DNA of 64,000 nucleotides, taken from Klebsiella phage KP13-26. The position numbers and the translations under genes are program-made. The notes below the pieces were generated by a model, which was not told the origin of the DNA, made no database searches, and saw only the letters and a list, made by a program, of their open reading frames with translations. The DNA lies in the sequence record OP617743.1; one strand, 5' to 3'. This document shows, one piece after another, positions 1 to 64,000 of the stretch. Each line of letters starts with the position of its first letter. Position 1 is the stretch's first letter.

Positions 1-15734: not shown

Positions 15735-17306
15735 GTGACAGGAAAACGTAAATATACGAAAAAGTCGGATTACTGGAATAAAGGGCAGGTAAATAAAGCA
15801 GCCTTATCTCCAACACAATCTTTGGAGAAAGAAAAAAGTCTGGTACTCTCTCCTGAAATTGGTACTATTGGTCTTAATTCAATTAAGGCTTTCACTAATT
15901 TCATGCAGCCATATGAGACTCGTTTTCCAGAAAATATCCGTACCTTCAAAGAAATGGGGGAAGACCCAGATGTAGCTACCGCGTTAGATGCTACTTACAT
16001 CTTTGTAGATAGAGCATTCTTTGATTTTACTATTACAAGTAATGTAAATTCAAAAAAATCAAGACAAGCTGCAAAATTTGTAGATTATTGTCTGAGAAAT
16101 ATGAATGGGACATTAAGACAATATGTTAGATCTTTATTAACCTATAAACAGTTTGGTTTTGCTTTTGCAGAGAAAGTTTATGAACTTGATGAAGATCCGA
16201 AAAGCCCGTATTTTGGTTATTGGCGTATTGTTAAACTTGCATTCAGACCACAAGATACAATTGATCCAGTACAACCTTTCACTTATTCTGATGATGGTCG
16301 TACAATTCTTACAGTGAACCAGAATATCACTAATTCGATGCTTACCTCTGTAGGAAATATTAATCCTAATCTCATTGGGCGCAAAGAAATACCTATGAGT
16401 AAGGTTCTGTATCTGGGTACAAACATTACAGAAAATACTCCATTAGGAGTTAGTCCTCTACTGGCAGTTTACAGGTCTTGGCGTGAAAAATCTTTAATCC
16501 AAGAGTTTGAGGTTGTTGGTGTATCTAAAGACTTAGGCGGTATGCCCGTTCTATTAGTTCCTAGTGATATTCTAAATAGGGCATCATTAAACCCTGAAGG
16601 TGACGAAGCACAATCTCTCAGAGTGCTACAAGCCAACATAGCTAACCTACACGCAGGTGAGCAATCTTATATGGTTCTCCCTTCAGACATTTATGAAAAC
16701 ACCTCTATGCGTCAATATGACTTGCATTTCCAGGGCGTGGAAGGTAATGGTAAGCAATTTGATACACAAGCGCTAATAAAACAGCGTAAGTTAGATATTT
16801 ATAATAGATTTGGTGCTAGTGTTCTTATCATGGGAGATGGAGAGGGTGGTAGTTTTTCTCTTGCAGATAATAAACAAACACTTCTATCCCATTTTATAGA
16901 ACGTGATGTAGACATTATCACAGAAGCTTTAAACACTCAAGTAATTCCCCAACTATTACGCATGAACAACATATTTTTATCTGATGAAGATATGCCTAAG
17001 TTCAAGAGTAATGATATTGGTGATCCTGATCTTGAAGTCAATGCTAAAGCTATCCAGCAACTTGTTGCAGCAGGAGCAATACCATTAACACCACAGGTGT
17101 TAAACGAATTCTTTGAGATGTGTGGCCTATCTTATCGTATTCCTGATGATATTGTGGCTGACGAGGATAAGTTCCAAGAGTTCTTGGCAACATATATGCC
17201 TGATAAAACCTCAAGAGCCGGGGATGGATTAGCCGCAGGTGCTGGAAATGGAACATCTACAAGTGTATCTTCTTTAGACCCATCTGCTGCCAATTTATCA
17301 AATTAA
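15735..17306 (+). CDS. portal protein (putative)
   Basis: 523 aa with a GTG start, immediately after the terminase. Size and position are typical of portals. Confidence 0.45.
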   Translation: MTGKRKYTKKSDYWNKGQVNKAALSPTQSLEKEKSLVLSPEIGTIGLNSIKAFTNFMQPYETRFPENIRTFKEMGEDPDVATALDATYIFVDRAFFDFTITSNVNSKKSRQAAKFVDYCLRNMNGTLRQYVRSLLTYKQFGFAFAEKVYELDEDPKSPYFGYWRIVKLAFRPQDTIDPVQPFTYSDDGRTILTVNQNITNSMLTSVGNINPNLIGRKEIPMSKVLYLGTNITENTPLGVSPLLAVYRSWREKSLIQEFEVVGVSKDLGGMPVLLVPSDILNRASLNPEGDEAQSLRVLQANIANLHAGEQSYMVLPSDIYENTSMRQYDLHFQGVEGNGKQFDTQALIKQRKLDIYNRFGASVLIMGDGEGGSFSLADNKQTLLSHFIERDVDIITEALNTQVIPQLLRMNNIFLSDEDMPKFKSNDIGDPDLEVNAKAIQQLVAAGAIPLTPQVLNEFFEMCGLSYRIPDDIVADEDKFQEFLATYMPDKTSRAGDGLAAGAGNGTSTSVSSLDPSAANLSN

Positions 17307-17326
17307 AAAATTTTTTAAATTAGGTA

Positions 17327-17355
17327 TTGACAAATAAACAAATATCCTGTAGACT
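17327..17355 (+). promoter_or_regulatory. promoter TTGACA-N17-TAGACT
   Basis: ttgaca 17327-17332 and tagact 17350-17355. Confidence 0.45.
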
Positions 17356-17391
17356 AAGACTTATGGGATATTTGTTTTTATAAGGAACATT

Positions 17392-17871
17392 ATGGAACTT
17401 AATAAAGACTCTCTTTGGGAACTATTTAAAGCGTTCAGCGGAACGAAAGATACTCCCCAATCTCAACAAGATTCTACTCCAGAAGAAACACCTGCGCAAG
17501 TCATTAAACAAAATAAATTTGATGAAGAAAAAATGCAGGTTATCGAAGTAATGTACTGTCCACCTGAATACGATGACCTACATGGTGAACGTATGTCTGA
17601 TCTTGAGATTAGAAAAATGGTTGACAACTTTAATCAAAATATTTCCAATGTTAGTGGTAATTTAGGCCATATTAAAAATACAGACAAATTTAAACCTGTT
17701 AAAGCATGGGTAAATGAAGTGGACTGTTATATTGGAGATGAGTTTGTGGTTGAAGGTACACCACTCGTCAAAATACAATTCTACGATCCAGAACTATATC
17801 AAGCAAGAAAAGATGGTATTCTTAAAGGTTTGAGTATTGGTGCAATGGGTAGAATAGTTAAGAAGGATTAA
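17392..17871 (+). CDS. hypothetical head-module protein
   Basis: 159-aa ORF between portal and scaffold. Confidence 0.3.
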   Translation: MELNKDSLWELFKAFSGTKDTPQSQQDSTPEETPAQVIKQNKFDEEKMQVIEVMYCPPEYDDLHGERMSDLEIRKMVDNFNQNISNVSGNLGHIKNTDKFKPVKAWVNEVDCYIGDEFVVEGTPLVKIQFYDPELYQARKDGILKGLSIGAMGRIVKKD

Positions 17872-17873
17872 AC

Positions 17874-19001
17874 GTGGCACATACATATTTAGCTGACGTA
17901 GACTTTTCGGGTAAAGCTACGGAAGACTCATGCGGAGCGCACATCGCATATACCTTCGATTTCCAAGGTGGTGCAGCTTCTGGCTTTAATACCCCTCTAT
18001 TATTTAAGTCTGGTGATAAACCAGATATCAGTTTAGAAAAACTGAAAGCTCTAGAAGATATGGGCGAAGACGTTACTGAATTACGCAAATCCTATTTCGG
18101 ACAGTTAATGACTCTCCTGAATGAAGCCGTTCGTGAAAAATACGAAATGGGTTGGGATTGGGTATATGTTGTTGATGCTGATTTCGATAACGGTATTGTT
18201 ATTTTCTGTAGTGATTACGGAATGTTCTCTACTGATTTTACTATTAACGGACTACTTGTAGAAGTAGGTGACGTTGCAAATCCAGTAGTTCAGACAACAG
18301 ATTACCAAGTAGTTGAAGGTGATGTTTTAGTATCTGTAGACTTCTTTGATAACTTAATTGATGATGCTTTAGGTAGCCTTGTTAAAGGTGCTTTAAAACA
18401 TGCACATGTTAAAGATTATCTGGTGAAAGCTCATTCAGCTCGCACCAATAACAACTCTGTGATTGCAGAGGATCACCCAGCAGAAGACAATAAACAATCA
18501 TCTGCAAACACAAATGAACTAAATAAAGGAGATACCCCTTTGGATAATATTAACAAAGAAGAATTCCTGAAATCTGCTGAATTCCAAGATCTGATTAAAG
18601 CCCAGATTGCAGAAGCAGTAGAAAAAGCAGCCGCTGATGCTAAAGCTCAGGCTCAGGCTGAAGCTCAGGAAGAAATTCAAAAAGCACGTGCTCAGGCTGA
18701 AGAACTATTAAAAGCAGAAGCCGCTCGTATCGAAAATGACTACACTCTAGTTATCAAATCTTACGAATTCGTAGAAGAAGATAAAGTAGAAACTCTCGTA
18801 AAATACCTTATTGAAAATAACGAAGTTGCAGAAACTGTAGTTAAAGCTTTCAGTAAAGCTCGTGAAGAAATTGAAGCAGTTAAGAAAGAGTTTGGCAAAG
18901 AGATTGGGGTAGAAGCTTCTAATCCTGAACTGGTTGCTAAAAGTGCTTCTGAACTCATTCAGCAAAAAGCTAACCTTCTGAAACAACACGCCCAGAAATA
19001 A
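17874..19001 (+). CDS. scaffolding-like protein
   Basis: 375 aa with a long A/E/K/Q-rich coiled coil (AEAVEKAAADAKAQAQAEAQEE...), located before the capsid gene. Confidence 0.4.
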   Translation: MAHTYLADVDFSGKATEDSCGAHIAYTFDFQGGAASGFNTPLLFKSGDKPDISLEKLKALEDMGEDVTELRKSYFGQLMTLLNEAVREKYEMGWDWVYVVDADFDNGIVIFCSDYGMFSTDFTINGLLVEVGDVANPVVQTTDYQVVEGDVLVSVDFFDNLIDDALGSLVKGALKHAHVKDYLVKAHSARTNNNSVIAEDHPAEDNKQSSANTNELNKGDTPLDNINKEEFLKSAEFQDLIKAQIAEAVEKAAADAKAQAQAEAQEEIQKARAQAEELLKAEAARIENDYTLVIKSYEFVEEDKVETLVKYLIENNEVAETVVKAFSKAREEIEAVKKEFGKEIGVEASNPELVAKSASELIQQKANLLKQHAQK

Positions 19002-19019
19002 TCTTAGGAGATTTAATTA

Positions 19020-19412
19020 ATGGCAACAGGAATTACATTACAAAACTACCGCCAGGAATTCGGATTCCTAGTTCTGGGTGGTGTATTTAGCTCTGACCTT
19101 GGACATTGCGTTCGTGAAATCAACCTTGTTAAAACTGCTACCATGCGTATCGGTTCTGTACTTGGTGCAGATAACACTGAAGCTGCAAGCGCTGCTGATG
19201 CTGTAAAAGTTCTGCTTTGGACTGATGCACTATTCAGTATTGACGATGTAGCAGTTGGTGAAACATTTACAGCAGTTGTTGGTGTTCGCGATCTAACTCT
19301 TAACCGTTTTGCAGTTTATTACAGCAATGGTTCTCTGATTGACGATGCTGGTGTCGCCGCTCTCGAAACTCATGATCTGAAACTGACTGAAAAAGTCGTT
19401 TTCACTTCTTAA
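19020..19412 (+). CDS. hypothetical head protein
   Basis: 130-aa ORF with RBS, between scaffold and capsid. Confidence 0.3.
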   Translation: MATGITLQNYRQEFGFLVLGGVFSSDLGHCVREINLVKTATMRIGSVLGADNTEAASAADAVKVLLWTDALFSIDDVAVGETFTAVVGVRDLTLNRFAVYYSNGSLIDDAGVAALETHDLKLTEKVVFTS

Positions 19413-19436
19413 TTATTATTATAAAGGAGATTTTAC

Positions 19437-20438
19437 ATGCCAGCTATTATTCTGGATCAGGTTGTTGACTTTAGCCCAATGATTGAGCTACAGGACTCTC
19501 CTGACACTCTTATTTCAAGTTTAGGTCTGTTCGACACTTACTATCACCAAACTACCGCTATTGAAATCGGTAAAGAGAAAGTGAATGACGGACTGATCCC
19601 AGCACGTGAACGTGGCGGGGAACGTAACTTCCTTACTATGGCTCAGCCAACTGTTAAAGTATTCCGTATTCCGTTCTTCCCTCTGGATAAGAACATCAAA
19701 GCACAAGACATTCAGTCCTTCCGTAGCTTCGCTATGGCTGGTATTAATGATCAACTGCGTACTGAAGCGGAAGTTGTTAACCGTTACATGGCTCAAATCC
19801 TGCGTGACGTTGCTAAAACAAAAGAAACCATCTTCGCAAATGCTGTAATGGGTACTGCTTATGTCGGTACTGATGGTAGCGTAAACTCAGCGTACAACTG
19901 GTACACTGAATGGGGCGCAACTCAGAAAGTTGTACCGATTGATTTCGCGTCAACTACTGTTTCTCCAGCAGCAACTGTTGAAGCAGAAGCTCGTGCTTAT
20001 ATCATTGATACAAAGCAAGACGGTTCTACTGCAACTCGTATCGTTGCACTGTGTTCACGCGAATTCTTCGCGTCTCTGGTGAACTCTCCATTCGTTCGTC
20101 AGGCGTATCAGTACTACCAAGGTACTCCTAACCTGCTACGCGACCGTCTAAGCGGTAATATGGACGTTCAGGTATTCGAGTGGAATGGTGTTACTTATAT
20201 TGAAGATATCCACGGTAACATTCCTGCTGGTGAAGCATATGTTCTACCAATGGGTATTGCAGATATGTTCCAAGCGCACTACGCGCCAGCAGACACTCCA
20301 GAGCTAGCCAACACTGTGGCTCGTGAACTGTATACCTTCATGGTTTCAGAACACCGTCAAGTTCAGCTTCAGTCTGAATTCTCACTTCTGGCTGTTAACA
20401 CTCGTCCAGAACTGGTTGTTCGTCTGACCACTGCTTAA
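19437..20438 (+). CDS. major capsid protein (putative)
   Basis: 333 aa with RBS aaaggagattttacATG, followed by a strong terminator. Position after the scaffold. Confidence 0.5.
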   Translation: MPAIILDQVVDFSPMIELQDSPDTLISSLGLFDTYYHQTTAIEIGKEKVNDGLIPARERGGERNFLTMAQPTVKVFRIPFFPLDKNIKAQDIQSFRSFAMAGINDQLRTEAEVVNRYMAQILRDVAKTKETIFANAVMGTAYVGTDGSVNSAYNWYTEWGATQKVVPIDFASTTVSPAATVEAEARAYIIDTKQDGSTATRIVALCSREFFASLVNSPFVRQAYQYYQGTPNLLRDRLSGNMDVQVFEWNGVTYIEDIHGNIPAGEAYVLPMGIADMFQAHYAPADTPELANTVARELYTFMVSEHRQVQLQSEFSLLAVNTRPELVVRLTTA

Positions 20439-20454
20439 TCCTAACGGATGATAA

Positions 20455-20486
20455 AAAGCCTGCCCCTTGCGGGTGGGCTTTTTTGT
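20455..20486 (+). terminator. rho-independent terminator
   Basis: GC-rich hairpin agcctgcccc-ttgc-gggtgggct followed by tttttt. Confidence 0.65.
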
Positions 20487-20517
20487 TATAATAAGACTAT
20501 AATACGAGGAGAACCGT

Positions 20518-20877
20518 ATGTCAAATCCAACTGTAAAAACTTATTTTAGTTACCATGAAATGGTGAAAGATTTCTCAGAGCTTGCTTCTAACTTAGATTT
20601 TGAGAAAACACTAACCACTGCACCTCCTATGTCTTTTTATACTAAAGATGGTCGTGTGGCTCTAGGTGGAAATTTTATTCACTTCTTAACTCGTCTAAGA
20701 GAAGAAACAGGACTGAAAGTAAATCCTTTTGGAAGTGAAGAACAGAGAGGCTTCTTTTTAGTAAGCTATGAAGATTATGCGCCTGTTCAGAATGAAAAAC
20801 AAGAAGTTTTAGAAGTAAAAGTAGTAGATACGCCAGCTAAGAAAAGATCTCAGCGTTCCACCCCTTCACAGAAATAA
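20518..20877 (+). CDS. hypothetical protein
   Basis: ORF with RBS cgaggagaaccgtATG. Confidence 0.3.
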   Translation: MSNPTVKTYFSYHEMVKDFSELASNLDFEKTLTTAPPMSFYTKDGRVALGGNFIHFLTRLREETGLKVNPFGSEEQRGFFLVSYEDYAPVQNEKQEVLEVKVVDTPAKKRSQRSTPSQK

Positions 20878-20886
20878 GGAGCATCT

Positions 20887-21435
20887 ATGTTAGTAGCTGC
20901 TGATTTAGTTCCTATGATACGCATACTTGTGTTCAATCCCTCACAAGAAGTTCTTCCTGATGAGATAGTTGAACAGATAATTCAAACATGGATTGATATT
21001 ATAGGTAACAATGATAGTAATAAGTGTGCAGTGCTATGGAATAGTTTAATTTCCGTTCTTGAATATCTTTGGAACACTGATCTATTAAATCACAACGACC
21101 AAACTGGCGGGGCTATCTCTAGGAAAGAGAAAGTTGGTGAAATACAAGTAGAAGTAGTGTTCAGCAATGGGCAATCAGAATACCATTCACCTTGGGAGGA
21201 TATCTATAACGGGTATCTGAATGGAGACATGATGATCCCTGGTTGTGCATCTGGACGAGGTGTTACAAGTAAAATTCTCGTTGGTGGTGTAGATGCCAGA
21301 GAAATCGAACGTGTAAATAGTGATCCTAATTCTGTAAATGGTTTAGGTGGTGTTGCTAGTGTAGATAGAAATACTAGAAATATTAATTATCTAAGAAACT
21401 ATGGCCCAGTAGGATTTTATAGAAGAGATAGGTAA
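20887..21435 (+). CDS. hypothetical head/tail-joining protein
   Basis: Tightly packed ORF in the morphogenesis operon. Confidence 0.3.
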   Translation: MLVAADLVPMIRILVFNPSQEVLPDEIVEQIIQTWIDIIGNNDSNKCAVLWNSLISVLEYLWNTDLLNHNDQTGGAISRKEKVGEIQVEVVFSNGQSEYHSPWEDIYNGYLNGDMMIPGCASGRGVTSKILVGGVDAREIERVNSDPNSVNGLGGVASVDRNTRNINYLRNYGPVGFYRRDR

Positions 21436-21923
21436 TGAAAAGTGAGATCACAAAAGGAGACGATATGTCTCTTGATGAGTATTTTAAAAAAATATTAGCT
21501 TTAGATAATATTGAGATAGACGCAGGCTATCTAACTCCAAAGAAACATCCTGAAACTGATCTCACTCTTCCTGCCATTGCAGCTATTCAGCAATTCGGCA
21601 GTGATACTAACAATACTCCAGCAAGGCCGTTTTTAACGGACGGAGCACTACATGCAAGTAAAGAAATACCTAAGTTATGGACTACAGTGTTCAGAGATTA
21701 CTTATTACACGGAAAAGGTTTGGCAGCATTTGAACCTGTAGCAAAAGCTTCCCGAGAAGGTATTGCCCAAGCAATTGCGTTACAAAGATATCGTCCACTA
21801 TCTCCTGTAACTCTTAAAATACGTCAAGATAAAGGTAACTATTCTACTCACATACTTATTGATAGTGGTCACTTAATAAACGGTATTGAAACTAAAGTTA
21901 CTCGTAGACGTTCTAAAAAATAA
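21435..21923 (+). CDS. hypothetical head/tail-joining protein
   Basis: Start overlaps the upstream stop (ATGA). Confidence 0.3.
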   Translation: MKSEITKGDDMSLDEYFKKILALDNIEIDAGYLTPKKHPETDLTLPAIAAIQQFGSDTNNTPARPFLTDGALHASKEIPKLWTTVFRDYLLHGKGLAAFEPVAKASREGIAQAIALQRYRPLSPVTLKIRQDKGNYSTHILIDSGHLINGIETKVTRRRSKK

Positions 21924-21944
21924 CTTGCAATTAGTTAATTTTTA

Positions 21945-22385
21945 ATGTATACTAAAAAGGAGATACAAATGCTATTAGATAATTTTACTCTCCTTGATCT
22001 CACCACTTATCAAGGGCGAAGAAGAACATATGTGAAAAGTTCCACATCTGTTTTTGGTAATATGGATAATTCTATTCAGTATACCACATTTAACATAGAA
22101 ACAGCCAGCTTGCAACCTATATCAGGAAAAACTTTACAGGCACTACCTGAAGGATATAGATCTAAAGCTCAATACAGCTTCTGGACAAAAACAGAGATAC
22201 ATGGTATTCAGCAGGGAACAGATCAGTTACCAGACCAGATTTTAATAGATGGTTTATGGTATTCTATTTATGCTCTTAAAGATTGGACAAGAACCTCCTT
22301 TTTAATTCATTGTCACTGTGTGGCTATCCTAGATGACCAAAATAATACTTGGTCTTATGAAAAGGAAGGTGGTAACTTTGGCTAG
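21945..22385 (+). CDS. hypothetical protein
   Basis: ORF with RBS aaaaggagatacaaATG. Confidence 0.3.
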   Translation: MYTKKEIQMLLDNFTLLDLTTYQGRRRTYVKSSTSVFGNMDNSIQYTTFNIETASLQPISGKTLQALPEGYRSKAQYSFWTKTEIHGIQQGTDQLPDQILIDGLWYSIYALKDWTRTSFLIHCHCVAILDDQNNTWSYEKEGGNFG

Positions 22386-23043
22386 TATCTATGAACAAAT
22401 AGAAGCATATGAAAACAATATTCTTGAAAATATTGGGGCTTTTATTAGTAGACTTGTAGGCTTACCTGTTTTTTTAATGGATAAACCATTTATAAAACCA
22501 GACGGGCCTTATTTAGCATTACGGATTGTATCATCCGACGATTCTAATGGTTGGTCTCAAAAATTTTCTTTTGAGAACGATATGTTTTCCTACTTAATGG
22601 ATAATAAGTATGACATCGAATTACTAGCTTGTCGTGGAAGACCTGTCACATTACTAACCTATGTTCTTGCAGCCTTACGCGGTGCAGATGAACTAAAATA
22701 CCAATATCTTTATTCCAAAGGAGTTAGTTTCCTATCCGCAACAAATGTAGCTCAAGCTAATACAATTTTAGATGGGGATAAGACAGAGCCTAGGGCAAGA
22801 ATATTCTTAACATTTAATACAACAATGGTTATTGAGGATTTAGCTACTACAGAAGTAGAGCAGGTAGATCTAACAGTCACCTCATATCGTACTAGTTATG
22901 AAGATCCTACACCTTTGAGTTTGTCCCTAGATCTAGTGAACATTTATGCAGGAGTTTTGGAATCCTCTGATGCCGTATACTCATTTGTAAATAAGGACGG
23001 ACTCCCTAAAAACACATCATCTACGTGGTGGAATAACTCTTAA
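22357..23043 (+). CDS. hypothetical protein
   Basis: The track ORF is 22333..23043. ATG 22357 is the likelier start. Confidence 0.3.
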   Translation: MKRKVVTLASIYEQIEAYENNILENIGAFISRLVGLPVFLMDKPFIKPDGPYLALRIVSSDDSNGWSQKFSFENDMFSYLMDNKYDIELLACRGRPVTLLTYVLAALRGADELKYQYLYSKGVSFLSATNVAQANTILDGDKTEPRARIFLTFNTTMVIEDLATTEVEQVDLTVTSYRTSYEDPTPLSLSLDLVNIYAGVLESSDAVYSFVNKDGLPKNTSSTWWNNS

Positions 23044-23120
23044 GAGTACATCATAAGATTAAATAACCTTTATCCATGTGGATAATTTTTCTAAGACCAA
23101 AGTTTCTAACAGGAGCATAA

Positions 23121-24527
23121 ATGGCAACTTTTCGTGATAAGGTAGTTTCCGTTACTCTAACTTACGGCGCTACTTCAATCAGTGAAACACAATTTGATAT
23201 CCCTCTAATTCTTACAGGGCATAACGTCACTGATAATCTTGTAGATTACTTTACTTCAACCGATGCATTACTAGCCGCAGGTTTTAGTACAAGTGATCCA
23301 GCCTATAAAATGGCTAAACTATTATTTGATGGCTTGTTTAAACCACAGCAAGTAATGATTGGTAAACGTGAAGTAAGTACTTTTACTTTCACCCCTACTG
23401 TTGTTAATGGTGCGACCTACACAGTCACTATTAAAGCAGGACAAAATTCAAAAGATTTTACTTTTGTTGCAGATACTTCCGCTACTGCCCAAGAGATTGT
23501 AGTAGGATTAACAGATCTCATTAATGCAGATTCTACATACAGTGCGTATTTCACTGTAGCAAATGATGGTGCTGTTATTACCTTTACCCCGGTAGTTGGT
23601 AAACTAGCAACAGTTTCTGCAAGTGGCTTAACAGGAACAGTAGCATATGCAAATGATATCTCAGAAGATATTACCGCTATTGCAGATGCAGATAACTCCT
23701 GGTTCTGGTTACTGTCAGATTCCCACGCTGACCAAGACATTATTGACTTGGCAGGTTATGTAGAAGAACATGATAAAGTTTATTTCTTCTCTAGCTCAGA
23801 TACAGCTATAACTACCAATGCTGAAGGAAACGTTCTCAAACGTCTTGGTAATATGGGTTATAATAACACCAGCATGGCATTGTGGATGACTACCGCAGAT
23901 TCTGTATTCCCAGAGGCGGCTGTAGTTGGTAGTATTTGTTCTGCTCAACCAGGTGTTACAACCTTACATGGTAAAACTCTTGTTGGTATTGAACTAGAAA
24001 AACTTAGCACTACCGCTGAGAACTACATTGTTCAGCAGAACGGAAACATCTATCGTAAAGAGCATGGGACATTGTTCTATCGTGATGGATTTATGGTTAG
24101 TGGTTTCTATGCTGACTATATTGTTCATGCGCTGTGGTTCAAAGCACGTGTAGATGAATCCCTGTTCGCCCTATTCAAGCAACAATCCATGATGGGTTCA
24201 GGTGTTCGTGCAACTTCTGCTGGTTTAGCATTGATTCGTCAAGCCGTTACCGCTAACCCAATTCAAGTAGGTATTCTGAATGGTACTATTGCTAACGAAA
24301 TTGTTACTTCAGAAGAAACAGGTCAATTAGTAAGTTTAAAACCTACTGTCTATATCCCTTCTCGTGCAGATATGACTGATGCTCAAATCAATCAACGTCT
24401 GGTCGATGGAATGGTTATTGAATATGTCTACGCTGGGTTCTTCCACTATGTCAAAGTACAGGTCAACGTATTGACCAATCGTACTTCGAGCAGTACTACT
24501 AGCAATAGCAGCACAACATCTTCATAA
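23121..24527 (+). CDS. tail sheath-like / major tail protein (putative)
   Basis: 468 aa with RBS aacaggagcataaATG, upstream of a tube-sized gene and chaperones. Confidence 0.35.
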   Translation: MATFRDKVVSVTLTYGATSISETQFDIPLILTGHNVTDNLVDYFTSTDALLAAGFSTSDPAYKMAKLLFDGLFKPQQVMIGKREVSTFTFTPTVVNGATYTVTIKAGQNSKDFTFVADTSATAQEIVVGLTDLINADSTYSAYFTVANDGAVITFTPVVGKLATVSASGLTGTVAYANDISEDITAIADADNSWFWLLSDSHADQDIIDLAGYVEEHDKVYFFSSSDTAITTNAEGNVLKRLGNMGYNNTSMALWMTTADSVFPEAAVVGSICSAQPGVTTLHGKTLVGIELEKLSTTAENYIVQQNGNIYRKEHGTLFYRDGFMVSGFYADYIVHALWFKARVDESLFALFKQQSMMGSGVRATSAGLALIRQAVTANPIQVGILNGTIANEIVTSEETGQLVSLKPTVYIPSRADMTDAQINQRLVDGMVIEYVYAGFFHYVKVQVNVLTNRTSSSTTSNSSTTSS

Positions 24528-24533
24528 TTAAAA

Positions 24534-24549
24534 GCGGGGGAAACCCCGC
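24534..24549 (+). promoter_or_regulatory. intercistronic GNRA-tetraloop hairpin (gcgggg-gaaa-ccccgc)
   Basis: Placed between a stop codon and the next RBS. Same architecture as the four minus-strand copies. Confidence 0.4.
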
Positions 24550-24575
24550 ATGAATGTAAATAAAGGAGATCCACT

Positions 24576-25055
24576 TTGGATAAAATGCTTACTGGCATCT
24601 ATGCTTACGACCCTTCCCAGGTGATTCTATCTCTTGGTGGATGGGAGCCGTGGGGGTTTGCCGCAGACACTAAGATCGTTATTTCTAAAAGTAATGATAT
24701 CATCAACCCATATTCTGGTACTGATGGAGATGTTTCACTAGCACTTAGTCGTAACCGTCTAGGTACTCTAACTATGTCGCTACAACGTACATCACCAGCC
24801 AACGAAGTTCTTTCTGCCTATGCACAGACTATGTATTCAACTCGCCAAGTTGCATTCTCAGTCTATCTGGAAGATCCTCGTGGGTACTATATTTCTACCA
24901 TCGGATGGATTCAAAGTCAACCTGATGACACCATTGGAGAAACAATTCAAGAGAACCAATGGGTAATTGGTCTTAAAGATGCAAGCCTGCTTCGTTCAGC
25001 AGTAGGTGCTGGAGTTAACGTACTTAACTCAATTACAGCTCTAACTATTCAGTAA
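24576..25055 (+). CDS. tail tube-like protein (putative)
   Basis: 159 aa with a TTG start after aaggag. Followed by the terminator-like hairpin aagggca-gaaa-tgccctt plus a T-run. Confidence 0.35.
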   Translation: MDKMLTGIYAYDPSQVILSLGGWEPWGFAADTKIVISKSNDIINPYSGTDGDVSLALSRNRLGTLTMSLQRTSPANEVLSAYAQTMYSTRQVAFSVYLEDPRGYYISTIGWIQSQPDDTIGETIQENQWVIGLKDASLLRSAVGAGVNVLNSITALTIQ

Positions 25056-25058
25056 TAT

Positions 25059-25084
25059 AAAGGGCAGAAATGCCCTTTTCTTTT
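25059..25084 (+). terminator. terminator (GAAA-loop hairpin plus T-run)
   Basis: aagggca-gaaa-tgccctt-ttctttt. Confidence 0.55.
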
Positions 25085-25097
25085 AAGAGAGGAAATA

Positions 25098-25577
25098 ATG
25101 GAACAAAAAGATAATACAATTCAAAAATTCGCACGTCCAGAAGTTATGGTTGATATTCCATTGGAAGAAGGACGTTTCGCAACATTTCGAATTTTAAAGT
25201 GGAATCCTACTAAAGTATTTGAAAGGATTCCTGAACTAGGTAGTGTGTTAGCTGTGCCTATGGTTATGTATGATACAGCAGCTATGTCAGCAGACGAAGA
25301 TTTAGAACCTCGTATTGCAATGGCTTTGATTCAACTGTTTTCTGGTTTAGAAGAAAAAAATCTAGCTAACTTTCTAAAGAAAATTCTAGATGAAGTTTAC
25401 ACAGAATCAGGTCATAATGTATCTGAAAACTTTGATGAATTATTTTTCGCACACCCTGAACTCGTTATTGACTTGACAGCTAAAGTTCTTGAGGTGAACT
25501 ATGGCCCTTTTTTCAAACGCGGTTTCGGCAAACTGTTGACCCAATTCAAAGGAATAGAGAGCCTGGTACAGAGTTAA
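25098..25577 (+). CDS. tail assembly chaperone (putative)
   Basis: Acidic 159-aa protein between the tube and tape-measure genes. Confidence 0.35.
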   Translation: MEQKDNTIQKFARPEVMVDIPLEEGRFATFRILKWNPTKVFERIPELGSVLAVPMVMYDTAAMSADEDLEPRIAMALIQLFSGLEEKNLANFLKKILDEVYTESGHNVSENFDELFFAHPELVIDLTAKVLEVNYGPFFKRGFGKLLTQFKGIESLVQS

Positions 25578-25618
25578 GCCCAGCTATTGAACATGCAATA
25601 CAAATAGCATCGCAAACT

Positions 25619-25852
25619 ATGAGTTTAACATGGTATGAAGTAATTCTTTGTAAGGTAGTTAAAAATACGTCAGAAACCTTATCTACATTAGATAATTATG
25701 GTGTAGATTATTTATTAAAACTATACGAATATCTATCTTTTGAAGAATATGTTGATGCTATGTACCACAAAGATGTTGATATAAAGAAAGGGCAACAAAA
25801 AACAGTACAAGAGTTAGATAAAGCTCTCAAAAAGATGATTCCAGCAGAATAA
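25619..25852 (+). CDS. second tail chaperone-like ORF
   Basis: Small ORF just before the tape-measure gene. Confidence 0.3.
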   Translation: MSLTWYEVILCKVVKNTSETLSTLDNYGVDYLLKLYEYLSFEEYVDAMYHKDVDIKKGQQKTVQELDKALKKMIPAE

Positions 25853-25864
25853 CGGAGAACTCCC

Positions 25865-27838
25865 TTGCTAGAAATTAATACCTCTAAAATTAAAAACACT
25901 GTTACCTTCACGGTGGATAAACAAAGCTTGAAAGAAGCTAAAGACTCTATTCAGAGTGTTAAGACTTTCGCAGAAGGTATTAAACCATCCTTAGACATGA
26001 CAAGGATGAGAAAGCAGATGCAGGAGATGGAACGTTACGCGAAACGTGTTCGGGACTTAATGCGCGGTCAGGGAGGAGGTAATCCTCCTCCACATCCCCC
26101 AGGTGGAAATCCACCACCACCACCTCCTGGCCCTCCAGGTAGACCACCTAAACCACCCAAGGTTGACCCAGCACAACGCAGAGCAGACATTGCAGCAATG
26201 AAGATGGAGAACTTCTCCTTCCGAGCTGCGGCCCTACCTAAAGCTGACATTGCCACATTAACACAAGCAAACAGGATTATTGCACAAACACTTGACTTAT
26301 ACCGCCAAGAGAAGATAACCCTAGCGCGTGTAAACCAAACAATGGCGCATCAGTTAGATAACATTCGTCGATCACATCGAGCAGCAAACGCTCGTATTGA
26401 GGATGAAGTTAGAGGTCGTCGCCGCATTAAACGTGAAGAAGAGGCTATTGCTAAAGCTAGAATTCGTGCTCGTGAACGTGAGCGCAAATTACGTGAACGG
26501 GAAGAGAAACGTATTCGTGATCAAAGAGCGCGTGACCGCGCTCGCCGCTATGAGCGTGTGAAGGAAAGTGTTCTGGGGTTAAACCCATCAATGTTAGCTG
26601 GATCATTGGTAGGTGGTGCATTAGTAGCTGGTCTTGCTCAAATTCGTAATATTATGAGTGAAAGCGCACAACGTACCAACATGGTCAGTCGAGGTGCTCA
26701 GAACGTACAAACAAACCCTAATGCCGTACTTGCTATGGAATCATGGGGGCGTGTGAACGGTGTTGACTCAGCTAACATCATCAAAGCAATCGACAACATC
26801 AAGGACGTTCGTGAACGTTTAGGTAACTCTGCAATGATGAGCGAGTTTGATGAAAAATCTGGCAAATGGAAAGGCGGAGATAGTGGTATTAATGACATTA
26901 TGAACCAGTTTGGCTGGACTAAAGATCAGATTGCCCAATTCCAAAACAGACCTCTTGACTTTATCCAAGCAACTGTGAACGAAGGTCAGCGCCGTGGTAT
27001 GAACTCAGCGCAGATTGGTCGTCTGATGGAGAACCTCGGTGATGACTTAATGCACTACCAACGTATGTTCTTAGATAATGGTAAAGAATACATGGATATG
27101 GTTCGCCAGTTAACCCAAACTGGTGGTGCTCTAAATGAAGAGCAAATGGTGGCAGCTCAAAATTATGTTATTCTATCTGAAAAACTGAACCAGTTCGGTA
27201 ATGGATTTAATGCTAATCTAGTTGTTGGTTTCATGGATGCAATGAAGGGGTCGCCAGAGTTCGCTCAGAACGTTCCGATTTTCATGGATGCAGCAAAAAG
27301 TATTGGTAAGTCCGCAGGGGAGATTGCTATAGCCTTGGCTAATTTGGTTAGCTGGATTCCAAATATTAATCCTGAGAACAAACATGAGCAGATTGCCGGA
27401 GATACCTTCTTGGGCATGTCCTACTATCGGGATAGCTGGTTAGGTCAGTGGTTAATCCCACACCTGGAAGGATTCACTGATAGCGTAGCAAGTCTGAACA
27501 GTATCCCTGGTATACAGAACGCTAACCTAATGGCGGGTACAGCAGCACTTGGCCCGAACCAAGTTGGTATCGGCAATAGCTATAATGGACTTGATCCGTA
27601 TAGTTTTGCGGCTAATCGTGGTGGCCCACTTGGAAGCAATCTGTACTATCCTACTGCTTCTGCTGTTAATCTACAGGCAACCCTGAAAGTTCCTGAGAAT
27701 TCGTTCACAATTAACGTTGTGCCGGATGGCTATGGATTTAGTAATTTCTTACGTAGCGAAATGGATGCATCATTTAGTGGTTACACAAGAGATCTGACTT
27801 TACAGATAAATAGTGGACAATCTTCTACCGGAGGCTAA
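25865..27838 (+). CDS. tail tape-measure protein
   Basis: 657 aa with a TTG start. Pro-rich tract GGGNPPPHPPGGNPPPPPPGPPGRPPKPP. R/E-rich coiled coil. Gly-rich C-terminus. Confidence 0.65.
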   Translation: MLEINTSKIKNTVTFTVDKQSLKEAKDSIQSVKTFAEGIKPSLDMTRMRKQMQEMERYAKRVRDLMRGQGGGNPPPHPPGGNPPPPPPGPPGRPPKPPKVDPAQRRADIAAMKMENFSFRAAALPKADIATLTQANRIIAQTLDLYRQEKITLARVNQTMAHQLDNIRRSHRAANARIEDEVRGRRRIKREEEAIAKARIRARERERKLREREEKRIRDQRARDRARRYERVKESVLGLNPSMLAGSLVGGALVAGLAQIRNIMSESAQRTNMVSRGAQNVQTNPNAVLAMESWGRVNGVDSANIIKAIDNIKDVRERLGNSAMMSEFDEKSGKWKGGDSGINDIMNQFGWTKDQIAQFQNRPLDFIQATVNEGQRRGMNSAQIGRLMENLGDDLMHYQRMFLDNGKEYMDMVRQLTQTGGALNEEQMVAAQNYVILSEKLNQFGNGFNANLVVGFMDAMKGSPEFAQNVPIFMDAAKSIGKSAGEIAIALANLVSWIPNINPENKHEQIAGDTFLGMSYYRDSWLGQWLIPHLEGFTDSVASLNSIPGIQNANLMAGTAALGPNQVGIGNSYNGLDPYSFAANRGGPLGSNLYYPTASAVNLQATLKVPENSFTINVVPDGYGFSNFLRSEMDASFSGYTRDLTLQINSGQSSTGG

Positions 27839-27844
27839 AACGTT

Positions 27845-27899
27845 GTACATCAGTATTGACAATATATCGATAAACATGTTATCATAACTGATGTACAAT
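27845..27899 (+). promoter_or_regulatory. promoter TTGACA-N17-TTATCA flanked by an 11-bp perfect inverted repeat
   Basis: tgtacatcagt (27845-27855) ... ttgaca 27856-27861 ... actgatgtaca (27889-27899). Confidence 0.4.
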
Positions 27900-28571
27900 A
27901 GTATTATTATGGCAAATACAGTAAATAACACATCTAATACAAATGCAAAAACTACAGACAAAGGTCAGAATGGTTTTTGTATTTTAGCTAGCGTATATAA
28001 TAATGCAAGTAATTCTTATATTCAAGATTATCAAGCTATTGTCTTCGACGCTGTACCTAGCATTGGTATTAAACGCCAAGCAGACGTGACAGCATATCCT
28101 GTGGAGAGTGGTGCGAATGTATCAGACCACGTTCAGATAAAAAATAATACTTTTTCTTTATCTGGGATGATCACTGAAACGCCAATACGATTAATGCGAG
28201 ATATGCTCTACAGTGCAGGCGTTAACGGTACACGTATAAGTCAAGCTATTACATACCTAGATCAAATCTTTGAGGCAAGACAGCCTATTATCCTAATAAC
28301 AGAACATAAGATTTTTGAGAATGTTATTCTTAAAGGTATATCTTATGATTATCAGTCTGAATATTCTATGCAGTTTGATTTAGAATTTGAACAAATTCGC
28401 CTAGTAAGTTACGCCGAAACTAATGTTATTGCAACTAAAACAAAAGGCAATAAGAACGTTGGTGGAACAGTTAAACAGAAAGGCCCAGGCCCATCTGGGA
28501 ATCTAACTGAACGTACCGGGGAGGCAACCGGAACATCGAATAGAAATAATGGTACTGCCTCAAATCAGTAA
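27891..28571 (+). CDS. tail/baseplate protein (hypothetical)
   Basis: ORF after the tape-measure gene. Confidence 0.3.
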   Translation: MYNSIIMANTVNNTSNTNAKTTDKGQNGFCILASVYNNASNSYIQDYQAIVFDAVPSIGIKRQADVTAYPVESGANVSDHVQIKNNTFSLSGMITETPIRLMRDMLYSAGVNGTRISQAITYLDQIFEARQPIILITEHKIFENVILKGISYDYQSEYSMQFDLEFEQIRLVSYAETNVIATKTKGNKNVGGTVKQKGPGPSGNLTERTGEATGTSNRNNGTASNQ

Positions 28572-28580
28572 GGAGTTATA

Positions 28581-29000
28581 GTGACAGTTTCTACATTTTC
28601 AGAAGCCAGTAGAGCTACAACTAATACTGGTTACAATGCTGTATTTATAGAAGACAGATCTGTTTATTTTTCTTGGTTATTAAAAACAGATGAATATCCA
28701 GACCAAACCTATACTGTAACATTGGATGGCGTAGACTATGACATACGTTTGCGTTGGAACACTCGTGATGAATCATGGCAAATGTTATTAGGGTTATCGG
28801 GTGATGAACCTAGTATTACTTTCAAAGTAACAAATGGCTTAGACCTACTTCTCCCATACAAATATATGGAAGCTGTTCCTGACGGGGAGTTGTACTTGGT
28901 AGATACTGTTAAAATAAACGGTAGACCTAACTATGATGATACAGGTATAGATAAACGTTTTGTTCTTGTGTATATAGATTCATTACCTAACCAAGCTTAA
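28581..29000 (+). CDS. hypothetical tail protein
   Basis: ORF with RBS aaggagttatagtgaca. Confidence 0.3.
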   Translation: MTVSTFSEASRATTNTGYNAVFIEDRSVYFSWLLKTDEYPDQTYTVTLDGVDYDIRLRWNTRDESWQMLLGLSGDEPSITFKVTNGLDLLLPYKYMEAVPDGELYLVDTVKINGRPNYDDTGIDKRFVLVYIDSLPNQA

Positions 29001-29014
29001 AATATGGAGGTTAC

Positions 29015-30016
29015 GTGGCAGATTATGTAAAAGCCCCAGCCCCTAATTTAAACAGGGCATATAAATTATTAATTGGTGCTGCAACTAACGTAGAAAGGAA
29101 GAAGACTAAGAATTCTTCTTTTAGTTCTACTGTTGATTTAGATACGAAAATGGCTAGCACTACCAAGTCGTCATCTAACCTCTATTTATTAACAGAATAT
29201 CAAATATCTTTTAATATTCGTAAAGATAATAATAAAGATCCTAACCAAGCTGAAATAACAATCTATAACTTAACTGACGATACTGTTAATTACATCAACA
29301 GAAGTATTAGAAACAACTTGGCTGTAGCCTTATCTGTTGGATATGAAGGTCAAGAGTTAACTATGATCTTTAAAGGAACAGTACAATGGGTTAGTGATTC
29401 TTTCAATAATACAGACCGAAGAACGGTTCTGCATTGTTTAGATGGCGGGATAAATATAGCGGAAGCCAGAACTAGCCGCAGTTATCCAAAAGGAACTAAA
29501 GTTAAAAAAGTTGTAGGAGATCTTGTAAAAGATTTAGGTACAACTGAAGGTAATATTCACATAGATACTGAAGAAACATTGTCATCTTCAACAGTTATGT
29601 GCGGTAACACCTCACATTATTTAGAGAGTATTTGCCGAGGAATAGATCATAACATATCTATTCAAGATGGATCAGTTTATGTTACACCTCGATCTCAAAT
29701 GTCAAGTGCTCGTTGCGCTTACATCTCTCCTGAAACAGGTTTAGTCGGAAGCCCTGAGCCTTTCCATAATGATATTAAACCAACTAAAAAAGTTACAAAG
29801 TCTAGTAAAAAATCAAAAAAACCTACTGACGGTGTAAAATTTAAATGTGAGATGAATGGTGCAATCCTCCCTGAAAAAACTATATGGTTAAAAAGCCACG
29901 ATTATGATGGAGCTTTTAAGGTTGTCTCTGTCGTACATTCTGGAGATAAAGAAGGGAAAGACTGGACAACAGAAGTGGAATCCGTTTCAGTATCTTCAAT
30001 AATTAAGAAAGGTTAA
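29015..30016 (+). CDS. baseplate hub-like protein (putative)
   Basis: 333-aa ORF in the baseplate cluster. Confidence 0.3.
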   Translation: MADYVKAPAPNLNRAYKLLIGAATNVERKKTKNSSFSSTVDLDTKMASTTKSSSNLYLLTEYQISFNIRKDNNKDPNQAEITIYNLTDDTVNYINRSIRNNLAVALSVGYEGQELTMIFKGTVQWVSDSFNNTDRRTVLHCLDGGINIAEARTSRSYPKGTKVKKVVGDLVKDLGTTEGNIHIDTEETLSSSTVMCGNTSHYLESICRGIDHNISIQDGSVYVTPRSQMSSARCAYISPETGLVGSPEPFHNDIKPTKKVTKSSKKSKKPTDGVKFKCEMNGAILPEKTIWLKSHDYDGAFKVVSVVHSGDKEGKDWTTEVESVSVSSIIKKG

Positions 30017-30017
30017 T

Positions 30018-30716
30018 ATGGATTCTTTAAATATTGTAACTTCTATGCGAGGATTGATAAATGAACAAATCGCAGAAGTTCATACAGCACTACCTGTAAG
30101 AGTAACAGCGGTAGATTATGGAGCTAAGACAGTAACTTTAGAATCTTTGGTAACTAATAAGCGTAGTACTGAAGATGAAATAGAATATCCAACATTCCAT
30201 GATGTACCGTTTGCAATTAATGGTGGAGGTACTGCCCGTATATCATTTCCTTTAAAAGCTGGAGATATTGGAACAGTAATCTTCTCGGAAAGAGACCCAT
30301 CTAATGCACTGCAAACAACAGGGGAAACTACCAGCACTTCTACACTTATTCAACCATGTGGATTATACCCTGTTTGTTTTATTCCAAAAATAGCCACAGC
30401 CGCTGATACTACAGATGCAGTAGATTCTGACAAGATAGTAATTTCTAATAATAAGAACACTTATGCTGAATTTGATTCTACAGATACAATCTCAATATAT
30501 AATAGCGCTGGACTTAAGATAGAGATTAATGGTTCTGAGATTACTTTGGCAGACGGGGCGGGAAGTTTAACTCTCTCTAATGGAACTTTCAATATTAATG
30601 GCTTAAAAATAGCTCCAGATGGAACCCTAACGCTTGCAGATGGTAGTGTCGTAGATAGACATACCCACGGTGGTGTTGAGTCTGGTGGTAGTTCTACAGC
30701 TCCTCTAGGAGGATAA
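30018..30716 (+). CDS. baseplate spike-like protein (putative)
   Basis: 232 aa with a Gly-rich C-terminus, after the hub gene. Confidence 0.3.
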   Translation: MDSLNIVTSMRGLINEQIAEVHTALPVRVTAVDYGAKTVTLESLVTNKRSTEDEIEYPTFHDVPFAINGGGTARISFPLKAGDIGTVIFSERDPSNALQTTGETTSTSTLIQPCGLYPVCFIPKIATAADTTDAVDSDKIVISNNKNTYAEFDSTDTISIYNSAGLKIEINGSEITLADGAGSLTLSNGTFNINGLKIAPDGTLTLADGSVVDRHTHGGVESGGSSTAPLGG

Positions 30717-30717
30717 T

Positions 30718-31338
30718 ATGGGTGTACCTTTTGACCTTAAGCTGGATAGTACAAATGATTTGATTATTGTAGAGGGTGATCTCACCCTCACAACTACCCG
30801 TACTGAAATGGCAGCACAAACTTTAGGAATTACTCTTAAAACCTTTAAAGGGGAGTGGTTCTTAAACACCAATTTTGGTACACCTTATCTTCAAGAGATT
30901 ATAGGTGTAGCTAGGAAAAAAGAAACAGTAGATAGAATATTTTTATCTCAAATTGCTAATAACAGATTTGTAGATAATATTAATAATTATACCTCTAGTT
31001 TTGATAGAGATGAACGTTACTACACTATGGTAGTTAACGTTGCAGTTGGTGAAGACAATGTTACAACTGTTTTCTCTACACAACCTTCTGAAGAATACAT
31101 CTATCCTGAAGTTAGTGACGATGATGCACGAATTACATGTTCATACTTTGGTACTATACCAGATGCAAACAGATTATATAAGTTTATAAATATTGACGGG
31201 TTGCCTGATCAGACCTACTCCACTTGGTGGAATGAATGGGGGAACTTCATATCCCTAGAGCAATATTCATTAGTTGCACAACTAGGGGAAGAGATAGCTA
31301 CTCAGCTTAACACAACATTAAGTGCTAATACAGATTAG
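30718..31338 (+). CDS. baseplate protein (hypothetical)
   Basis: Translationally coupled ORF. Confidence 0.3.
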   Translation: MGVPFDLKLDSTNDLIIVEGDLTLTTTRTEMAAQTLGITLKTFKGEWFLNTNFGTPYLQEIIGVARKKETVDRIFLSQIANNRFVDNINNYTSSFDRDERYYTMVVNVAVGEDNVTTVFSTQPSEEYIYPEVSDDDARITCSYFGTIPDANRLYKFINIDGLPDQTYSTWWNEWGNFISLEQYSLVAQLGEEIATQLNTTLSANTD

Positions 31339-31602
31339 GTGGATAAGTTGAAAAATTTTATAAAAGGATTACTAGGAAATATTCATACAGGAAGAGTTAG
31401 TTCTACAAAGTTCTGGAATGCAGTAGGATTTTTAACAATGACTGCTATGTTTATTTACTTAGGTATTGAAAAAGAAATTCCCGAGTGGATGGGTTGGGTG
31501 TATGTTTTCATGGTTACGCCTTCTCGATTAATGAATAGTTTGATAGATTTACGTTGGGGCAGAACACCACCCCCTAAAAAAGAAGAGGAAAAGAATGAGT
31601 GA
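31339..31602 (+). CDS. small membrane protein
   Basis: Hydrophobic segment AVGFLTMTAMFIYLGI. Confidence 0.3.
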   Translation: MDKLKNFIKGLLGNIHTGRVSSTKFWNAVGFLTMTAMFIYLGIEKEIPEWMGWVYVFMVTPSRLMNSLIDLRWGRTPPPKKEEEKNE

Positions 31603-33079
31603 TTACGGTTTAACAGACGCAGGGTTTGTAATCCCTACTTACGATGATGTGTTGGATAACTATCTAACAGCTTTAAAAAATACATTTGGTGCGGATACAG
31701 CCACGTCTGAAGATACCGTATTCGGACAATTATTCCGTATTATTGCATATACAGATTATACTCTTTGGGAAGGAATGCAAGGAGTATATAACACCCAAAC
31801 ACTAAACGGGGCAGAGGGTGTCTATCTAGATGAAATCTTTTCTAAACGTGGCTTCTATAGAAAAGGAGCCACGACAGGAAGTGGCTATGCTTATATTAAA
31901 ACAGATAAAAGAGCAGCTTGGGATTATTTGGTAGATACCTCTGTTTCTTTTGCAGCAACTAACAGCTTAGATTATACAGTTAGTACAGACACTGAATTAA
32001 AAAGTATGATTGCCGCTTTTAGTGTTTCTAAAGCACAGGCTACTAATGTAGCAAACAGCATTACTTTTTATGCACAAAAAACTTCAGCAGATGATTTAAA
32101 TTCTATAACATTAACAACAAGCTCGTCTACATTTCTAACAGATCTTAGAGATTTTATCATTGCTAATGTGCAGGATGCAGATCAAGCTTTGGTTTCTGTT
32201 GCAAGTAATACTGTTTATGTTGGGTTTAAAACTTCAGATTATACTAATCCAGTCGGACTTTCTACAAGTATTAAATTTTACGCTTCTCAGAACGTAGGTT
32301 TCAAATGGAGTTTAATCCCTGTTGTTGCTGATCAAGCTGGATATAATCCACTTGGAGTACAAGGTATTAGTTCTATCTCTTCGACCTTCAACGGTTATGT
32401 GGAAGCTGGTAACTTCACTGAATTTTCATCTGGAACAGATATCGAAACAGATGCAGAGTACAGATCACGTTTTAACGACAATTTAGATGAAGCAAGTGCA
32501 GCTACACGCCCAGCTATTATAAGAGCTTTATTAAATTTAAATGGTGTATCTAAAGTTAAGATTTATGACAATCCTACACTTATAGATGAAGGGTATGCTC
32601 CAGCATGTAGTTTCCAAACAATTGTGTATGGTGGGCAAGACGCAGAAATTGCACAAGCATTATATGAGTCTAAACCAATTAACACGTTGACTTATGGTAG
32701 CACAGCGGTTACAGTCACAACGGAAGATAATGGCTTAGAGGTTATTAAGTTCAGCAGAGGTGCTACGGTAACTTATAATGTACGTATTGTCTATACGTCT
32801 GCGAATGGTAGACAACTAAGCATTACCGAACAAAGCAATATTATCACAGCTCTTAAAAATCTACAAGCGTACTTTGAAATAGGTTCTTTAGTTACAAATG
32901 ATCAAATAAAAGGGGTTATTTATTCTGCCTTAGATTTCGGGCGCTTGACTTCTCTACGTGTTTATGTTAAACTAAGTAGTGAACCTGACTCATCTTTTGC
33001 AGAAACAGATTTAACTCCAGATTATAATGAGCTACCTGCAATTGACACCGATAATATAGCATATGTTGTAGGAGATTAA
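31595..33079 (+). CDS. baseplate J-like protein (putative)
   Basis: 494 aa. Position and size are typical of gpJ/gp6-like wedge proteins. Confidence 0.35.
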   Translation: MSDYGLTDAGFVIPTYDDVLDNYLTALKNTFGADTATSEDTVFGQLFRIIAYTDYTLWEGMQGVYNTQTLNGAEGVYLDEIFSKRGFYRKGATTGSGYAYIKTDKRAAWDYLVDTSVSFAATNSLDYTVSTDTELKSMIAAFSVSKAQATNVANSITFYAQKTSADDLNSITLTTSSSTFLTDLRDFIIANVQDADQALVSVASNTVYVGFKTSDYTNPVGLSTSIKFYASQNVGFKWSLIPVVADQAGYNPLGVQGISSISSTFNGYVEAGNFTEFSSGTDIETDAEYRSRFNDNLDEASAATRPAIIRALLNLNGVSKVKIYDNPTLIDEGYAPACSFQTIVYGGQDAEIAQALYESKPINTLTYGSTAVTVTTEDNGLEVIKFSRGATVTYNVRIVYTSANGRQLSITEQSNIITALKNLQAYFEIGSLVTNDQIKGVIYSALDFGRLTSLRVYVKLSSEPDSSFAETDLTPDYNELPAIDTDNIAYVVGD

Positions 33080-33082
33080 CAT

Positions 33083-33709
33083 ATGGCAGTTAGTGTTGAC
33101 CATGTAACAGAGTGGGACACTATTAATGAGGATGTACGAAGTCTTCTTATAGAGGACTTCAAATCTTCTGTAAATATTGTAAAACTCTTGTATATTATTA
33201 CAAATGAAAAGAAAAAGATAGACCAGGCTACGATTTATCTTGCAAAAAATAGATTGATATCCACTGCAACAGGAGCTTACTTAGATGAAATAGGTGAGGA
33301 ACTCGGTGTGGAAAGGAATGGGTCAACCGACGAAGAATATAGAGTTATTTTAAAAATAAGATCTTATAGAGTAGCTTCTGCGGGAACTAGACCAGATATT
33401 ATCGATATTTTTTCAAGATTTACTGGGTCTCAAGAAATAGATATAAACACATACGTTGGCCTAAAAAAATCTGTGGATGTATTCTTTTATAACTATTGTT
33501 TAGACTCTGACAATGCTATAGAAGAACTTACAAACATTTTCCCAATCCTATCCAGTTATCGTTTAGGTGGCAAAACAGGAATTTCTTTTGGTTTTAATTC
33601 TACGGTAAAGACAGATACTCCACATGGGCTGGGAGGCTTTGGTTCACTGTATGTTAACTCTAACGGAACAGAGGGAAGAATGCCAACTATGTTAGTTCAA
33701 ATACCTTAA
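33083..33709 (+). CDS. baseplate protein (gpI-like, putative)
   Basis: 208-aa ORF following the J-like gene. Confidence 0.3.
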   Translation: MAVSVDHVTEWDTINEDVRSLLIEDFKSSVNIVKLLYIITNEKKKIDQATIYLAKNRLISTATGAYLDEIGEELGVERNGSTDEEYRVILKIRSYRVASAGTRPDIIDIFSRFTGSQEIDINTYVGLKKSVDVFFYNYCLDSDNAIEELTNIFPILSSYRLGGKTGISFGFNSTVKTDTPHGLGGFGSLYVNSNGTEGRMPTMLVQIP

Positions 33710-33718
33710 GGAGTATAC

Positions 33719-34756
33719 GTGGCTAAACCAGAATTTTATCCAGATTGGGCTACAACAGATACAACATTGCCCTCTACGGGAAACACAAATAAAGTACGAC
33801 CTAAGCAAGTTCTCCGAGAAGTTGGGGTAGATTATGGTCAGCTATTAACGGCAGAAGAAACCAATTGGCTTTTTAATAATACGGGACAATGGGTAAGATA
33901 TTTAGCTGATGAATATCTTGATACTATTCCTCTAACTTATCTTCCAAAAAATGGAACACAGTTATCCTTTACTGGAGATATAACAGGAACAGCTACTTGG
34001 ACAGGAAATAACACTACTTCTGTTGTATTACAATCTGCAACTCTAAATGCTGCAACATCTAATCCTACAGTGAATACCTTAGTTAAAAGGGATAATGGGG
34101 GTGGGTTTGGAGCACTACAGAATTTCTATGGTTATGCTCCAGCAGGTCAAAATTTTGACTATAGAATTTATGACCAAGCAGCAAGTAATGTTCAAAAAGC
34201 ATCTTTTGCTTGGGATAGATCCGCAGATGTTGTTACTTTATATAGAGGAACTCCTACCTCAAAAATAGCAGAAGTTAACCTATATGCTGGAAGAGTAGAA
34301 CTAACTTCACCACGCTCAAAAAGTACACAGGGTACAGATAATGCAGATCTTACACGAAAGGATTATGTAGATAGCCAAATTAGCAGTAACATTAGCACAT
34401 TAAATAGCACACTAAGATCTTATATTGACTCTAAAAGTACTGCATCATTTGCAACTAATGGCTATTGGAAAGATGTAAACACTGGGACTATTATCCAATG
34501 GGGTTCTATCACTCTCCCAACAATATCTGCACCACAGACCAGTGGAAATGTGACTTTTCCAATTACTTTTCCTAATGCAGTCTATTCTATTACAGCTAAT
34601 CCAAAAGTGAATACAATGAATACATCTACAGGGAATATCTCTGTTTTAGCTTGTGCAAATGGTACAACTTCTGGTTTTACTTTGTGGGCAGATAGTAACC
34701 AAGGCCAAGATTTTAGTATTGAACAACCATGTTATTGGATTGCGATAGGGAGATAA
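33719..34756 (+). CDS. tail fibre protein (putative)
   Basis: 345 aa, Thr/Asn/Gly-rich repetitive beta-type sequence, after the baseplate genes. Confidence 0.4.
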   Translation: MAKPEFYPDWATTDTTLPSTGNTNKVRPKQVLREVGVDYGQLLTAEETNWLFNNTGQWVRYLADEYLDTIPLTYLPKNGTQLSFTGDITGTATWTGNNTTSVVLQSATLNAATSNPTVNTLVKRDNGGGFGALQNFYGYAPAGQNFDYRIYDQAASNVQKASFAWDRSADVVTLYRGTPTSKIAEVNLYAGRVELTSPRSKSTQGTDNADLTRKDYVDSQISSNISTLNSTLRSYIDSKSTASFATNGYWKDVNTGTIIQWGSITLPTISAPQTSGNVTFPITFPNAVYSITANPKVNTMNTSTGNISVLACANGTTSGFTLWADSNQGQDFSIEQPCYWIAIGR

Positions 34757-34757
34757 T

Positions 34758-35231
34758 ATGTTATTTAGTGAAAAAACACAAGCTTTTTATGATGAGAGTT
34801 TAACATATTCTTCACTACCGGAGGATGCGATTACTATAACTATTGAACAATGGTTAAGTAGTTTGGACAAAATAAACTCTGGGTTTTATCTTTACATAGA
34901 AGAAGATGCCTTATTGTCTTCAGATAGTCAACGACCTAATGCATTCTATACCTTTGACACAGAAACTAAAACTTGGATTCAAAATAGTGATCAAATAGCT
35001 GCGGAGGAGAAAGAAAAAAGTTCTATTCGTTTACTAAAAGCTCAGAAACAGTATGAAACTATTTCTAACCAACTGGCAGAGTATCAGTATGTACTAGAAG
35101 ATAAAGATTTCAGTACATATACAGAAGAAGAAGTTTTAGATCTTAAGAATAAAGCAACAGATTATAGAGTTGCATTACGTGCATACTTAAAAACTGACGG
35201 GGCTGGAGATCTTCCTGTTCTAGAAAAATAA
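34758..35231 (+). CDS. hypothetical protein (possible fibre assembly factor)
   Basis: Acidic 157-aa ORF. Confidence 0.3.
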   Translation: MLFSEKTQAFYDESLTYSSLPEDAITITIEQWLSSLDKINSGFYLYIEEDALLSSDSQRPNAFYTFDTETKTWIQNSDQIAAEEKEKSSIRLLKAQKQYETISNQLAEYQYVLEDKDFSTYTEEEVLDLKNKATDYRVALRAYLKTDGAGDLPVLEK

Positions 35232-35249
35232 AATAGTTAAGGATTATTT

Positions 35250-35594
35250 ATGGAATTAGCAGATCTTTGGAGTGTGGCAAAGGATGCCATAATCCCTTTA
35301 ATAGGTATTATTGGAATGTTTTTTAAACAGAAAATGGATGGTATGGAAAAAGAAGTTACAGATCTAGGTACACAATATCGTGACTTAGAAAAGAAACTTG
35401 TCTTTGTTGAATCTACTTATGCGACAAAAGCTGAGATGGCTCAGATGTTAAACCAAATTAATACAACATTACTTGCCAATAATAATGCCTTAGAACAAAA
35501 AATTGAAAAAATTATGGATCTAAAAAATGCTACTATTCAAGTAATGCTAGAAGATCTGTACAAGAAAACACAAATAACTAAAAAGGATGACTAA
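35250..35594 (+). CDS. membrane/coiled-coil protein
   Basis: TM segment IIPLIGIIGMFF then a coiled coil. Confidence 0.3.
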   Translation: MELADLWSVAKDAIIPLIGIIGMFFKQKMDGMEKEVTDLGTQYRDLEKKLVFVESTYATKAEMAQMLNQINTTLLANNNALEQKIEKIMDLKNATIQVMLEDLYKKTQITKKDD

Positions 35595-38074
35595 TGGCTA
35601 CTTATCCTGTCTACCCGGCAACAACGTTTACTCAAGCAGTTGAGTTAACAATTTTTGCGTCTAACCAACTTCATGACGTTATAAATGGTGACGCACTTAC
35701 AACAGTAGAAACAGAGAATGGAGATATTCCTACTCTACGTAAAGCTCTCGTAGATAATTTTTATTTTAAGACACCAATTACTTGGGTAGAAGGAGAATCA
35801 TCTACTGTTTTTAATCAATTATACTACTTTGATGGCACTATAGCAACATCTGGCTGGTATTATGCTCCACAAGCTACAGTAGATAACCCTATAGCTATGG
35901 GAAGTACGCCTCTAGATGATGACAATTGGCGTTTATACCAGACTGCTACGCAATCAATTCCAGCACAAGTATACCCTTGGAGTATGGATATTACAACGAC
36001 CATAACTAGTGTTGCTCCTCCGTATGAGTTTGACACAGCTATTGTTACATTGAATGGTACTGTCTTAGTTCCGGGGGATGACCGGGATTATACTATTGCA
36101 AATAGTATTATAACATTTAACTTCCCAATAGTACCACAACCAGATTTAGATTATACAGATGTATTGTTCTGCTATCTTGGTAAAGTTGAAGAAGGTAATG
36201 CAACCACCAACTATGTAACCTACGAAAATCTTGCAAAAGATACTGCTGCCGCAGTAGTGGGCAGTGCATCAGGTTTAACAGTCCAACAAGAGTTAGCTAA
36301 ATTTGACGTAAATGTTCGTGAGCAGTGGCGTAGACAACTTGCAGATGCTGGCCTTAACCTTGTCGATGGTAGTTTTGAATACGGGGCTGAAGTGAGTACC
36401 CCCACGGATGCTGTTTGGTATATTGCAGGTGGCCAGTGTTATATATGGGCCGGTACGCTGCCGCATGTTGTAGCGCCTGGCGCTAACCCCTTAGCGGATT
36501 CAAACTGGAAGCCCTGCACAGACCAGTTACTTCGCCAAAACCTGGGTTCAAGCGAAAAGGGTTCGGGTGCATCTCTGAGCATGACTGAGCAGGGGATCAC
36601 AGTACAGGATGCCCTGCGCTATCTGACAATTTCGGCAACCGGATTGGCAGCTACAGATGAGGCCATAAAAAACGCTGCAATAGCCAAATGTGAATTACTG
36701 GGAATGGATTTAGTTATTAACCCAGGCATCTATAAATTCATCACGCCACTGGTCTGGAATGCTAAGCGATATAGTATTAGGGGTATTGGGAACGCAATTA
36801 TTGATTTTACTGGACTCCCTGCTGGGTCACACGCTATTACCATTAAACCTGAACCAACAAGCGCCGGAACAATGTGGAATGCAGCCGCTCACTCATTATC
36901 TGGCCTTATATTCAAAGGTGCTCCGGGAATTCACGGAATTAAAATTTCACAGGAAATAAACTTCGACTCGCCACAAATTACAGTTAGAGATTGTCTTTTT
37001 AACGAGTTTGATGACCACGTTACTTTTGGAGATAACGAGTGGTGCTGTTCCTTCGAGCGTGTAAAATTTCGTGCAAACAAGAACGGGAGCAGCAGATTCG
37101 TTGTAGTGAATAAAGCATACAACGGATGCGAGAATCAGAGATTTTTAGGTTGTAATTTCAACGGGAGTAATAGTGGACTAGGTATAAAACACATAGCAGG
37201 CTCGTGTGAATTCACTTTTGATGGGTGTTCGTTTGACTACTGCCACCAAGTATTGTCATCCGTGAACGCAGGAGCACGAGGGATATGGCGTTTTAACGAT
37301 GTTCACTTTGAAGATGATGGCACTACGCGTCAGTTCGATATCAGCTCAGGTAACGCAACGTTTTATGTGGATTTAAACCAATGCGACTGGGCGTATATAA
37401 CTAAAGACGAAAGCGGAAAGAACCGTATACCAACATCAATCGGAGCGTTTGAAAGCACTAACCAGAAATCCATGCTACGGCTCTCTGGCTGCAAATTTCC
37501 CATTTATGATGAAGTATCCGATCGGTCAAAATCATATTTATGGGTGATAAATAATAGTGCAGTACGCATTCTTGCTAATGGTAATGTTATTGAGCACTCA
37601 ACCAATCAGTATTTCAATATGTTTTCATTTGGCCTGAACAAGTTTCTTGCACTAACGGACGCTAATCGTAACAGCCCTGCACTGGTTACTAATGGTCTAG
37701 GCTCGATTACATACGATACCAGCGACCTGCCAGCGAACAGGGTTAACGATGATACCTGGTGTATTACTGGCGTTATTTCCGGAAACGTCATGATACCGAT
37801 TGACCCCAGCAACAGAGAAATAAATCTGTCAGGCAACCTCAAACGTACATCAAGCGAATACTATATCGATGTCCGTTTCTTTACTGCGTTAAATGTCCAG
37901 TTAAGTGCAATTTCGCTTGGTGTTCCTGGCGGTACTAATACGTGGGTTCATTTCGGACAGACAATCAGAGCACCGGCAGGTGCGGCATTTATCCGAGTTG
38001 GCTGGGCGTATGCCGCAGCACCGTCAACAACTGATACGTTACGGCTGAATAGCATTTGCGTGGAGCAATACTAA
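35594..38074 (+). CDS. tailspike protein 1 (right-handed beta-helix type)
   Basis: 826 aa. LRQNLGSSEKGSGASL linker, then beta-helix repeats rich in G/N/C. Shares its N-terminal region logic with the next spike. Confidence 0.5.
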   Translation: MATYPVYPATTFTQAVELTIFASNQLHDVINGDALTTVETENGDIPTLRKALVDNFYFKTPITWVEGESSTVFNQLYYFDGTIATSGWYYAPQATVDNPIAMGSTPLDDDNWRLYQTATQSIPAQVYPWSMDITTTITSVAPPYEFDTAIVTLNGTVLVPGDDRDYTIANSIITFNFPIVPQPDLDYTDVLFCYLGKVEEGNATTNYVTYENLAKDTAAAVVGSASGLTVQQELAKFDVNVREQWRRQLADAGLNLVDGSFEYGAEVSTPTDAVWYIAGGQCYIWAGTLPHVVAPGANPLADSNWKPCTDQLLRQNLGSSEKGSGASLSMTEQGITVQDALRYLTISATGLAATDEAIKNAAIAKCELLGMDLVINPGIYKFITPLVWNAKRYSIRGIGNAIIDFTGLPAGSHAITIKPEPTSAGTMWNAAAHSLSGLIFKGAPGIHGIKISQEINFDSPQITVRDCLFNEFDDHVTFGDNEWCCSFERVKFRANKNGSSRFVVVNKAYNGCENQRFLGCNFNGSNSGLGIKHIAGSCEFTFDGCSFDYCHQVLSSVNAGARGIWRFNDVHFEDDGTTRQFDISSGNATFYVDLNQCDWAYITKDESGKNRIPTSIGAFESTNQKSMLRLSGCKFPIYDEVSDRSKSYLWVINNSAVRILANGNVIEHSTNQYFNMFSFGLNKFLALTDANRNSPALVTNGLGSITYDTSDLPANRVNDDTWCITGVISGNVMIPIDPSNREINLSGNLKRTSSEYYIDVRFFTALNVQLSAISLGVPGGTNTWVHFGQTIRAPAGAAFIRVGWAYAAAPSTTDTLRLNSICVEQY

Positions 38075-38303
38075 TGTACGAATATTTTACCGATGGGACA
38101 CTAACTGGATGCACATACACACCAGACAGCGGAGTACAGTATACTGGGATGGTGGTAACAGCAGAGTACAGTTCAGATGAAATGGCTCAGGATGCTGCTA
38201 AGGAAAAAGCAGAGTTACTCAGCGCTGGTTTAACCGGCCAATAGCAAGGTAGCTAACCCCGTTTCGGCGGGGTATTTTAAAACTACAACATGAGGATTAA
38301 CCC

Positions 38304-40463
38304 ATGAATAAAATGTTTACACAGCCTACTGGCCCAGTGGCTAAACAGGTTAATAAACAAGCCATTGCACGAGTTAATGGGATTAAGCAGAGTGCAGTAG
38401 GTATCTTATCTACAGATGCTCTTATTGATTCTTATACTGTGCTGTATGATTCGAATACCCAGACTTCCTGGTTTAGAGGCTCGGCTACTGGAACCCCATC
38501 AAGCTGGACTATCACAAATGGGGGAATGGTTTTAGTTACCTCAGCAGGGACTTTTAACTTAAGTCTTGCTGATCTTCGTCAAAACTTGGGTTCAAGTGAC
38601 GGGGCTGGACTGGTTGGTCTTTCACAAGGCGGGTTTGTCAGCGACGCTATCAAATGGGTAACGCCAGAGATGTTTGGTGCTGTTGGCGATGGTGTTGCTG
38701 ATGATTCTGACGCACTACAAAACGCAATGAATGCTTGTGTTGATTTCGTGTGGCAAGGGAATGTTTCTGATACTGATTCTCGTGGGGCAACTGTTAAATA
38801 CTATTTGATGCTACCAGGGCGGTATCGTTTCACCAGAACTATGATAATTCCACCTTATCTCCGAATGAGTGGAATTGCACAATCTTATTTGGGTGATCCA
38901 ACGAATAATTTCACAAAATTCATACCAGATTTTTCCATGCAGGATGGCTATGCATTTGAATCACTAAACCTTGATCAAACAGGTACGCACACGGCAAAGG
39001 TTGACTCATATTCTGCCAGTGCGAGCGACAGGCGAGAAATCACGCGCTGCCCTGGGTTACTGTTAGAAAATTTCTCCGTTGTTGCTGGGGCCAATACTTC
39101 CCTAAAAGGTATTTTTAATTTTCGCCTCACACACGGGGCTGTACTCAATAGCATCTGTGCTCGCATTACAACTAGGGCAGCAGTGGGGGCCAACCTCACC
39201 TGTACGTGGAATGGTGCATTCAGGGATTGCATTTTTAGAACGGCTACCATTGGCCTCACGTTGCGCAATAACGTTACGACTTGGCTGTTTGATAACTGCT
39301 ATTTCCAGACCACTCAAGGGCCAAACCCACTGCCGTGGTTTACTGATTTCCCTGAATTCTATGGGTATTCAACAAGACAAGCCTGGACAGCTTGTGTGGC
39401 TGGTTCATGGTCATCCCCACATTTTAAGGATTGCACACTAGAAAATTCTCAAAATGGCTACAGGCTTCACAGATGCCAGGGTGGTTCTGAGCACGGAACT
39501 TACTTTGAGAATATCGAGGAAGAATGCTATGCCCTCATGGAGTGCGTAATGAGCATGACACCTGGTTATTTTTACAGTAATAAAGGGGCAGCAGCTACCA
39601 CTCGCATGGTGTTTTTGTCAGGGTCTCCTGCAAACTCAGCAAGTATTGACATGACCAATACTAACTACTTTAGCCAGACTGTTGATCCATATAACTGCCC
39701 TGGCTCCAGTAAGTTGGTTGTAAAACACGCTGGTGACATGCGAACAAGGATGAAAATTACATACCCTAACAAGGTTATTTTTAACTGTTACTCTCAGTTT
39801 TCTGGTTATTGTGATATCTATATCTCGGCATCTGGTGATGACAGTTATAACGGGTATAGCTCAAGCTATCCAGTTAAGACATTGCAGGAGGCATTGCTTC
39901 GCTGCCAGCCAAATTATAAAAACAGAATTTATATTGCTGCTGGTAATACGGTAACAACAACCAAATACTACTCAGATGGCTACCAGCCAAACAGTAGGTT
40001 TTTTGAGAATTATGATATTCAGGTAGTTGGTGATGCCACAACAAGACCTACTCTAGTAATTGGAGAAGACCCAGCATGGTTGTCAGGGATTGGGATTAAA
40101 AATGGGAGAATTTCATTCAAAAATTTGAATATCACTCTCACCTTATCCTCATCAACAAGTGCCGCAGCAAAGGCATTTGGTGCTCTGGTTTATGTTTATG
40201 GTGACTGTGGGGTTTCGTTTGATAACTGTACAATATCAGGAAGTGATGCCACTTATATACCGTTCCTTGTTTCTCCTGCTCAGAAACCCGGTGTAGTAAA
40301 ACTATCGCTGAATTCCTGCTCCTTATCAAATATGAATATAATTCAGGGATCGAATATAAGTGGGTTTGGCCTTGCTTATATCCTAAACCACGATTCTTGT
40401 ACTTTTTCTTCAGTTACTGAAGGTAGTACAATCGCTAAAATTTACTCGCGTGCAATCGCATAA
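38304..40463 (+). CDS. tailspike protein 2 with a pectate-lyase-like depolymerase domain
   Basis: LRQNLGSSDGAGLVGL ... VTPEMFGAVGDGVADDSDALQNAMNAC, the Pectate_lyase_3 / depolymerase signature. 719 aa. Confidence 0.65.
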   Translation: MNKMFTQPTGPVAKQVNKQAIARVNGIKQSAVGILSTDALIDSYTVLYDSNTQTSWFRGSATGTPSSWTITNGGMVLVTSAGTFNLSLADLRQNLGSSDGAGLVGLSQGGFVSDAIKWVTPEMFGAVGDGVADDSDALQNAMNACVDFVWQGNVSDTDSRGATVKYYLMLPGRYRFTRTMIIPPYLRMSGIAQSYLGDPTNNFTKFIPDFSMQDGYAFESLNLDQTGTHTAKVDSYSASASDRREITRCPGLLLENFSVVAGANTSLKGIFNFRLTHGAVLNSICARITTRAAVGANLTCTWNGAFRDCIFRTATIGLTLRNNVTTWLFDNCYFQTTQGPNPLPWFTDFPEFYGYSTRQAWTACVAGSWSSPHFKDCTLENSQNGYRLHRCQGGSEHGTYFENIEEECYALMECVMSMTPGYFYSNKGAAATTRMVFLSGSPANSASIDMTNTNYFSQTVDPYNCPGSSKLVVKHAGDMRTRMKITYPNKVIFNCYSQFSGYCDIYISASGDDSYNGYSSSYPVKTLQEALLRCQPNYKNRIYIAAGNTVTTTKYYSDGYQPNSRFFENYDIQVVGDATTRPTLVIGEDPAWLSGIGIKNGRISFKNLNITLTLSSSTSAAAKAFGALVYVYGDCGVSFDNCTISGSDATYIPFLVSPAQKPGVVKLSLNSCSLSNMNIIQGSNISGFGLAYILNHDSCTFSSVTEGSTIAKIYSRAIA

Positions 40464-40740
40464 GGATAAAAAAATGTCATTTACAATATCAAAACAGTGT
40501 TCTGTTGTTAAAAACTATCCAGAACTTGGAATAGTTAGTCCATCAGATAGCGAAATTCTAACAACAACTTATGAGGCCATCATGGTAAATTCTGTAGCCG
40601 CAGGGATAGCTGAGGTTCAGTTCAGTGTAAAAGCTGACGGGATCGGTGAAGGGATAATTACTTATTCCTTCCCCCATAATGGATTAGATAACCTACTGGT
40701 ACAGGCAGAAACCTCGCTAGAATCCAGTTTTAGTGGTTGA
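40450..40740 (+). CDS. hypothetical protein
   Basis: 96-aa ORF overlapping the end of spike 2. The last plus-strand gene before the bidirectional terminator. Confidence 0.3.
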   Translation: MQSHKDKKMSFTISKQCSVVKNYPELGIVSPSDSEILTTTYEAIMVNSVAAGIAEVQFSVKADGIGEGIITYSFPHNGLDNLLVQAETSLESSFSG

Positions 40741-40793
40741 TACTTTCCGATTAGGCAGACCTCCTGTAATAAAATACTGGAAGTTAGTAAAGA

Positions 40794-40826
40794 AAAGGGA
40801 GCCTGATGGCTCCCTTTATTTGTATT
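40794..40826. terminator. bidirectional intrinsic terminator between convergent operons
   Basis: aaagggagcc-tgat-ggctcccttt plus tttatttgtatt. Minus-strand genes end at 40825. Confidence 0.65.
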
Positions 40827-41697
40827 AGAACGGAATATCATCGTCAAAATCTACAGCAGGCTCTGGATCTGGATTAGATTCCTTAGGTTTACGTGTAGTT
40901 TTAGGTTTCTCTACTTCAGGGGGAACAGTTCCACCACTACGAATAGCCGCAGCTACTTTATCAGACAAAAGTAGAACTTCACGAGCTGCTTCAATTAGCT
41001 CATCAACAGTCACATCACTACGAGAATGATCTCGGCAAGCATTGAGAATTGCATGACCTACAGAAGCGCCGAGATCGTAATCAGAAACATCCACTCCACG
41101 TTCTTTAGCTACTTCTGCCTTAAGTGTTACAGTAGCAGATTGCACAACTCCTGCAAGTTCAAAAGCATCACCCTTAACACCACCACGGATAAGCTCCAGA
41201 GCACCATTTACAGCATGTCCTGTTTCAATCCCTACAGTATCACGTTTCTTGAAAGAAGGTTTAGCAGGAGCGCTCTCAGAGCCTTTACTGGTCTTAGAAG
41301 CAGCCGCTTTGACACCTTCGGTGGAAATAACCGTGATTCGGGATTTCTTAGTATTGTAGTAAGTTTTATCACCACGCTGATCAACTTTATCAATGTCAAT
41401 ACTAACTTCGACACCTTTTTCAATAGTAACCCAATCGTCACCATTCTTCACACGAAGATCATCAAAACCTTCTTTAATTTCAATATCACCGAGACCAATC
41501 CAGACACCTTTGTCTTCTGGTTTAGCGTCTTTTGCTTTGATTGCTAAAGACGCTCTGTGGGTTGAAACAATCGCTTTACCATCCCAATGGAATGTTTTTG
41601 GTTCATCAAACTTATCAAGTTTAACAAAATCTACAATACCTGTTGCGTAGGTTACAGTTTTTCCTTTACGATCAGTTTCAGTTTTAATTACGGACAT
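40825..41697 (-). CDS. single-stranded DNA-binding protein (phage SSB with an E. coli-like acidic tail)
   Basis: The C-terminus DFDDDIPF is identical to the E. coli SSB tip. Adjacent to replication genes. Confidence 0.55.
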   Translation of the reverse strand: MSVIKTETDRKGKTVTYATGIVDFVKLDKFDEPKTFHWDGKAIVSTHRASLAIKAKDAKPEDKGVWIGLGDIEIKEGFDDLRVKNGDDWVTIEKGVEVSIDIDKVDQRGDKTYYNTKKSRITVISTEGVKAAASKTSKGSESAPAKPSFKKRDTVGIETGHAVNGALELIRGGVKGDAFELAGVVQSATVTLKAEVAKERGVDVSDYDLGASVGHAILNACRDHSRSDVTVDELIEAAREVLLLSDKVAAAIRSGGTVPPEVEKPKTTRKPKESNPDPEPAVDFDDDIPF

Positions 41698-41712
41698 AAA
41701 TTCTCCTCTTCA

Positions 41713-42111
41713 TTACATTACTTTAACGCAGAACTCTCGTAAAAGAGTTACGTCTGTTTCATCAATTAAATATTTTTTATTGCCGATCCCAAATCCAATT
41801 TCACCTTTTGAGGAATGAAGCATTGTTATTCTACTCTTGCCTAGAGTAAGAAGTTTAGCTTTATTTTCAGTGTCTATTGTTTCTCGGATATTATCTTGGA
41901 GCAATTGAAATTCTTTCTTAGTCATGTCTGTGGTATAAATTTCTCCACCATCAACTCTGGTAGTCACTCTTATAAAACCACCTAACAAAACTAATACTTG
42001 AATGTAAAAAGAATTATCTTGAGGTTGAACATCCTTTTCTGTCAAGGTAAGAGAGTTAATCTCTCTGCTATATGATGTTTCAACAAGTACTTTACTTTTT
42101 GTATTCGCCAT
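41713..42111 (-). CDS. hypothetical protein
   Basis: 132-aa ORF with RBS. Confidence 0.3.
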   Translation of the reverse strand: MANTKSKVLVETSYSREINSLTLTEKDVQPQDNSFYIQVLVLLGGFIRVTTRVDGGEIYTTDMTKKEFQLLQDNIRETIDTENKAKLLTLGKSRITMLHSSKGEIGFGIGNKKYLIDETDVTLLREFCVKVM

Positions 42112-42162
42112 TCAAGTCCTCATAGTAACACAAAATAACGGGGTTTGTCAACCCCTTATTCA

Positions 42163-42879
42163 TTATAAATGATCCCAAGCATTATCTAAAGTTTTCTTAG
42201 GTTCTCCATCTACTCCGACAATTCTGCCGTGAGGGGTCGTGCGTAGTATCCGCGTACCGGTAGACATATTAGGAAGCAACTCTGCTTCATTATAAGTATC
42301 CTCATGAGGAACAGCAAAAGGAACATCTCCTTCTGGTATTTCCACTTTCTTAAAGAACATAAACTGTGGGAAGCGTTTTGCCATTTTACGAACATGTGCT
42401 TCTTTCCCAGTATACTTTTCATGAACGAGGCAGACACGAGTTTTAACACAAAACTCAAATTCTTCCATATAATGACACTGTTCACCGTCAAACCACGCAC
42501 GGCAGATAGCTACGTCAAAGTCTTTAATAATCTCTTCACGTATACCTTTTTCCATTACCATAAGGTTGACAGGTAAGCCGTTATATTCCCCGATAAACAC
42601 CCATTTAAGGTTGGGTAGTTCAGCATATGTGGATTCTTTAACTTTATCAATTTTACCGAGATGTGTAATACCTACCAGACGTGCTAAATCTGAAACTAGT
42701 GCCACAGTATTATGATTAGGTAGACGCATATATATATCTAAATCCTTAGCGGATTTATTAAAATACCAATCGCGAGGAGCACCACCTGCAATCATTGCAA
42801 ATGGATCGACCATGCGTAGTTTGGAGAGAAGCTCGGTAGCTTCACGTTTTTGATCTGCAACATCCATAATAAACCCCAT
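42163..42879 (-). CDS. Pol-beta-superfamily nucleotidyltransferase, CCA-adding-enzyme-like head domain
   Basis: GGAPRDWYF...DLDIYM, the GG(A)xRD...DxD motif of class II CCA-adding / poly(A) polymerases. Confidence 0.5.
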   Translation of the reverse strand: MGFIMDVADQKREATELLSKLRMVDPFAMIAGGAPRDWYFNKSAKDLDIYMRLPNHNTVALVSDLARLVGITHLGKIDKVKESTYAELPNLKWVFIGEYNGLPVNLMVMEKGIREEIIKDFDVAICRAWFDGEQCHYMEEFEFCVKTRVCLVHEKYTGKEAHVRKMAKRFPQFMFFKKVEIPEGDVPFAVPHEDTYNEAELLPNMSTGTRILRTTPHGRIVGVDGEPKKTLDNAWDHL

Positions 42880-43055
42880 TACTCTACCTCCACAACATTT
42901 GTAATTACTTCGTTCCGATTAGATTTACTTGTCCACTTTCCGGCTTCTTCATTTGCTTTCACTGGGTCTTTGAAGTATCTCGTATACCCAGAAATAGCAG
43001 AAATCATATCTTCGTCATAACGAATAAAATCCACTTTAAAAATCATATTACCCAT
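42879..43055 (-). CDS. small hypothetical protein (58 aa, not in the ORF track)
   Basis: Strong RBS taagaggagaagagaATG. Its stop overlaps the start of the nucleotidyltransferase gene. Confidence 0.3.
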   Translation of the reverse strand: MGNMIFKVDFIRYDEDMISAISGYTRYFKDPVKANEEAGKWTSKSNRNEVITNVVEVE

Positions 43056-43072
43056 TCTCTTCTCCTCTTATA

Positions 43073-43088
43073 AGGGGCTTTCGCCCCT
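43073..43088 (-). promoter_or_regulatory. intercistronic hairpin ggggc-GAAA-gcccc, copy 1
   Basis: 2 nt after the DNA polymerase stop and about 10 nt before the next RBS. No U-run follows. Confidence 0.45.
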
Positions 43089-43089
43089 A

Positions 43090-45669
43090 TCAATGACAGC
43101 TAGCCCAAGAGTTGCCAATATCGTAACCTGCGGTTAATTCAACGTTCAAATTATAAAATTCTCCAGCTTTCTTAACAGCGAGTGATGCTAATTCTCCAGG
43201 ACGACTGTAAGCGGTGAACCAACCTCCTTTAGGAGATTCATGAACGTTCGCCCAAATTTTTCCTGTACGCGCCTCTTCTTCTGCTTTCCATGCGTTAACC
43301 TTAGCCACACACTCTTTGTCTATTTTTTCCTGTTCTTTTTCATCATCAACTTGAATCCACCCCAGAGATTCTTTAGAGAACCATTTAAACTCAACAAGAT
43401 CACGAGTTACCTCCAGTTGGGCTTCATCATGGTAAGCAATCATTTGTTGCACGAATGATTTATTTTTCCAGTCATCAACAAAGAAGTCAACAGCTAAACC
43501 TTCTTCTTCAATAAGGTCATCGTAAATCACCATTGCACGTTTAGCGCAAATAACCCCACCACTTTGAAATAGTGAATTCAGGATAGCATGTGGTGAACGA
43601 GTTGGAACTTTACGTCCATCAATACCCAGAATGTATTTCTTACCTGTTTTAACCCAAAAATCATGCAGACGTTCTTTCAACAATGCAAGAGGTTTAGCAG
43701 CTTCCCAAAATGCATCGTAAACCAGTTGTCCAGTGTACATATCGCTACCAATTGTCTTGGCAACTTTAGGAGCTTGCGCACCATATGTAATACCGTATTT
43801 AACAGATTTAGCCGGAGAACGTTCAAACTTACGTCCAATTGTCTCTGTAATGCGTCTTGCCATCATAGAGTGAACATCATGTGGTTTCTCTAACAAGAGA
43901 GCGTTACAATACTCGTGTGGTTCAGACTCATATCTCCAACAATAATGGCTTTCTATTTTTGCTTCTAACGAATCAAAATCGTAACCAATCTGAAAATAAT
44001 AAGGTACTTCTACACCAAACAAGTTGCGCATTTCATGACCGTATAAAGAGGTTACACGAGGAATGTTGGCAACGAGTCTATGTTTCATACGACTTGTAGC
44101 AGCATCACATGTTGCAGCAGGAGTAGGAATACGCCCATCAGAGCGCACCGCAGCAAGATAACCTTTCTCGTAATCTTCCTCGTCTTCATCCCATTCCGCA
44201 CCGCCTCCAAGGATAGAGTTCCTACGGTGTTTAAATGTCAGGTATTCTACGATTTGAGTAGCATATGGGAATTTCTCCCCTAATTCAACCAAGTTAGGGC
44301 AAATATCTTTTTCCTGTCCTTTAGTAAACGATGGGTTAGTTAGTACCTTAAGACCACGCCCTTTACCTTTTTCTATACGATCTCGGATCTTCCATTCTAA
44401 GGTTTCCGGGGTACAGTCTAGATGTTCACAACGATCAGCGCAAAAATTAGATGCTAGGGTTTGTTCTACATAATCCTTAATCCCTTTTTCTAATTGTTCA
44501 GGCGTTTTCTTAATCTTAGTACCAGATTTAAGGGTTAGATCTTTATCTTTGTACTCAGATGGACTCCATCCTAACCCTACTAACCAATCTTTAATATGGG
44601 TAGTATCATCCAGTGTTGCCGGAACAGTAGGATCACAAATAGGTTCTTCACTTGAAATAGGTAGTAAAAACTCTTTACCTAATGCAATAAGATAATAATC
44701 CTCTTCTCTCTTAACAATTTCCCCGCCATGTTTTTCTGCAAATTTAAGAATATTGCTAGTGGGTTCACCATTCTTCTTAAACTGAAGTTTAGGTGGAATA
44801 AAAGCTTTCAAATAACCTTTCGTTGCAGGTTTTGGTGGAAGGATTGGTTCTGCCTGTAGCCTGCGTTCTTCCATTTTCTGATCTAAATCTGCAATATTAT
44901 CTTCAGCCTGTTTCTTGTTAAAAGCAAATCCCCGGTGTTCCTGACGAGTAATAATATCTGCAACACGTTGTTCTAGTGCGAAAGGCTCAGCCCATTTATC
45001 ATAGTCTCCCCATTCATCCATAAGATATTTATATACTGCGGTGTTAGCTTTGTTATCATAAATACAGTAGTAAAGCATATCTGCTGCAAATGTTTTAAAC
45101 CTATCCTGTTCAGGAATATTCTTACGAAAATCAATTTTAACATCACCACCTGCCTTACTGGATAATTCAGCAAGACTATGACCACCAAATCGATCAGGGT
45201 TTAACACCTTACTTAAAATCATGGTATCACAAATTTCTACCGGGGAATTCCCCCAAGTATTATATTTGACACTATAATTTATTTTGAACCAAAGTTTAAT
45301 AGCTAATAAGTCAAAGTTGATTATATTATGTCCTACAACTTTTGTGATTTTATATTTTTCCTTATTAGTAAATTTACCTGTGCCATTAATAAAATCAGGA
45401 AAATCATTTAAAGGGAAATGGGTGTATTCCTGATGTTGATATTCCTCCAAACGATATTCATATTTTCCATCAGTTTCTACATAAGGACGACCATCAAAAA
45501 CATACTTATCGCCGTCATGAAAGGCAATAATTTCCCCTGTCTCATGACTTTCACATACAATGCAATGCATGTCAAAACTATCTTTTAGTCGATAAGGGCT
45601 TGACAGGTAATCCACACTCTCATCATTTAATAAGTTATTACTTTCAATGTCGAAAGTGAATGCTCCCAT
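43090..45669 (-). CDS. DNA polymerase, family A, with 3'-5' exonuclease
   Basis: Exo I FDIESNN. Pol motif A DFDSLEAKI. Motif B KSVKYGITYG. Motif C YHDEAQ. Confidence 0.9.
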   Translation of the reverse strand: MGAFTFDIESNNLLNDESVDYLSSPYRLKDSFDMHCIVCESHETGEIIAFHDGDKYVFDGRPYVETDGKYEYRLEEYQHQEYTHFPLNDFPDFINGTGKFTNKEKYKITKVVGHNIINFDLLAIKLWFKINYSVKYNTWGNSPVEICDTMILSKVLNPDRFGGHSLAELSSKAGGDVKIDFRKNIPEQDRFKTFAADMLYYCIYDNKANTAVYKYLMDEWGDYDKWAEPFALEQRVADIITRQEHRGFAFNKKQAEDNIADLDQKMEERRLQAEPILPPKPATKGYLKAFIPPKLQFKKNGEPTSNILKFAEKHGGEIVKREEDYYLIALGKEFLLPISSEEPICDPTVPATLDDTTHIKDWLVGLGWSPSEYKDKDLTLKSGTKIKKTPEQLEKGIKDYVEQTLASNFCADRCEHLDCTPETLEWKIRDRIEKGKGRGLKVLTNPSFTKGQEKDICPNLVELGEKFPYATQIVEYLTFKHRRNSILGGGAEWDEDEEDYEKGYLAAVRSDGRIPTPAATCDAATSRMKHRLVANIPRVTSLYGHEMRNLFGVEVPYYFQIGYDFDSLEAKIESHYCWRYESEPHEYCNALLLEKPHDVHSMMARRITETIGRKFERSPAKSVKYGITYGAQAPKVAKTIGSDMYTGQLVYDAFWEAAKPLALLKERLHDFWVKTGKKYILGIDGRKVPTRSPHAILNSLFQSGGVICAKRAMVIYDDLIEEEGLAVDFFVDDWKNKSFVQQMIAYHDEAQLEVTRDLVEFKWFSKESLGWIQVDDEKEQEKIDKECVAKVNAWKAEEEARTGKIWANVHESPKGGWFTAYSRPGELASLAVKKAGEFYNLNVELTAGYDIGNSWASCH

Positions 45670-45681
45670 TTTTCCTCCTTA

Positions 45682-45999
45682 TTATTTAAGAATAGCCATT
45701 AATTCTTGGAATTGATTATAAATTATTTCATCGCCTTCTTCATACGCCCCACGGGCTTCGTAATATCCTGAGTAATGACTTCCACGATCTTCATACTTTT
45801 TAAAATAATACCCCATACTTGCGGTATAGCAAAGTTTAATATCTGAATCAAGACCTTTACTACCTAACCACTTAAGATAAGCCATTTGTACAATTTCAAA
45901 TACTGTAAAATTTTTCTGCGTTTGAGCTGAGAGTTCTTTCGGACTTATTTCTACATCCATTTCCTCTACTGTCGTAACAGAACCTTTTAACTTTATCAT
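45682..45999 (-). CDS. hypothetical protein
   Basis: 105-aa ORF with RBS aggagaaaattATG. Confidence 0.35.
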   Translation of the reverse strand: MIKLKGSVTTVEEMDVEISPKELSAQTQKNFTVFEIVQMAYLKWLGSKGLDSDIKLCYTASMGYYFKKYEDRGSHYSGYYEARGAYEEGDEIIYNQFQELMAILK

Positions 46000-46018
46000 A
46001 ATTTTCTCCTCTATGTCA

Positions 46019-46034
46019 AGGGGCTTTCGCCCCT
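46019..46034 (-). promoter_or_regulatory. intercistronic hairpin ggggc-GAAA-gcccc, copy 2
   Basis: Same 16-mer, 4 nt after the primase-helicase stop. Confidence 0.45.
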
Positions 46035-46037
46035 GTC

Positions 46038-47807
46038 TTAGTAACTCCCTTCCGGGATATTGTTTGGATTACTTGTGTATTGCTCGTAGTCATACAGAGT
46101 AGCTGTTTTAATTTCATAGAAGAAACTTCCAGCTTTACCAGTCTCAGAGAATTCGCGATTCTTTAAGATATAGCAGTATGTACGATTACGTTCCATAGGG
46201 TCTTCTGCTTGTTTATCGCGCTCCAAGGCAATAGTAATACCTGCACCTTTAGCAAGGAAACTACTCCCCATTGCATCGTCTTCAGTAATATGTTCATCAC
46301 TATTATTTGAGGATTTCTTCACATGGGAAATTACTATAATAGTGATACCATACTCTTTCATAATACGTTTTAACCAAGTAGCCAGCTCTTCCTGCTCTTG
46401 TACAGACATACCTGAAAGCAAATCAGAATAAGGGTCAATTACAAGAATTGTAACACCATAATGGATAATCATTTCCAGTACTTTTTCTTGGATGCTTTCA
46501 ACATTAGCACCACGGTCATCACAAACATAGAAACGAGGACTACCGTCAGGACGTTCATAAAATCTAACAATCTTATCTTTATTTTCTTCGAGAATGTGTT
46601 GCTTTTCTTCCGCTGTTTTTCTATGTAAAGGAACATGCAAGTATGCAGAAAGAAGGTTTCTGGAATACTTTTTATACGTTGCTTCCAAAGATAATATGCC
46701 TAACGTATGTTCTGGATGCGCTGTGATTATATGTTTAGTGATCTCATTCACTAGGAGAGTTTTACCGATACTTGTTTTAGCTAAAATAACAGTAATCTCT
46801 TCCTCAACTAAACCGCCTCCAAGCATGTTAGCAGCCACGCGCATGAAGCTAGGTAGGGTGATAACCTTTGCTTCTAAGCATTCCAGTGCAGCCTCATACA
46901 GGACGTTTGAGGCATATACCCCAGCCGGAGTGTACAGTTTAGCTCCCCAAAAAGCTTTAACAAAATCCTTTTCTCGACCTTCTTCAAGATATTTATTAGC
47001 ATCCTTCAGTTCCATCTTCATTAGATAAACTTTGTTACGAGGTAATACTTTTAGAATATTCTGAAATGCTTCTTCGCCAGCTTTGTCATTATCCATACAA
47101 ATAATGATTTTCTTAAATTGGCTAAGAAAATGGTATTGTGCTTGAATCTGTTTATATGCACTAGTTTCACCAGTAGTACCACATACAACAGCAGGCACCT
47201 CGTATTTTTTATCCATATTCTCGGAAAGCATTTGGTAAGCGGCTAGTACGTCATGTTCGCCGCCTGTAATAAGAATGGTATGATTCCTCTCCTTAAATTT
47301 TACTTGCCCAAACAACTCTACGTCTTTTCCTACTTGTCCAATTGGCTTACTAAAATCTTTAGGATGAATACGTTTTTTAAAACCTACTAAACTTCCATCA
47401 ATAGTTGTAGGGTATAATACAGAAACAACATTTCTTTCATTATCGTATTCATAACGAACAGCATAAAACTTAGAGTATTCTGTTTTTATACCACGATAAT
47501 TTCTGGAGTCAGTTCCTGTACTCTCCACAATAAGTTTACGAATTTCAGGATTAAACTCTGATCCCACTATTTCCTCCTCTTCCTCAAGCTCTTCCCCGTT
47601 TTCTCTTAGCCACTCTACGCTAGGTATCGTGTAATGACAAGCAAAACACTTAGCTCCTCTGTGTTCCAGATTTTGGTCTAGACCATACACCATCAGGTTA
47701 TTGCGTGACCTATCATTACCATTACTCATGCACCGAGGACAACCCGTATGACCTTCTCGACTTAAATCTATTGTTATACCAAACCTTGTGATTAAGTTTT
47801 CAGACAC
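46038..47807 (-). CDS. primase-helicase (T7 gp4-like)
   Basis: N-terminal Zn finger CPRC...CFACHY. TOPRIM LITGGEHD...CMDNDKAGEEA. Helicase Walker A AKTSIGKT and Walker B LVIDPYSDL. Confidence 0.85.
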   Translation of the reverse strand: MSENLITRFGITIDLSREGHTGCPRCMSNGNDRSRNNLMVYGLDQNLEHRGAKCFACHYTIPSVEWLRENGEELEEEEEIVGSEFNPEIRKLIVESTGTDSRNYRGIKTEYSKFYAVRYEYDNERNVVSVLYPTTIDGSLVGFKKRIHPKDFSKPIGQVGKDVELFGQVKFKERNHTILITGGEHDVLAAYQMLSENMDKKYEVPAVVCGTTGETSAYKQIQAQYHFLSQFKKIIICMDNDKAGEEAFQNILKVLPRNKVYLMKMELKDANKYLEEGREKDFVKAFWGAKLYTPAGVYASNVLYEAALECLEAKVITLPSFMRVAANMLGGGLVEEEITVILAKTSIGKTLLVNEITKHIITAHPEHTLGILSLEATYKKYSRNLLSAYLHVPLHRKTAEEKQHILEENKDKIVRFYERPDGSPRFYVCDDRGANVESIQEKVLEMIIHYGVTILVIDPYSDLLSGMSVQEQEELATWLKRIMKEYGITIIVISHVKKSSNNSDEHITEDDAMGSSFLAKGAGITIALERDKQAEDPMERNRTYCYILKNREFSETGKAGSFFYEIKTATLYDYEQYTSNPNNIPEGSY

Positions 47808-47819
47808 TTAAAATCTCCA

Positions 47820-48083
47820 TTAAAAGGATGCATTGTGCTCCATTACAAATTCAATTTCTTTTTCTTCTAGATACTTTTTAAATTGATATTCAATTTCTTT
47901 AATTGGAAGATCAATATTAAAAACCTCTTTCTGTTTATGGAAAGCTCTTACAGCATCAATATATAAACCACCAGAGTAGTCCCAATCATTGTCTGCGTAT
48001 GGGTCTGGTTCTGTATAATAAAAATCTACTTCAATTGTAAGAGACATTCCGTCCATGTTATATAAAAAATCAAACGTATTCAT
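47820..48083 (-). CDS. hypothetical protein
   Basis: 87-aa ORF. Confidence 0.3.
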   Translation of the reverse strand: MNTFDFLYNMDGMSLTIEVDFYYTEPDPYADNDWDYSGGLYIDAVRAFHKQKEVFNIDLPIKEIEYQFKKYLEEKEIEFVMEHNASF

Positions 48084-48094
48084 ATTGCTCCTAA

Positions 48095-49057
48095 TTATAA
48101 ACTTTCAACCACTTGGCGACGTAATTCATTGGCATCTTCTAATGCATAATGTAAACGGACATGCTCTGCTAGAGCCTCACCTTTATCTTTTCTATAGTTT
48201 GGATTTTTTAGTAATTTGTCAACCTCTTGTTTCCATTCAAAAGTATTTTCAGCGTAAATTACTACTTTTTCATCTATAGAATTATAATAAGGCAGCACTT
48301 TAGAGCAAACAATAGGAAGACCTTTAGCGCCAGCTTCCAAGACTTTCAGATTACTTTTGCAAGCATTGAACTCATTACTTACCAGAGGAGCAATTGCTAC
48401 TTGATGACCATTATACACATTCATATACGTATTTAAATCTTTAACGGCTTTTACGTAATTACTTGCTGGAAATTTAGTCATTACTTTAGCCCATTCAGAG
48501 TGTACTAAACATTCAATTGACCCTGGCTTTGCGGTTGGATAAATATCATACCCGGCAATAGTGAATAGCCCTGCTGGAAAAGAATTTACAACTAAACTCA
48601 AATCCCGTTCATGACTAGCACCTCCCGCCCAAACGATAGGTGTGCTTGATGTAGTGTCTTGACTTAAAGTGAATTGTAGTTGATCAAAAGGTAATGCATT
48701 TTTAATCACCACAATATTTCTATTCAAATGACGAAGTTTGTATGCTAAATATTCTGTTGTAACAGTAACAACATCTGCCAACTTAACCATCTCTTCGATT
48801 ACTTTAGCATGTTCTGTAAAATGCTTGGCTAAATAGTGTTCTTTATTTAACTCATAATAGTCATCCAAATCCACAATTATCTTATAGCCCTTTAACTTAG
48901 CTATTTTTACTTCCTCGGCACCAAGAGAAAAAACTCTATTAAAAACCAGTACATTTTCTTTTGGTTTAAAATTACTATTAGCATAGGGCAGAACTATTCT
49001 ATGGTAATCGCAACCACTACCAAATTTGTTATCAAAATACAACTGTGGTTCTTGCAC
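48095..49057 (-). CDS. glycosyltransferase, GT-B fold (family 1-like)
   Basis: C-terminal motif KSNLKVLEAGAKGLPIV, the EX7E-type donor-binding motif. Confidence 0.55.
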   Translation of the reverse strand: MQEPQLYFDNKFGSGCDYHRIVLPYANSNFKPKENVLVFNRVFSLGAEEVKIAKLKGYKIIVDLDDYYELNKEHYLAKHFTEHAKVIEEMVKLADVVTVTTEYLAYKLRHLNRNIVVIKNALPFDQLQFTLSQDTTSSTPIVWAGGASHERDLSLVVNSFPAGLFTIAGYDIYPTAKPGSIECLVHSEWAKVMTKFPASNYVKAVKDLNTYMNVYNGHQVAIAPLVSNEFNACKSNLKVLEAGAKGLPIVCSKVLPYYNSIDEKVVIYAENTFEWKQEVDKLLKNPNYRKDKGEALAEHVRLHYALEDANELRRQVVESL

Positions 49058-49067
49058 AAAGTCCTCC

Positions 49068-49637
49068 TTAATATTTGATTACTTTTTCCATATCTTGGCA
49101 ATGTATTAGATGTGAAATTGACATTTGAGGATTTTGTGATCCTAAGCGATAGGTATGAAAAAGATACATCCCTCGCATGATACCTAAACGTTTCCCCTCT
49201 GAATGTAATTTATTTGAGAATATTAGATCGAACTGAATAGACCTTTCTTCGAAAGGTATTTCTTGCCAGAGTGATTTTCTGAATAAAAGGAAGAAACCTG
49301 CTAGCGGTACACCATAAGGAACTTCTTCTATATCACCACCAAATACCAAACGAGCTACTCTGGCCTTTTGGATATGATTCTCTATGTTTGGGTCTTCGCT
49401 ACGCTCTCCATCGAATAATTGGTATGTTGATCCTAGCCTATTACATGATGCCCCAATTACATCATACTGCGGGTTAGAACGAACTAATGTTTCAATCCAC
49501 ATTGGTTGTTCAGGTAGTAGGAACATCGTATCGATATCCCTTAAACAAATCCAACTATCTTCTGGTAACACCCGTATAGTATCATTGATACCTTTACCAA
49601 TGTCACCAGTGAGATAGGGAGTGATGTGATAAATCAT
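49068..49637 (-). CDS. putative glycosyltransferase (GT-A-like, DxD)
   Basis: LRDIDTMF contains a DxD. Adjacent to the GT-B gene. 189 aa. Confidence 0.3.
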   Translation of the reverse strand: MIYHITPYLTGDIGKGINDTIRVLPEDSWICLRDIDTMFLLPEQPMWIETLVRSNPQYDVIGASCNRLGSTYQLFDGERSEDPNIENHIQKARVARLVFGGDIEEVPYGVPLAGFFLLFRKSLWQEIPFEERSIQFDLIFSNKLHSEGKRLGIMRGMYLFHTYRLGSQNPQMSISHLIHCQDMEKVIKY

Positions 49638-49700
49638 TCTCCCTCTCCTGTATTGTTAATGTAGCACCAATCAGAGCGAATGTCCAATCGATATTGCCTA

Positions 49701-49898
49701 TCAATCTTTAGGTTTAATGATCCCACGACTCTGTAGTTCTAACTGAATTGCAATACTACGATCACGTGCTGCCATATATTCTGTGAATGTATCTCGGAGA
49801 TGATCTCCAGCTACATCACGTAACTTTAGCAACTTCTCATCTGTTACCGCAGTAAGGTCAACAAAGTGCTCTACATCATACGTCCCATTTGTTTTCAT
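49701..49898 (-). CDS. hypothetical protein
   Basis: Small ORF. Confidence 0.25.
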   Translation of the reverse strand: MKTNGTYDVEHFVDLTAVTDEKLLKLRDVAGDHLRDTFTEYMAARDRSIAIQLELQSRGIIKPKD

Positions 49899-50100
49899 CT
49901 ACAATCCCCTTAATCTCTACTGAACATTCTTTACAAATACATTGCCCTTTACTTTTATTTAACTCAATAAAAGGCTCATTATCTTCCCTTCTAGAATCAT
50001 ATAATACAGAATTGAAACAGATAATGCAAATGTGTTTAGTTAGAACATATTTTTGAACTTTTTCTTTCTTTTTGAAATTTACTTCAATAATATCGCCCAT
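49876..50100 (-). CDS. hypothetical Cys-rich small protein
   Basis: CIICF...CICKEC zinc-ribbon-like. Confidence 0.25.
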   Translation of the reverse strand: MGDIIEVNFKKKEKVQKYVLTKHICIICFNSVLYDSRREDNEPFIELNKSKGQCICKECSVEIKGIVDENKWDV

Positions 50101-50381
50101 TAATGTAATGCTCCTAAAATATTATCCTGAGCTACAACACAAGAGAATTCCACCAAGTCATGAGTTATACTGAATCTTTCCCAAACCTCAGTTTTAACTT
50201 GTAAGGTAAGACAAGGATAAATACTATCACTCATTACAACAATTGAAAAACAATCCGCAGATTCCTCATCTGTGATGAACAACGTTGCAAATCTTTCCAA
50301 ATGTTTTCTTACATTATGTAAATCCTCTTCTGTTAGACCAATCATCAGATAACTGGCAACAACAATTGCATCATCTTCCAT
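50100..50381 (-). CDS. hypothetical protein
   Basis: 93-aa ORF. Confidence 0.3.
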   Translation of the reverse strand: MEDDAIVVASYLMIGLTEEDLHNVRKHLERFATLFITDEESADCFSIVVMSDSIYPCLTLQVKTEVWERFSITHDLVEFSCVVAQDNILGALH

Positions 50382-50389
50382 ATAACCTC

Positions 50390-50905
50390 CTACCGGTAAA
50401 ATTGATGTTCTTTATATCTATACACTAAAGTCATATCTTTTTCCCAATGAACACGAATACTTTTTTTCTTAAAATATTTTGCTCCTTTGGTAAAATCTGT
50501 AGCATCTCTGGCTTCAGGAAAATTACGATTTAAGTAAAGTAAACGGTCTGCAATATGTTTTGCTTCTTGCCATTTATCTTTTTCTACTACATTGAAAGCC
50601 CCTTTGTTGGTATAAGAAAACTGTCCGGGCTGGAACAGAACATCTTTTACAGTTTTAGGGAATTGTGGGTCATTAACGCGATTCAAGACCACATTGCCAA
50701 CCGCCGCCATTCCTTTTTTACCTTGGCCTCGGCTTTCGGCATACATCGCACAAGCTAAAAGATTTTCTTTCGTATCTCGCTTTGTACATTTGTGAACTAC
50801 TTTAGCGGTCTTTACGTTTGCAGCTTCGGCAATGCCGATTACAGGTGTAAATGTAAAAGCAGTTAATGATAGTAACGCAATTGTTACAAAGTTTCGTATT
50901 AGCAA
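50390..50905 (-). CDS. secreted cell-wall hydrolase (SleB / Hydrolase_2 family), a candidate endolysin
   Basis: Signal peptide with an AEA cleavage motif. NVVLNRVNDPQFPKTVKDVLFQPGQFSY is the SleB family signature. Confidence 0.6.
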   Translation of the reverse strand: MLIRNFVTIALLSLTAFTFTPVIGIAEAANVKTAKVVHKCTKRDTKENLLACAMYAESRGQGKKGMAAVGNVVLNRVNDPQFPKTVKDVLFQPGQFSYTNKGAFNVVEKDKWQEAKHIADRLLYLNRNFPEARDATDFTKGAKYFKKKSIRVHWEKDMTLVYRYKEHQFYR

Positions 50906-50968
50906 ATTTGCCTCCTTTTTATTTTACGAACTATTATTCTAACATAAGAAGGACTTTTTTGCAAGAAA

Positions 50969-50985
50969 AGGGGCTTTCGCCCCCT
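50969..50985 (-). promoter_or_regulatory. intercistronic hairpin ggggc-GAAA-gcccc, copy 3
   Basis: Located between the stop at 50992 and the start at 50905. Confidence 0.45.
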
Positions 50986-50991
50986 CTGATA

Positions 50992-51618
50992 CTACAGCGT
51001 GAAAGTAGTAGTGAAATCCACTTTAGTTCCGTCTTCGTTCACGGTGAGTTTGAGATTATCACTCTGAATACTTTCCAAACTTTCCAGTTTAACAGTCACG
51101 CGCTCGTAAGCTGGTTGACTATCTTTCAGGAAGGTACGTTCCGTGGTCACTACACGACTTGCCACATCGAGCGTAGCTTTACCATCGTGCTCAAGATGAT
51201 AAGTGCTACCATCTTTATAATTAATAACAACGACGCCACCACTGATCACCAGATTCTCGCTGAGTGTAACGTTAGCTGACACAAGCAGAGAAACATTTTG
51301 GGCTTCTTTTTGAGCTGAAACAACAATCTCCTCAAACTCTTTTACTGTCAGCGCTTCATCATCACCCCAACTACCGTCGCTGAGGAAGGTATTACCATTA
51401 AGAATACCAAAATATCCCCAATTATTGGTAATGTAAACATCGTTTGCTGCGTCGGCCATCCAAGTATCGTGAAATGCTTCGTCAATACAGTAGTTGATGT
51501 TAAGATCCCGCGCTACTTTAAATAAATCAGTGACTTTTCGGCTATTATCCTCGTTAAAATCTACATTAACTGCAAAATTGCTGTTGAACAAATCTTTTAG
51601 TTTAGAAATTGCGCTCAT
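50992..51618 (-). CDS. hypothetical protein in the ter-like cluster
   Basis: 208-aa ORF with RBS aaaaggagaataaaATG. Confidence 0.35.
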   Translation of the reverse strand: MSAISKLKDLFNSNFAVNVDFNEDNSRKVTDLFKVARDLNINYCIDEAFHDTWMADAANDVYITNNWGYFGILNGNTFLSDGSWGDDEALTVKEFEEIVVSAQKEAQNVSLLVSANVTLSENLVISGGVVVINYKDGSTYHLEHDGKATLDVASRVVTTERTFLKDSQPAYERVTVKLESLESIQSDNLKLTVNEDGTKVDFTTTFTL

Positions 51619-51630
51619 TTTATTCTCCTT

Positions 51631-51663
51631 TTATTTATTAAAAATGGAGGGTTTTCACCCTCC
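51631..51663 (-). terminator. terminator-like hairpin after terD (ggagggtg-aaaa-ccctcc plus a U-rich tail on the minus strand)
   Basis: The minus strand reads ggagggtgaaaaccctccatttttaataaat. Confidence 0.4.
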
Positions 51664-51676
51664 AGTATGGTAATGA

Positions 51677-52279
51677 TTACGGGCATTCGTACCAAGTTTT
51701 ATCACCGCCGAATGCTACCACCACATCACAGATATCCATACCTGCTTTACCAACACCGTAGGCTTTCAGTTTCCACTCGCTGTCTTCACGAACGAGTGAA
51801 GCTACGTGGCAGATGGTGTTACCAGCAACTTCCGGTGCGAGGAAGTCAAAGTCCAGGATCTCAACGTTACGTTCTGCGTCGAAGATTTTCAGCATACCTT
51901 CGGAAGCATGACCGAGGCGCTTCTGACCAGTTTCATCGTCGATGGTGATGACGAATGCGATTTCATCTGCGTTCTGGGAGATTTTATCCAGAGTCACATC
52001 GATCTGCTCCAGGTTGCCAGTACCATCACGAACATCTTCGCCAGCGAAGGTTGAACGCTCTGGGTCAACTTTGTTGCCGTAGCAAACCAAGTGACGGGCA
52101 GACAACATTTCTGGATTACCGGAGGCGTTATGACGGCAGATTACCGCGCTAACATCCAGATCGAGCTTTGAGCTTGATTTCCATGAGAATTCCAGACGAA
52201 TCTCTTTCAGCAGGGGTGCGATCTTTTTCAGGGAAATCTTTTCGGTGGAACCTTTTTTCAGGGAAATTTTCTCAGACAT
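51677..52279 (-). CDS. terD: TerD-family protein
   Basis: MSEKISLKKGSTEKISLKK double motif. GWK/DLDVSAV segment. YGNKVDP...DVRDGTG...EQIDVTL matches TerD/TerZ/TerE. Start moved to ATG 52279, which has the RBS gaaggagaatat. Confidence 0.75.
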   Translation of the reverse strand: MSEKISLKKGSTEKISLKKIAPLLKEIRLEFSWKSSSKLDLDVSAVICRHNASGNPEMLSARHLVCYGNKVDPERSTFAGEDVRDGTGNLEQIDVTLDKISQNADEIAFVITIDDETGQKRLGHASEGMLKIFDAERNVEILDFDFLAPEVAGNTICHVASLVREDSEWKLKAYGVGKAGMDICDVVVAFGGDKTWYECP

Positions 52280-52378
52280 GTATATTCTCCTTCTTTCTGT
52301 TTTCATTATCGGGGAGAGCCACTCTCCCCTTCATGTAATCTATTCTACGTATTTCTTCTGGTAAGTCAACAACTATTT

Positions 52379-53173
52379 TTAGTTTTTTGCACCTACTTTC
52401 TCAACCCACTGACCAAATTCGTCAGACAGAAGTTTATCATACAGTTCTTCATCTGAGAGGTTAAGATCATCAACACCAATAAAATCTACGTTATCGTAAT
52501 CACGAGCGAGTTCTTTCAGGAAGCTAAAGCTTTCCTGACCTACACCCACCATAAACCAATAGATAGGTTTACCACGGTTACGAGAAAGCAGGCTACGCAC
52601 GGCTTCTTTATCGGAGTTGTCGCCATCTGTCTGAAAGAACACCATAGCGGGGGTTGTATCGACTGGCACAGAAGTATCTGGTACTTGTTCAGTGATAGTT
52701 TTCTTCACAGTTACAGTTTCGGTTTTGCCTGTCAGCTTAGCAAAGAAACCACTCACAGGACGTTTTTCTTGTACTTCGATTTCACGAGTAACAGTTTTCA
52801 TTGGAACATTACCAAAGTACTCATCGTAAATCTCTTGCATTACCGGAGCATAGGCTGTACCCCCGGAGATTGAAATACCACGCATACACTTGCCTACATA
52901 ATCATCATAGACAGACGCTGTTGCAGGAGGCAGCTCACGACAGCCGTGGTCAAACGCCCACATATCAATCTGAGCATTATCGTCAAATTGCATACCGAAC
53001 GGTAAGAGTTTACCTACAAAATCACTTACAGTACCATTACGATACAGGCTACCCATACTACCTGAGATATCCAGCGCAGATGCTACACGCAGGGTGATCT
53101 GTGCAATCTTTTTCTTTTTGAGGCTGATCACCAGTTTCTCTTGGCGTTTAACCAGACTAATTTTTTCGCTCAT
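52379..53173 (-). CDS. vWA-domain protein with a TerD-like N-terminal motif (TerY-like)
   Basis: Begins MSEKISLVK...VISLKKKK, then the MIDAS motif DISGSMGS with downstream GGTAY and TDGDNSD. Confidence 0.7.
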   Translation of the reverse strand: MSEKISLVKRQEKLVISLKKKKIAQITLRVASALDISGSMGSLYRNGTVSDFVGKLLPFGMQFDDNAQIDMWAFDHGCRELPPATASVYDDYVGKCMRGISISGGTAYAPVMQEIYDEYFGNVPMKTVTREIEVQEKRPVSGFFAKLTGKTETVTVKKTITEQVPDTSVPVDTTPAMVFFQTDGDNSDKEAVRSLLSRNRGKPIYWFMVGVGQESFSFLKELARDYDNVDFIGVDDLNLSDEELYDKLLSDEFGQWVEKVGAKN

Positions 53174-53323
53174 TCTTTATCTCCTTTTTCAACTTCTTTT
53201 AAGTCATCTGCACGGCGTGAATCGCGCCATGCAAACCATGTGTGAAACTTAAGTTCTTCTTTTTCTTCCTTTGTAAAGTAAGGTTTACTTTCATAAAAGC
53301 GTTCAAACCAAGTCAAAAATTCT

Positions 53324-53581
53324 TCACTCATTATTGCCCTCCATTAAGTTTTTAAGTGCAATAGTTGTTTCACACTCATCACCATATTCATTGTGATGTT
53401 CAAGATATGCCTCCGCAGAGGCCCAATCGTTATCTTGTGTATTCCAACCATCTATGAAAGCGTCTTCGATGATAGTCTTTAACTCAAGGCGTGTCAAGAC
53501 AATTTTATCATTCATCGGTGATATCCCACTCACAGTTGTCATCGAAACCACCAGGTGGGATAAAGTCGTCACCAACTTCAA
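53324..53581 (-). CDS. hypothetical protein
   Basis: Small acidic ORF. Confidence 0.25.
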   Translation of the reverse strand: MKLVTTLSHLVVSMTTVSGISPMNDKIVLTRLELKTIIEDAFIDGWNTQDNDWASAEAYLEHHNEYGDECETTIALKNLMEGNNE

Positions 53582-53729
53582 TCACTGTTGTACCTTCACT
53601 ACCACCGAACTCTTCGCAATAATCATCACTATACGCCAGTGCCTCGGCTAAGTCAAGGTCTTTAAACCAACGAAGACAAGAACTCCCATCTCCACAATCT
53701 TGAATAAGAATAGCTACTTTCATTAGCAC
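53508..53729 (-). CDS. hypothetical Cys-containing protein
   Basis: Small ORF overlapping its neighbours. Confidence 0.2.
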   Translation of the reverse strand: MLMKVAILIQDCGDGSSCLRWFKDLDLAEALAYSDDYCEEFGGSEGTTVIEVGDDFIPPGGFDDNCEWDITDE

Positions 53730-53923
53730 ACCTCCTCTAGGAGGATTTCTAGACCTGCTAACTGCTTTTCAGTGATAGGGTCATAAGAATATAAATGTCT
53801 CAAATCTGTGACCATTGAGATAAAACCCCTACCTAACCAAGATACTCCCATAGGCGCTACACGTAGTTCCTCATCATATCTCACTAAAATTGCATCTTTG
53901 TCTTTGTATACACGAATAAGCAT
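53723..53923 (-). CDS. hypothetical protein
   Basis: 66-aa ORF. Confidence 0.25.
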   Translation of the reverse strand: MLIRVYKDKDAILVRYDEELRVAPMGVSWLGRGFISMVTDLRHLYSYDPITEKQLAGLEILLEEVC

Positions 53924-53932
53924 GATTCCTCC

Positions 53933-55030
53933 TTAAACTAAACCAGCTTTGACTTTCTGTACCATCCCATCCTCCAGGGATTGTACTTCGTTGATGTAGT
54001 CAATACGGGCAGCACGCGCTTCAGTATTGATTCGGTTTGTTTCTTCCAGCATACGTACCAAGTTTTCCTGATCTTTACGCAGGGTTTCAATATCTAGGAT
54101 CTGACGGTTAGACAGAGCTGTAGCATTGATAATGTTTTGTGCAGCCAAATCACTTCCCATTTGAATTGCAGTATTGAATTCATCCAATACATTAGCTTGA
54201 GTTTGACCAGCTTCTGCCTGACGCAAACTCTCAATATACATTGAGAAGTTGGCAGAGTACGCTGGAATAACATTGTTCACGATGTTACGTGCAGAGCGCA
54301 TAAGCATTTCGCTTACTTTAATCATACTATTAACACGTGGCCCCATCTGGACACAAAGAAGACGCAGAGCTTTTAAATCAGCAATACGGATCTCTAAAAT
54401 GTCTAAAGTATCACGCACAGCTTGGCGTTCTTCGACCTGATCCTCTGGTAGCATATTGAAACGTGCTTCTTCTTTCTCATAGGTATCTGTCAAAAGTTCT
54501 ACATCCCGATTTAAACTTAATGCATATTGTCCAATAGCCATTTTAAGTTTTTCGAGATAAACAAGAGAATCTTCTTCTTTTCTAACATCACCTTCAAGTT
54601 CTTTGACAAGAACATCAATACGATTATTAATAGTATCGTACTCTGCAAACAGGTCTTCTTTCATACCCATCAATTTTTTGATGAATTTGCCAACACCTTT
54701 CGATTGTTTAATCGAGCTGGGGTCTAATTGTTTTGCTTGTTTAATAAGAGCGGTGAGACGTTCATTCATTTCTCCGCCCTGATTACCACGTTGATGTTTC
54801 AACACTTCATTGTTTAAACTACGTAGAGTTAATCCGGCCTCTGCACCCACATTATCAATTTCTTTACGAGTCATTGCCGGAAGTTCTGGAACAGGTTTTA
54901 CTACAGCAGGCGCATACACAGGGCTAGAATCAAAGACAGTTGGGGCTAATGCCGACCGTGTATCTTCTTTTGCAGCCAATGCACTCTTGCTTGGAGTTGT
55001 TTTAACAGCAGTTAAAAATGGACTAGACAT
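53933..55030 (-). CDS. TelA-like (toxic-anion-resistance family) helical protein, tentative
   Basis: 365-aa all-helical coiled-coil protein with RBS aaggaggcaacATG, located between the TerD/vWA and TerC genes. Confidence 0.4.
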   Translation of the reverse strand: MSSPFLTAVKTTPSKSALAAKEDTRSALAPTVFDSSPVYAPAVVKPVPELPAMTRKEIDNVGAEAGLTLRSLNNEVLKHQRGNQGGEMNERLTALIKQAKQLDPSSIKQSKGVGKFIKKLMGMKEDLFAEYDTINNRIDVLVKELEGDVRKEEDSLVYLEKLKMAIGQYALSLNRDVELLTDTYEKEEARFNMLPEDQVEERQAVRDTLDILEIRIADLKALRLLCVQMGPRVNSMIKVSEMLMRSARNIVNNVIPAYSANFSMYIESLRQAEAGQTQANVLDEFNTAIQMGSDLAAQNIINATALSNRQILDIETLRKDQENLVRMLEETNRINTEARAARIDYINEVQSLEDGMVQKVKAGLV

Positions 55031-55039
55031 GTTGCCTCC

Positions 55040-55618
55040 TTATTTTCTGTCTTCATAGTATGGAGAAATCCCCATAGCTTCACACTTCTTAAGCCATTCT
55101 TCCCAAGACAATAACCAAATTTTATCAATGGTTCCTTCCTTATCTTTACTAAGGTAGGTTCCCCACATTATACTATTAGGTTTTTGCCTAGAAGGACGGC
55201 GATTATACCCTCTGATAAATCTTAATTCGTTATCTGATATGAGAGCCATTACCCAAGGGTATTCTGTTTTAACAGAACGCTTTGATACAGCTTTAGGAAT
55301 AGCCCCTATTTCCTGCGCTATTGCTTTCCATGCAGCACCATGATCAGACCTACCTCTTTTACAAAAATCTATTGCATGGGCTATCTCATGTAGCATAGTA
55401 TCAACAATGTTATGCTCTTCCGAGTTTTTATGCAGATGCCAATTGATAATAACTAACTTACTTCTATTATCTGCCCAACCAAAGGATTTATTTCTTTTTT
55501 CTCTAACGCCTGCTCGCCATCCGTTGGCCTTTAGCAGGGCATCGTATTCAGGAAAGTCTTCTTTAAATTTACATAATGTAGTTTTCCATAAATTTAGAAT
55601 ATCCCTTGTACTATACAT
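55040..55618 (-). CDS. SprT-like zinc metalloprotease
   Basis: LVIINWHL...TMLHEIAHAIDF...HGAAWK, the SprT/HExxH-type motif. Confidence 0.6.
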   Translation of the reverse strand: MYSTRDILNLWKTTLCKFKEDFPEYDALLKANGWRAGVREKRNKSFGWADNRSKLVIINWHLHKNSEEHNIVDTMLHEIAHAIDFCKRGRSDHGAAWKAIAQEIGAIPKAVSKRSVKTEYPWVMALISDNELRFIRGYNRRPSRQKPNSIMWGTYLSKDKEGTIDKIWLLSWEEWLKKCEAMGISPYYEDRK

Positions 55619-55620
55619 TT

Positions 55621-56163
55621 TTATACCCTAACAGTCAATTCGGATAAAATGATCTCCATGCCCTCTTGTTGCCAGACCAAATAACCGTTATTAGTTAAAG
55701 ACATATCCAATAAAAATTGGTGATTAATCCCACGAACTTTAACTTCCACAACATCCTCATTGTACACAGTGATTGCATTACGGCTATTTACTGTATCCTT
55801 CCAAGTGTCTTCCATGATAAACACAGTTTTTTCAGGAGTGGCTTCAAGGGACACAAAGCCTTTTACAGTGTATGTTTCACCGCTCATGAACAGGATGGTT
55901 GCCTTGTTCACGCTTGGTGCTCTACGCGATGGGCCTTTCTTACGTTTAGAATGTTCTGGACGAAATGCTTTGATTGTAATTTCTCCGCTATCAATCATGT
56001 CTTGCGTGGCCCATTGAACAACACTAGTCTTCACGCCTCTAAACACCCAATCCCCATGATCGTCCGTATGATAGAATGTGAAAAGATTATTGTTATTCAT
56101 TAAGGCAGATTCAGCAAAGCCCTCTCCGCTTAGATGATAGATATTACCTTCAATAAAGTTCAT
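55621..56163 (-). CDS. hypothetical protein
   Basis: The track ORF runs to 56379. ATG 56163 has the strong RBS caaggagaaaatATG. Confidence 0.35.
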   Translation of the reverse strand: MNFIEGNIYHLSGEGFAESALMNNNNLFTFYHTDDHGDWVFRGVKTSVVQWATQDMIDSGEITIKAFRPEHSKRKKGPSRRAPSVNKATILFMSGETYTVKGFVSLEATPEKTVFIMEDTWKDTVNSRNAITVYNEDVVEVKVRGINHQFLLDMSLTNNGYLVWQQEGMEIILSELTVRV

Positions 56164-56233
56164 ATTTTCTCCTTGATTTATTTGTTTCTCTTGACAAGGG
56201 ACACTATGAAGCATCCCTAAGCAAAAGTCAACC

Positions 56234-56473
56234 TTACTGCGGAATGATTTCTTTAATTGCTGGCTCACGTCCTGCCAACTTACCGTTGAAGTCAATACAG
56301 AAGCTGTATTCAACACCGCTGGCATGTTCGAAAAGGAGTCTGTCATTCGGATCGTAGACGTAGATACCCTCTTCGTCAACTAGGACAATCTCCAGTTGAT
56401 CTTTATCTCCGTGTGCTGAAAAGTCTGTATCTACCATTACCGCGATATCACCTTTCTTTGCATTATTAAACAT
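56234..56473 (-). CDS. hypothetical protein
   Basis: 79-aa ORF with RBS aggaggaaacATG. Confidence 0.3.
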   Translation of the reverse strand: MFNNAKKGDIAVMVDTDFSAHGDKDQLEIVLVDEEGIYVYDPNDRLLFEHASGVEYSFCIDFNGKLAGREPAIKEIIPQ

Positions 56474-56485
56474 GTTTCCTCCTTA

Positions 56486-57049
56486 TTAGCGACGACGACT
56501 AGAGCTATAACTTTTACGGCTAGAAGAACTACTGTAGCTACGAGAAGAACTTAGTGGGCTAGAGTAGGATTTTTTAGTAGTATAACTACTGTTAGTATTC
56601 ATAGTAGGACGTGAATACGTTTGGGTGCTTGTTGAACGTGGTTGGCTTTGATACCCCTGTTTATTTGTTGAATAAGAGCTACGGCTATTTGAGGAGTAGC
56701 TACTGCGTGGTTGAGTCACAGTGTTGTTATTGATAATCGTGGTACGGCTAGAGTTATTGTTATAACCACCGCCATTGTTACCACCACCAGACATCATGTG
56801 ACCTAAAATCATACCTGTTGCAAAGTCTCCAACACCAGAATCATGACTGCCACTCTGCACGATAACAGGCGCAGGAGCAGACTGAATCACTTGTGGAGGT
56901 TGTTGGTTAACATACTGCTCATCCACTTGTTGTTGCTGCGGAGCAGGGATGTATTGGGTTTGCGCTGGAACATCGTCATCACATGCGCTCAGCATTGTAA
57001 CACCCAGGCCGATAATGATTGCACCGATCACCAGTTTAGTTTTGTTCAT
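56486..57049 (-). CDS. lipoprotein with a Q/P-rich and S/Y/N-rich disordered body
   Basis: Lipobox LSAC after a signal sequence, then low-complexity segments. Confidence 0.5.
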   Translation of the reverse strand: MNKTKLVIGAIIIGLGVTMLSACDDDVPAQTQYIPAPQQQQVDEQYVNQQPPQVIQSAPAPVIVQSGSHDSGVGDFATGMILGHMMSGGGNNGGGYNNNSSRTTIINNNTVTQPRSSYSSNSRSSYSTNKQGYQSQPRSTSTQTYSRPTMNTNSSYTTKKSYSSPLSSSRSYSSSSSRKSYSSSRRR

Positions 57050-57242
57050 GTTTTGTTTCCTCGCTTAAAGTGTTAATACATTGATTGTTATCTAACGAGT
57101 AGCAAAAAACTGGCTTCTCGTCTTTACTGATGCTAATACTACCACCGCTTACTACCGCTGTCAATGCTACAACTAAAATAAATAAACCTACACCGAAACA
57201 AATACTTTCGAACACAAACCACACTGCTTTCAGGATTTTCAC
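57036..57242 (-). CDS. small membrane protein
   Basis: Two hydrophobic helices. Confidence 0.3.
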   Translation of the reverse strand: MKILKAVWFVFESICFGVGLFILVVALTAVVSGGSISISKDEKPVFCYSLDNNQCINTLSEETKHEQN

Positions 57243-57459
57243 TGCTGTACTCCTTCGTTAATGCACTGACTATAGCGCAGATATAGATTATCATTACCTG
57301 CCTCAAAATTACGAATTTGCTGCGTACATTCTTGGTAAGTGAGGTGTGGGACAGTTAAATGTTCCGTACCTCCATTTGAGTTGGTTGCAATGCTCCAAAT
57401 CAGAATCAAAGTATACATGTTTCTCTCCTGTAGAAAGCCTCCCGAAGGAGGCTATTTCA

Positions 57460-58440
57460 TTAAGCTGTTGCTTCTTCTTTCTCAGGGAAGACCAGACTTG
57501 CCAGTACACCCAGCGCCAGAGTACCTAGTACGATATACAGACTTACGTTAGCTGAGATATCGTGCGGCATGAACGCCCACTTAGCATGTAACGCTTCACC
57601 AAACGGGTGATACATCAGTTTCGCACCTACAAATACCAGAACTACAGCTACTGCTTTCTCCAAGTGAACAAGATACTTAACCGCAACACTCAGCACGAAG
57701 AACAGAGCACGTAAACCCAGGATTGCGAAAAGCATCGCAGAATAGACCAGCAGAGGTTCTTGTGTCACACCGATCACCGCAGGTACAGAGTCGAAGGAGA
57801 AAATCACATCAGTGAATTCTACTACGAACACACACAGCAGCGCTGGAGTTGCATATTTGATACCATTTTTAATCGTGATGAACTTCTCACCATCTAGAGC
57901 CGGATGAACAGGAAGAATCTTACCAACCAGACGAGTCGCCCAGTGTTTAGAGTAATCAACTTCATCTTCCTCATCATCACCGCCTTTGATAATAGCTAGT
58001 GCAGACCACGCTACAATCAGACCGAATAACACCTGGAAAAACCAGTGTAAATTAAAGATTGCCGTACCTGCTGCTACAAAGATACCACGGAAGACGATGG
58101 CACCTGCGATACCCCAAAGCAGAATCTTATGCTGCAAGTGTGTCGATTTAATACCGAAGCTTGCGAAGATTGCCATAAATACCATCAGGTTATCCACCGA
58201 CAACGACTTCTCTAACACATACCCACTCAAGAATAGGGATGCAAATTCTTTGCCGTACTCAACCCAGATAAATGCATAGTAACCAAATGCTAGGGCAATC
58301 CAGAACACTGACCAGAGCAGCGCACTCTTAATACCGATTTCTTTATTTTCTTTATGTCCAAAGAAATCAACTACGATGGACAGTACCAGCACACCTACGA
58401 GCACAGCAATGTCCAACAGTGGGAATCCAAAATGGTGCAT
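57460..58440 (-). CDS. terC: TerC-family integral membrane protein
   Basis: Multi-pass membrane protein with the TerC signature EKSLSVDNLMVFMAIF. RBS aaaaaaggagataaacATG. Confidence 0.75.
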   Translation of the reverse strand: MHHFGFPLLDIAVLVGVLVLSIVVDFFGHKENKEIGIKSALLWSVFWIALAFGYYAFIWVEYGKEFASLFLSGYVLEKSLSVDNLMVFMAIFASFGIKSTHLQHKILLWGIAGAIVFRGIFVAAGTAIFNLHWFFQVLFGLIVAWSALAIIKGGDDEEDEVDYSKHWATRLVGKILPVHPALDGEKFITIKNGIKYATPALLCVFVVEFTDVIFSFDSVPAVIGVTQEPLLVYSAMLFAILGLRALFFVLSVAVKYLVHLEKAVAVVLVFVGAKLMYHPFGEALHAKWAFMPHDISANVSLYIVLGTLALGVLASLVFPEKEEATA

Positions 58441-58521
58441 GTTTATCTCCTTTTTTGAAGAGGGAGCCTATCTCCCTCTTGACATATATGTTACGCTAAT
58501 TTAATTTCTTGTCAACTACTT

Positions 58522-58788
58522 TTATTCCACAATTTTGAAGTTTACACCGATAGTACCTGCAACATCACACGCACAATCGCAGTCTGTATCATCAAGGAAT
58601 AGTACCGCTTGGTCTTCATCGTTCGTCTGACCTGGATAACCAGCAAAGCGCTCAGGTACTACTTCACCTGGCTCCAGGATAATAGCGTCATATTCTTTGT
58701 TCACTGTGGTGTCAATAAATGACCAGTGATCTTTGTTCAGAACAACAATCTTAACATTTTTCATAATTTCTCCTTTGTTAGTGAGCAA
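58522..58788 (-). CDS. hypothetical protein (CDCACD cysteine cluster)
   Basis: 88-aa ORF. Confidence 0.3.
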   Translation of the reverse strand: MLTNKGEIMKNVKIVVLNKDHWSFIDTTVNKEYDAIILEPGEVVPERFAGYPGQTNDEDQAVLFLDDTDCDCACDVAGTIGVNFKIVE

Positions 58789-58888
58789 CTCATTTCGTCT
58801 TGATGTAATGAAGTTTACGCTCTTCTTAGATTAAGTCAACAATTATTTTCAAAATAATTAAGCCTCCCGTAGGAGGCTCATGTTCCAA

Positions 58889-59101
58889 TCATTTTCTTGC
58901 AAATATGCCGCGCAACGTTGCCAGTATGAGTGTGACACACACCACACTCCAAAACGTTACAGGGACTTCCCAACTAACATGCCCCATCAGCGAGACAATA
59001 TAGTTATAGGCCAACATCACCAGCCACGTTGGTATCAGGCAGATTAAGAACGCTACCACCACCATAGCTAAGAACATTACAACTCCAGCAATAATTTCCA
59101 T
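58889..59101 (-). CDS. small membrane protein
   Basis: Two TM helices. Confidence 0.3.
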   Translation of the reverse strand: MEIIAGVVMFLAMVVVAFLICLIPTWLVMLAYNYIVSLMGHVSWEVPVTFWSVVCVTLILATLRGIFARK

Positions 59102-59109
59102 AATTTCTC

Positions 59110-59571
59110 CTAATTTAATTTAAAAATAGTAACTTCTAGACCTTTGGCGACGAGTGTCTCCTGAATCATAGCTTCAACTACAGACCACTTTCCGCCAGCT
59201 AATCCACAACCAATGAGAGGGAGTCCTACTGTCTTCCCGCCACATGCAATTACATCATCACCCATTGCGTCCAATGCATCAAAGATAGCGTCATAGTCTA
59301 AGTCACGAATACCTGAATCACGTTTACTGTAGCCGTACTGTCCGTACAGATTGTAGACGGTGAATTCACCATCCTCTACAATAGCTTTCGTGAAGGTTCC
59401 CAGTTTCGTGCGATCACCTTTACGTGTTGCACAATCAGCAGCATACACTTCGGGCCATTCTTTTTTAATTTTTGGAGCTATACCACTGCCCATAGTGCAA
59501 AAACAATTACAGCAGTGGGCAATAGCATCCACTTCAGCTTGAAGCAGATCTCCGATTTTATACTTTAGCAT
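59110..59571 (-). CDS. macro-domain protein (ADP-ribose-binding or -processing)
   Basis: GDLLQAEVDAIAHCCNCFCTMGSGIAPKI and IGCGLAGG match the macro-domain Gly-rich motifs. Confidence 0.65.
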   Translation of the reverse strand: MLKYKIGDLLQAEVDAIAHCCNCFCTMGSGIAPKIKKEWPEVYAADCATRKGDRTKLGTFTKAIVEDGEFTVYNLYGQYGYSKRDSGIRDLDYDAIFDALDAMGDDVIACGGKTVGLPLIGCGLAGGKWSVVEAMIQETLVAKGLEVTIFKLN

Positions 59572-60121
59572 GTTTATCCATCCATTTCTCAGCTTTCAGT
59601 TTCAGCAGGTCGTTCAATTGCCCAATAACTTCGTCTGCCAGTTCTTGCCCATCCAGGTCACTTGTTTTCTTCTTGTGAACGAGAGCCAAATCCAAAGCAC
59701 AAATAATAACGTCGGCACATTCCCCTAAGAGGTCTTCCTTTTGCCGATCTGGATTCACAAGCCAATCTGCACACTCCCCTGTTTCAGCAGTAAGATATGC
59801 CATAACATCCATCACACCACGAGTCTTATTCACGTGTCGGCTTGCATAGACAGCCGTGGAAACATCTAATGTCATTTCAGGATAGTCTGAGTGTTTAGCC
59901 TCATCTTCTACCCAAAACATATCACGAGTACCCCCAACAATCGTAAAAGTAGGGTACGATAAGCCACAATCAATTTCTTCGGCTCTTACTCTAACTTTAC
60001 CATTCCCTGTAGCTTCTACTAGTTCCAGTACACGGATGTGATAACCCGCCCCAAAAGCAGCATCTTTGCTCTTAGCAATCCGCCCGATATCTTTTTGGGA
60101 AACACTTGTGATCTTTTCCAT
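59558..60121 (-). CDS. protein with a C-terminal MazG-like NTP-pyrophosphohydrolase domain
   Basis: TAETGECADWLV ... EDLLGECADVIICALDLA, an EExGE/D-type helical motif. Overlaps the macro gene by 14 nt. Confidence 0.4.
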   Translation of the reverse strand: MEKITSVSQKDIGRIAKSKDAAFGAGYHIRVLELVEATGNGKVRVRAEEIDCGLSYPTFTIVGGTRDMFWVEDEAKHSDYPEMTLDVSTAVYASRHVNKTRGVMDVMAYLTAETGECADWLVNPDRQKEDLLGECADVIICALDLALVHKKKTSDLDGQELADEVIGQLNDLLKLKAEKWMDKHAKV

Positions 60122-60130
60122 TAATACTCC

Positions 60131-60988
60131 TTACTTATTCAAAATATTACCTTCGAAGAAATGATGAAGAAACGCAAAGTTCTCTTCATATTTCTCAATT
60201 TTATTGTACCCTTCTGACAGACAACCGAAATATAACGCTTCAACGTAAGATAGTGGGAGTTGGCTCAGTGCTACCTTAAAGGTCACTTCTGGCTGGCTCA
60301 TTAGGTATTTGATTGGACGAACCAAACATTGGGCATCAGGCTCATCTTTAATCATCTGCACGAAAGCGGAAATAGTGTTAATGTCACTGAAATTCAGTGC
60401 CGCTTCTGTGTTGGCCTCAGTACCATTATACTTCGCGAAGTATAGGAAGAATGTGTCATTAGTTACATTCTCTGCATCTAAGATCTCAATGAGCTTGTCT
60501 TCGTGTGTTCCGGTAATATTTACATCATCAATGAAGATCAGGTTTTTGTTTCCCCAGAAATCTTTGTTGATCGAGAAAGTATCACCGTCAATCAGAGCTT
60601 TGCGGTCTTCCTTACTGAGGAAGCCATAATCATTGATATAACTCACCTTACGATGAATGATATCCCACTCTACAGCTTTGCCATGCGTACTGTTCACAGC
60701 TACCAAATGGTTAATATGGTCTACAAAATGCTCTGAGAGCAACGTAGCGGCGTTTTTAACGTAGTTATAGGGCGAAGGTATCACCACAAACTGACTATGT
60801 ACCAAACGGCTCCAGTGGGCCTCAAAGAAGCTTTCTGCAAGAATGCGCCCCATACGCTTAGCTGCTTGATTGCTACCAAACTTCAGCCGGGAATAATCCG
60901 CTGTATTGAAACCAGCATTTTCTAAGGTAGAAAAAGTATGGGCAAAGTGTTGAGTTTGATTACGCATTAATGATTTCTCCTTTTTCAA
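60131..60988 (-). CDS. phosphoribosyltransferase (PRTase type I fold)
   Basis: PRPP-binding motif NLIFIDDVNITGTHEDK. Confidence 0.55.
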   Translation of the reverse strand: MKKEKSLMRNQTQHFAHTFSTLENAGFNTADYSRLKFGSNQAAKRMGRILAESFFEAHWSRLVHSQFVVIPSPYNYVKNAATLLSEHFVDHINHLVAVNSTHGKAVEWDIIHRKVSYINDYGFLSKEDRKALIDGDTFSINKDFWGNKNLIFIDDVNITGTHEDKLIEILDAENVTNDTFFLYFAKYNGTEANTEAALNFSDINTISAFVQMIKDEPDAQCLVRPIKYLMSQPEVTFKVALSQLPLSYVEALYFGCLSEGYNKIEKYEENFAFLHHFFEGNILNK

Positions 60989-61616
60989 GTTTCTCTAGTA
61001 GGTCTTGTGGGTTTTTAACATGACAAAACTTAAACCCTAAATCAACACACTTCCCATCATAAATTTCACTGTCTCCAATATGCAAAATTTCATAGTTTGC
61101 TAGGCAAGATAGCTTACTAGAAAGCAGAGTTTTAGCAAAGAATAAAATGTCAGGTTTACAAAGCAGATGTTCGTCCGAGAAATGCATAAAACTCCACCAA
61201 GGCATTCTATCAAAGCCTACAGCCTGAGACAAGATTCTACCTGAGATAAAGTTAGTGTTGCTTTTGATACTCAGCTCATAATTATCATCAAGATTTATTA
61301 ATTGATCAACTAAATCCCCATTTAAGTGCGGAGGATTAGAAATAAAAGCCTGTTCACACATATATTGCATCTCAGCAATTGCTTTTAGTTCCATATTTAA
61401 ATTTTTACCTAAGACATGCCAAGCAGTAGAGGTAGAACCACAAATACCGTTCTCTGCTTCTTGATCTAAATATTTTTTAACTTTAAGGTACATCATATCA
61501 GCTTCTTTTGGTGAAACCCCTGCAAAGTAGGAGATAGCTTCTGTACGTTCATAAGCATAATACTTGTTTGCAGTGATCAGAGTGTTCCATACATCAAAAG
61601 AAATATGTTTAATCAT
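60960..61616 (-). CDS. HAD-superfamily hydrolase/phosphatase
   Basis: N-terminal motif I ISFDVWNTLI (DxD/WxT) at residues 5-14. Confidence 0.5.
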   Translation of the reverse strand: MIKHISFDVWNTLITANKYYAYERTEAISYFAGVSPKEADMMYLKVKKYLDQEAENGICGSTSTAWHVLGKNLNMELKAIAEMQYMCEQAFISNPPHLNGDLVDQLINLDDNYELSIKSNTNFISGRILSQAVGFDRMPWWSFMHFSDEHLLCKPDILFFAKTLLSSKLSCLANYEILHIGDSEIYDGKCVDLGFKFCHVKNPQDLLEKLEKGEIINA

Positions 61617-61885
61617 AGGTCTACCTCACACATCTCAAGTGCTTCAATGGCAATATCCCGTTTCAGAGAAGGCGCTATTACATAATACAATGAATCATTC
61701 ATATCGCCACTAAGGATTCTAGATAAGTCTTCTTTAGAGGCAAAATATGGCTGTTCACCTTCCTGACCTAAAGAAAGATGAACCCACTCCCCCTCTTCAT
61801 CAGCGTTAAAGTCTGCTACTACAATCATTCCAGACAAAGTATGTTTCAGATAAAAGAATTTCATATTAAGCCCACCATGCGTCAA
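61613..61885 (-). CDS. hypothetical protein
   Basis: Small acidic ORF. Confidence 0.25.
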   Translation of the reverse strand: MTHGGLNMKFFYLKHTLSGMIVVADFNADEEGEWVHLSLGQEGEQPYFASKEDLSRILSGDMNDSLYYVIAPSLKRDIAIEALEMCEVDL

Positions 61886-62471
61886 GGTTTAAGTTACTAT
61901 CCAGTATCACTTGTTCTACGTGATAGCTTTTCATTTCAATTCCACTTTCCAGAAGCATACCATACGCCTCATTAAAACGCAACTTATCTTCTGCGGAATA
62001 TAGACGCGCATTATAGAAGCGATAATCCACATCTTCAGCATTGGAAGAGACACGGAAGAAGCCAGTGTCAATCTCCGGCGCACTTGCAGGAGTCTTGATA
62101 TGAACTTCACCATAATGTTCTTTGCTCAAATCCATGAACATTACACACGCAATGTGTCGGAACATCTGTTCCAGTTTATAGCGTACAACTTTGAATCCAG
62201 CGGCTTGCAGTTTTGCTACACAATCCAACATAAGGCCTGTTTCGATACCTGCCTGGTACTTAGTTAGCATACGGTCACGCTGTGATTGTGTGTCACGGTG
62301 CAGATCAATTATAGTGCATTTTGCACCAATCAGTTTTGCTGCTTCCGTGAGTTGCTTACTACTTACGTCTGCTAATGTAAGATGAAAATGTGCTTTCCAT
62401 ACTTTATCCACAGGAACACCAAGAGGTTCTTCGTTTGTTCGTGGTAGGTTTGCGATCAGCCTATGTTGCAT
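61866..62471 (-). CDS. hypothetical protein in the PRTase/HAD module
   Basis: 201-aa ORF with no motif I can name. Confidence 0.3.
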   Translation of the reverse strand: MQHRLIANLPRTNEEPLGVPVDKVWKAHFHLTLADVSSKQLTEAAKLIGAKCTIIDLHRDTQSQRDRMLTKYQAGIETGLMLDCVAKLQAAGFKVVRYKLEQMFRHIACVMFMDLSKEHYGEVHIKTPASAPEIDTGFFRVSSNAEDVDYRFYNARLYSAEDKLRFNEAYGMLLESGIEMKSYHVEQVILDSNLNLDAWWA

Positions 62472-62481
62472 TGTTTTCTCC

Positions 62482-62691
62482 TTAAAAAGGTGAGCGTTCT
62501 AATTCGTCTGGTTCAATACCAACAATATTAGCGATATCTCTATCAGAAAGCAACTCCTTTCTTTGCAGAATTTCTACCAGTGTACCAAGCATTTCACGAG
62601 TGTCCCGCTCACTGCTCTCTACCAAACCTTTTGCACTATCAATCTGGTCTTTATAAAAATAAAATTGAATCATAAATCCTCCAAACAACAA
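62482..62691 (-). CDS. hypothetical protein
   Basis: 69-aa ORF with RBS ggaggatttatgATTC. Confidence 0.3.
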   Translation of the reverse strand: MLFGGFMIQFYFYKDQIDSAKGLVESSERDTREMLGTLVEILQRKELLSDRDIANIVGIEPDELERSPF

Positions 62692-62708
62692 AGGGGCTTT
62701 CGCCCCCT
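62692..62708 (-). promoter_or_regulatory. intercistronic hairpin ggggc-GAAA-gcccc, copy 4
   Basis: Immediately after the AAA+ gene stop and before the next RBS. Confidence 0.45.
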
Positions 62709-62724
62709 TGTCAATTACTTCACC

Positions 62725-63885
62725 TTAGTAGCTACGACCCTGAAAAGCGTAGTCAGTGTAGCTTTTCTGCTCTTTTGTTTTGATAACCAGTTCGATGACA
62801 TTCTCACCTTCTTTGAACATGAAGTGGAAGCCATCTACGCCCATGCTCTTAATATTTTGCTCGTTGTAAGAGATGGTGAACAGGTCAGAATCCCAGTGCC
62901 AATCTTCCGCCTCGTCATCGTAGATATCGAGAGTAATGTTTTCCATTTCCGGCAGACGCGCCTTACCTTTGTGGTGTTTAACACGGAAGTCAAACGTGCG
63001 GCCAGCGAACAGACGCTGCGGAGCCAGCTCGTAAAGTTCGTACTCGTCCGTAATGTCATCCTTACGCTCAACACCGTTCACCTTGAAGGTTACAATTTCC
63101 TTCGCAGAACGAGTACCGCCATCATTGATGGTAATACCCATCAGGTTCAGTGCATCGGTAAACTTATCGTCAGGGTAACGATTCAGTTCTTCAACCAGAG
63201 ACTGAACAACATCGAAATTCAGATCAGAGGACAGGTTGTACAGGGTTTCAAAGTCACCCACGAACGCTTTGTTTTCCAAGTTTTTAGCTAAGTAATCATC
63301 CAACGTGGACTTAGGCAGTTTCTTATAGCTAAAGCTATAGAAGATACGGCTTGGTCGGTTACGCAGAAATTCAGACACATAACCATCGTTCTTAGTCAGA
63401 ACGAACAGTTTGTTATAGCCACCTACACCATCCAACAGAGTAAGCAGACCGTCCTGATGCTCTTTCTCGGCGTACAGCTTATCAAATTCATCAACCATCA
63501 CCATAACTGGTTGCTTGATCTTAGACATGAAGTTGATAAAATCTTCACCGTTGAACGGGCTACCGATGGAGATGGTAGGGATACCGATCTTACGCAGCGC
63601 CACAGAGAGCATTTTTGCTTGCAGAGTTTTACCGCTGCCTTTAGTACCTTCAAGAAGGATACCAGTGTTCTTACCTTGACGGCTCAGGAACGTTTTGATA
63701 ATACGATCAGATTTATCGTCGGTATCACCGTAGGTTACGCTTGGTACTTCCATATCGTTTTTAGGGTAAAGGAACCACTCACCATGCTGAGTAACACCAA
63801 TACCATAAGTACCTGCTGGAATTACATCGATATCAATACCAGATTTCTGACGCAGGAAGATTTGACTACCAAATTGTGTGAACAT
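62725..63885 (-). CDS. AAA+ ATPase
   Basis: Walker A GILLEGTKGSGKT and Walker B VMVMVDEFDKL. Start set at ATG 63885 after the RBS gaaggagaaatac. Confidence 0.65.
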   Translation of the reverse strand: MFTQFGSQIFLRQKSGIDIDVIPAGTYGIGVTQHGEWFLYPKNDMEVPSVTYGDTDDKSDRIIKTFLSRQGKNTGILLEGTKGSGKTLQAKMLSVALRKIGIPTISIGSPFNGEDFINFMSKIKQPVMVMVDEFDKLYAEKEHQDGLLTLLDGVGGYNKLFVLTKNDGYVSEFLRNRPSRIFYSFSYKKLPKSTLDDYLAKNLENKAFVGDFETLYNLSSDLNFDVVQSLVEELNRYPDDKFTDALNLMGITINDGGTRSAKEIVTFKVNGVERKDDITDEYELYELAPQRLFAGRTFDFRVKHHKGKARLPEMENITLDIYDDEAEDWHWDSDLFTISYNEQNIKSMGVDGFHFMFKEGENVIELVIKTKEQKSYTDYAFQGRSY

Positions 63886-64000
63886 GTATTTCTCCTTCTT
63901 TCTCTTTAAAGTGTAGGAGAAGTATATCAACCTCTCCTATGAAAATCAACCCTTATTTTTTAAAAACACGACCGAGTTGTTTACCGCTGTTGATCACCGT

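Follow-up and report, generated by a model that had tools for sequence, protein, structure and literature searches.

An abbreviated Ter system in a Klebsiella phage: components, gene neighborhood, and candidate roles

Ter genes are carried by bacterial plasmids and by phages. The terZABCDEF genes of the IncHI2 plasmid R478 and of Klebsiella plasmids, together with telA/klaA, encode the same TerD domain, the same C-terminal vWA type of TerF, and the same TelA family as the locus considered here. Published comparative genomics assigns phosphoribosyltransferases (PRTases) and HAD phosphoesterases to the biosynthesis arm of the Ter system. In phages, a cluster of terC, terF-vWA, two terD, and telA has been published for phiKp34 (vB_KpM_FBKp34, hereafter FBKp34) (PMC8386662). 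Virulent jumbo and PhiPsa374-like phages possess the same 4 families (TerC, TerD, TerF-vWA, and TelA), and some of them (Acinetobacter phage ME3) have the PRTase and HAD enzymes too; exclusion of rival phages is the role proposed for these sets (PMC7824862, PMC9796965). Superinfection exclusion has been put forward for phage Ter systems (PMC7824862), a suggestion that the original prediction for the present locus also made, alongside manipulation of envelope or metal-stress signalling.

We analyzed a window of 64,000 nucleotides from Klebsiella phage KP13-26 (OP617743.1), a member of Stephanstirmvirinae with 95.6% DNA identity to KP2025. At ~150 kb, this phage falls outside the jumbo phages. 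All 4 Ter open reading frames (ORFs) lie on the minus strand where the original prediction had placed them, and a further conserved gene follows terD:

57460..58440, minus strand: TerC/Alx (Pfam PF03741, TIGR03718)
53933..55030, minus strand: TelA (Pfam PF05816)
52379..53173, minus strand: vWA protein of the TerF C-terminal type (Pfam PF10138)
51677..52279, minus strand: TerD (Pfam PF02342)
50992..51618, minus strand: 208-aa conserved protein of the phi92 gp171 family, downstream of terD; no recognisable Ter protein

The locus is an abbreviated Ter system and a conserved feature of Stephanstirmvirinae phages. Ter sets are also present in phAPEC8, KP2025, phi1_175008, and FBKp34; in phi92 (gp172/173/178/182 plus gp186/187), both the families and the gene order are those of the window. 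More than 130 phage records, phi92 among them, share this syntenic set, and the individual families are found in 203 (TelA), 174 (TerC), and 151 (TerD) phage records. Differences accompany this conservation. FBKp34 has 2 TerD proteins where the window has 1, and its soluble components are 23-40% identical to those of the window, whereas TerC, the best-conserved component, retains 95% amino acid identity. The jumbo and PhiPsa374-like phages represent other lineages, with TelA and TerD only 21-30% identical to the proteins of the window.

The gene set itself is already known: it is annotated in phi92 and in KP2025, whose record carries the labels 'TerD-like', 'VWA domain-containing', 'toxic anion resistance', and 'integral membrane protein', and it has been published for phiKp34, PhiPsa374, and jumbo phages. 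New here are the PRTase_3-HAD extension, the layout in several transcription units, the TerF type of the vWA protein, the Alx residues of TerC, the degenerate TerD motif, and the dN/dS values. The literature searched contained no experimental study on any phage Ter protein, so the label "functionally unexplored" given to the locus at the outset is still fair.

Families, residues, and selection in the Ter proteins

The family assignments are firm. Scores for TerD, vWA, TelA, and TerC are 4-5 times the Pfam gathering cut-offs over near full-length profiles. The original prediction was to be abandoned should profiles place the proteins outside TerD, TerC, or TelA; Pfam and NCBIfam gave the opposite outcome. 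Its description of a "whole set" does not hold, as no TerB, TerZ, TerA, TerE, or TerW was found in a Pfam scan of the proteins across 47.8-63.9 kb; the same scan detected a single TerD-domain protein. Relative to terZABCDEF, the phage set is short of these proteins among those scanned, and its TerD carries a degenerate Ca2+ motif. The set combines a TerC/Alx-type probable metal transporter of the inner membrane with 3 soluble partners, namely TerD, a TerF-type vWA protein, and an all-helical TelA.

TerC matches PF03741 at 140.5 bits (cut-off 27.8, E 6.3e-41) and the TerC/Alx family TIGR03718 of NCBIfam at 320 bits (cut-off 246.4). It has 9 hydrophobic segments in a multi-pass membrane topology and is ~48% identical to TerC from plasmid-borne ter loci. 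Identity to Escherichia coli Alx is 33%, and Mn2+ export by Alx requires the acidic residues E86, D92, E213, D216, and D222 (PMC10197570). These align with E77, D83, E208, D211, and D217 of the phage protein, all invariant in an alignment of the phage, phi92, and Alx sequences; fold family, nine-TM layout, and the 5 essential acidic residues are common to phage TerC, Alx, and the Bacillus subtilis proteins MeeF/MeeY, the cellular ones being Mn2+ exporters or metal chaperones of the TerC family. We consider the phage protein an integral membrane protein of the TerC/Alx family and a probable transporter of divalent metal (Mn2+).

A yybP-ykoY Mn2+ riboswitch leader is typical of many cellular TerC/Alx members. 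The phage terC leader instead consists of a promoter and then a simple hairpin, without that riboswitch or a pH-responsive leader; nothing across 50-60 kb matched Rfam at the gathering score or at E<=1, riboswitches and metal-sensing RNAs before terC included. Since a riboswitch is a regulatory feature and no protein criterion, its absence leaves the family membership of TerC unaffected.

TerD matches PF02342 at 99 bits (cut-off 25.3, E 3e-28, profile positions 3-178 of 187) as well as the solved structures 2KXT (K. pneumoniae TerD, 3.9e-15) and 3IBZ. Its longest ORF encodes 209 aa and reaches 52306; orthologues and a ribosome-binding site favor the start at 52279 (200 aa). Pan et al. 2011 reportedly described a Ca2+-binding motif, GDN(R/L)TG(E/A)GDGDDE, in K. 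pneumoniae TerD, and the 2KXT sequence displays it. In the phage protein this motif is degenerate: GDNRTGEGDGDDE of 2KXT aligns to GED-VRDGTGNLE, where the DD pair is gone along with several further acidic positions; within the motif, invariance among phage TerDs is limited to D82, G86, and E91. Some bacterial TerD paralogues are said to bind no metal (Anantharaman et al. 2012 being the reported source), so the degenerate motif is compatible with TerD membership; it also means that metal sensing may differ from that of bacterial TerD.

The vWA protein belongs to the vWA-TerF-like family (PF10138; 143 bits, cut-off 29.4, E 1.3e-41), with the match split by an insertion of ~30 aa relative to the homologues in FBKp34 and in a distant phage-like contig (L009). 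It stands alone, whereas the bacterial TerF vWA is fused to a TerD domain. Its MIDAS is intact (D35-I-S37-G38-S39, T106, and D183 are invariant in 4 distant members), and so is the TerD-like N-terminal motif (K4/L7/K9/K20, invariant in distant members). That TerD and the vWA protein begin with a common motif had been proposed earlier and is borne out by L7, K9, and K19/K20, which do not vary among distant members of either family. The accompanying designation "TerY-like" was wrong, since Pfam assigns the TerF C-terminal type. A TerY-P triad, in which a PP2C phosphatase and a Ser/Thr kinase accompany a TerY-type vWA, was considered and rejected on this assignment and on the lack of a PADLOC match to the array. 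Neither a Ser/Thr kinase nor a PP2C phosphatase, the partners of TerY, was present in the proteins scanned with Pfam, and no PADLOC model for known or candidate anti-phage defence systems matched the array proteins.

TelA matches PF05816 at 118 bits (cut-off 30, E 7e-34, profile positions 13-330 of 332). No hydrophobic or transmembrane segment was detected in it, and its AF2 model is all-helical. The model gave no specific structural analogue, and for that reason a role as "sub-membrane scaffold" is conjecture. Outside phage-like contigs, the closest relative of this TelA lineage is 25% identical, with none above that value.

All parts of the set are under strong purifying selection. Values of dN/dS for the Ter genes are 0.01-0.04 against phi1_175008 (TerC 0.014, the vWA protein 0.012, and TerD 0.04) and 0.10-0.19 against phi92.

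Neighboring genes and transcription signals

Further genes lie between telA and terC, and a pair of enzyme genes lies ~2 kb upstream of the Ter genes, beyond 50992-58440:

55040..55618, minus strand: SprT-like zinc metalloprotease (PF10263 at 1e-11; HEIAH motif)
55621..56163, minus strand: 180-aa protein whose homology to phi92 gp179 lies at the ends of the latter (39% identity over 119 aa)
56486..57049, minus strand: low-complexity lipoprotein (lipobox LSAC; conserved core GVGDFATGMILGHMMSGG; phrog_21570)
60131..60967, minus strand: PRTase_3, a ComF-like phosphoribosyltransferase (PF15610)
60960..61616, minus strand: HAD-superfamily hydrolase (TIGR02252, phrog_14393)

The Pfam and motif evidence above agrees with the earlier placement of an SprT-like protein and a low-complexity lipoprotein between the Ter genes. 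The SprT-like gene is present in close Klebsiella-phage relatives, whereas phi92 encodes nothing equivalent in the interval from gp179 to TelA; because it is missing from the phi92 array, this protease is probably not a core Ter component. The 180-aa protein had no Pfam match. The lipoprotein has 1 N-terminal hydrophobic segment, and its syntenic counterpart in phi92 is gp180 (44% identity). A signal-peptide cell-wall hydrolase (SleB-type) belongs to the same array.

The PRTase_3 protein scores 139.8 bits against PF15610 (cut-off 28.7, E 1.4e-40, profile positions 8-264 of 264); its start at 60967 was taken from the phi92 orthologue gp186, which is 79% identical. The 156 phage records with this protein belong largely to the groups that also carry TerD and TelA. 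The HAD hydrolase has a weak NCBIfam match (TIGR02252, 1.2e-6) and a match to phrog_14393 'hydrolase' (4e-86). Six distant orthologues share its catalytic motifs (D8, S119/N120, K154, and G181-D182...D187) and W10 without change. Motif I reads FDVWNT; as the invariant Trp occupies the general-acid position at Asp+2, phosphatase activity is uncertain. PRTase_3 is immediately preceded by the HAD gene in the window, phi92, FBKp34, and the distant metagenomic phage-like contigs L005, L007, and L009, and in 2 of these 3 contigs (L005 and L009) TerD and vWA-TerF are encoded <=10 kb from PRTase_3. The linkage to Ter genes persists in FBKp34 despite rearrangement, with the pair upstream in the window and downstream in FBKp34. 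Judged by this gene context, PRTase_3 and HAD are likely partners of the Ter set.

The original prediction described a single operon, a layout that the signals within the co-directional array do not support:

58812..58880, minus strand: terminator-like hairpin (58880-58859), then sigma70-like promoter (58839-58812)
58515-58488, minus strand: sigma70-like promoter TTGACA-16-TAACAT, before the terC ribosome-binding site
58479-58459, minus strand: 8-bp GC-rich hairpin (fold -14.8 kcal/mol), before the terC ribosome-binding site
57436..57453, minus strand: GC-rich hairpin immediately past the stop codon of terC; given its poor T-tail, a weak candidate for a terminator
52369-52342, minus strand: sigma70-like promoter TTGACT-16-TAGAAT, upstream of terD
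52329-52311, minus strand: 8-bp GC-rich hairpin (fold -16.4 kcal/mol), upstream of terD
51645..51664, minus strand: terminator-like hairpin of the intrinsic type, with a T-run, immediately past terD

Because sigma70-like promoters and terminator-like hairpins lie inside it, the array probably comprises several transcription units, with 58812..58880 as the upstream boundary of the unit containing terC. The promoter-plus-hairpin layout before terC recurs in phi92 with a different stem sequence. A near-consensus promoter precedes terD in phi92 and FBKp34 as well, and the FBKp34 record annotates it. Promoter-like matches in the region as a whole do not exceed chance (48 found, 43.5 expected); timing of expression is therefore inferred solely from promoter position and quality.

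Possible roles of the Ter proteins

Our main reading, to which we give a probability of roughly 0.45, is that the Ter proteins may assemble into a metal-linked complex at the membrane and shield the infected cell from further envelope insults. The firm families, retained functional residues, purifying selection, conserved synteny, PRTase-HAD linkage, and promoters argue for it. It is weakened by the degenerate TerD motif, the missing TerB, TerZ, TerA, and TerE, the lack of a PADLOC match, and the properties of TerC proteins, for which the evidence now favors Mn2+ export or metal chaperoning over a barrier function (PMC10550928, PMC10197570).

The first rival is a metal-homeostasis explanation, which we hold to be doubtful: TerC would export Mn2+ (or Zn2+/Ca2+) or metalate proteins crossing the Sec translocon, with TerD and the vWA protein as cation-binding regulators, and the infected cell's metal economy would be tuned to suit the enzymes or secreted proteins of the phage rather than to exclude competitors. 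All 5 residues needed for Mn2+ export by Alx are kept (PMC10197570), TerC is far better conserved than the soluble parts, B. subtilis TerC proteins metalate exported enzymes (PMC10550928), and a K. pneumoniae study reports that terC aids zinc resistance (PMC12054061). In FBKp34, terC adjoins genes for a BFD-like ferredoxin and anaerobic ribonucleotide reductase. The presence of the cell-wall hydrolase and the lipoprotein in the array also fits; we know of no Mn requirement in the SleB-type family, which counts against the explanation. So do the degenerate Ca2+ site of TerD and the leader of terC, where the Rfam search detected no Mn riboswitch or metal-sensing RNA, and both TelA and the PRTase-HAD linkage are left unexplained.

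Host Ter clusters inhibit phages (Whelan 1995, via PMC8386662), and Klebsiella plasmids often carry ter loci (terC is found in 1054 Klebsiella plasmid records). Divergent phage TerD, vWA, and TelA might then join and poison a phage-inhibiting host Ter complex, a form of counter-defence by mimicry to which the distance of the soluble phage parts from cellular ones (TerD to 2KXT and TelA to its nearest relative, as above) would be suited. It is improbable: a decoy would need no TerC, yet the phage TerC is intact with its transport residues, and all parts are under strong purifying selection. Moreover, the same set is kept in relatives that had E. coli K-12 as isolation host, and to our knowledge this strain has no ter operon. 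Database labels of 'tellurite resistance' or 'moron' suggest a gain of resistance to tellurite or another xenobiotic by the host, for instance in pseudolysogeny, as Iyer et al. raise (PMC7824862). Given that published relatives are described as lytic, that TerB, TerZ, TerA, and TerE were not found, and that the PhiPsa374 authors thought an incomplete set unlikely to confer tellurium resistance (PMC9796965), such a benefit is very improbable. Decay of functionless passenger genes has the degenerate Ca2+ motif as the sole point in its favor; it has next to no probability in view of intact ORFs, synteny in more than 130 genomes, and conserved catalytic and transport residues, and dN/dS of 0.01-0.19 effectively refutes it.

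Under the envelope-protection reading, host RNA polymerase would express the Ter genes early. TerC would reside in the inner membrane and move a divalent cation, most likely Mn2+, and its cytoplasmic face could be the assembly site for TerD, the vWA protein, and TelA; these three may bind a nucleoside-like product of the PRTase-HAD pair. Among the insults resisted may be the entry of DNA from superinfecting phages, colicins that form pores, and abortive-infection effectors that depolarise the membrane; those listed correspond to phenotypes reported for plasmid ter clusters. In this manner, the complex would condition the envelope to resist additional insults while the infected cell is in the latent period.

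Components of the phage Ter array

The source of the window is a Klebsiella myovirus of ~150 kb that belongs to the subfamily Stephanstirmvirinae. From ~40.8 kb onwards, every gene of the window lies on the minus strand, DNA polymerase and glycosyltransferase genes included, and a cluster of 23 tRNA genes occupies 4207-12045 on the plus strand. The interval that carries the Ter array (50992-58440) shares 95.6% DNA identity with phage KP2025 (PP919962) and ~92% with phage phi1_175008. The Ter set is a real feature, already known and annotated for this phage subfamily; our additions concern how far the module extends, how it is probably transcribed, what state each component is in at residue level, and how mosaic its history is.

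The four core open reading frames are present as the original prediction described them, and each protein scores far over the curated threshold of the Pfam family proposed for it.

Core Ter genes and their Pfam assignments
51677-52279, minus strand: TerD (PF02342, E 3e-28)
52379-53173, minus strand: vWA protein (PF10138, vWA-TerF-like, E 1.3e-41)
53933-55030, minus strand: TelA (PF05816, E 6.7e-34)
57460-58440, minus strand: TerC (PF03741, E 6.3e-41)

These profile searches, which the original prediction had named as its own test, keep the proteins inside the named families, and the observation is therefore confirmed. TerC reaches 320 bits against the NCBIfam TerC/Alx model (cut-off 246), and the phage TerD matches the solved Klebsiella pneumoniae TerD structure 2KXT (3.9e-15); sequence searches of TelA, TerC, and the vWA protein against solved structures returned no meaningful match. 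Some details required correction. The vWA protein had been called TerY-like; its PF10138 type is that of the TerF C-terminus, it has no match in PADLOC, which covers known as well as candidate systems of anti-phage defence, and no kinase or PP2C domain was seen nearby. PADLOC models gave zero matches across 10 proteins. Nor does the phage carry the whole set: there is a single TerD-domain protein, and TerB, TerZ, TerA, and TerE are absent from the proteins scanned with profiles.

The N-terminal motif described as common to TerD and the vWA protein is genuine, with invariant residues in both families. In stand-alone vWA-TerF and TerD N-termini it takes the form (K)-I/L-S-L-x-K ... S-L-x-K. Aligned with one another, four distant vWA-TerF proteins of the stand-alone kind all have K4, L7, K9, and K20, as well as the metal-site (MIDAS) residues D35-x-S37-G38-S39, T106, and D183; L7, K9, and K19 are invariant across seven phage TerDs. 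The motif could be the leftover of a TerD-vWA (TerF-like) fusion, or a docking peptide in both proteins. The Ca2+ motif of 2KXT, GDNRTGEGDGDDE, is degenerate in the phage TerD, where it reads GED-VRDGTGNLE. TerC has nine hydrophobic segments and is ~48% identical to the TerC of plasmid-borne ter loci and 33% identical to Alx, the TerC-family Mn2+ exporter of Escherichia coli. Mn2+ export by Alx needs five acidic residues: E86, D92, E213, D216, and D222 (PMC10197570). All five align with invariant residues of the phage TerC (E77, D83, E208, D211, and D217).

Predicted transcription units

The array had been read as a single operon. We favor several units instead, because predicted intergenic promoters and terminator-like hairpins are found inside it.

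Predicted transcription signals in and around the array
58880-58859, minus strand: terminator-like hairpin, followed by a predicted promoter at 58839-58812
58515-58488, minus strand: predicted sigma70-like promoter before terC (TTGACA-16-TAACAT)
58479-58459, minus strand: 8-bp GC hairpin after the terC promoter (stem AGAGGGAG/CTCCCTCT)
57453-57436, minus strand: predicted hairpin just 3' of terC
52369-52342, minus strand: predicted sigma70-like promoter before terD (TTGACT-16-TAGAAT)
52329-52311, minus strand: 8-bp GC hairpin after the terD promoter (stem GGGGAGAG/CTCTCCCC)
51664-51645, minus strand: predicted terminator (hairpin and T-run) directly 3' of terD
~50985-50965, minus strand: further predicted terminator after the 208-aa gene (50992-51618)

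Promoter-like matches are, in total, no more numerous than chance predicts, so these sites are predictions from position and quality. Taken together, they suggest that the array is split into several transcription units, that terD is nearly monocistronic, and that the host RNA polymerase transcribes the genes early. Hairpins of the form GGGAG...CTCCC occur six times in the window against ~0.15 expected, and two of the six are the terC and terD sites. Should the predicted promoters be active, both would be part of the leader. The two hairpins could stabilise the RNA or offer a binding site for a regulator. In phi92, a Stephanstirmvirinae relative, terC is likewise preceded by a promoter and a hairpin whose stem sequence differs, and only terC has the hairpin there. 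A promoter precedes terD both in phi92 and in Klebsiella phage FBKp34, where it is near-consensus and annotated as such in the record. Rfam gave no riboswitch or other known RNA element before terC, whether the whole window was scanned at the gathering score or 50-60 kb at E<=1. A literature search for Stephanstirmvirinae transcriptome data returned nothing relevant.

Neighboring genes, distribution, and mosaic history

The Ter set reaches past the interval first delimited, to two genes upstream.

Upstream genes of the extended set
60131-60967, minus strand: PRTase_3 (PF15610, 1.4e-40, full-length)
60960-61616, minus strand: HAD-superfamily hydrolase (profile matches and conserved HAD motifs)

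The HAD protein retains the nucleophile Asp and motifs II-IV; its motif I reads FDVWNT, with a Trp at Asp+2 that is invariant across six distant orthologues. In HAD phosphatases, the residue at Asp+2 is the general acid. Judged from its motifs, this protein may not be a conventional phosphatase. PRTases and HAD phosphoesterases belong to the biosynthesis arm of Ter systems described by Iyer et al. (PMC7824862). The two genes are adjacent in phi92 (gp187/gp186), in FBKp34 (gp141/gp142), and in three metagenomic, phage-like contigs, where the PRTase shares only ~50% identity with that of the window; in two of these three contigs, TerD and vWA-TerF genes lie <10 kb from the pair. In FBKp34 the pair sits on the opposite side of the Ter genes, and the linkage has thus outlived a rearrangement.

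Two genes lie between the pair and terC (59110-60121), one for a macro-domain protein (Pfam 7e-06), the other for a MazG-like pyrophosphatase (phrog_1247, 2e-21); phi92 has a longer macro-domain protein, gp185, in the equivalent place. It is possible that these genes are tied to a nucleoside-like metabolite arm. The original descriptions of two products encoded within the array hold: the SprT-like protein (55040-55618) reaches 1e-11 and has an HEIAH motif, and the low-complexity lipoprotein (56486-57049) has the lipobox LSAC. The former was rejected as a Ter component because phi92 lacks it. The latter combines Gln-rich and Ser/Tyr/Asn-rich low-complexity regions with a conserved glycine-rich core, GVGDFATGMILGHMMSGG, and is syntenic with phi92 gp180 (44% identity). 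The start of its gene overlaps that for a 68-aa protein with one TM segment (57036-57242). Directly downstream of the array lies a gene (50390-50905) for a cell-wall hydrolase of SleB type (Hydrolase_2, 4e-22). Its N-terminus has a hydrophobic, signal-like segment, and in phi1_175008 the protein carries the annotation of endolysin.

Gene order in phi92 is the same as in the window: HAD, PRTase, macro-domain protein, TerC, small gene, lipoprotein, gp179, TelA, small genes, vWA, TerD, gp171, and cell-wall hydrolase, where gp171 and gp179 are homologues of the 208-aa gene and the 180-aa gene (55621-56163). Among 50,697 phage records searched with tblastn, TelA was found in 203, TerC in 174, PRTase_3 in 156, and TerD in 151. 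Most matches are Stephanstirmvirinae (64-88% identity); others, at 21-50%, include jumbo phages of Caulobacter and Brevundimonas. Several records labelled 'Campylobacter phage' (~146 kb; MG065689, MG065645, MG065656, and others) have Ter scores identical to those of Escherichia Justusliebigvirus phages, and their host label looks doubtful.

Existing labels are diverse: 'TerD-like protein', 'VWA domain-containing protein', 'toxic anion resistance protein', and 'integral membrane protein' in KP2025; tellurium-resistance, stress, or toxic-anion-resistance proteins in phi92; and 'tellurite resistance' for the TelA family in PHROGs. Ter clusters have been explicitly described in phiKp34, which is FBKp34 (PMC8386662), and in PhiPsa374 (PMC9796965), and Iyer et al. 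review the Ter systems of jumbo "and certain other related smaller tailed phages," PRTase/HAD arm included (PMC7824862). For gut jumbo phages, high transcription of terD genes is reported (PMC12880540).

Relative to phi1_175008, dN/dS is 0.040 for TerD, 0.012 for vWA, 0.018 for TelA, and 0.014 for TerC; relative to phi92, it is 0.10-0.19. In the former comparison, dS is ~1.9 for terD (51677-52369 with its predicted promoter) and 0.13-0.27 for its neighbours vWA, TelA, SprT, lipoprotein, and TerC. Together with its own predicted promoter and terminator, this fits terD as what looks like a separately exchanged cassette. Against FBKp34, TerC is 95% identical, whereas vWA is 40%, TerD 28%, and TelA 23% identical; the soluble components were thus swapped, or their divergence was independent of that of TerC. 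Close relatives of TelA, down to 44% identity, occur only in phage-like contigs, and the next match is at 25%, which indicates an old phage lineage and no recent capture from a host. Sequence comparison thus points to a phage-lineage-specific set, not to recently captured host resistance genes.

Models of function

The proteins belong to their families, keep intact transport and MIDAS residues, are under purifying selection, and are linked to the PRTase-HAD pair. We give a probability of about 0.45 to an early inner-membrane Ter complex that shields the infected cell from further envelope insults. The Ter proteins would be expressed early and assemble at the inner membrane, with TerC as a divalent-cation transporter, probably for Mn2+, and TerD, vWA, and TelA on the cytoplasmic face. 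The infected cell would become refractory to superinfecting phages, to pore-forming colicins, and to abortive-infection effectors that depolarise the membrane. Such a role would parallel that of plasmid ter clusters, whose phenotypes include phage inhibition and colicin resistance. Iyer et al. propose that phage Ter systems act in competition with superinfecting phages (PMC7824862). A literature search turned up no experiments on phage Ter proteins.

A metal-homeostasis role centred on TerC draws support from the modern TerC literature (PMC10550928, PMC10197570), and we regard it as a tentative alternative at roughly half the weight of the shielding complex. It is rather improbable that the phage copies poison host Ter complexes, and still less probable that they confer true tellurite or xenobiotic resistance. 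That the genes are non-functional passengers is effectively refuted by the dN/dS values, and we give this reading almost no weight.

More speculative, and unlikely as it stands, is a minimal, self-contained Ter signaling system. PRTase_3 and the atypical HAD protein, with its Trp at Asp+2, would make a nucleoside-like ligand; TerD, with its remodelled Ca2+ site, and vWA would sense it by way of their common N-terminal motif and, in turn, control the gating of TerC and TelA at the membrane. In this manner, a strictly lytic phage could exclude rivals or blunt membrane-targeting abortive-infection effectors. If so, no simpler experimental route than this phage module of ~10 kb would lead into the long-unsolved mechanism by which Ter systems act in tellurite, colicin, and phage resistance.

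In phage therapy, the repeated label 'tellurite resistance' may trigger needless safety flags. The compact, strongly conserved phage set, with only one TerD, vWA, TelA, and TerC and a PRTase-HAD pair, would provide a convenient minimal system for genetics and biochemistry.

Follow-up and report, generated by a model that had tools for sequence, protein, structure and literature searches.

The window analysed here is a 64,000-nt stretch of the genome of Klebsiella phage KP13-26 (OP617743.1), whose group is the phAPEC8/phi92-like Stephanstirmvirinae. The block that we followed up (59110-63930, minus strand) lies upstream of the TerC gene. It contains eight ORFs, which the ORF list places on the minus strand at the coordinates given in an earlier note on this DNA, and which encode, in the direction of TerC, an AAA ATPase, three small or unknown proteins, a HAD hydrolase, a type-I phosphoribosyltransferase (PRTase), a MazG-like protein and a macro-domain protein. 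The genes and domains named in that note were all confirmed by profile searches, and every ORF falls into a PHROG family of phage proteins, with E-values between 1e-21 and 1e-143.

TerC itself, an integral membrane protein of the TerC/Alx family (57460..58440, minus strand; PF03741 6e-41, TIGR03718 1.6e-95), is followed by four genes that the earlier note had overlooked. These encode a SprT-like protein (55040-55618; PF10263 1e-11), TelA (53933-55030; PF05816 7e-34), a vWA-TerF-like protein (52379-53173; PF10138 1e-41) and TerD (51677-52306; PF02342 3e-28), all on the minus strand. Because all five genes share a strand downstream of the block, we regard them as a near-complete phage Ter system. 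A Pfam scan of the window ORFs detected in this Ter region neither of the partners, ATP-grasp and C-C lyase, that belong to the fuller bacterial versions.

The genes between 62691 and 58889 overlap or stand less than 35 nt apart, with terminator-like hairpins at both bounds. The upstream hairpin (62691..62709, minus strand), a pattern match from a consensus scan, lies between the ATPase gene and the next ORF and reads AAGGGGGCGAAAGCCCCTT, followed by a T-rich tail. At the other end, the last gene before the second hairpin encodes a hydrophobic (membrane) protein of 70 aa (58889..59101, minus strand; ORF and translation), which is kept in relatives with 53-99% identity. This second hairpin (58859..58880, minus strand), likewise a pattern match only, consists of TGAGCCTCC-TACG-GGAGGCTTA, then ATTATTTTGA, and promoter-like hexamers, matched in the same way, follow at 58839-58812 and 58515-58488. 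As far as such pattern matches can indicate, hairpin and hexamers together suggest that TerC may be transcribed separately from the 62691-58889 block.

The HAD-superfamily hydrolase (60960..61616, minus strand; TIGR02252 1.2e-6, phrog_14393 4e-86) is the obligate partner of the PRTase (60131..60988, minus strand; PF15610 1.4e-40), a member of the Ter-associated PRTase_3 (‘ComF-like’) family. The real start of the PRTase is probably the ATG at 60967, which overlaps the HAD stop; the overlap is 8 nt, ATGCGTAA, with a GGAG Shine-Dalgarno sequence. This translationally coupled pair is the sole conserved unit in the block: it is intact, with HAD directly upstream, in 44 of 45 loci drawn from phages, Rhizobiales, Bacteroidales and one actinobacterium. 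The five-domain module of the earlier note is not conserved as a unit, a finding which that note itself had named as one that would speak against it: MazG, ATPase, macro and the 201-aa protein described below come and go between sister genera.

Of the 16 viral loci outside the Stephanstirmvirinae, 7 have Ter genes no more than 10 kb from the pair, as do 5 of the 7 bacterial loci outside the Rhizobiales. In Pedococcus the order is the canonical one, TelA ... TerC/DUF475, vWA-TerF, TerD, TerD, HAD, PRTase_3, PRTase_3; in Dysgonomonas a PP2C phosphatase and a kinase adjoin the pair. Among 50,697 phage records, PRTase_3 was found in 156 and TerD in 151, in nearly identical phage groups; in Caulobacter phage CcrPW, 28 kb separate the two genes. 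Close kinship inflates all of these co-occurrence counts, and the independent lineages amount to a handful. The assignment of PRTase and HAD to a Ter-associated cassette is thus upheld by PF15610 membership, by the adjacent HAD gene and by nearby Ter genes in many independent loci. In 14 Rhizobiales and 9 viral loci, the 10 kb around the pair contain no Ter gene, so the pair can work without adjacent Ter genes; at the sensitivity of tblastn, the Rhizobium phages have no TerD at all.

PF15610 is a family that was defined from Ter loci. The PRPP loop is invariant in it, and comparison of a structure model gives a type-I PRTase fold, nearest to ComFC, with N- and C-terminal helical extensions of its own, the latter at model residues ~194-283. 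The intact loop and the fold would also suit a common enzyme of purine or pyrimidine salvage, and several phage records name PRTase_3 a ‘(putative) orotate phosphoribosyltransferase’. We nevertheless consider a salvage role extremely unlikely, as neither PF00156 nor any NCBIfam salvage equivalog is matched, the profile search of PDB sequences reaches only Hpt, at an E-value of 0.16 across the PRPP loop, and both the helical extensions and the obligate HAD partner are particular to the family. The earlier view that this is no common salvage enzyme therefore holds: Pfam, NCBIfam, PDB and structure give no assignment to Apt, Upp, Hpt or PyrE, and these candidates were rejected on PF15610 membership and the lack of a salvage-family match.

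In the HAD protein, motifs I-IV are present and conserved across loci. Motif I reads SFDVWNTL, with the nucleophilic Asp kept and a Trp in place of the Asp+2 general acid; the nearest solved chain, 2om6, has FDVWNTL in common with it. Without this general acid, simple dephosphorylation is not assured, and the idea of a phosphatase step that yields a nucleoside is weakened. A search of the literature found no biochemical data on any PRTase_3 or its HAD partner.

The remaining genes are distributed quite differently. The AAA-type ATPase (62725..63930, minus strand; PF00004 3.6e-5, phrog_2376 3e-100) is a 401-aa ORF when read from a TTG, with its real start probably at ~63885, and has an uncharacterised C-terminal half. 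Matching Stephanstirmvirinae records contain one or two copies, Phapecoctavirus has none beside the cassette, and Lactobacillus, Staphylococcus and Bacillus phages have the ATPase family without PRTase_3; the ATPase probably lies outside the cassette. All three Stephanstirmvirinae groups keep the 69-aa ORF (62482..62691, minus strand; phrog_17780 1.9e-21) upstream of the cassette, with tblastn identities of 43-96% in loci L001, L002, L005, L009, L030-L033 and L037. The next gene encodes a 201-aa protein, p201 (61866..62471, minus strand), of an unnamed alpha/beta domain family whose motifs are R-x-K-x-E (invariant), E-x-H and H-x-T (nearly invariant). The p201 gene is missing in Justusliebigvirus and occurs by itself in Rheinheimera phages; p201 is possibly a nucleotide-processing or an orphan antitoxin-like protein. 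The 90-aa ORF (61613..61885, minus strand; phrog_2390 1e-21) is a variable insertion, missing from the locus of the closest relative and not found in L001, L002 or L005.

Downstream of the pair, the MazG-like protein (59558..60121, minus strand; phrog_1247 2e-21 over residues 82-184, PF03819 0.056) is predicted to combine a ~90-aa N-terminal domain with a C-terminal, all-alpha, MazG-like NTP pyrophosphohydrolase, whose family preserves the acidic motifs EtGE and E..lgEcaD. The family is confined to contigs of ~150 kb. The stand-alone macro protein (59110..59571, minus strand; PF01661 7e-6) belongs to the phage Adpp/Tk.4 (AdfM) family; it also matches DarG models (NCBIfam 7e-16, PADLOC 1e-17), and its PDB relatives are BT1257, SCO6735, TARG1 and DarG. 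The macro gene adjoins the PRTase gene in three Stephanstirmvirinae genera, and the N-terminal domain of the MazG-like protein is 31% identical (1e-7) to an N-terminal extension of the Justusliebigvirus macro protein, so a functional link between macro and cassette is possible.

These two observations, and the tight packing between terminator-like hairpins, would be expected if macro, MazG, PRTase and HAD, perhaps with the ATPase, jointly built or trimmed one new ribosylated metabolite. The comparative data make such a single pathway distinctly unlikely. Among the pair loci compared, MazG adjoins the pair only in the clade of KP13-26, ATPase and p201 are each absent from one sister genus, and KP13-16 has the pair without macro. 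Of 30 pair loci outside the Stephanstirmvirinae, just 1 has macro nearby, at a distance of 7 kb; nearly all of the 2,994 phage records with the macro family, and most of the 304 with the ATPase family, lack PRTase_3.

The earlier note had also seen an apparent investment in PRPP, NAD and ADP-ribose metabolism, perhaps with an anti-defence purpose. This stands for the Prs/Nampt pair at the other end of the window, which is the NARP1 NAD+-reconstitution pathway, with an Adps-like (544-1476, plus strand; Pfam Prs domain) and a Namat-like protein (1760-3523, plus strand; Pfam NAPRTase domain), the latter matching 9w5x/9w5w (7e-117) far better than true Nampt (1e-48) in the PDB. Bas63, a sister phage, is where NARP1 was discovered and defined. 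Over its full length, the macro protein shares 44% identity (3e-39) with gp176 of Vibrio phage Achelous, whose gene sits between Adps and Namat and which in turn shares 98.7% identity with the characterised Adpp region of Vibrio phage Gary. With NARP1 present and macro homologous to its associated ADPR-1''P phosphatase, the theme holds for those genes, and the NARP1 pair is context for the macro gene, outside the Ter cassette. The macro family also includes T4 Tk.4/AdfM, for which an anti-DarTG2 role has been reported (identity to Tk.4 of PP01, 36%), so that specificity is not readable from homology.

The claim does not extend to PRTase and HAD, whose chemistry nothing ties to NAD or anti-defence. 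If these also acted on NAD breakdown products such as nicotinamide and ADPR derivatives, and worked with macro, MazG, p201 and NARP1 to counter defences that deplete NAD or signal through ADPR, one could understand the macro homology, the presence of NARP1, the fusion of the p201 domain in other phages to NUDIX and to HD_4 beside NAD kinase and Nampt, the NMNAT/NUDIX gene two genes away from the pair in Rhizobium phages, and the Nampt-like genes that lie at most 10 kb from it in loci L042 and L043. We think this unlikely, since the strongest and most repeated associations of the pair are with TerD, TelA, vWA and TerC rather than NAD genes, its bacterial versions sit within Ter clusters, and no sequence feature indicates a nicotinamide or ADPR substrate. 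Moreover, large phages commonly cluster accessory genes of nucleotide metabolism.

Large phages also often encode base-modification pathways, and the adjoining MazG-like pyrophosphohydrolase could clear canonical NTPs, as might be expected if what the pair supplied were a modified nucleotide destined for phage DNA or RNA, and not a metabolite with a signalling or regulatory role. This is very improbable: the Pfam-scanned ORFs of 48095-63930 include no glycosylase, DNA-acting transferase or nucleotide kinase, MazG is restricted to one clade, and the pair is also found in bacterial Ter clusters and Rhizobiales replicons.

We therefore favour an explanation that, taken as a whole, we judge to be reasonably probable: the block consists of densely packed early/middle genes of a Stephanstirmvirinae Klebsiella phage and is the start of a phage-borne Ter (tellurite-resistance-like) system of ~12 kb, within which HAD–PRTase_3 is the Ter-associated cassette and the neighbouring genes are specific to the lineage, with functions of their own. 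The analysis establishes what the genes are, which families they belong to, how they pair and how they co-occur, and from this we infer substrates, product, target and biological role as follows. PRTase_3 would move phosphoribose from PRPP onto a base-like nucleophile, and HAD would process the 5'-phosphate product to give a nucleoside- or nucleotide-like small molecule. This could act on the membrane-associated TerD, TelA, vWA-TerF and TerC proteins encoded downstream, which may alter the envelope or ion state of the infected cell and plausibly so exclude rival phages or protect the cell. Macro would be an Adpp/AdfM-type, ADP-ribose-processing anti-defence enzyme that probably serves NARP1, MazG-like an NTP pyrophosphohydrolase with a job of its own, and p201 perhaps a novel domain, nucleotide-associated or antitoxin-like; the ATPase would be unrelated to the cassette.

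AbiEi is the antitoxin of the AbiE abortive-infection system, and p201 gives full-length matches to the PADLOC ‘AbiEi’ models PDLC02277/PDLC02279 (1e-9 to 1e-20), as do 10 of 10 family members tested. Unlike AbiEi, it matches no Pfam AbiEi family, has no AbiEii nucleotidyltransferase neighbour in any p201 locus examined, and has a predicted alpha/beta fold rather than a winged helix; a search of plasmids gave no hit. PRTase_3 is merely 13% identical to ComFC, a competence protein with a PRTase domain (PDB 7p0h), and differs from it in its helical C-terminal extension and obligate HAD partner. NARP1-AP has been described as Adps - Adpp (macro ADPR-1''P phosphatase) - Namat (Osterman et al. 2026 preprint, 10.64898/2026.01.28.702374). 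KP13-26 likewise encodes Adps-like and Namat-like proteins and a macro homologous to Adpp, but its putative Adpp-like gene lies ~56 kb from NARP1, beside the Ter cassette.

The closest resemblance is to the Ter-associated biosynthetic module of PRTase and HAD that Anantharaman, Iyer and Aravind reportedly described in 2012 and whose paired enzymes have long been predicted to produce a nucleoside-like molecule. In KP13-26, too, a PRTase of this family stands next to a HAD hydrolase, and the two are linked on the same strand to TerC, TelA, vWA-TerF and TerD, in an arrangement that matches the Pedococcus chromosome and several unrelated large phages. The KP13-26 version differs in being minimal, without ATP-grasp, C-C lyase, TerB or TerA/Z/E paralogues, in the lineage-specific block of macro, MazG-like and p201 that surrounds the cassette, and in its HAD family, which lacks the Asp+2 general acid. 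Nor is the idea of such a module new for phages, in which comparative genomics had already described Ter systems with PRTase and HAD (Iyer et al. 2021, PMC7824862).

The only conserved unit in the gene neighbourhood upstream of TerC is a pair of adjoining genes, encoding a HAD hydrolase (60960-61616) and a phosphoribosyltransferase (PRTase, 60131-60988). A broader arrangement had been proposed in an earlier note, in which a macro-domain protein (59110-59571), a MazG-like protein (59558-60121), the PRTase, the HAD hydrolase and an AAA ATPase (62725-63930) form one module making a nucleoside-like molecule. The domain calls and coordinates of that proposal are correct, as ORF, Pfam, PHROG and NCBIfam matches agree. 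All genes concerned are minus-strand genes; their order, in the direction of transcription downward from 63930, begins with the ATPase (PF00004; phrog_2376, 3e-100), followed by a 69-aa ORF (62482-62691), a 201-aa ORF (p201, 61866-62471), a 90-aa ORF (61613-61885; phrog_2390), the HAD, PRTase, MazG-like and macro genes, a 70-aa membrane protein (58889-59101), an 88-aa ORF (58522-58788) and TerC/Alx (57460-58440). The phage is a phAPEC8/phi92-like member of the Stephanstirmvirinae with Klebsiella as its host. Its 57.4-64 kb region is 96% identical to that of Klebsiella phage KP2025 and 93% to that of phi1_175008, and about 80 records from E. coli Phapecoctavirus/Justusliebigvirus match it at roughly 77%. 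Neither the locus of phi1_175008 (the closest relative) nor the E. coli phages contain the 90-aa ORF, which lies between the p201 gene and the HAD gene and is a small insertion of recent date.

The PRTase matches PF15610 (PRTase_3, “ComF-like”) with 139.8 bits, the gathering cutoff being 28.7 (E 1.4e-40), and the match extends over 257 of the 264 positions of the profile. Its fold is that of type-I PRTases, and the PRPP-binding loop is intact. An ordinary salvage enzyme (Apt, Upp or Hpt) was the identity that the earlier note had named as refuting its proposal. It is not borne out, as neither PF00156 nor the NCBIfam salvage equivalogs (Apt, Hpt, Upp, PyrE) match at E <= 0.1, no salvage model in Pfam or NCBIfam matches, and in a profile search against PDB the best salvage-type match reached only E 0.16. 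The HAD and PRTase genes overlap by 8 nt, such that the PRTase ATG, preceded by a GGAG Shine-Dalgarno sequence, overlaps the HAD stop codon (ATGCGTAA). We gathered 45 PRTase_3 loci from annotated phages, metagenomic contigs, IMG/VR and GTDB genomes, and in all but one of them (44/45) PRTase_3 is directly preceded by a HAD gene from one and the same family.

The MazG-like, ATPase, p201 and macro genes are not kept with the pair in this way. The MazG-like gene is restricted to the window's own clade, with true matches only in loci L001, L030 and L031 of the collected set; additional matches of an iterated local MazG profile to macro ORFs were an artefact of overlapping stop-to-stop ORFs and were discounted. 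Both the window's clade and Justusliebigvirus carry the ATPase, which is not beside the cassette in Phapecoctavirus, and the ATPase family extends to 304 phage records, among them many Gram-positive phages devoid of PRTase_3. The p201 gene is shared by the window's clade and Phapecoctavirus, is absent from Justusliebigvirus, and occurs on its own among the early genes of 110 Rheinheimera phage genomes. The macro gene lies downstream of the PRTase in three Stephanstirmvirinae genera; outside this subfamily it was seen near the pair only once, at a distance of 7 kb. Conservation as a unit, which the earlier note had made a test of its proposal, thus fails for the five-domain set, the members of which vary between genera, and holds for the HAD-PRTase pair. 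A single pathway comprising all five domains is not supported.

In Klebsiella phage KP13-16, the cassette (8357-9831 of its locus) lies on the opposite side of the Ter genes and has no macro gene. Its HAD protein is 79% identical to that of the window and the adjoining PRTase_3 only 54%, a gap that suggests recombination within or at the edge of the cassette.

The pair is of the Ter-associated kind, as had been largely correctly identified, given the PF15610 match, the adjoining HAD gene and the Ter genes in the window. Beyond TerC, and on the same strand, there are four further Ter-related genes that had been overlooked, encoding SprT-like (55040-55618), TelA (53933-55030), vWA-TerF-like (52379-53173) and TerD (51677-52306) proteins, so that the phage possesses a near-complete Ter system; TerD, TerC, TelA and vWA-TerF are all found on one strand within 9 kb. 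A 208-aa ORF downstream of TerD was considered as a second TerD and rejected. Just downstream of the Ter genes, the minus strand goes on with genes for a glycosyltransferase-like protein and a cell-wall hydrolase of the Hydrolase_2 type (48095-49057 and 50390-50905). The GC skew changes sign at about 40000-41000, and gene orientation switches from plus to minus near 40.7 kb, which is where the structural/late block gives way to the leftward block with the Ter genes.

Across the collected loci, Ter neighbours were scored with a more sensitive local profile search up to 10 kb from the pair. They were found in all Stephanstirmvirinae loci, in 7 of 16 other viral loci and in 5 of the 7 bacterial loci outside the Rhizobiales. 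A canonical order is seen in Pedococcus (TelA ... TerC/DUF475, vWA-TerF, TerD, TerD, HAD, PRTase_3, PRTase_3), and in Dysgonomonas a PP2C phosphatase and a protein kinase adjoin the pair. By the same search, the pair has no Ter neighbour up to 10 kb away in 14 Rhizobiales and 9 viral loci, and tblastn detected no TerD in Rhizobium phages. Among 50,697 phage records, PRTase_3 is present in 156 and TerD in 151, and the two groups nearly coincide, consisting of Stephanstirmvirinae and of Caulobacter and Brevundimonas jumbo phages; in Caulobacter phage CcrPW, 28 kb separates the two genes. Four records labelled “Campylobacter phage” (MG065645, MG065650, MG065656 and MG065689) also carry PRTase_3 and TerD, and since the identities of these to the window (77.9% and 80.4%) are the values found for E. 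coli Stephanstirmvirinae, the host labels look doubtful.

The Rhizobiales loci (L010-L023) are located on chromosomes and plasmids of Rhizobium, Sinorhizobium and Ensifer. In the one with annotated neighbours, from Sinorhizobium (L014), a ClpP-like protease gene adjoins the pair. The Rhizobiales pair and the Rhizobium-phage pair are about equally similar to the PRTase of the window (40–46% identity), and the Rhizobiales pair may be phage-derived.

In the HAD partner, motif I as found in the window (residues 5-13) reads SFDVWNTL, i.e. D-V-W-N-T-L in place of DxDx(T/V). In HAD phosphatases and mutases, the Asp at position +2 serves as general acid/base. In the aligned family members covering motif I, the nucleophile Asp is always kept, while position +2 is Trp, occasionally Tyr, Ile or Ala, so that the PRTase_3-associated HAD family departs from the canonical phosphatase motif. 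Motifs II (S/T), III (K) and IV (GDxxxD) are present and phosphatase-like. The nearest solved chain, 2om6, an archaeal structural-genomics protein from P. horikoshii of uncharacterised function, shares the FDVWNTL motif. Conversion of a nucleotide to a nucleoside by dephosphorylation would be a plausible activity, one that the missing Asp+2 renders less secure than is usually stated.

The macro protein belongs to a phage family of 2,994 records. It is 44% identical over its full length (E 3e-39) to gp176 of Vibrio phage Achelous, the gene of which sits between Adps and Namat and is 98.7% identical to the matching gene of Vibrio phage Gary. The Gary protein, Adpp, dephosphorylates ADPR-1''-phosphate, so enabling the NAD+-reconstitution pathway NARP1 to overcome aRES defence (preprint 10.64898/2026.01.28.702374). 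The macro protein of the window is also 36% identical to a T4-like Tk.4, and T4 Tk.4 (AdfM) has been reported to counter DarTG2 (preprint 10.1101/2025.11.20.689424). Judged by these similarities the macro protein is a member of the Adpp/AdfM anti-defence family, and its gene is best read as encoding an anti-defence enzyme that processes ADP-ribose, the substrate specificity of which sequence does not decide. The window contains a Prs-like (Adps-like, 544-1476) and a Nampt-like (Namat-like, 1760-3523) gene on the plus strand, and the Namat-like protein matches PDB entries 9w5x/9w5w at 7e-117 and true Nampt at 1e-48; by homology, the two genes are the NARP1 NAD+-reconstitution pair. Bas63, the phage in which NARP1 was discovered, belongs to Phapecoctavirus within the same subfamily. 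In contrast to the Adpp gene of the NARP1 operon, the macro gene of the window is neither within nor beside NARP1 (544-3523), which it possibly serves in trans. A role in NAD counter-defence, as had been envisaged for the whole gene set, is not supported for the PRTase and the HAD protein.

The MazG-like protein scores 14.2 bits against PF03819, below the gathering cutoff of 22, and its C-terminal half matches phrog_1247 (phage MazG-like pyrophosphatases) at 2e-21; acidic metal-binding motifs of the ExxE ... ExxD type are conserved in its family. Over its N-terminal ~90 residues (59840-60121) it shares 31% identity (1e-7) with an N-terminal extension that the 244-aa macro protein carries in Justusliebigvirus (9854-10150 of that locus). 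One N-terminal domain has thus been fused in sister genera to two different enzymes, MazG in the one and macro in the other, which hints that MazG and macro act in one context.

The p201 protein has no match in Pfam, NCBIfam or the PDB sequences and represents a new, as yet unnamed domain. AF2 predicts an alpha/beta structure (pLDDT 84) for which the PDB offers no convincing neighbour, matches in BFVD are to uncharacterised phage and giant-virus proteins, and a full HMMER scan yielded 254 representatives, mostly from phages and giant viruses. Family members noted include 6001-7125 in loci L050/L051 and P0220, P0225 and P0257. Residues R97, K99, E101, E122, H124, S142, E186 and D191 are invariant. 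An N-terminal NUDIX domain is present in 14 of 114 homologues, fusions to HTH also occur, and one homologue from a phage contig carries a fused HD_4 domain and has NAD kinase, Nampt and NUDIX genes as neighbours. Two PADLOC AbiEi models cover the whole protein (3.8e-13) and also match all ten relatives tested. AbiEi antitoxins are paired with an AbiEii nucleotidyltransferase toxin; however, no AbiEii gene was seen beside p201-family genes, neither in the window nor in the 10 further loci inspected (L049-L058), nor was there a plasmid hit. Assignment as a 2H phosphoesterase, which would call for two H-x-T/S motifs on a fold with an internal duplication, was also rejected. We consider p201 to be probably a nucleotide-related or orphan antitoxin-like protein.

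Terminator-like hairpins at 62709-62691 and 58880-58859, together with promoter-like hexamers ahead of the 88-aa ORF and of TerC, all of them minus-strand pattern matches only, suggest one transcription unit (62691-58889) that would leave out the ATPase and TerC. Taken further, this operon could be a single counter-defence unit centred on PRPP and ADP-ribose, linking the PRTase_3/HAD chemistry to the processing of ADP-ribose, in which the Adpp-like macro protein, the MazG-like protein (which has a “targeting” domain in common with the sister-genus macro) and the NUDIX-associated p201 would take part; taken together, we regard this as improbable. Were it true, the Ter “nucleoside-like metabolite” would derive from NAD or ADPR, and the Ter proteins of phages would serve a circuit for immune evasion or superinfection exclusion instead of a system against metal stress.

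Ter loci have been linked to resistance to tellurite, colicins and phages. Their occurrence in phages has already been described, with only PRTase and HAD in the phage versions, and it was proposed that they help a phage to compete with superinfecting ones (Iyer et al. 2021, PMC7824862, section 3.4.10), and a Klebsiella phage paper also recorded terC, terF-vWA, terD and telA. As the Ter link in phages and NARP1 have both been published, the present result is modest as a discovery; the observation is correct and the system is of a known, biochemically unsolved kind. What is refined here is the hypothesis, by a HAD protein devoid of the general-acid Asp, by the pair as sole conserved unit and by the placement of the macro protein in the Adpp/AdfM family. 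A literature search found no experiments on Ter PRTase/HAD chemistry or on these genes in phAPEC8/phi92-like phages. The cassette is also found in the E. coli K-12 phages Bas62, as bas62_0070/0069, and Bas63 of the BASEL collection, and as Bas63 has already been Cas13a-edited, the question of the Ter metabolite is directly testable with a minimal cassette.

Comparative genomics reportedly predicted in 2012 that the PRTase and HAD enzymes associated with Ter make a nucleoside- or nucleotide-like metabolite, and the same study is said to have described fuller bacterial modules in which ATP-grasp and C-C lyase proteins take part. A Pfam scan of window ORFs between 48095 and 63930 gave no domain matching either partner. 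Compared with those bacterial modules, the phage form is minimal, consisting of HAD and PRTase_3 only, beside TerC, TelA, vWA and TerD.
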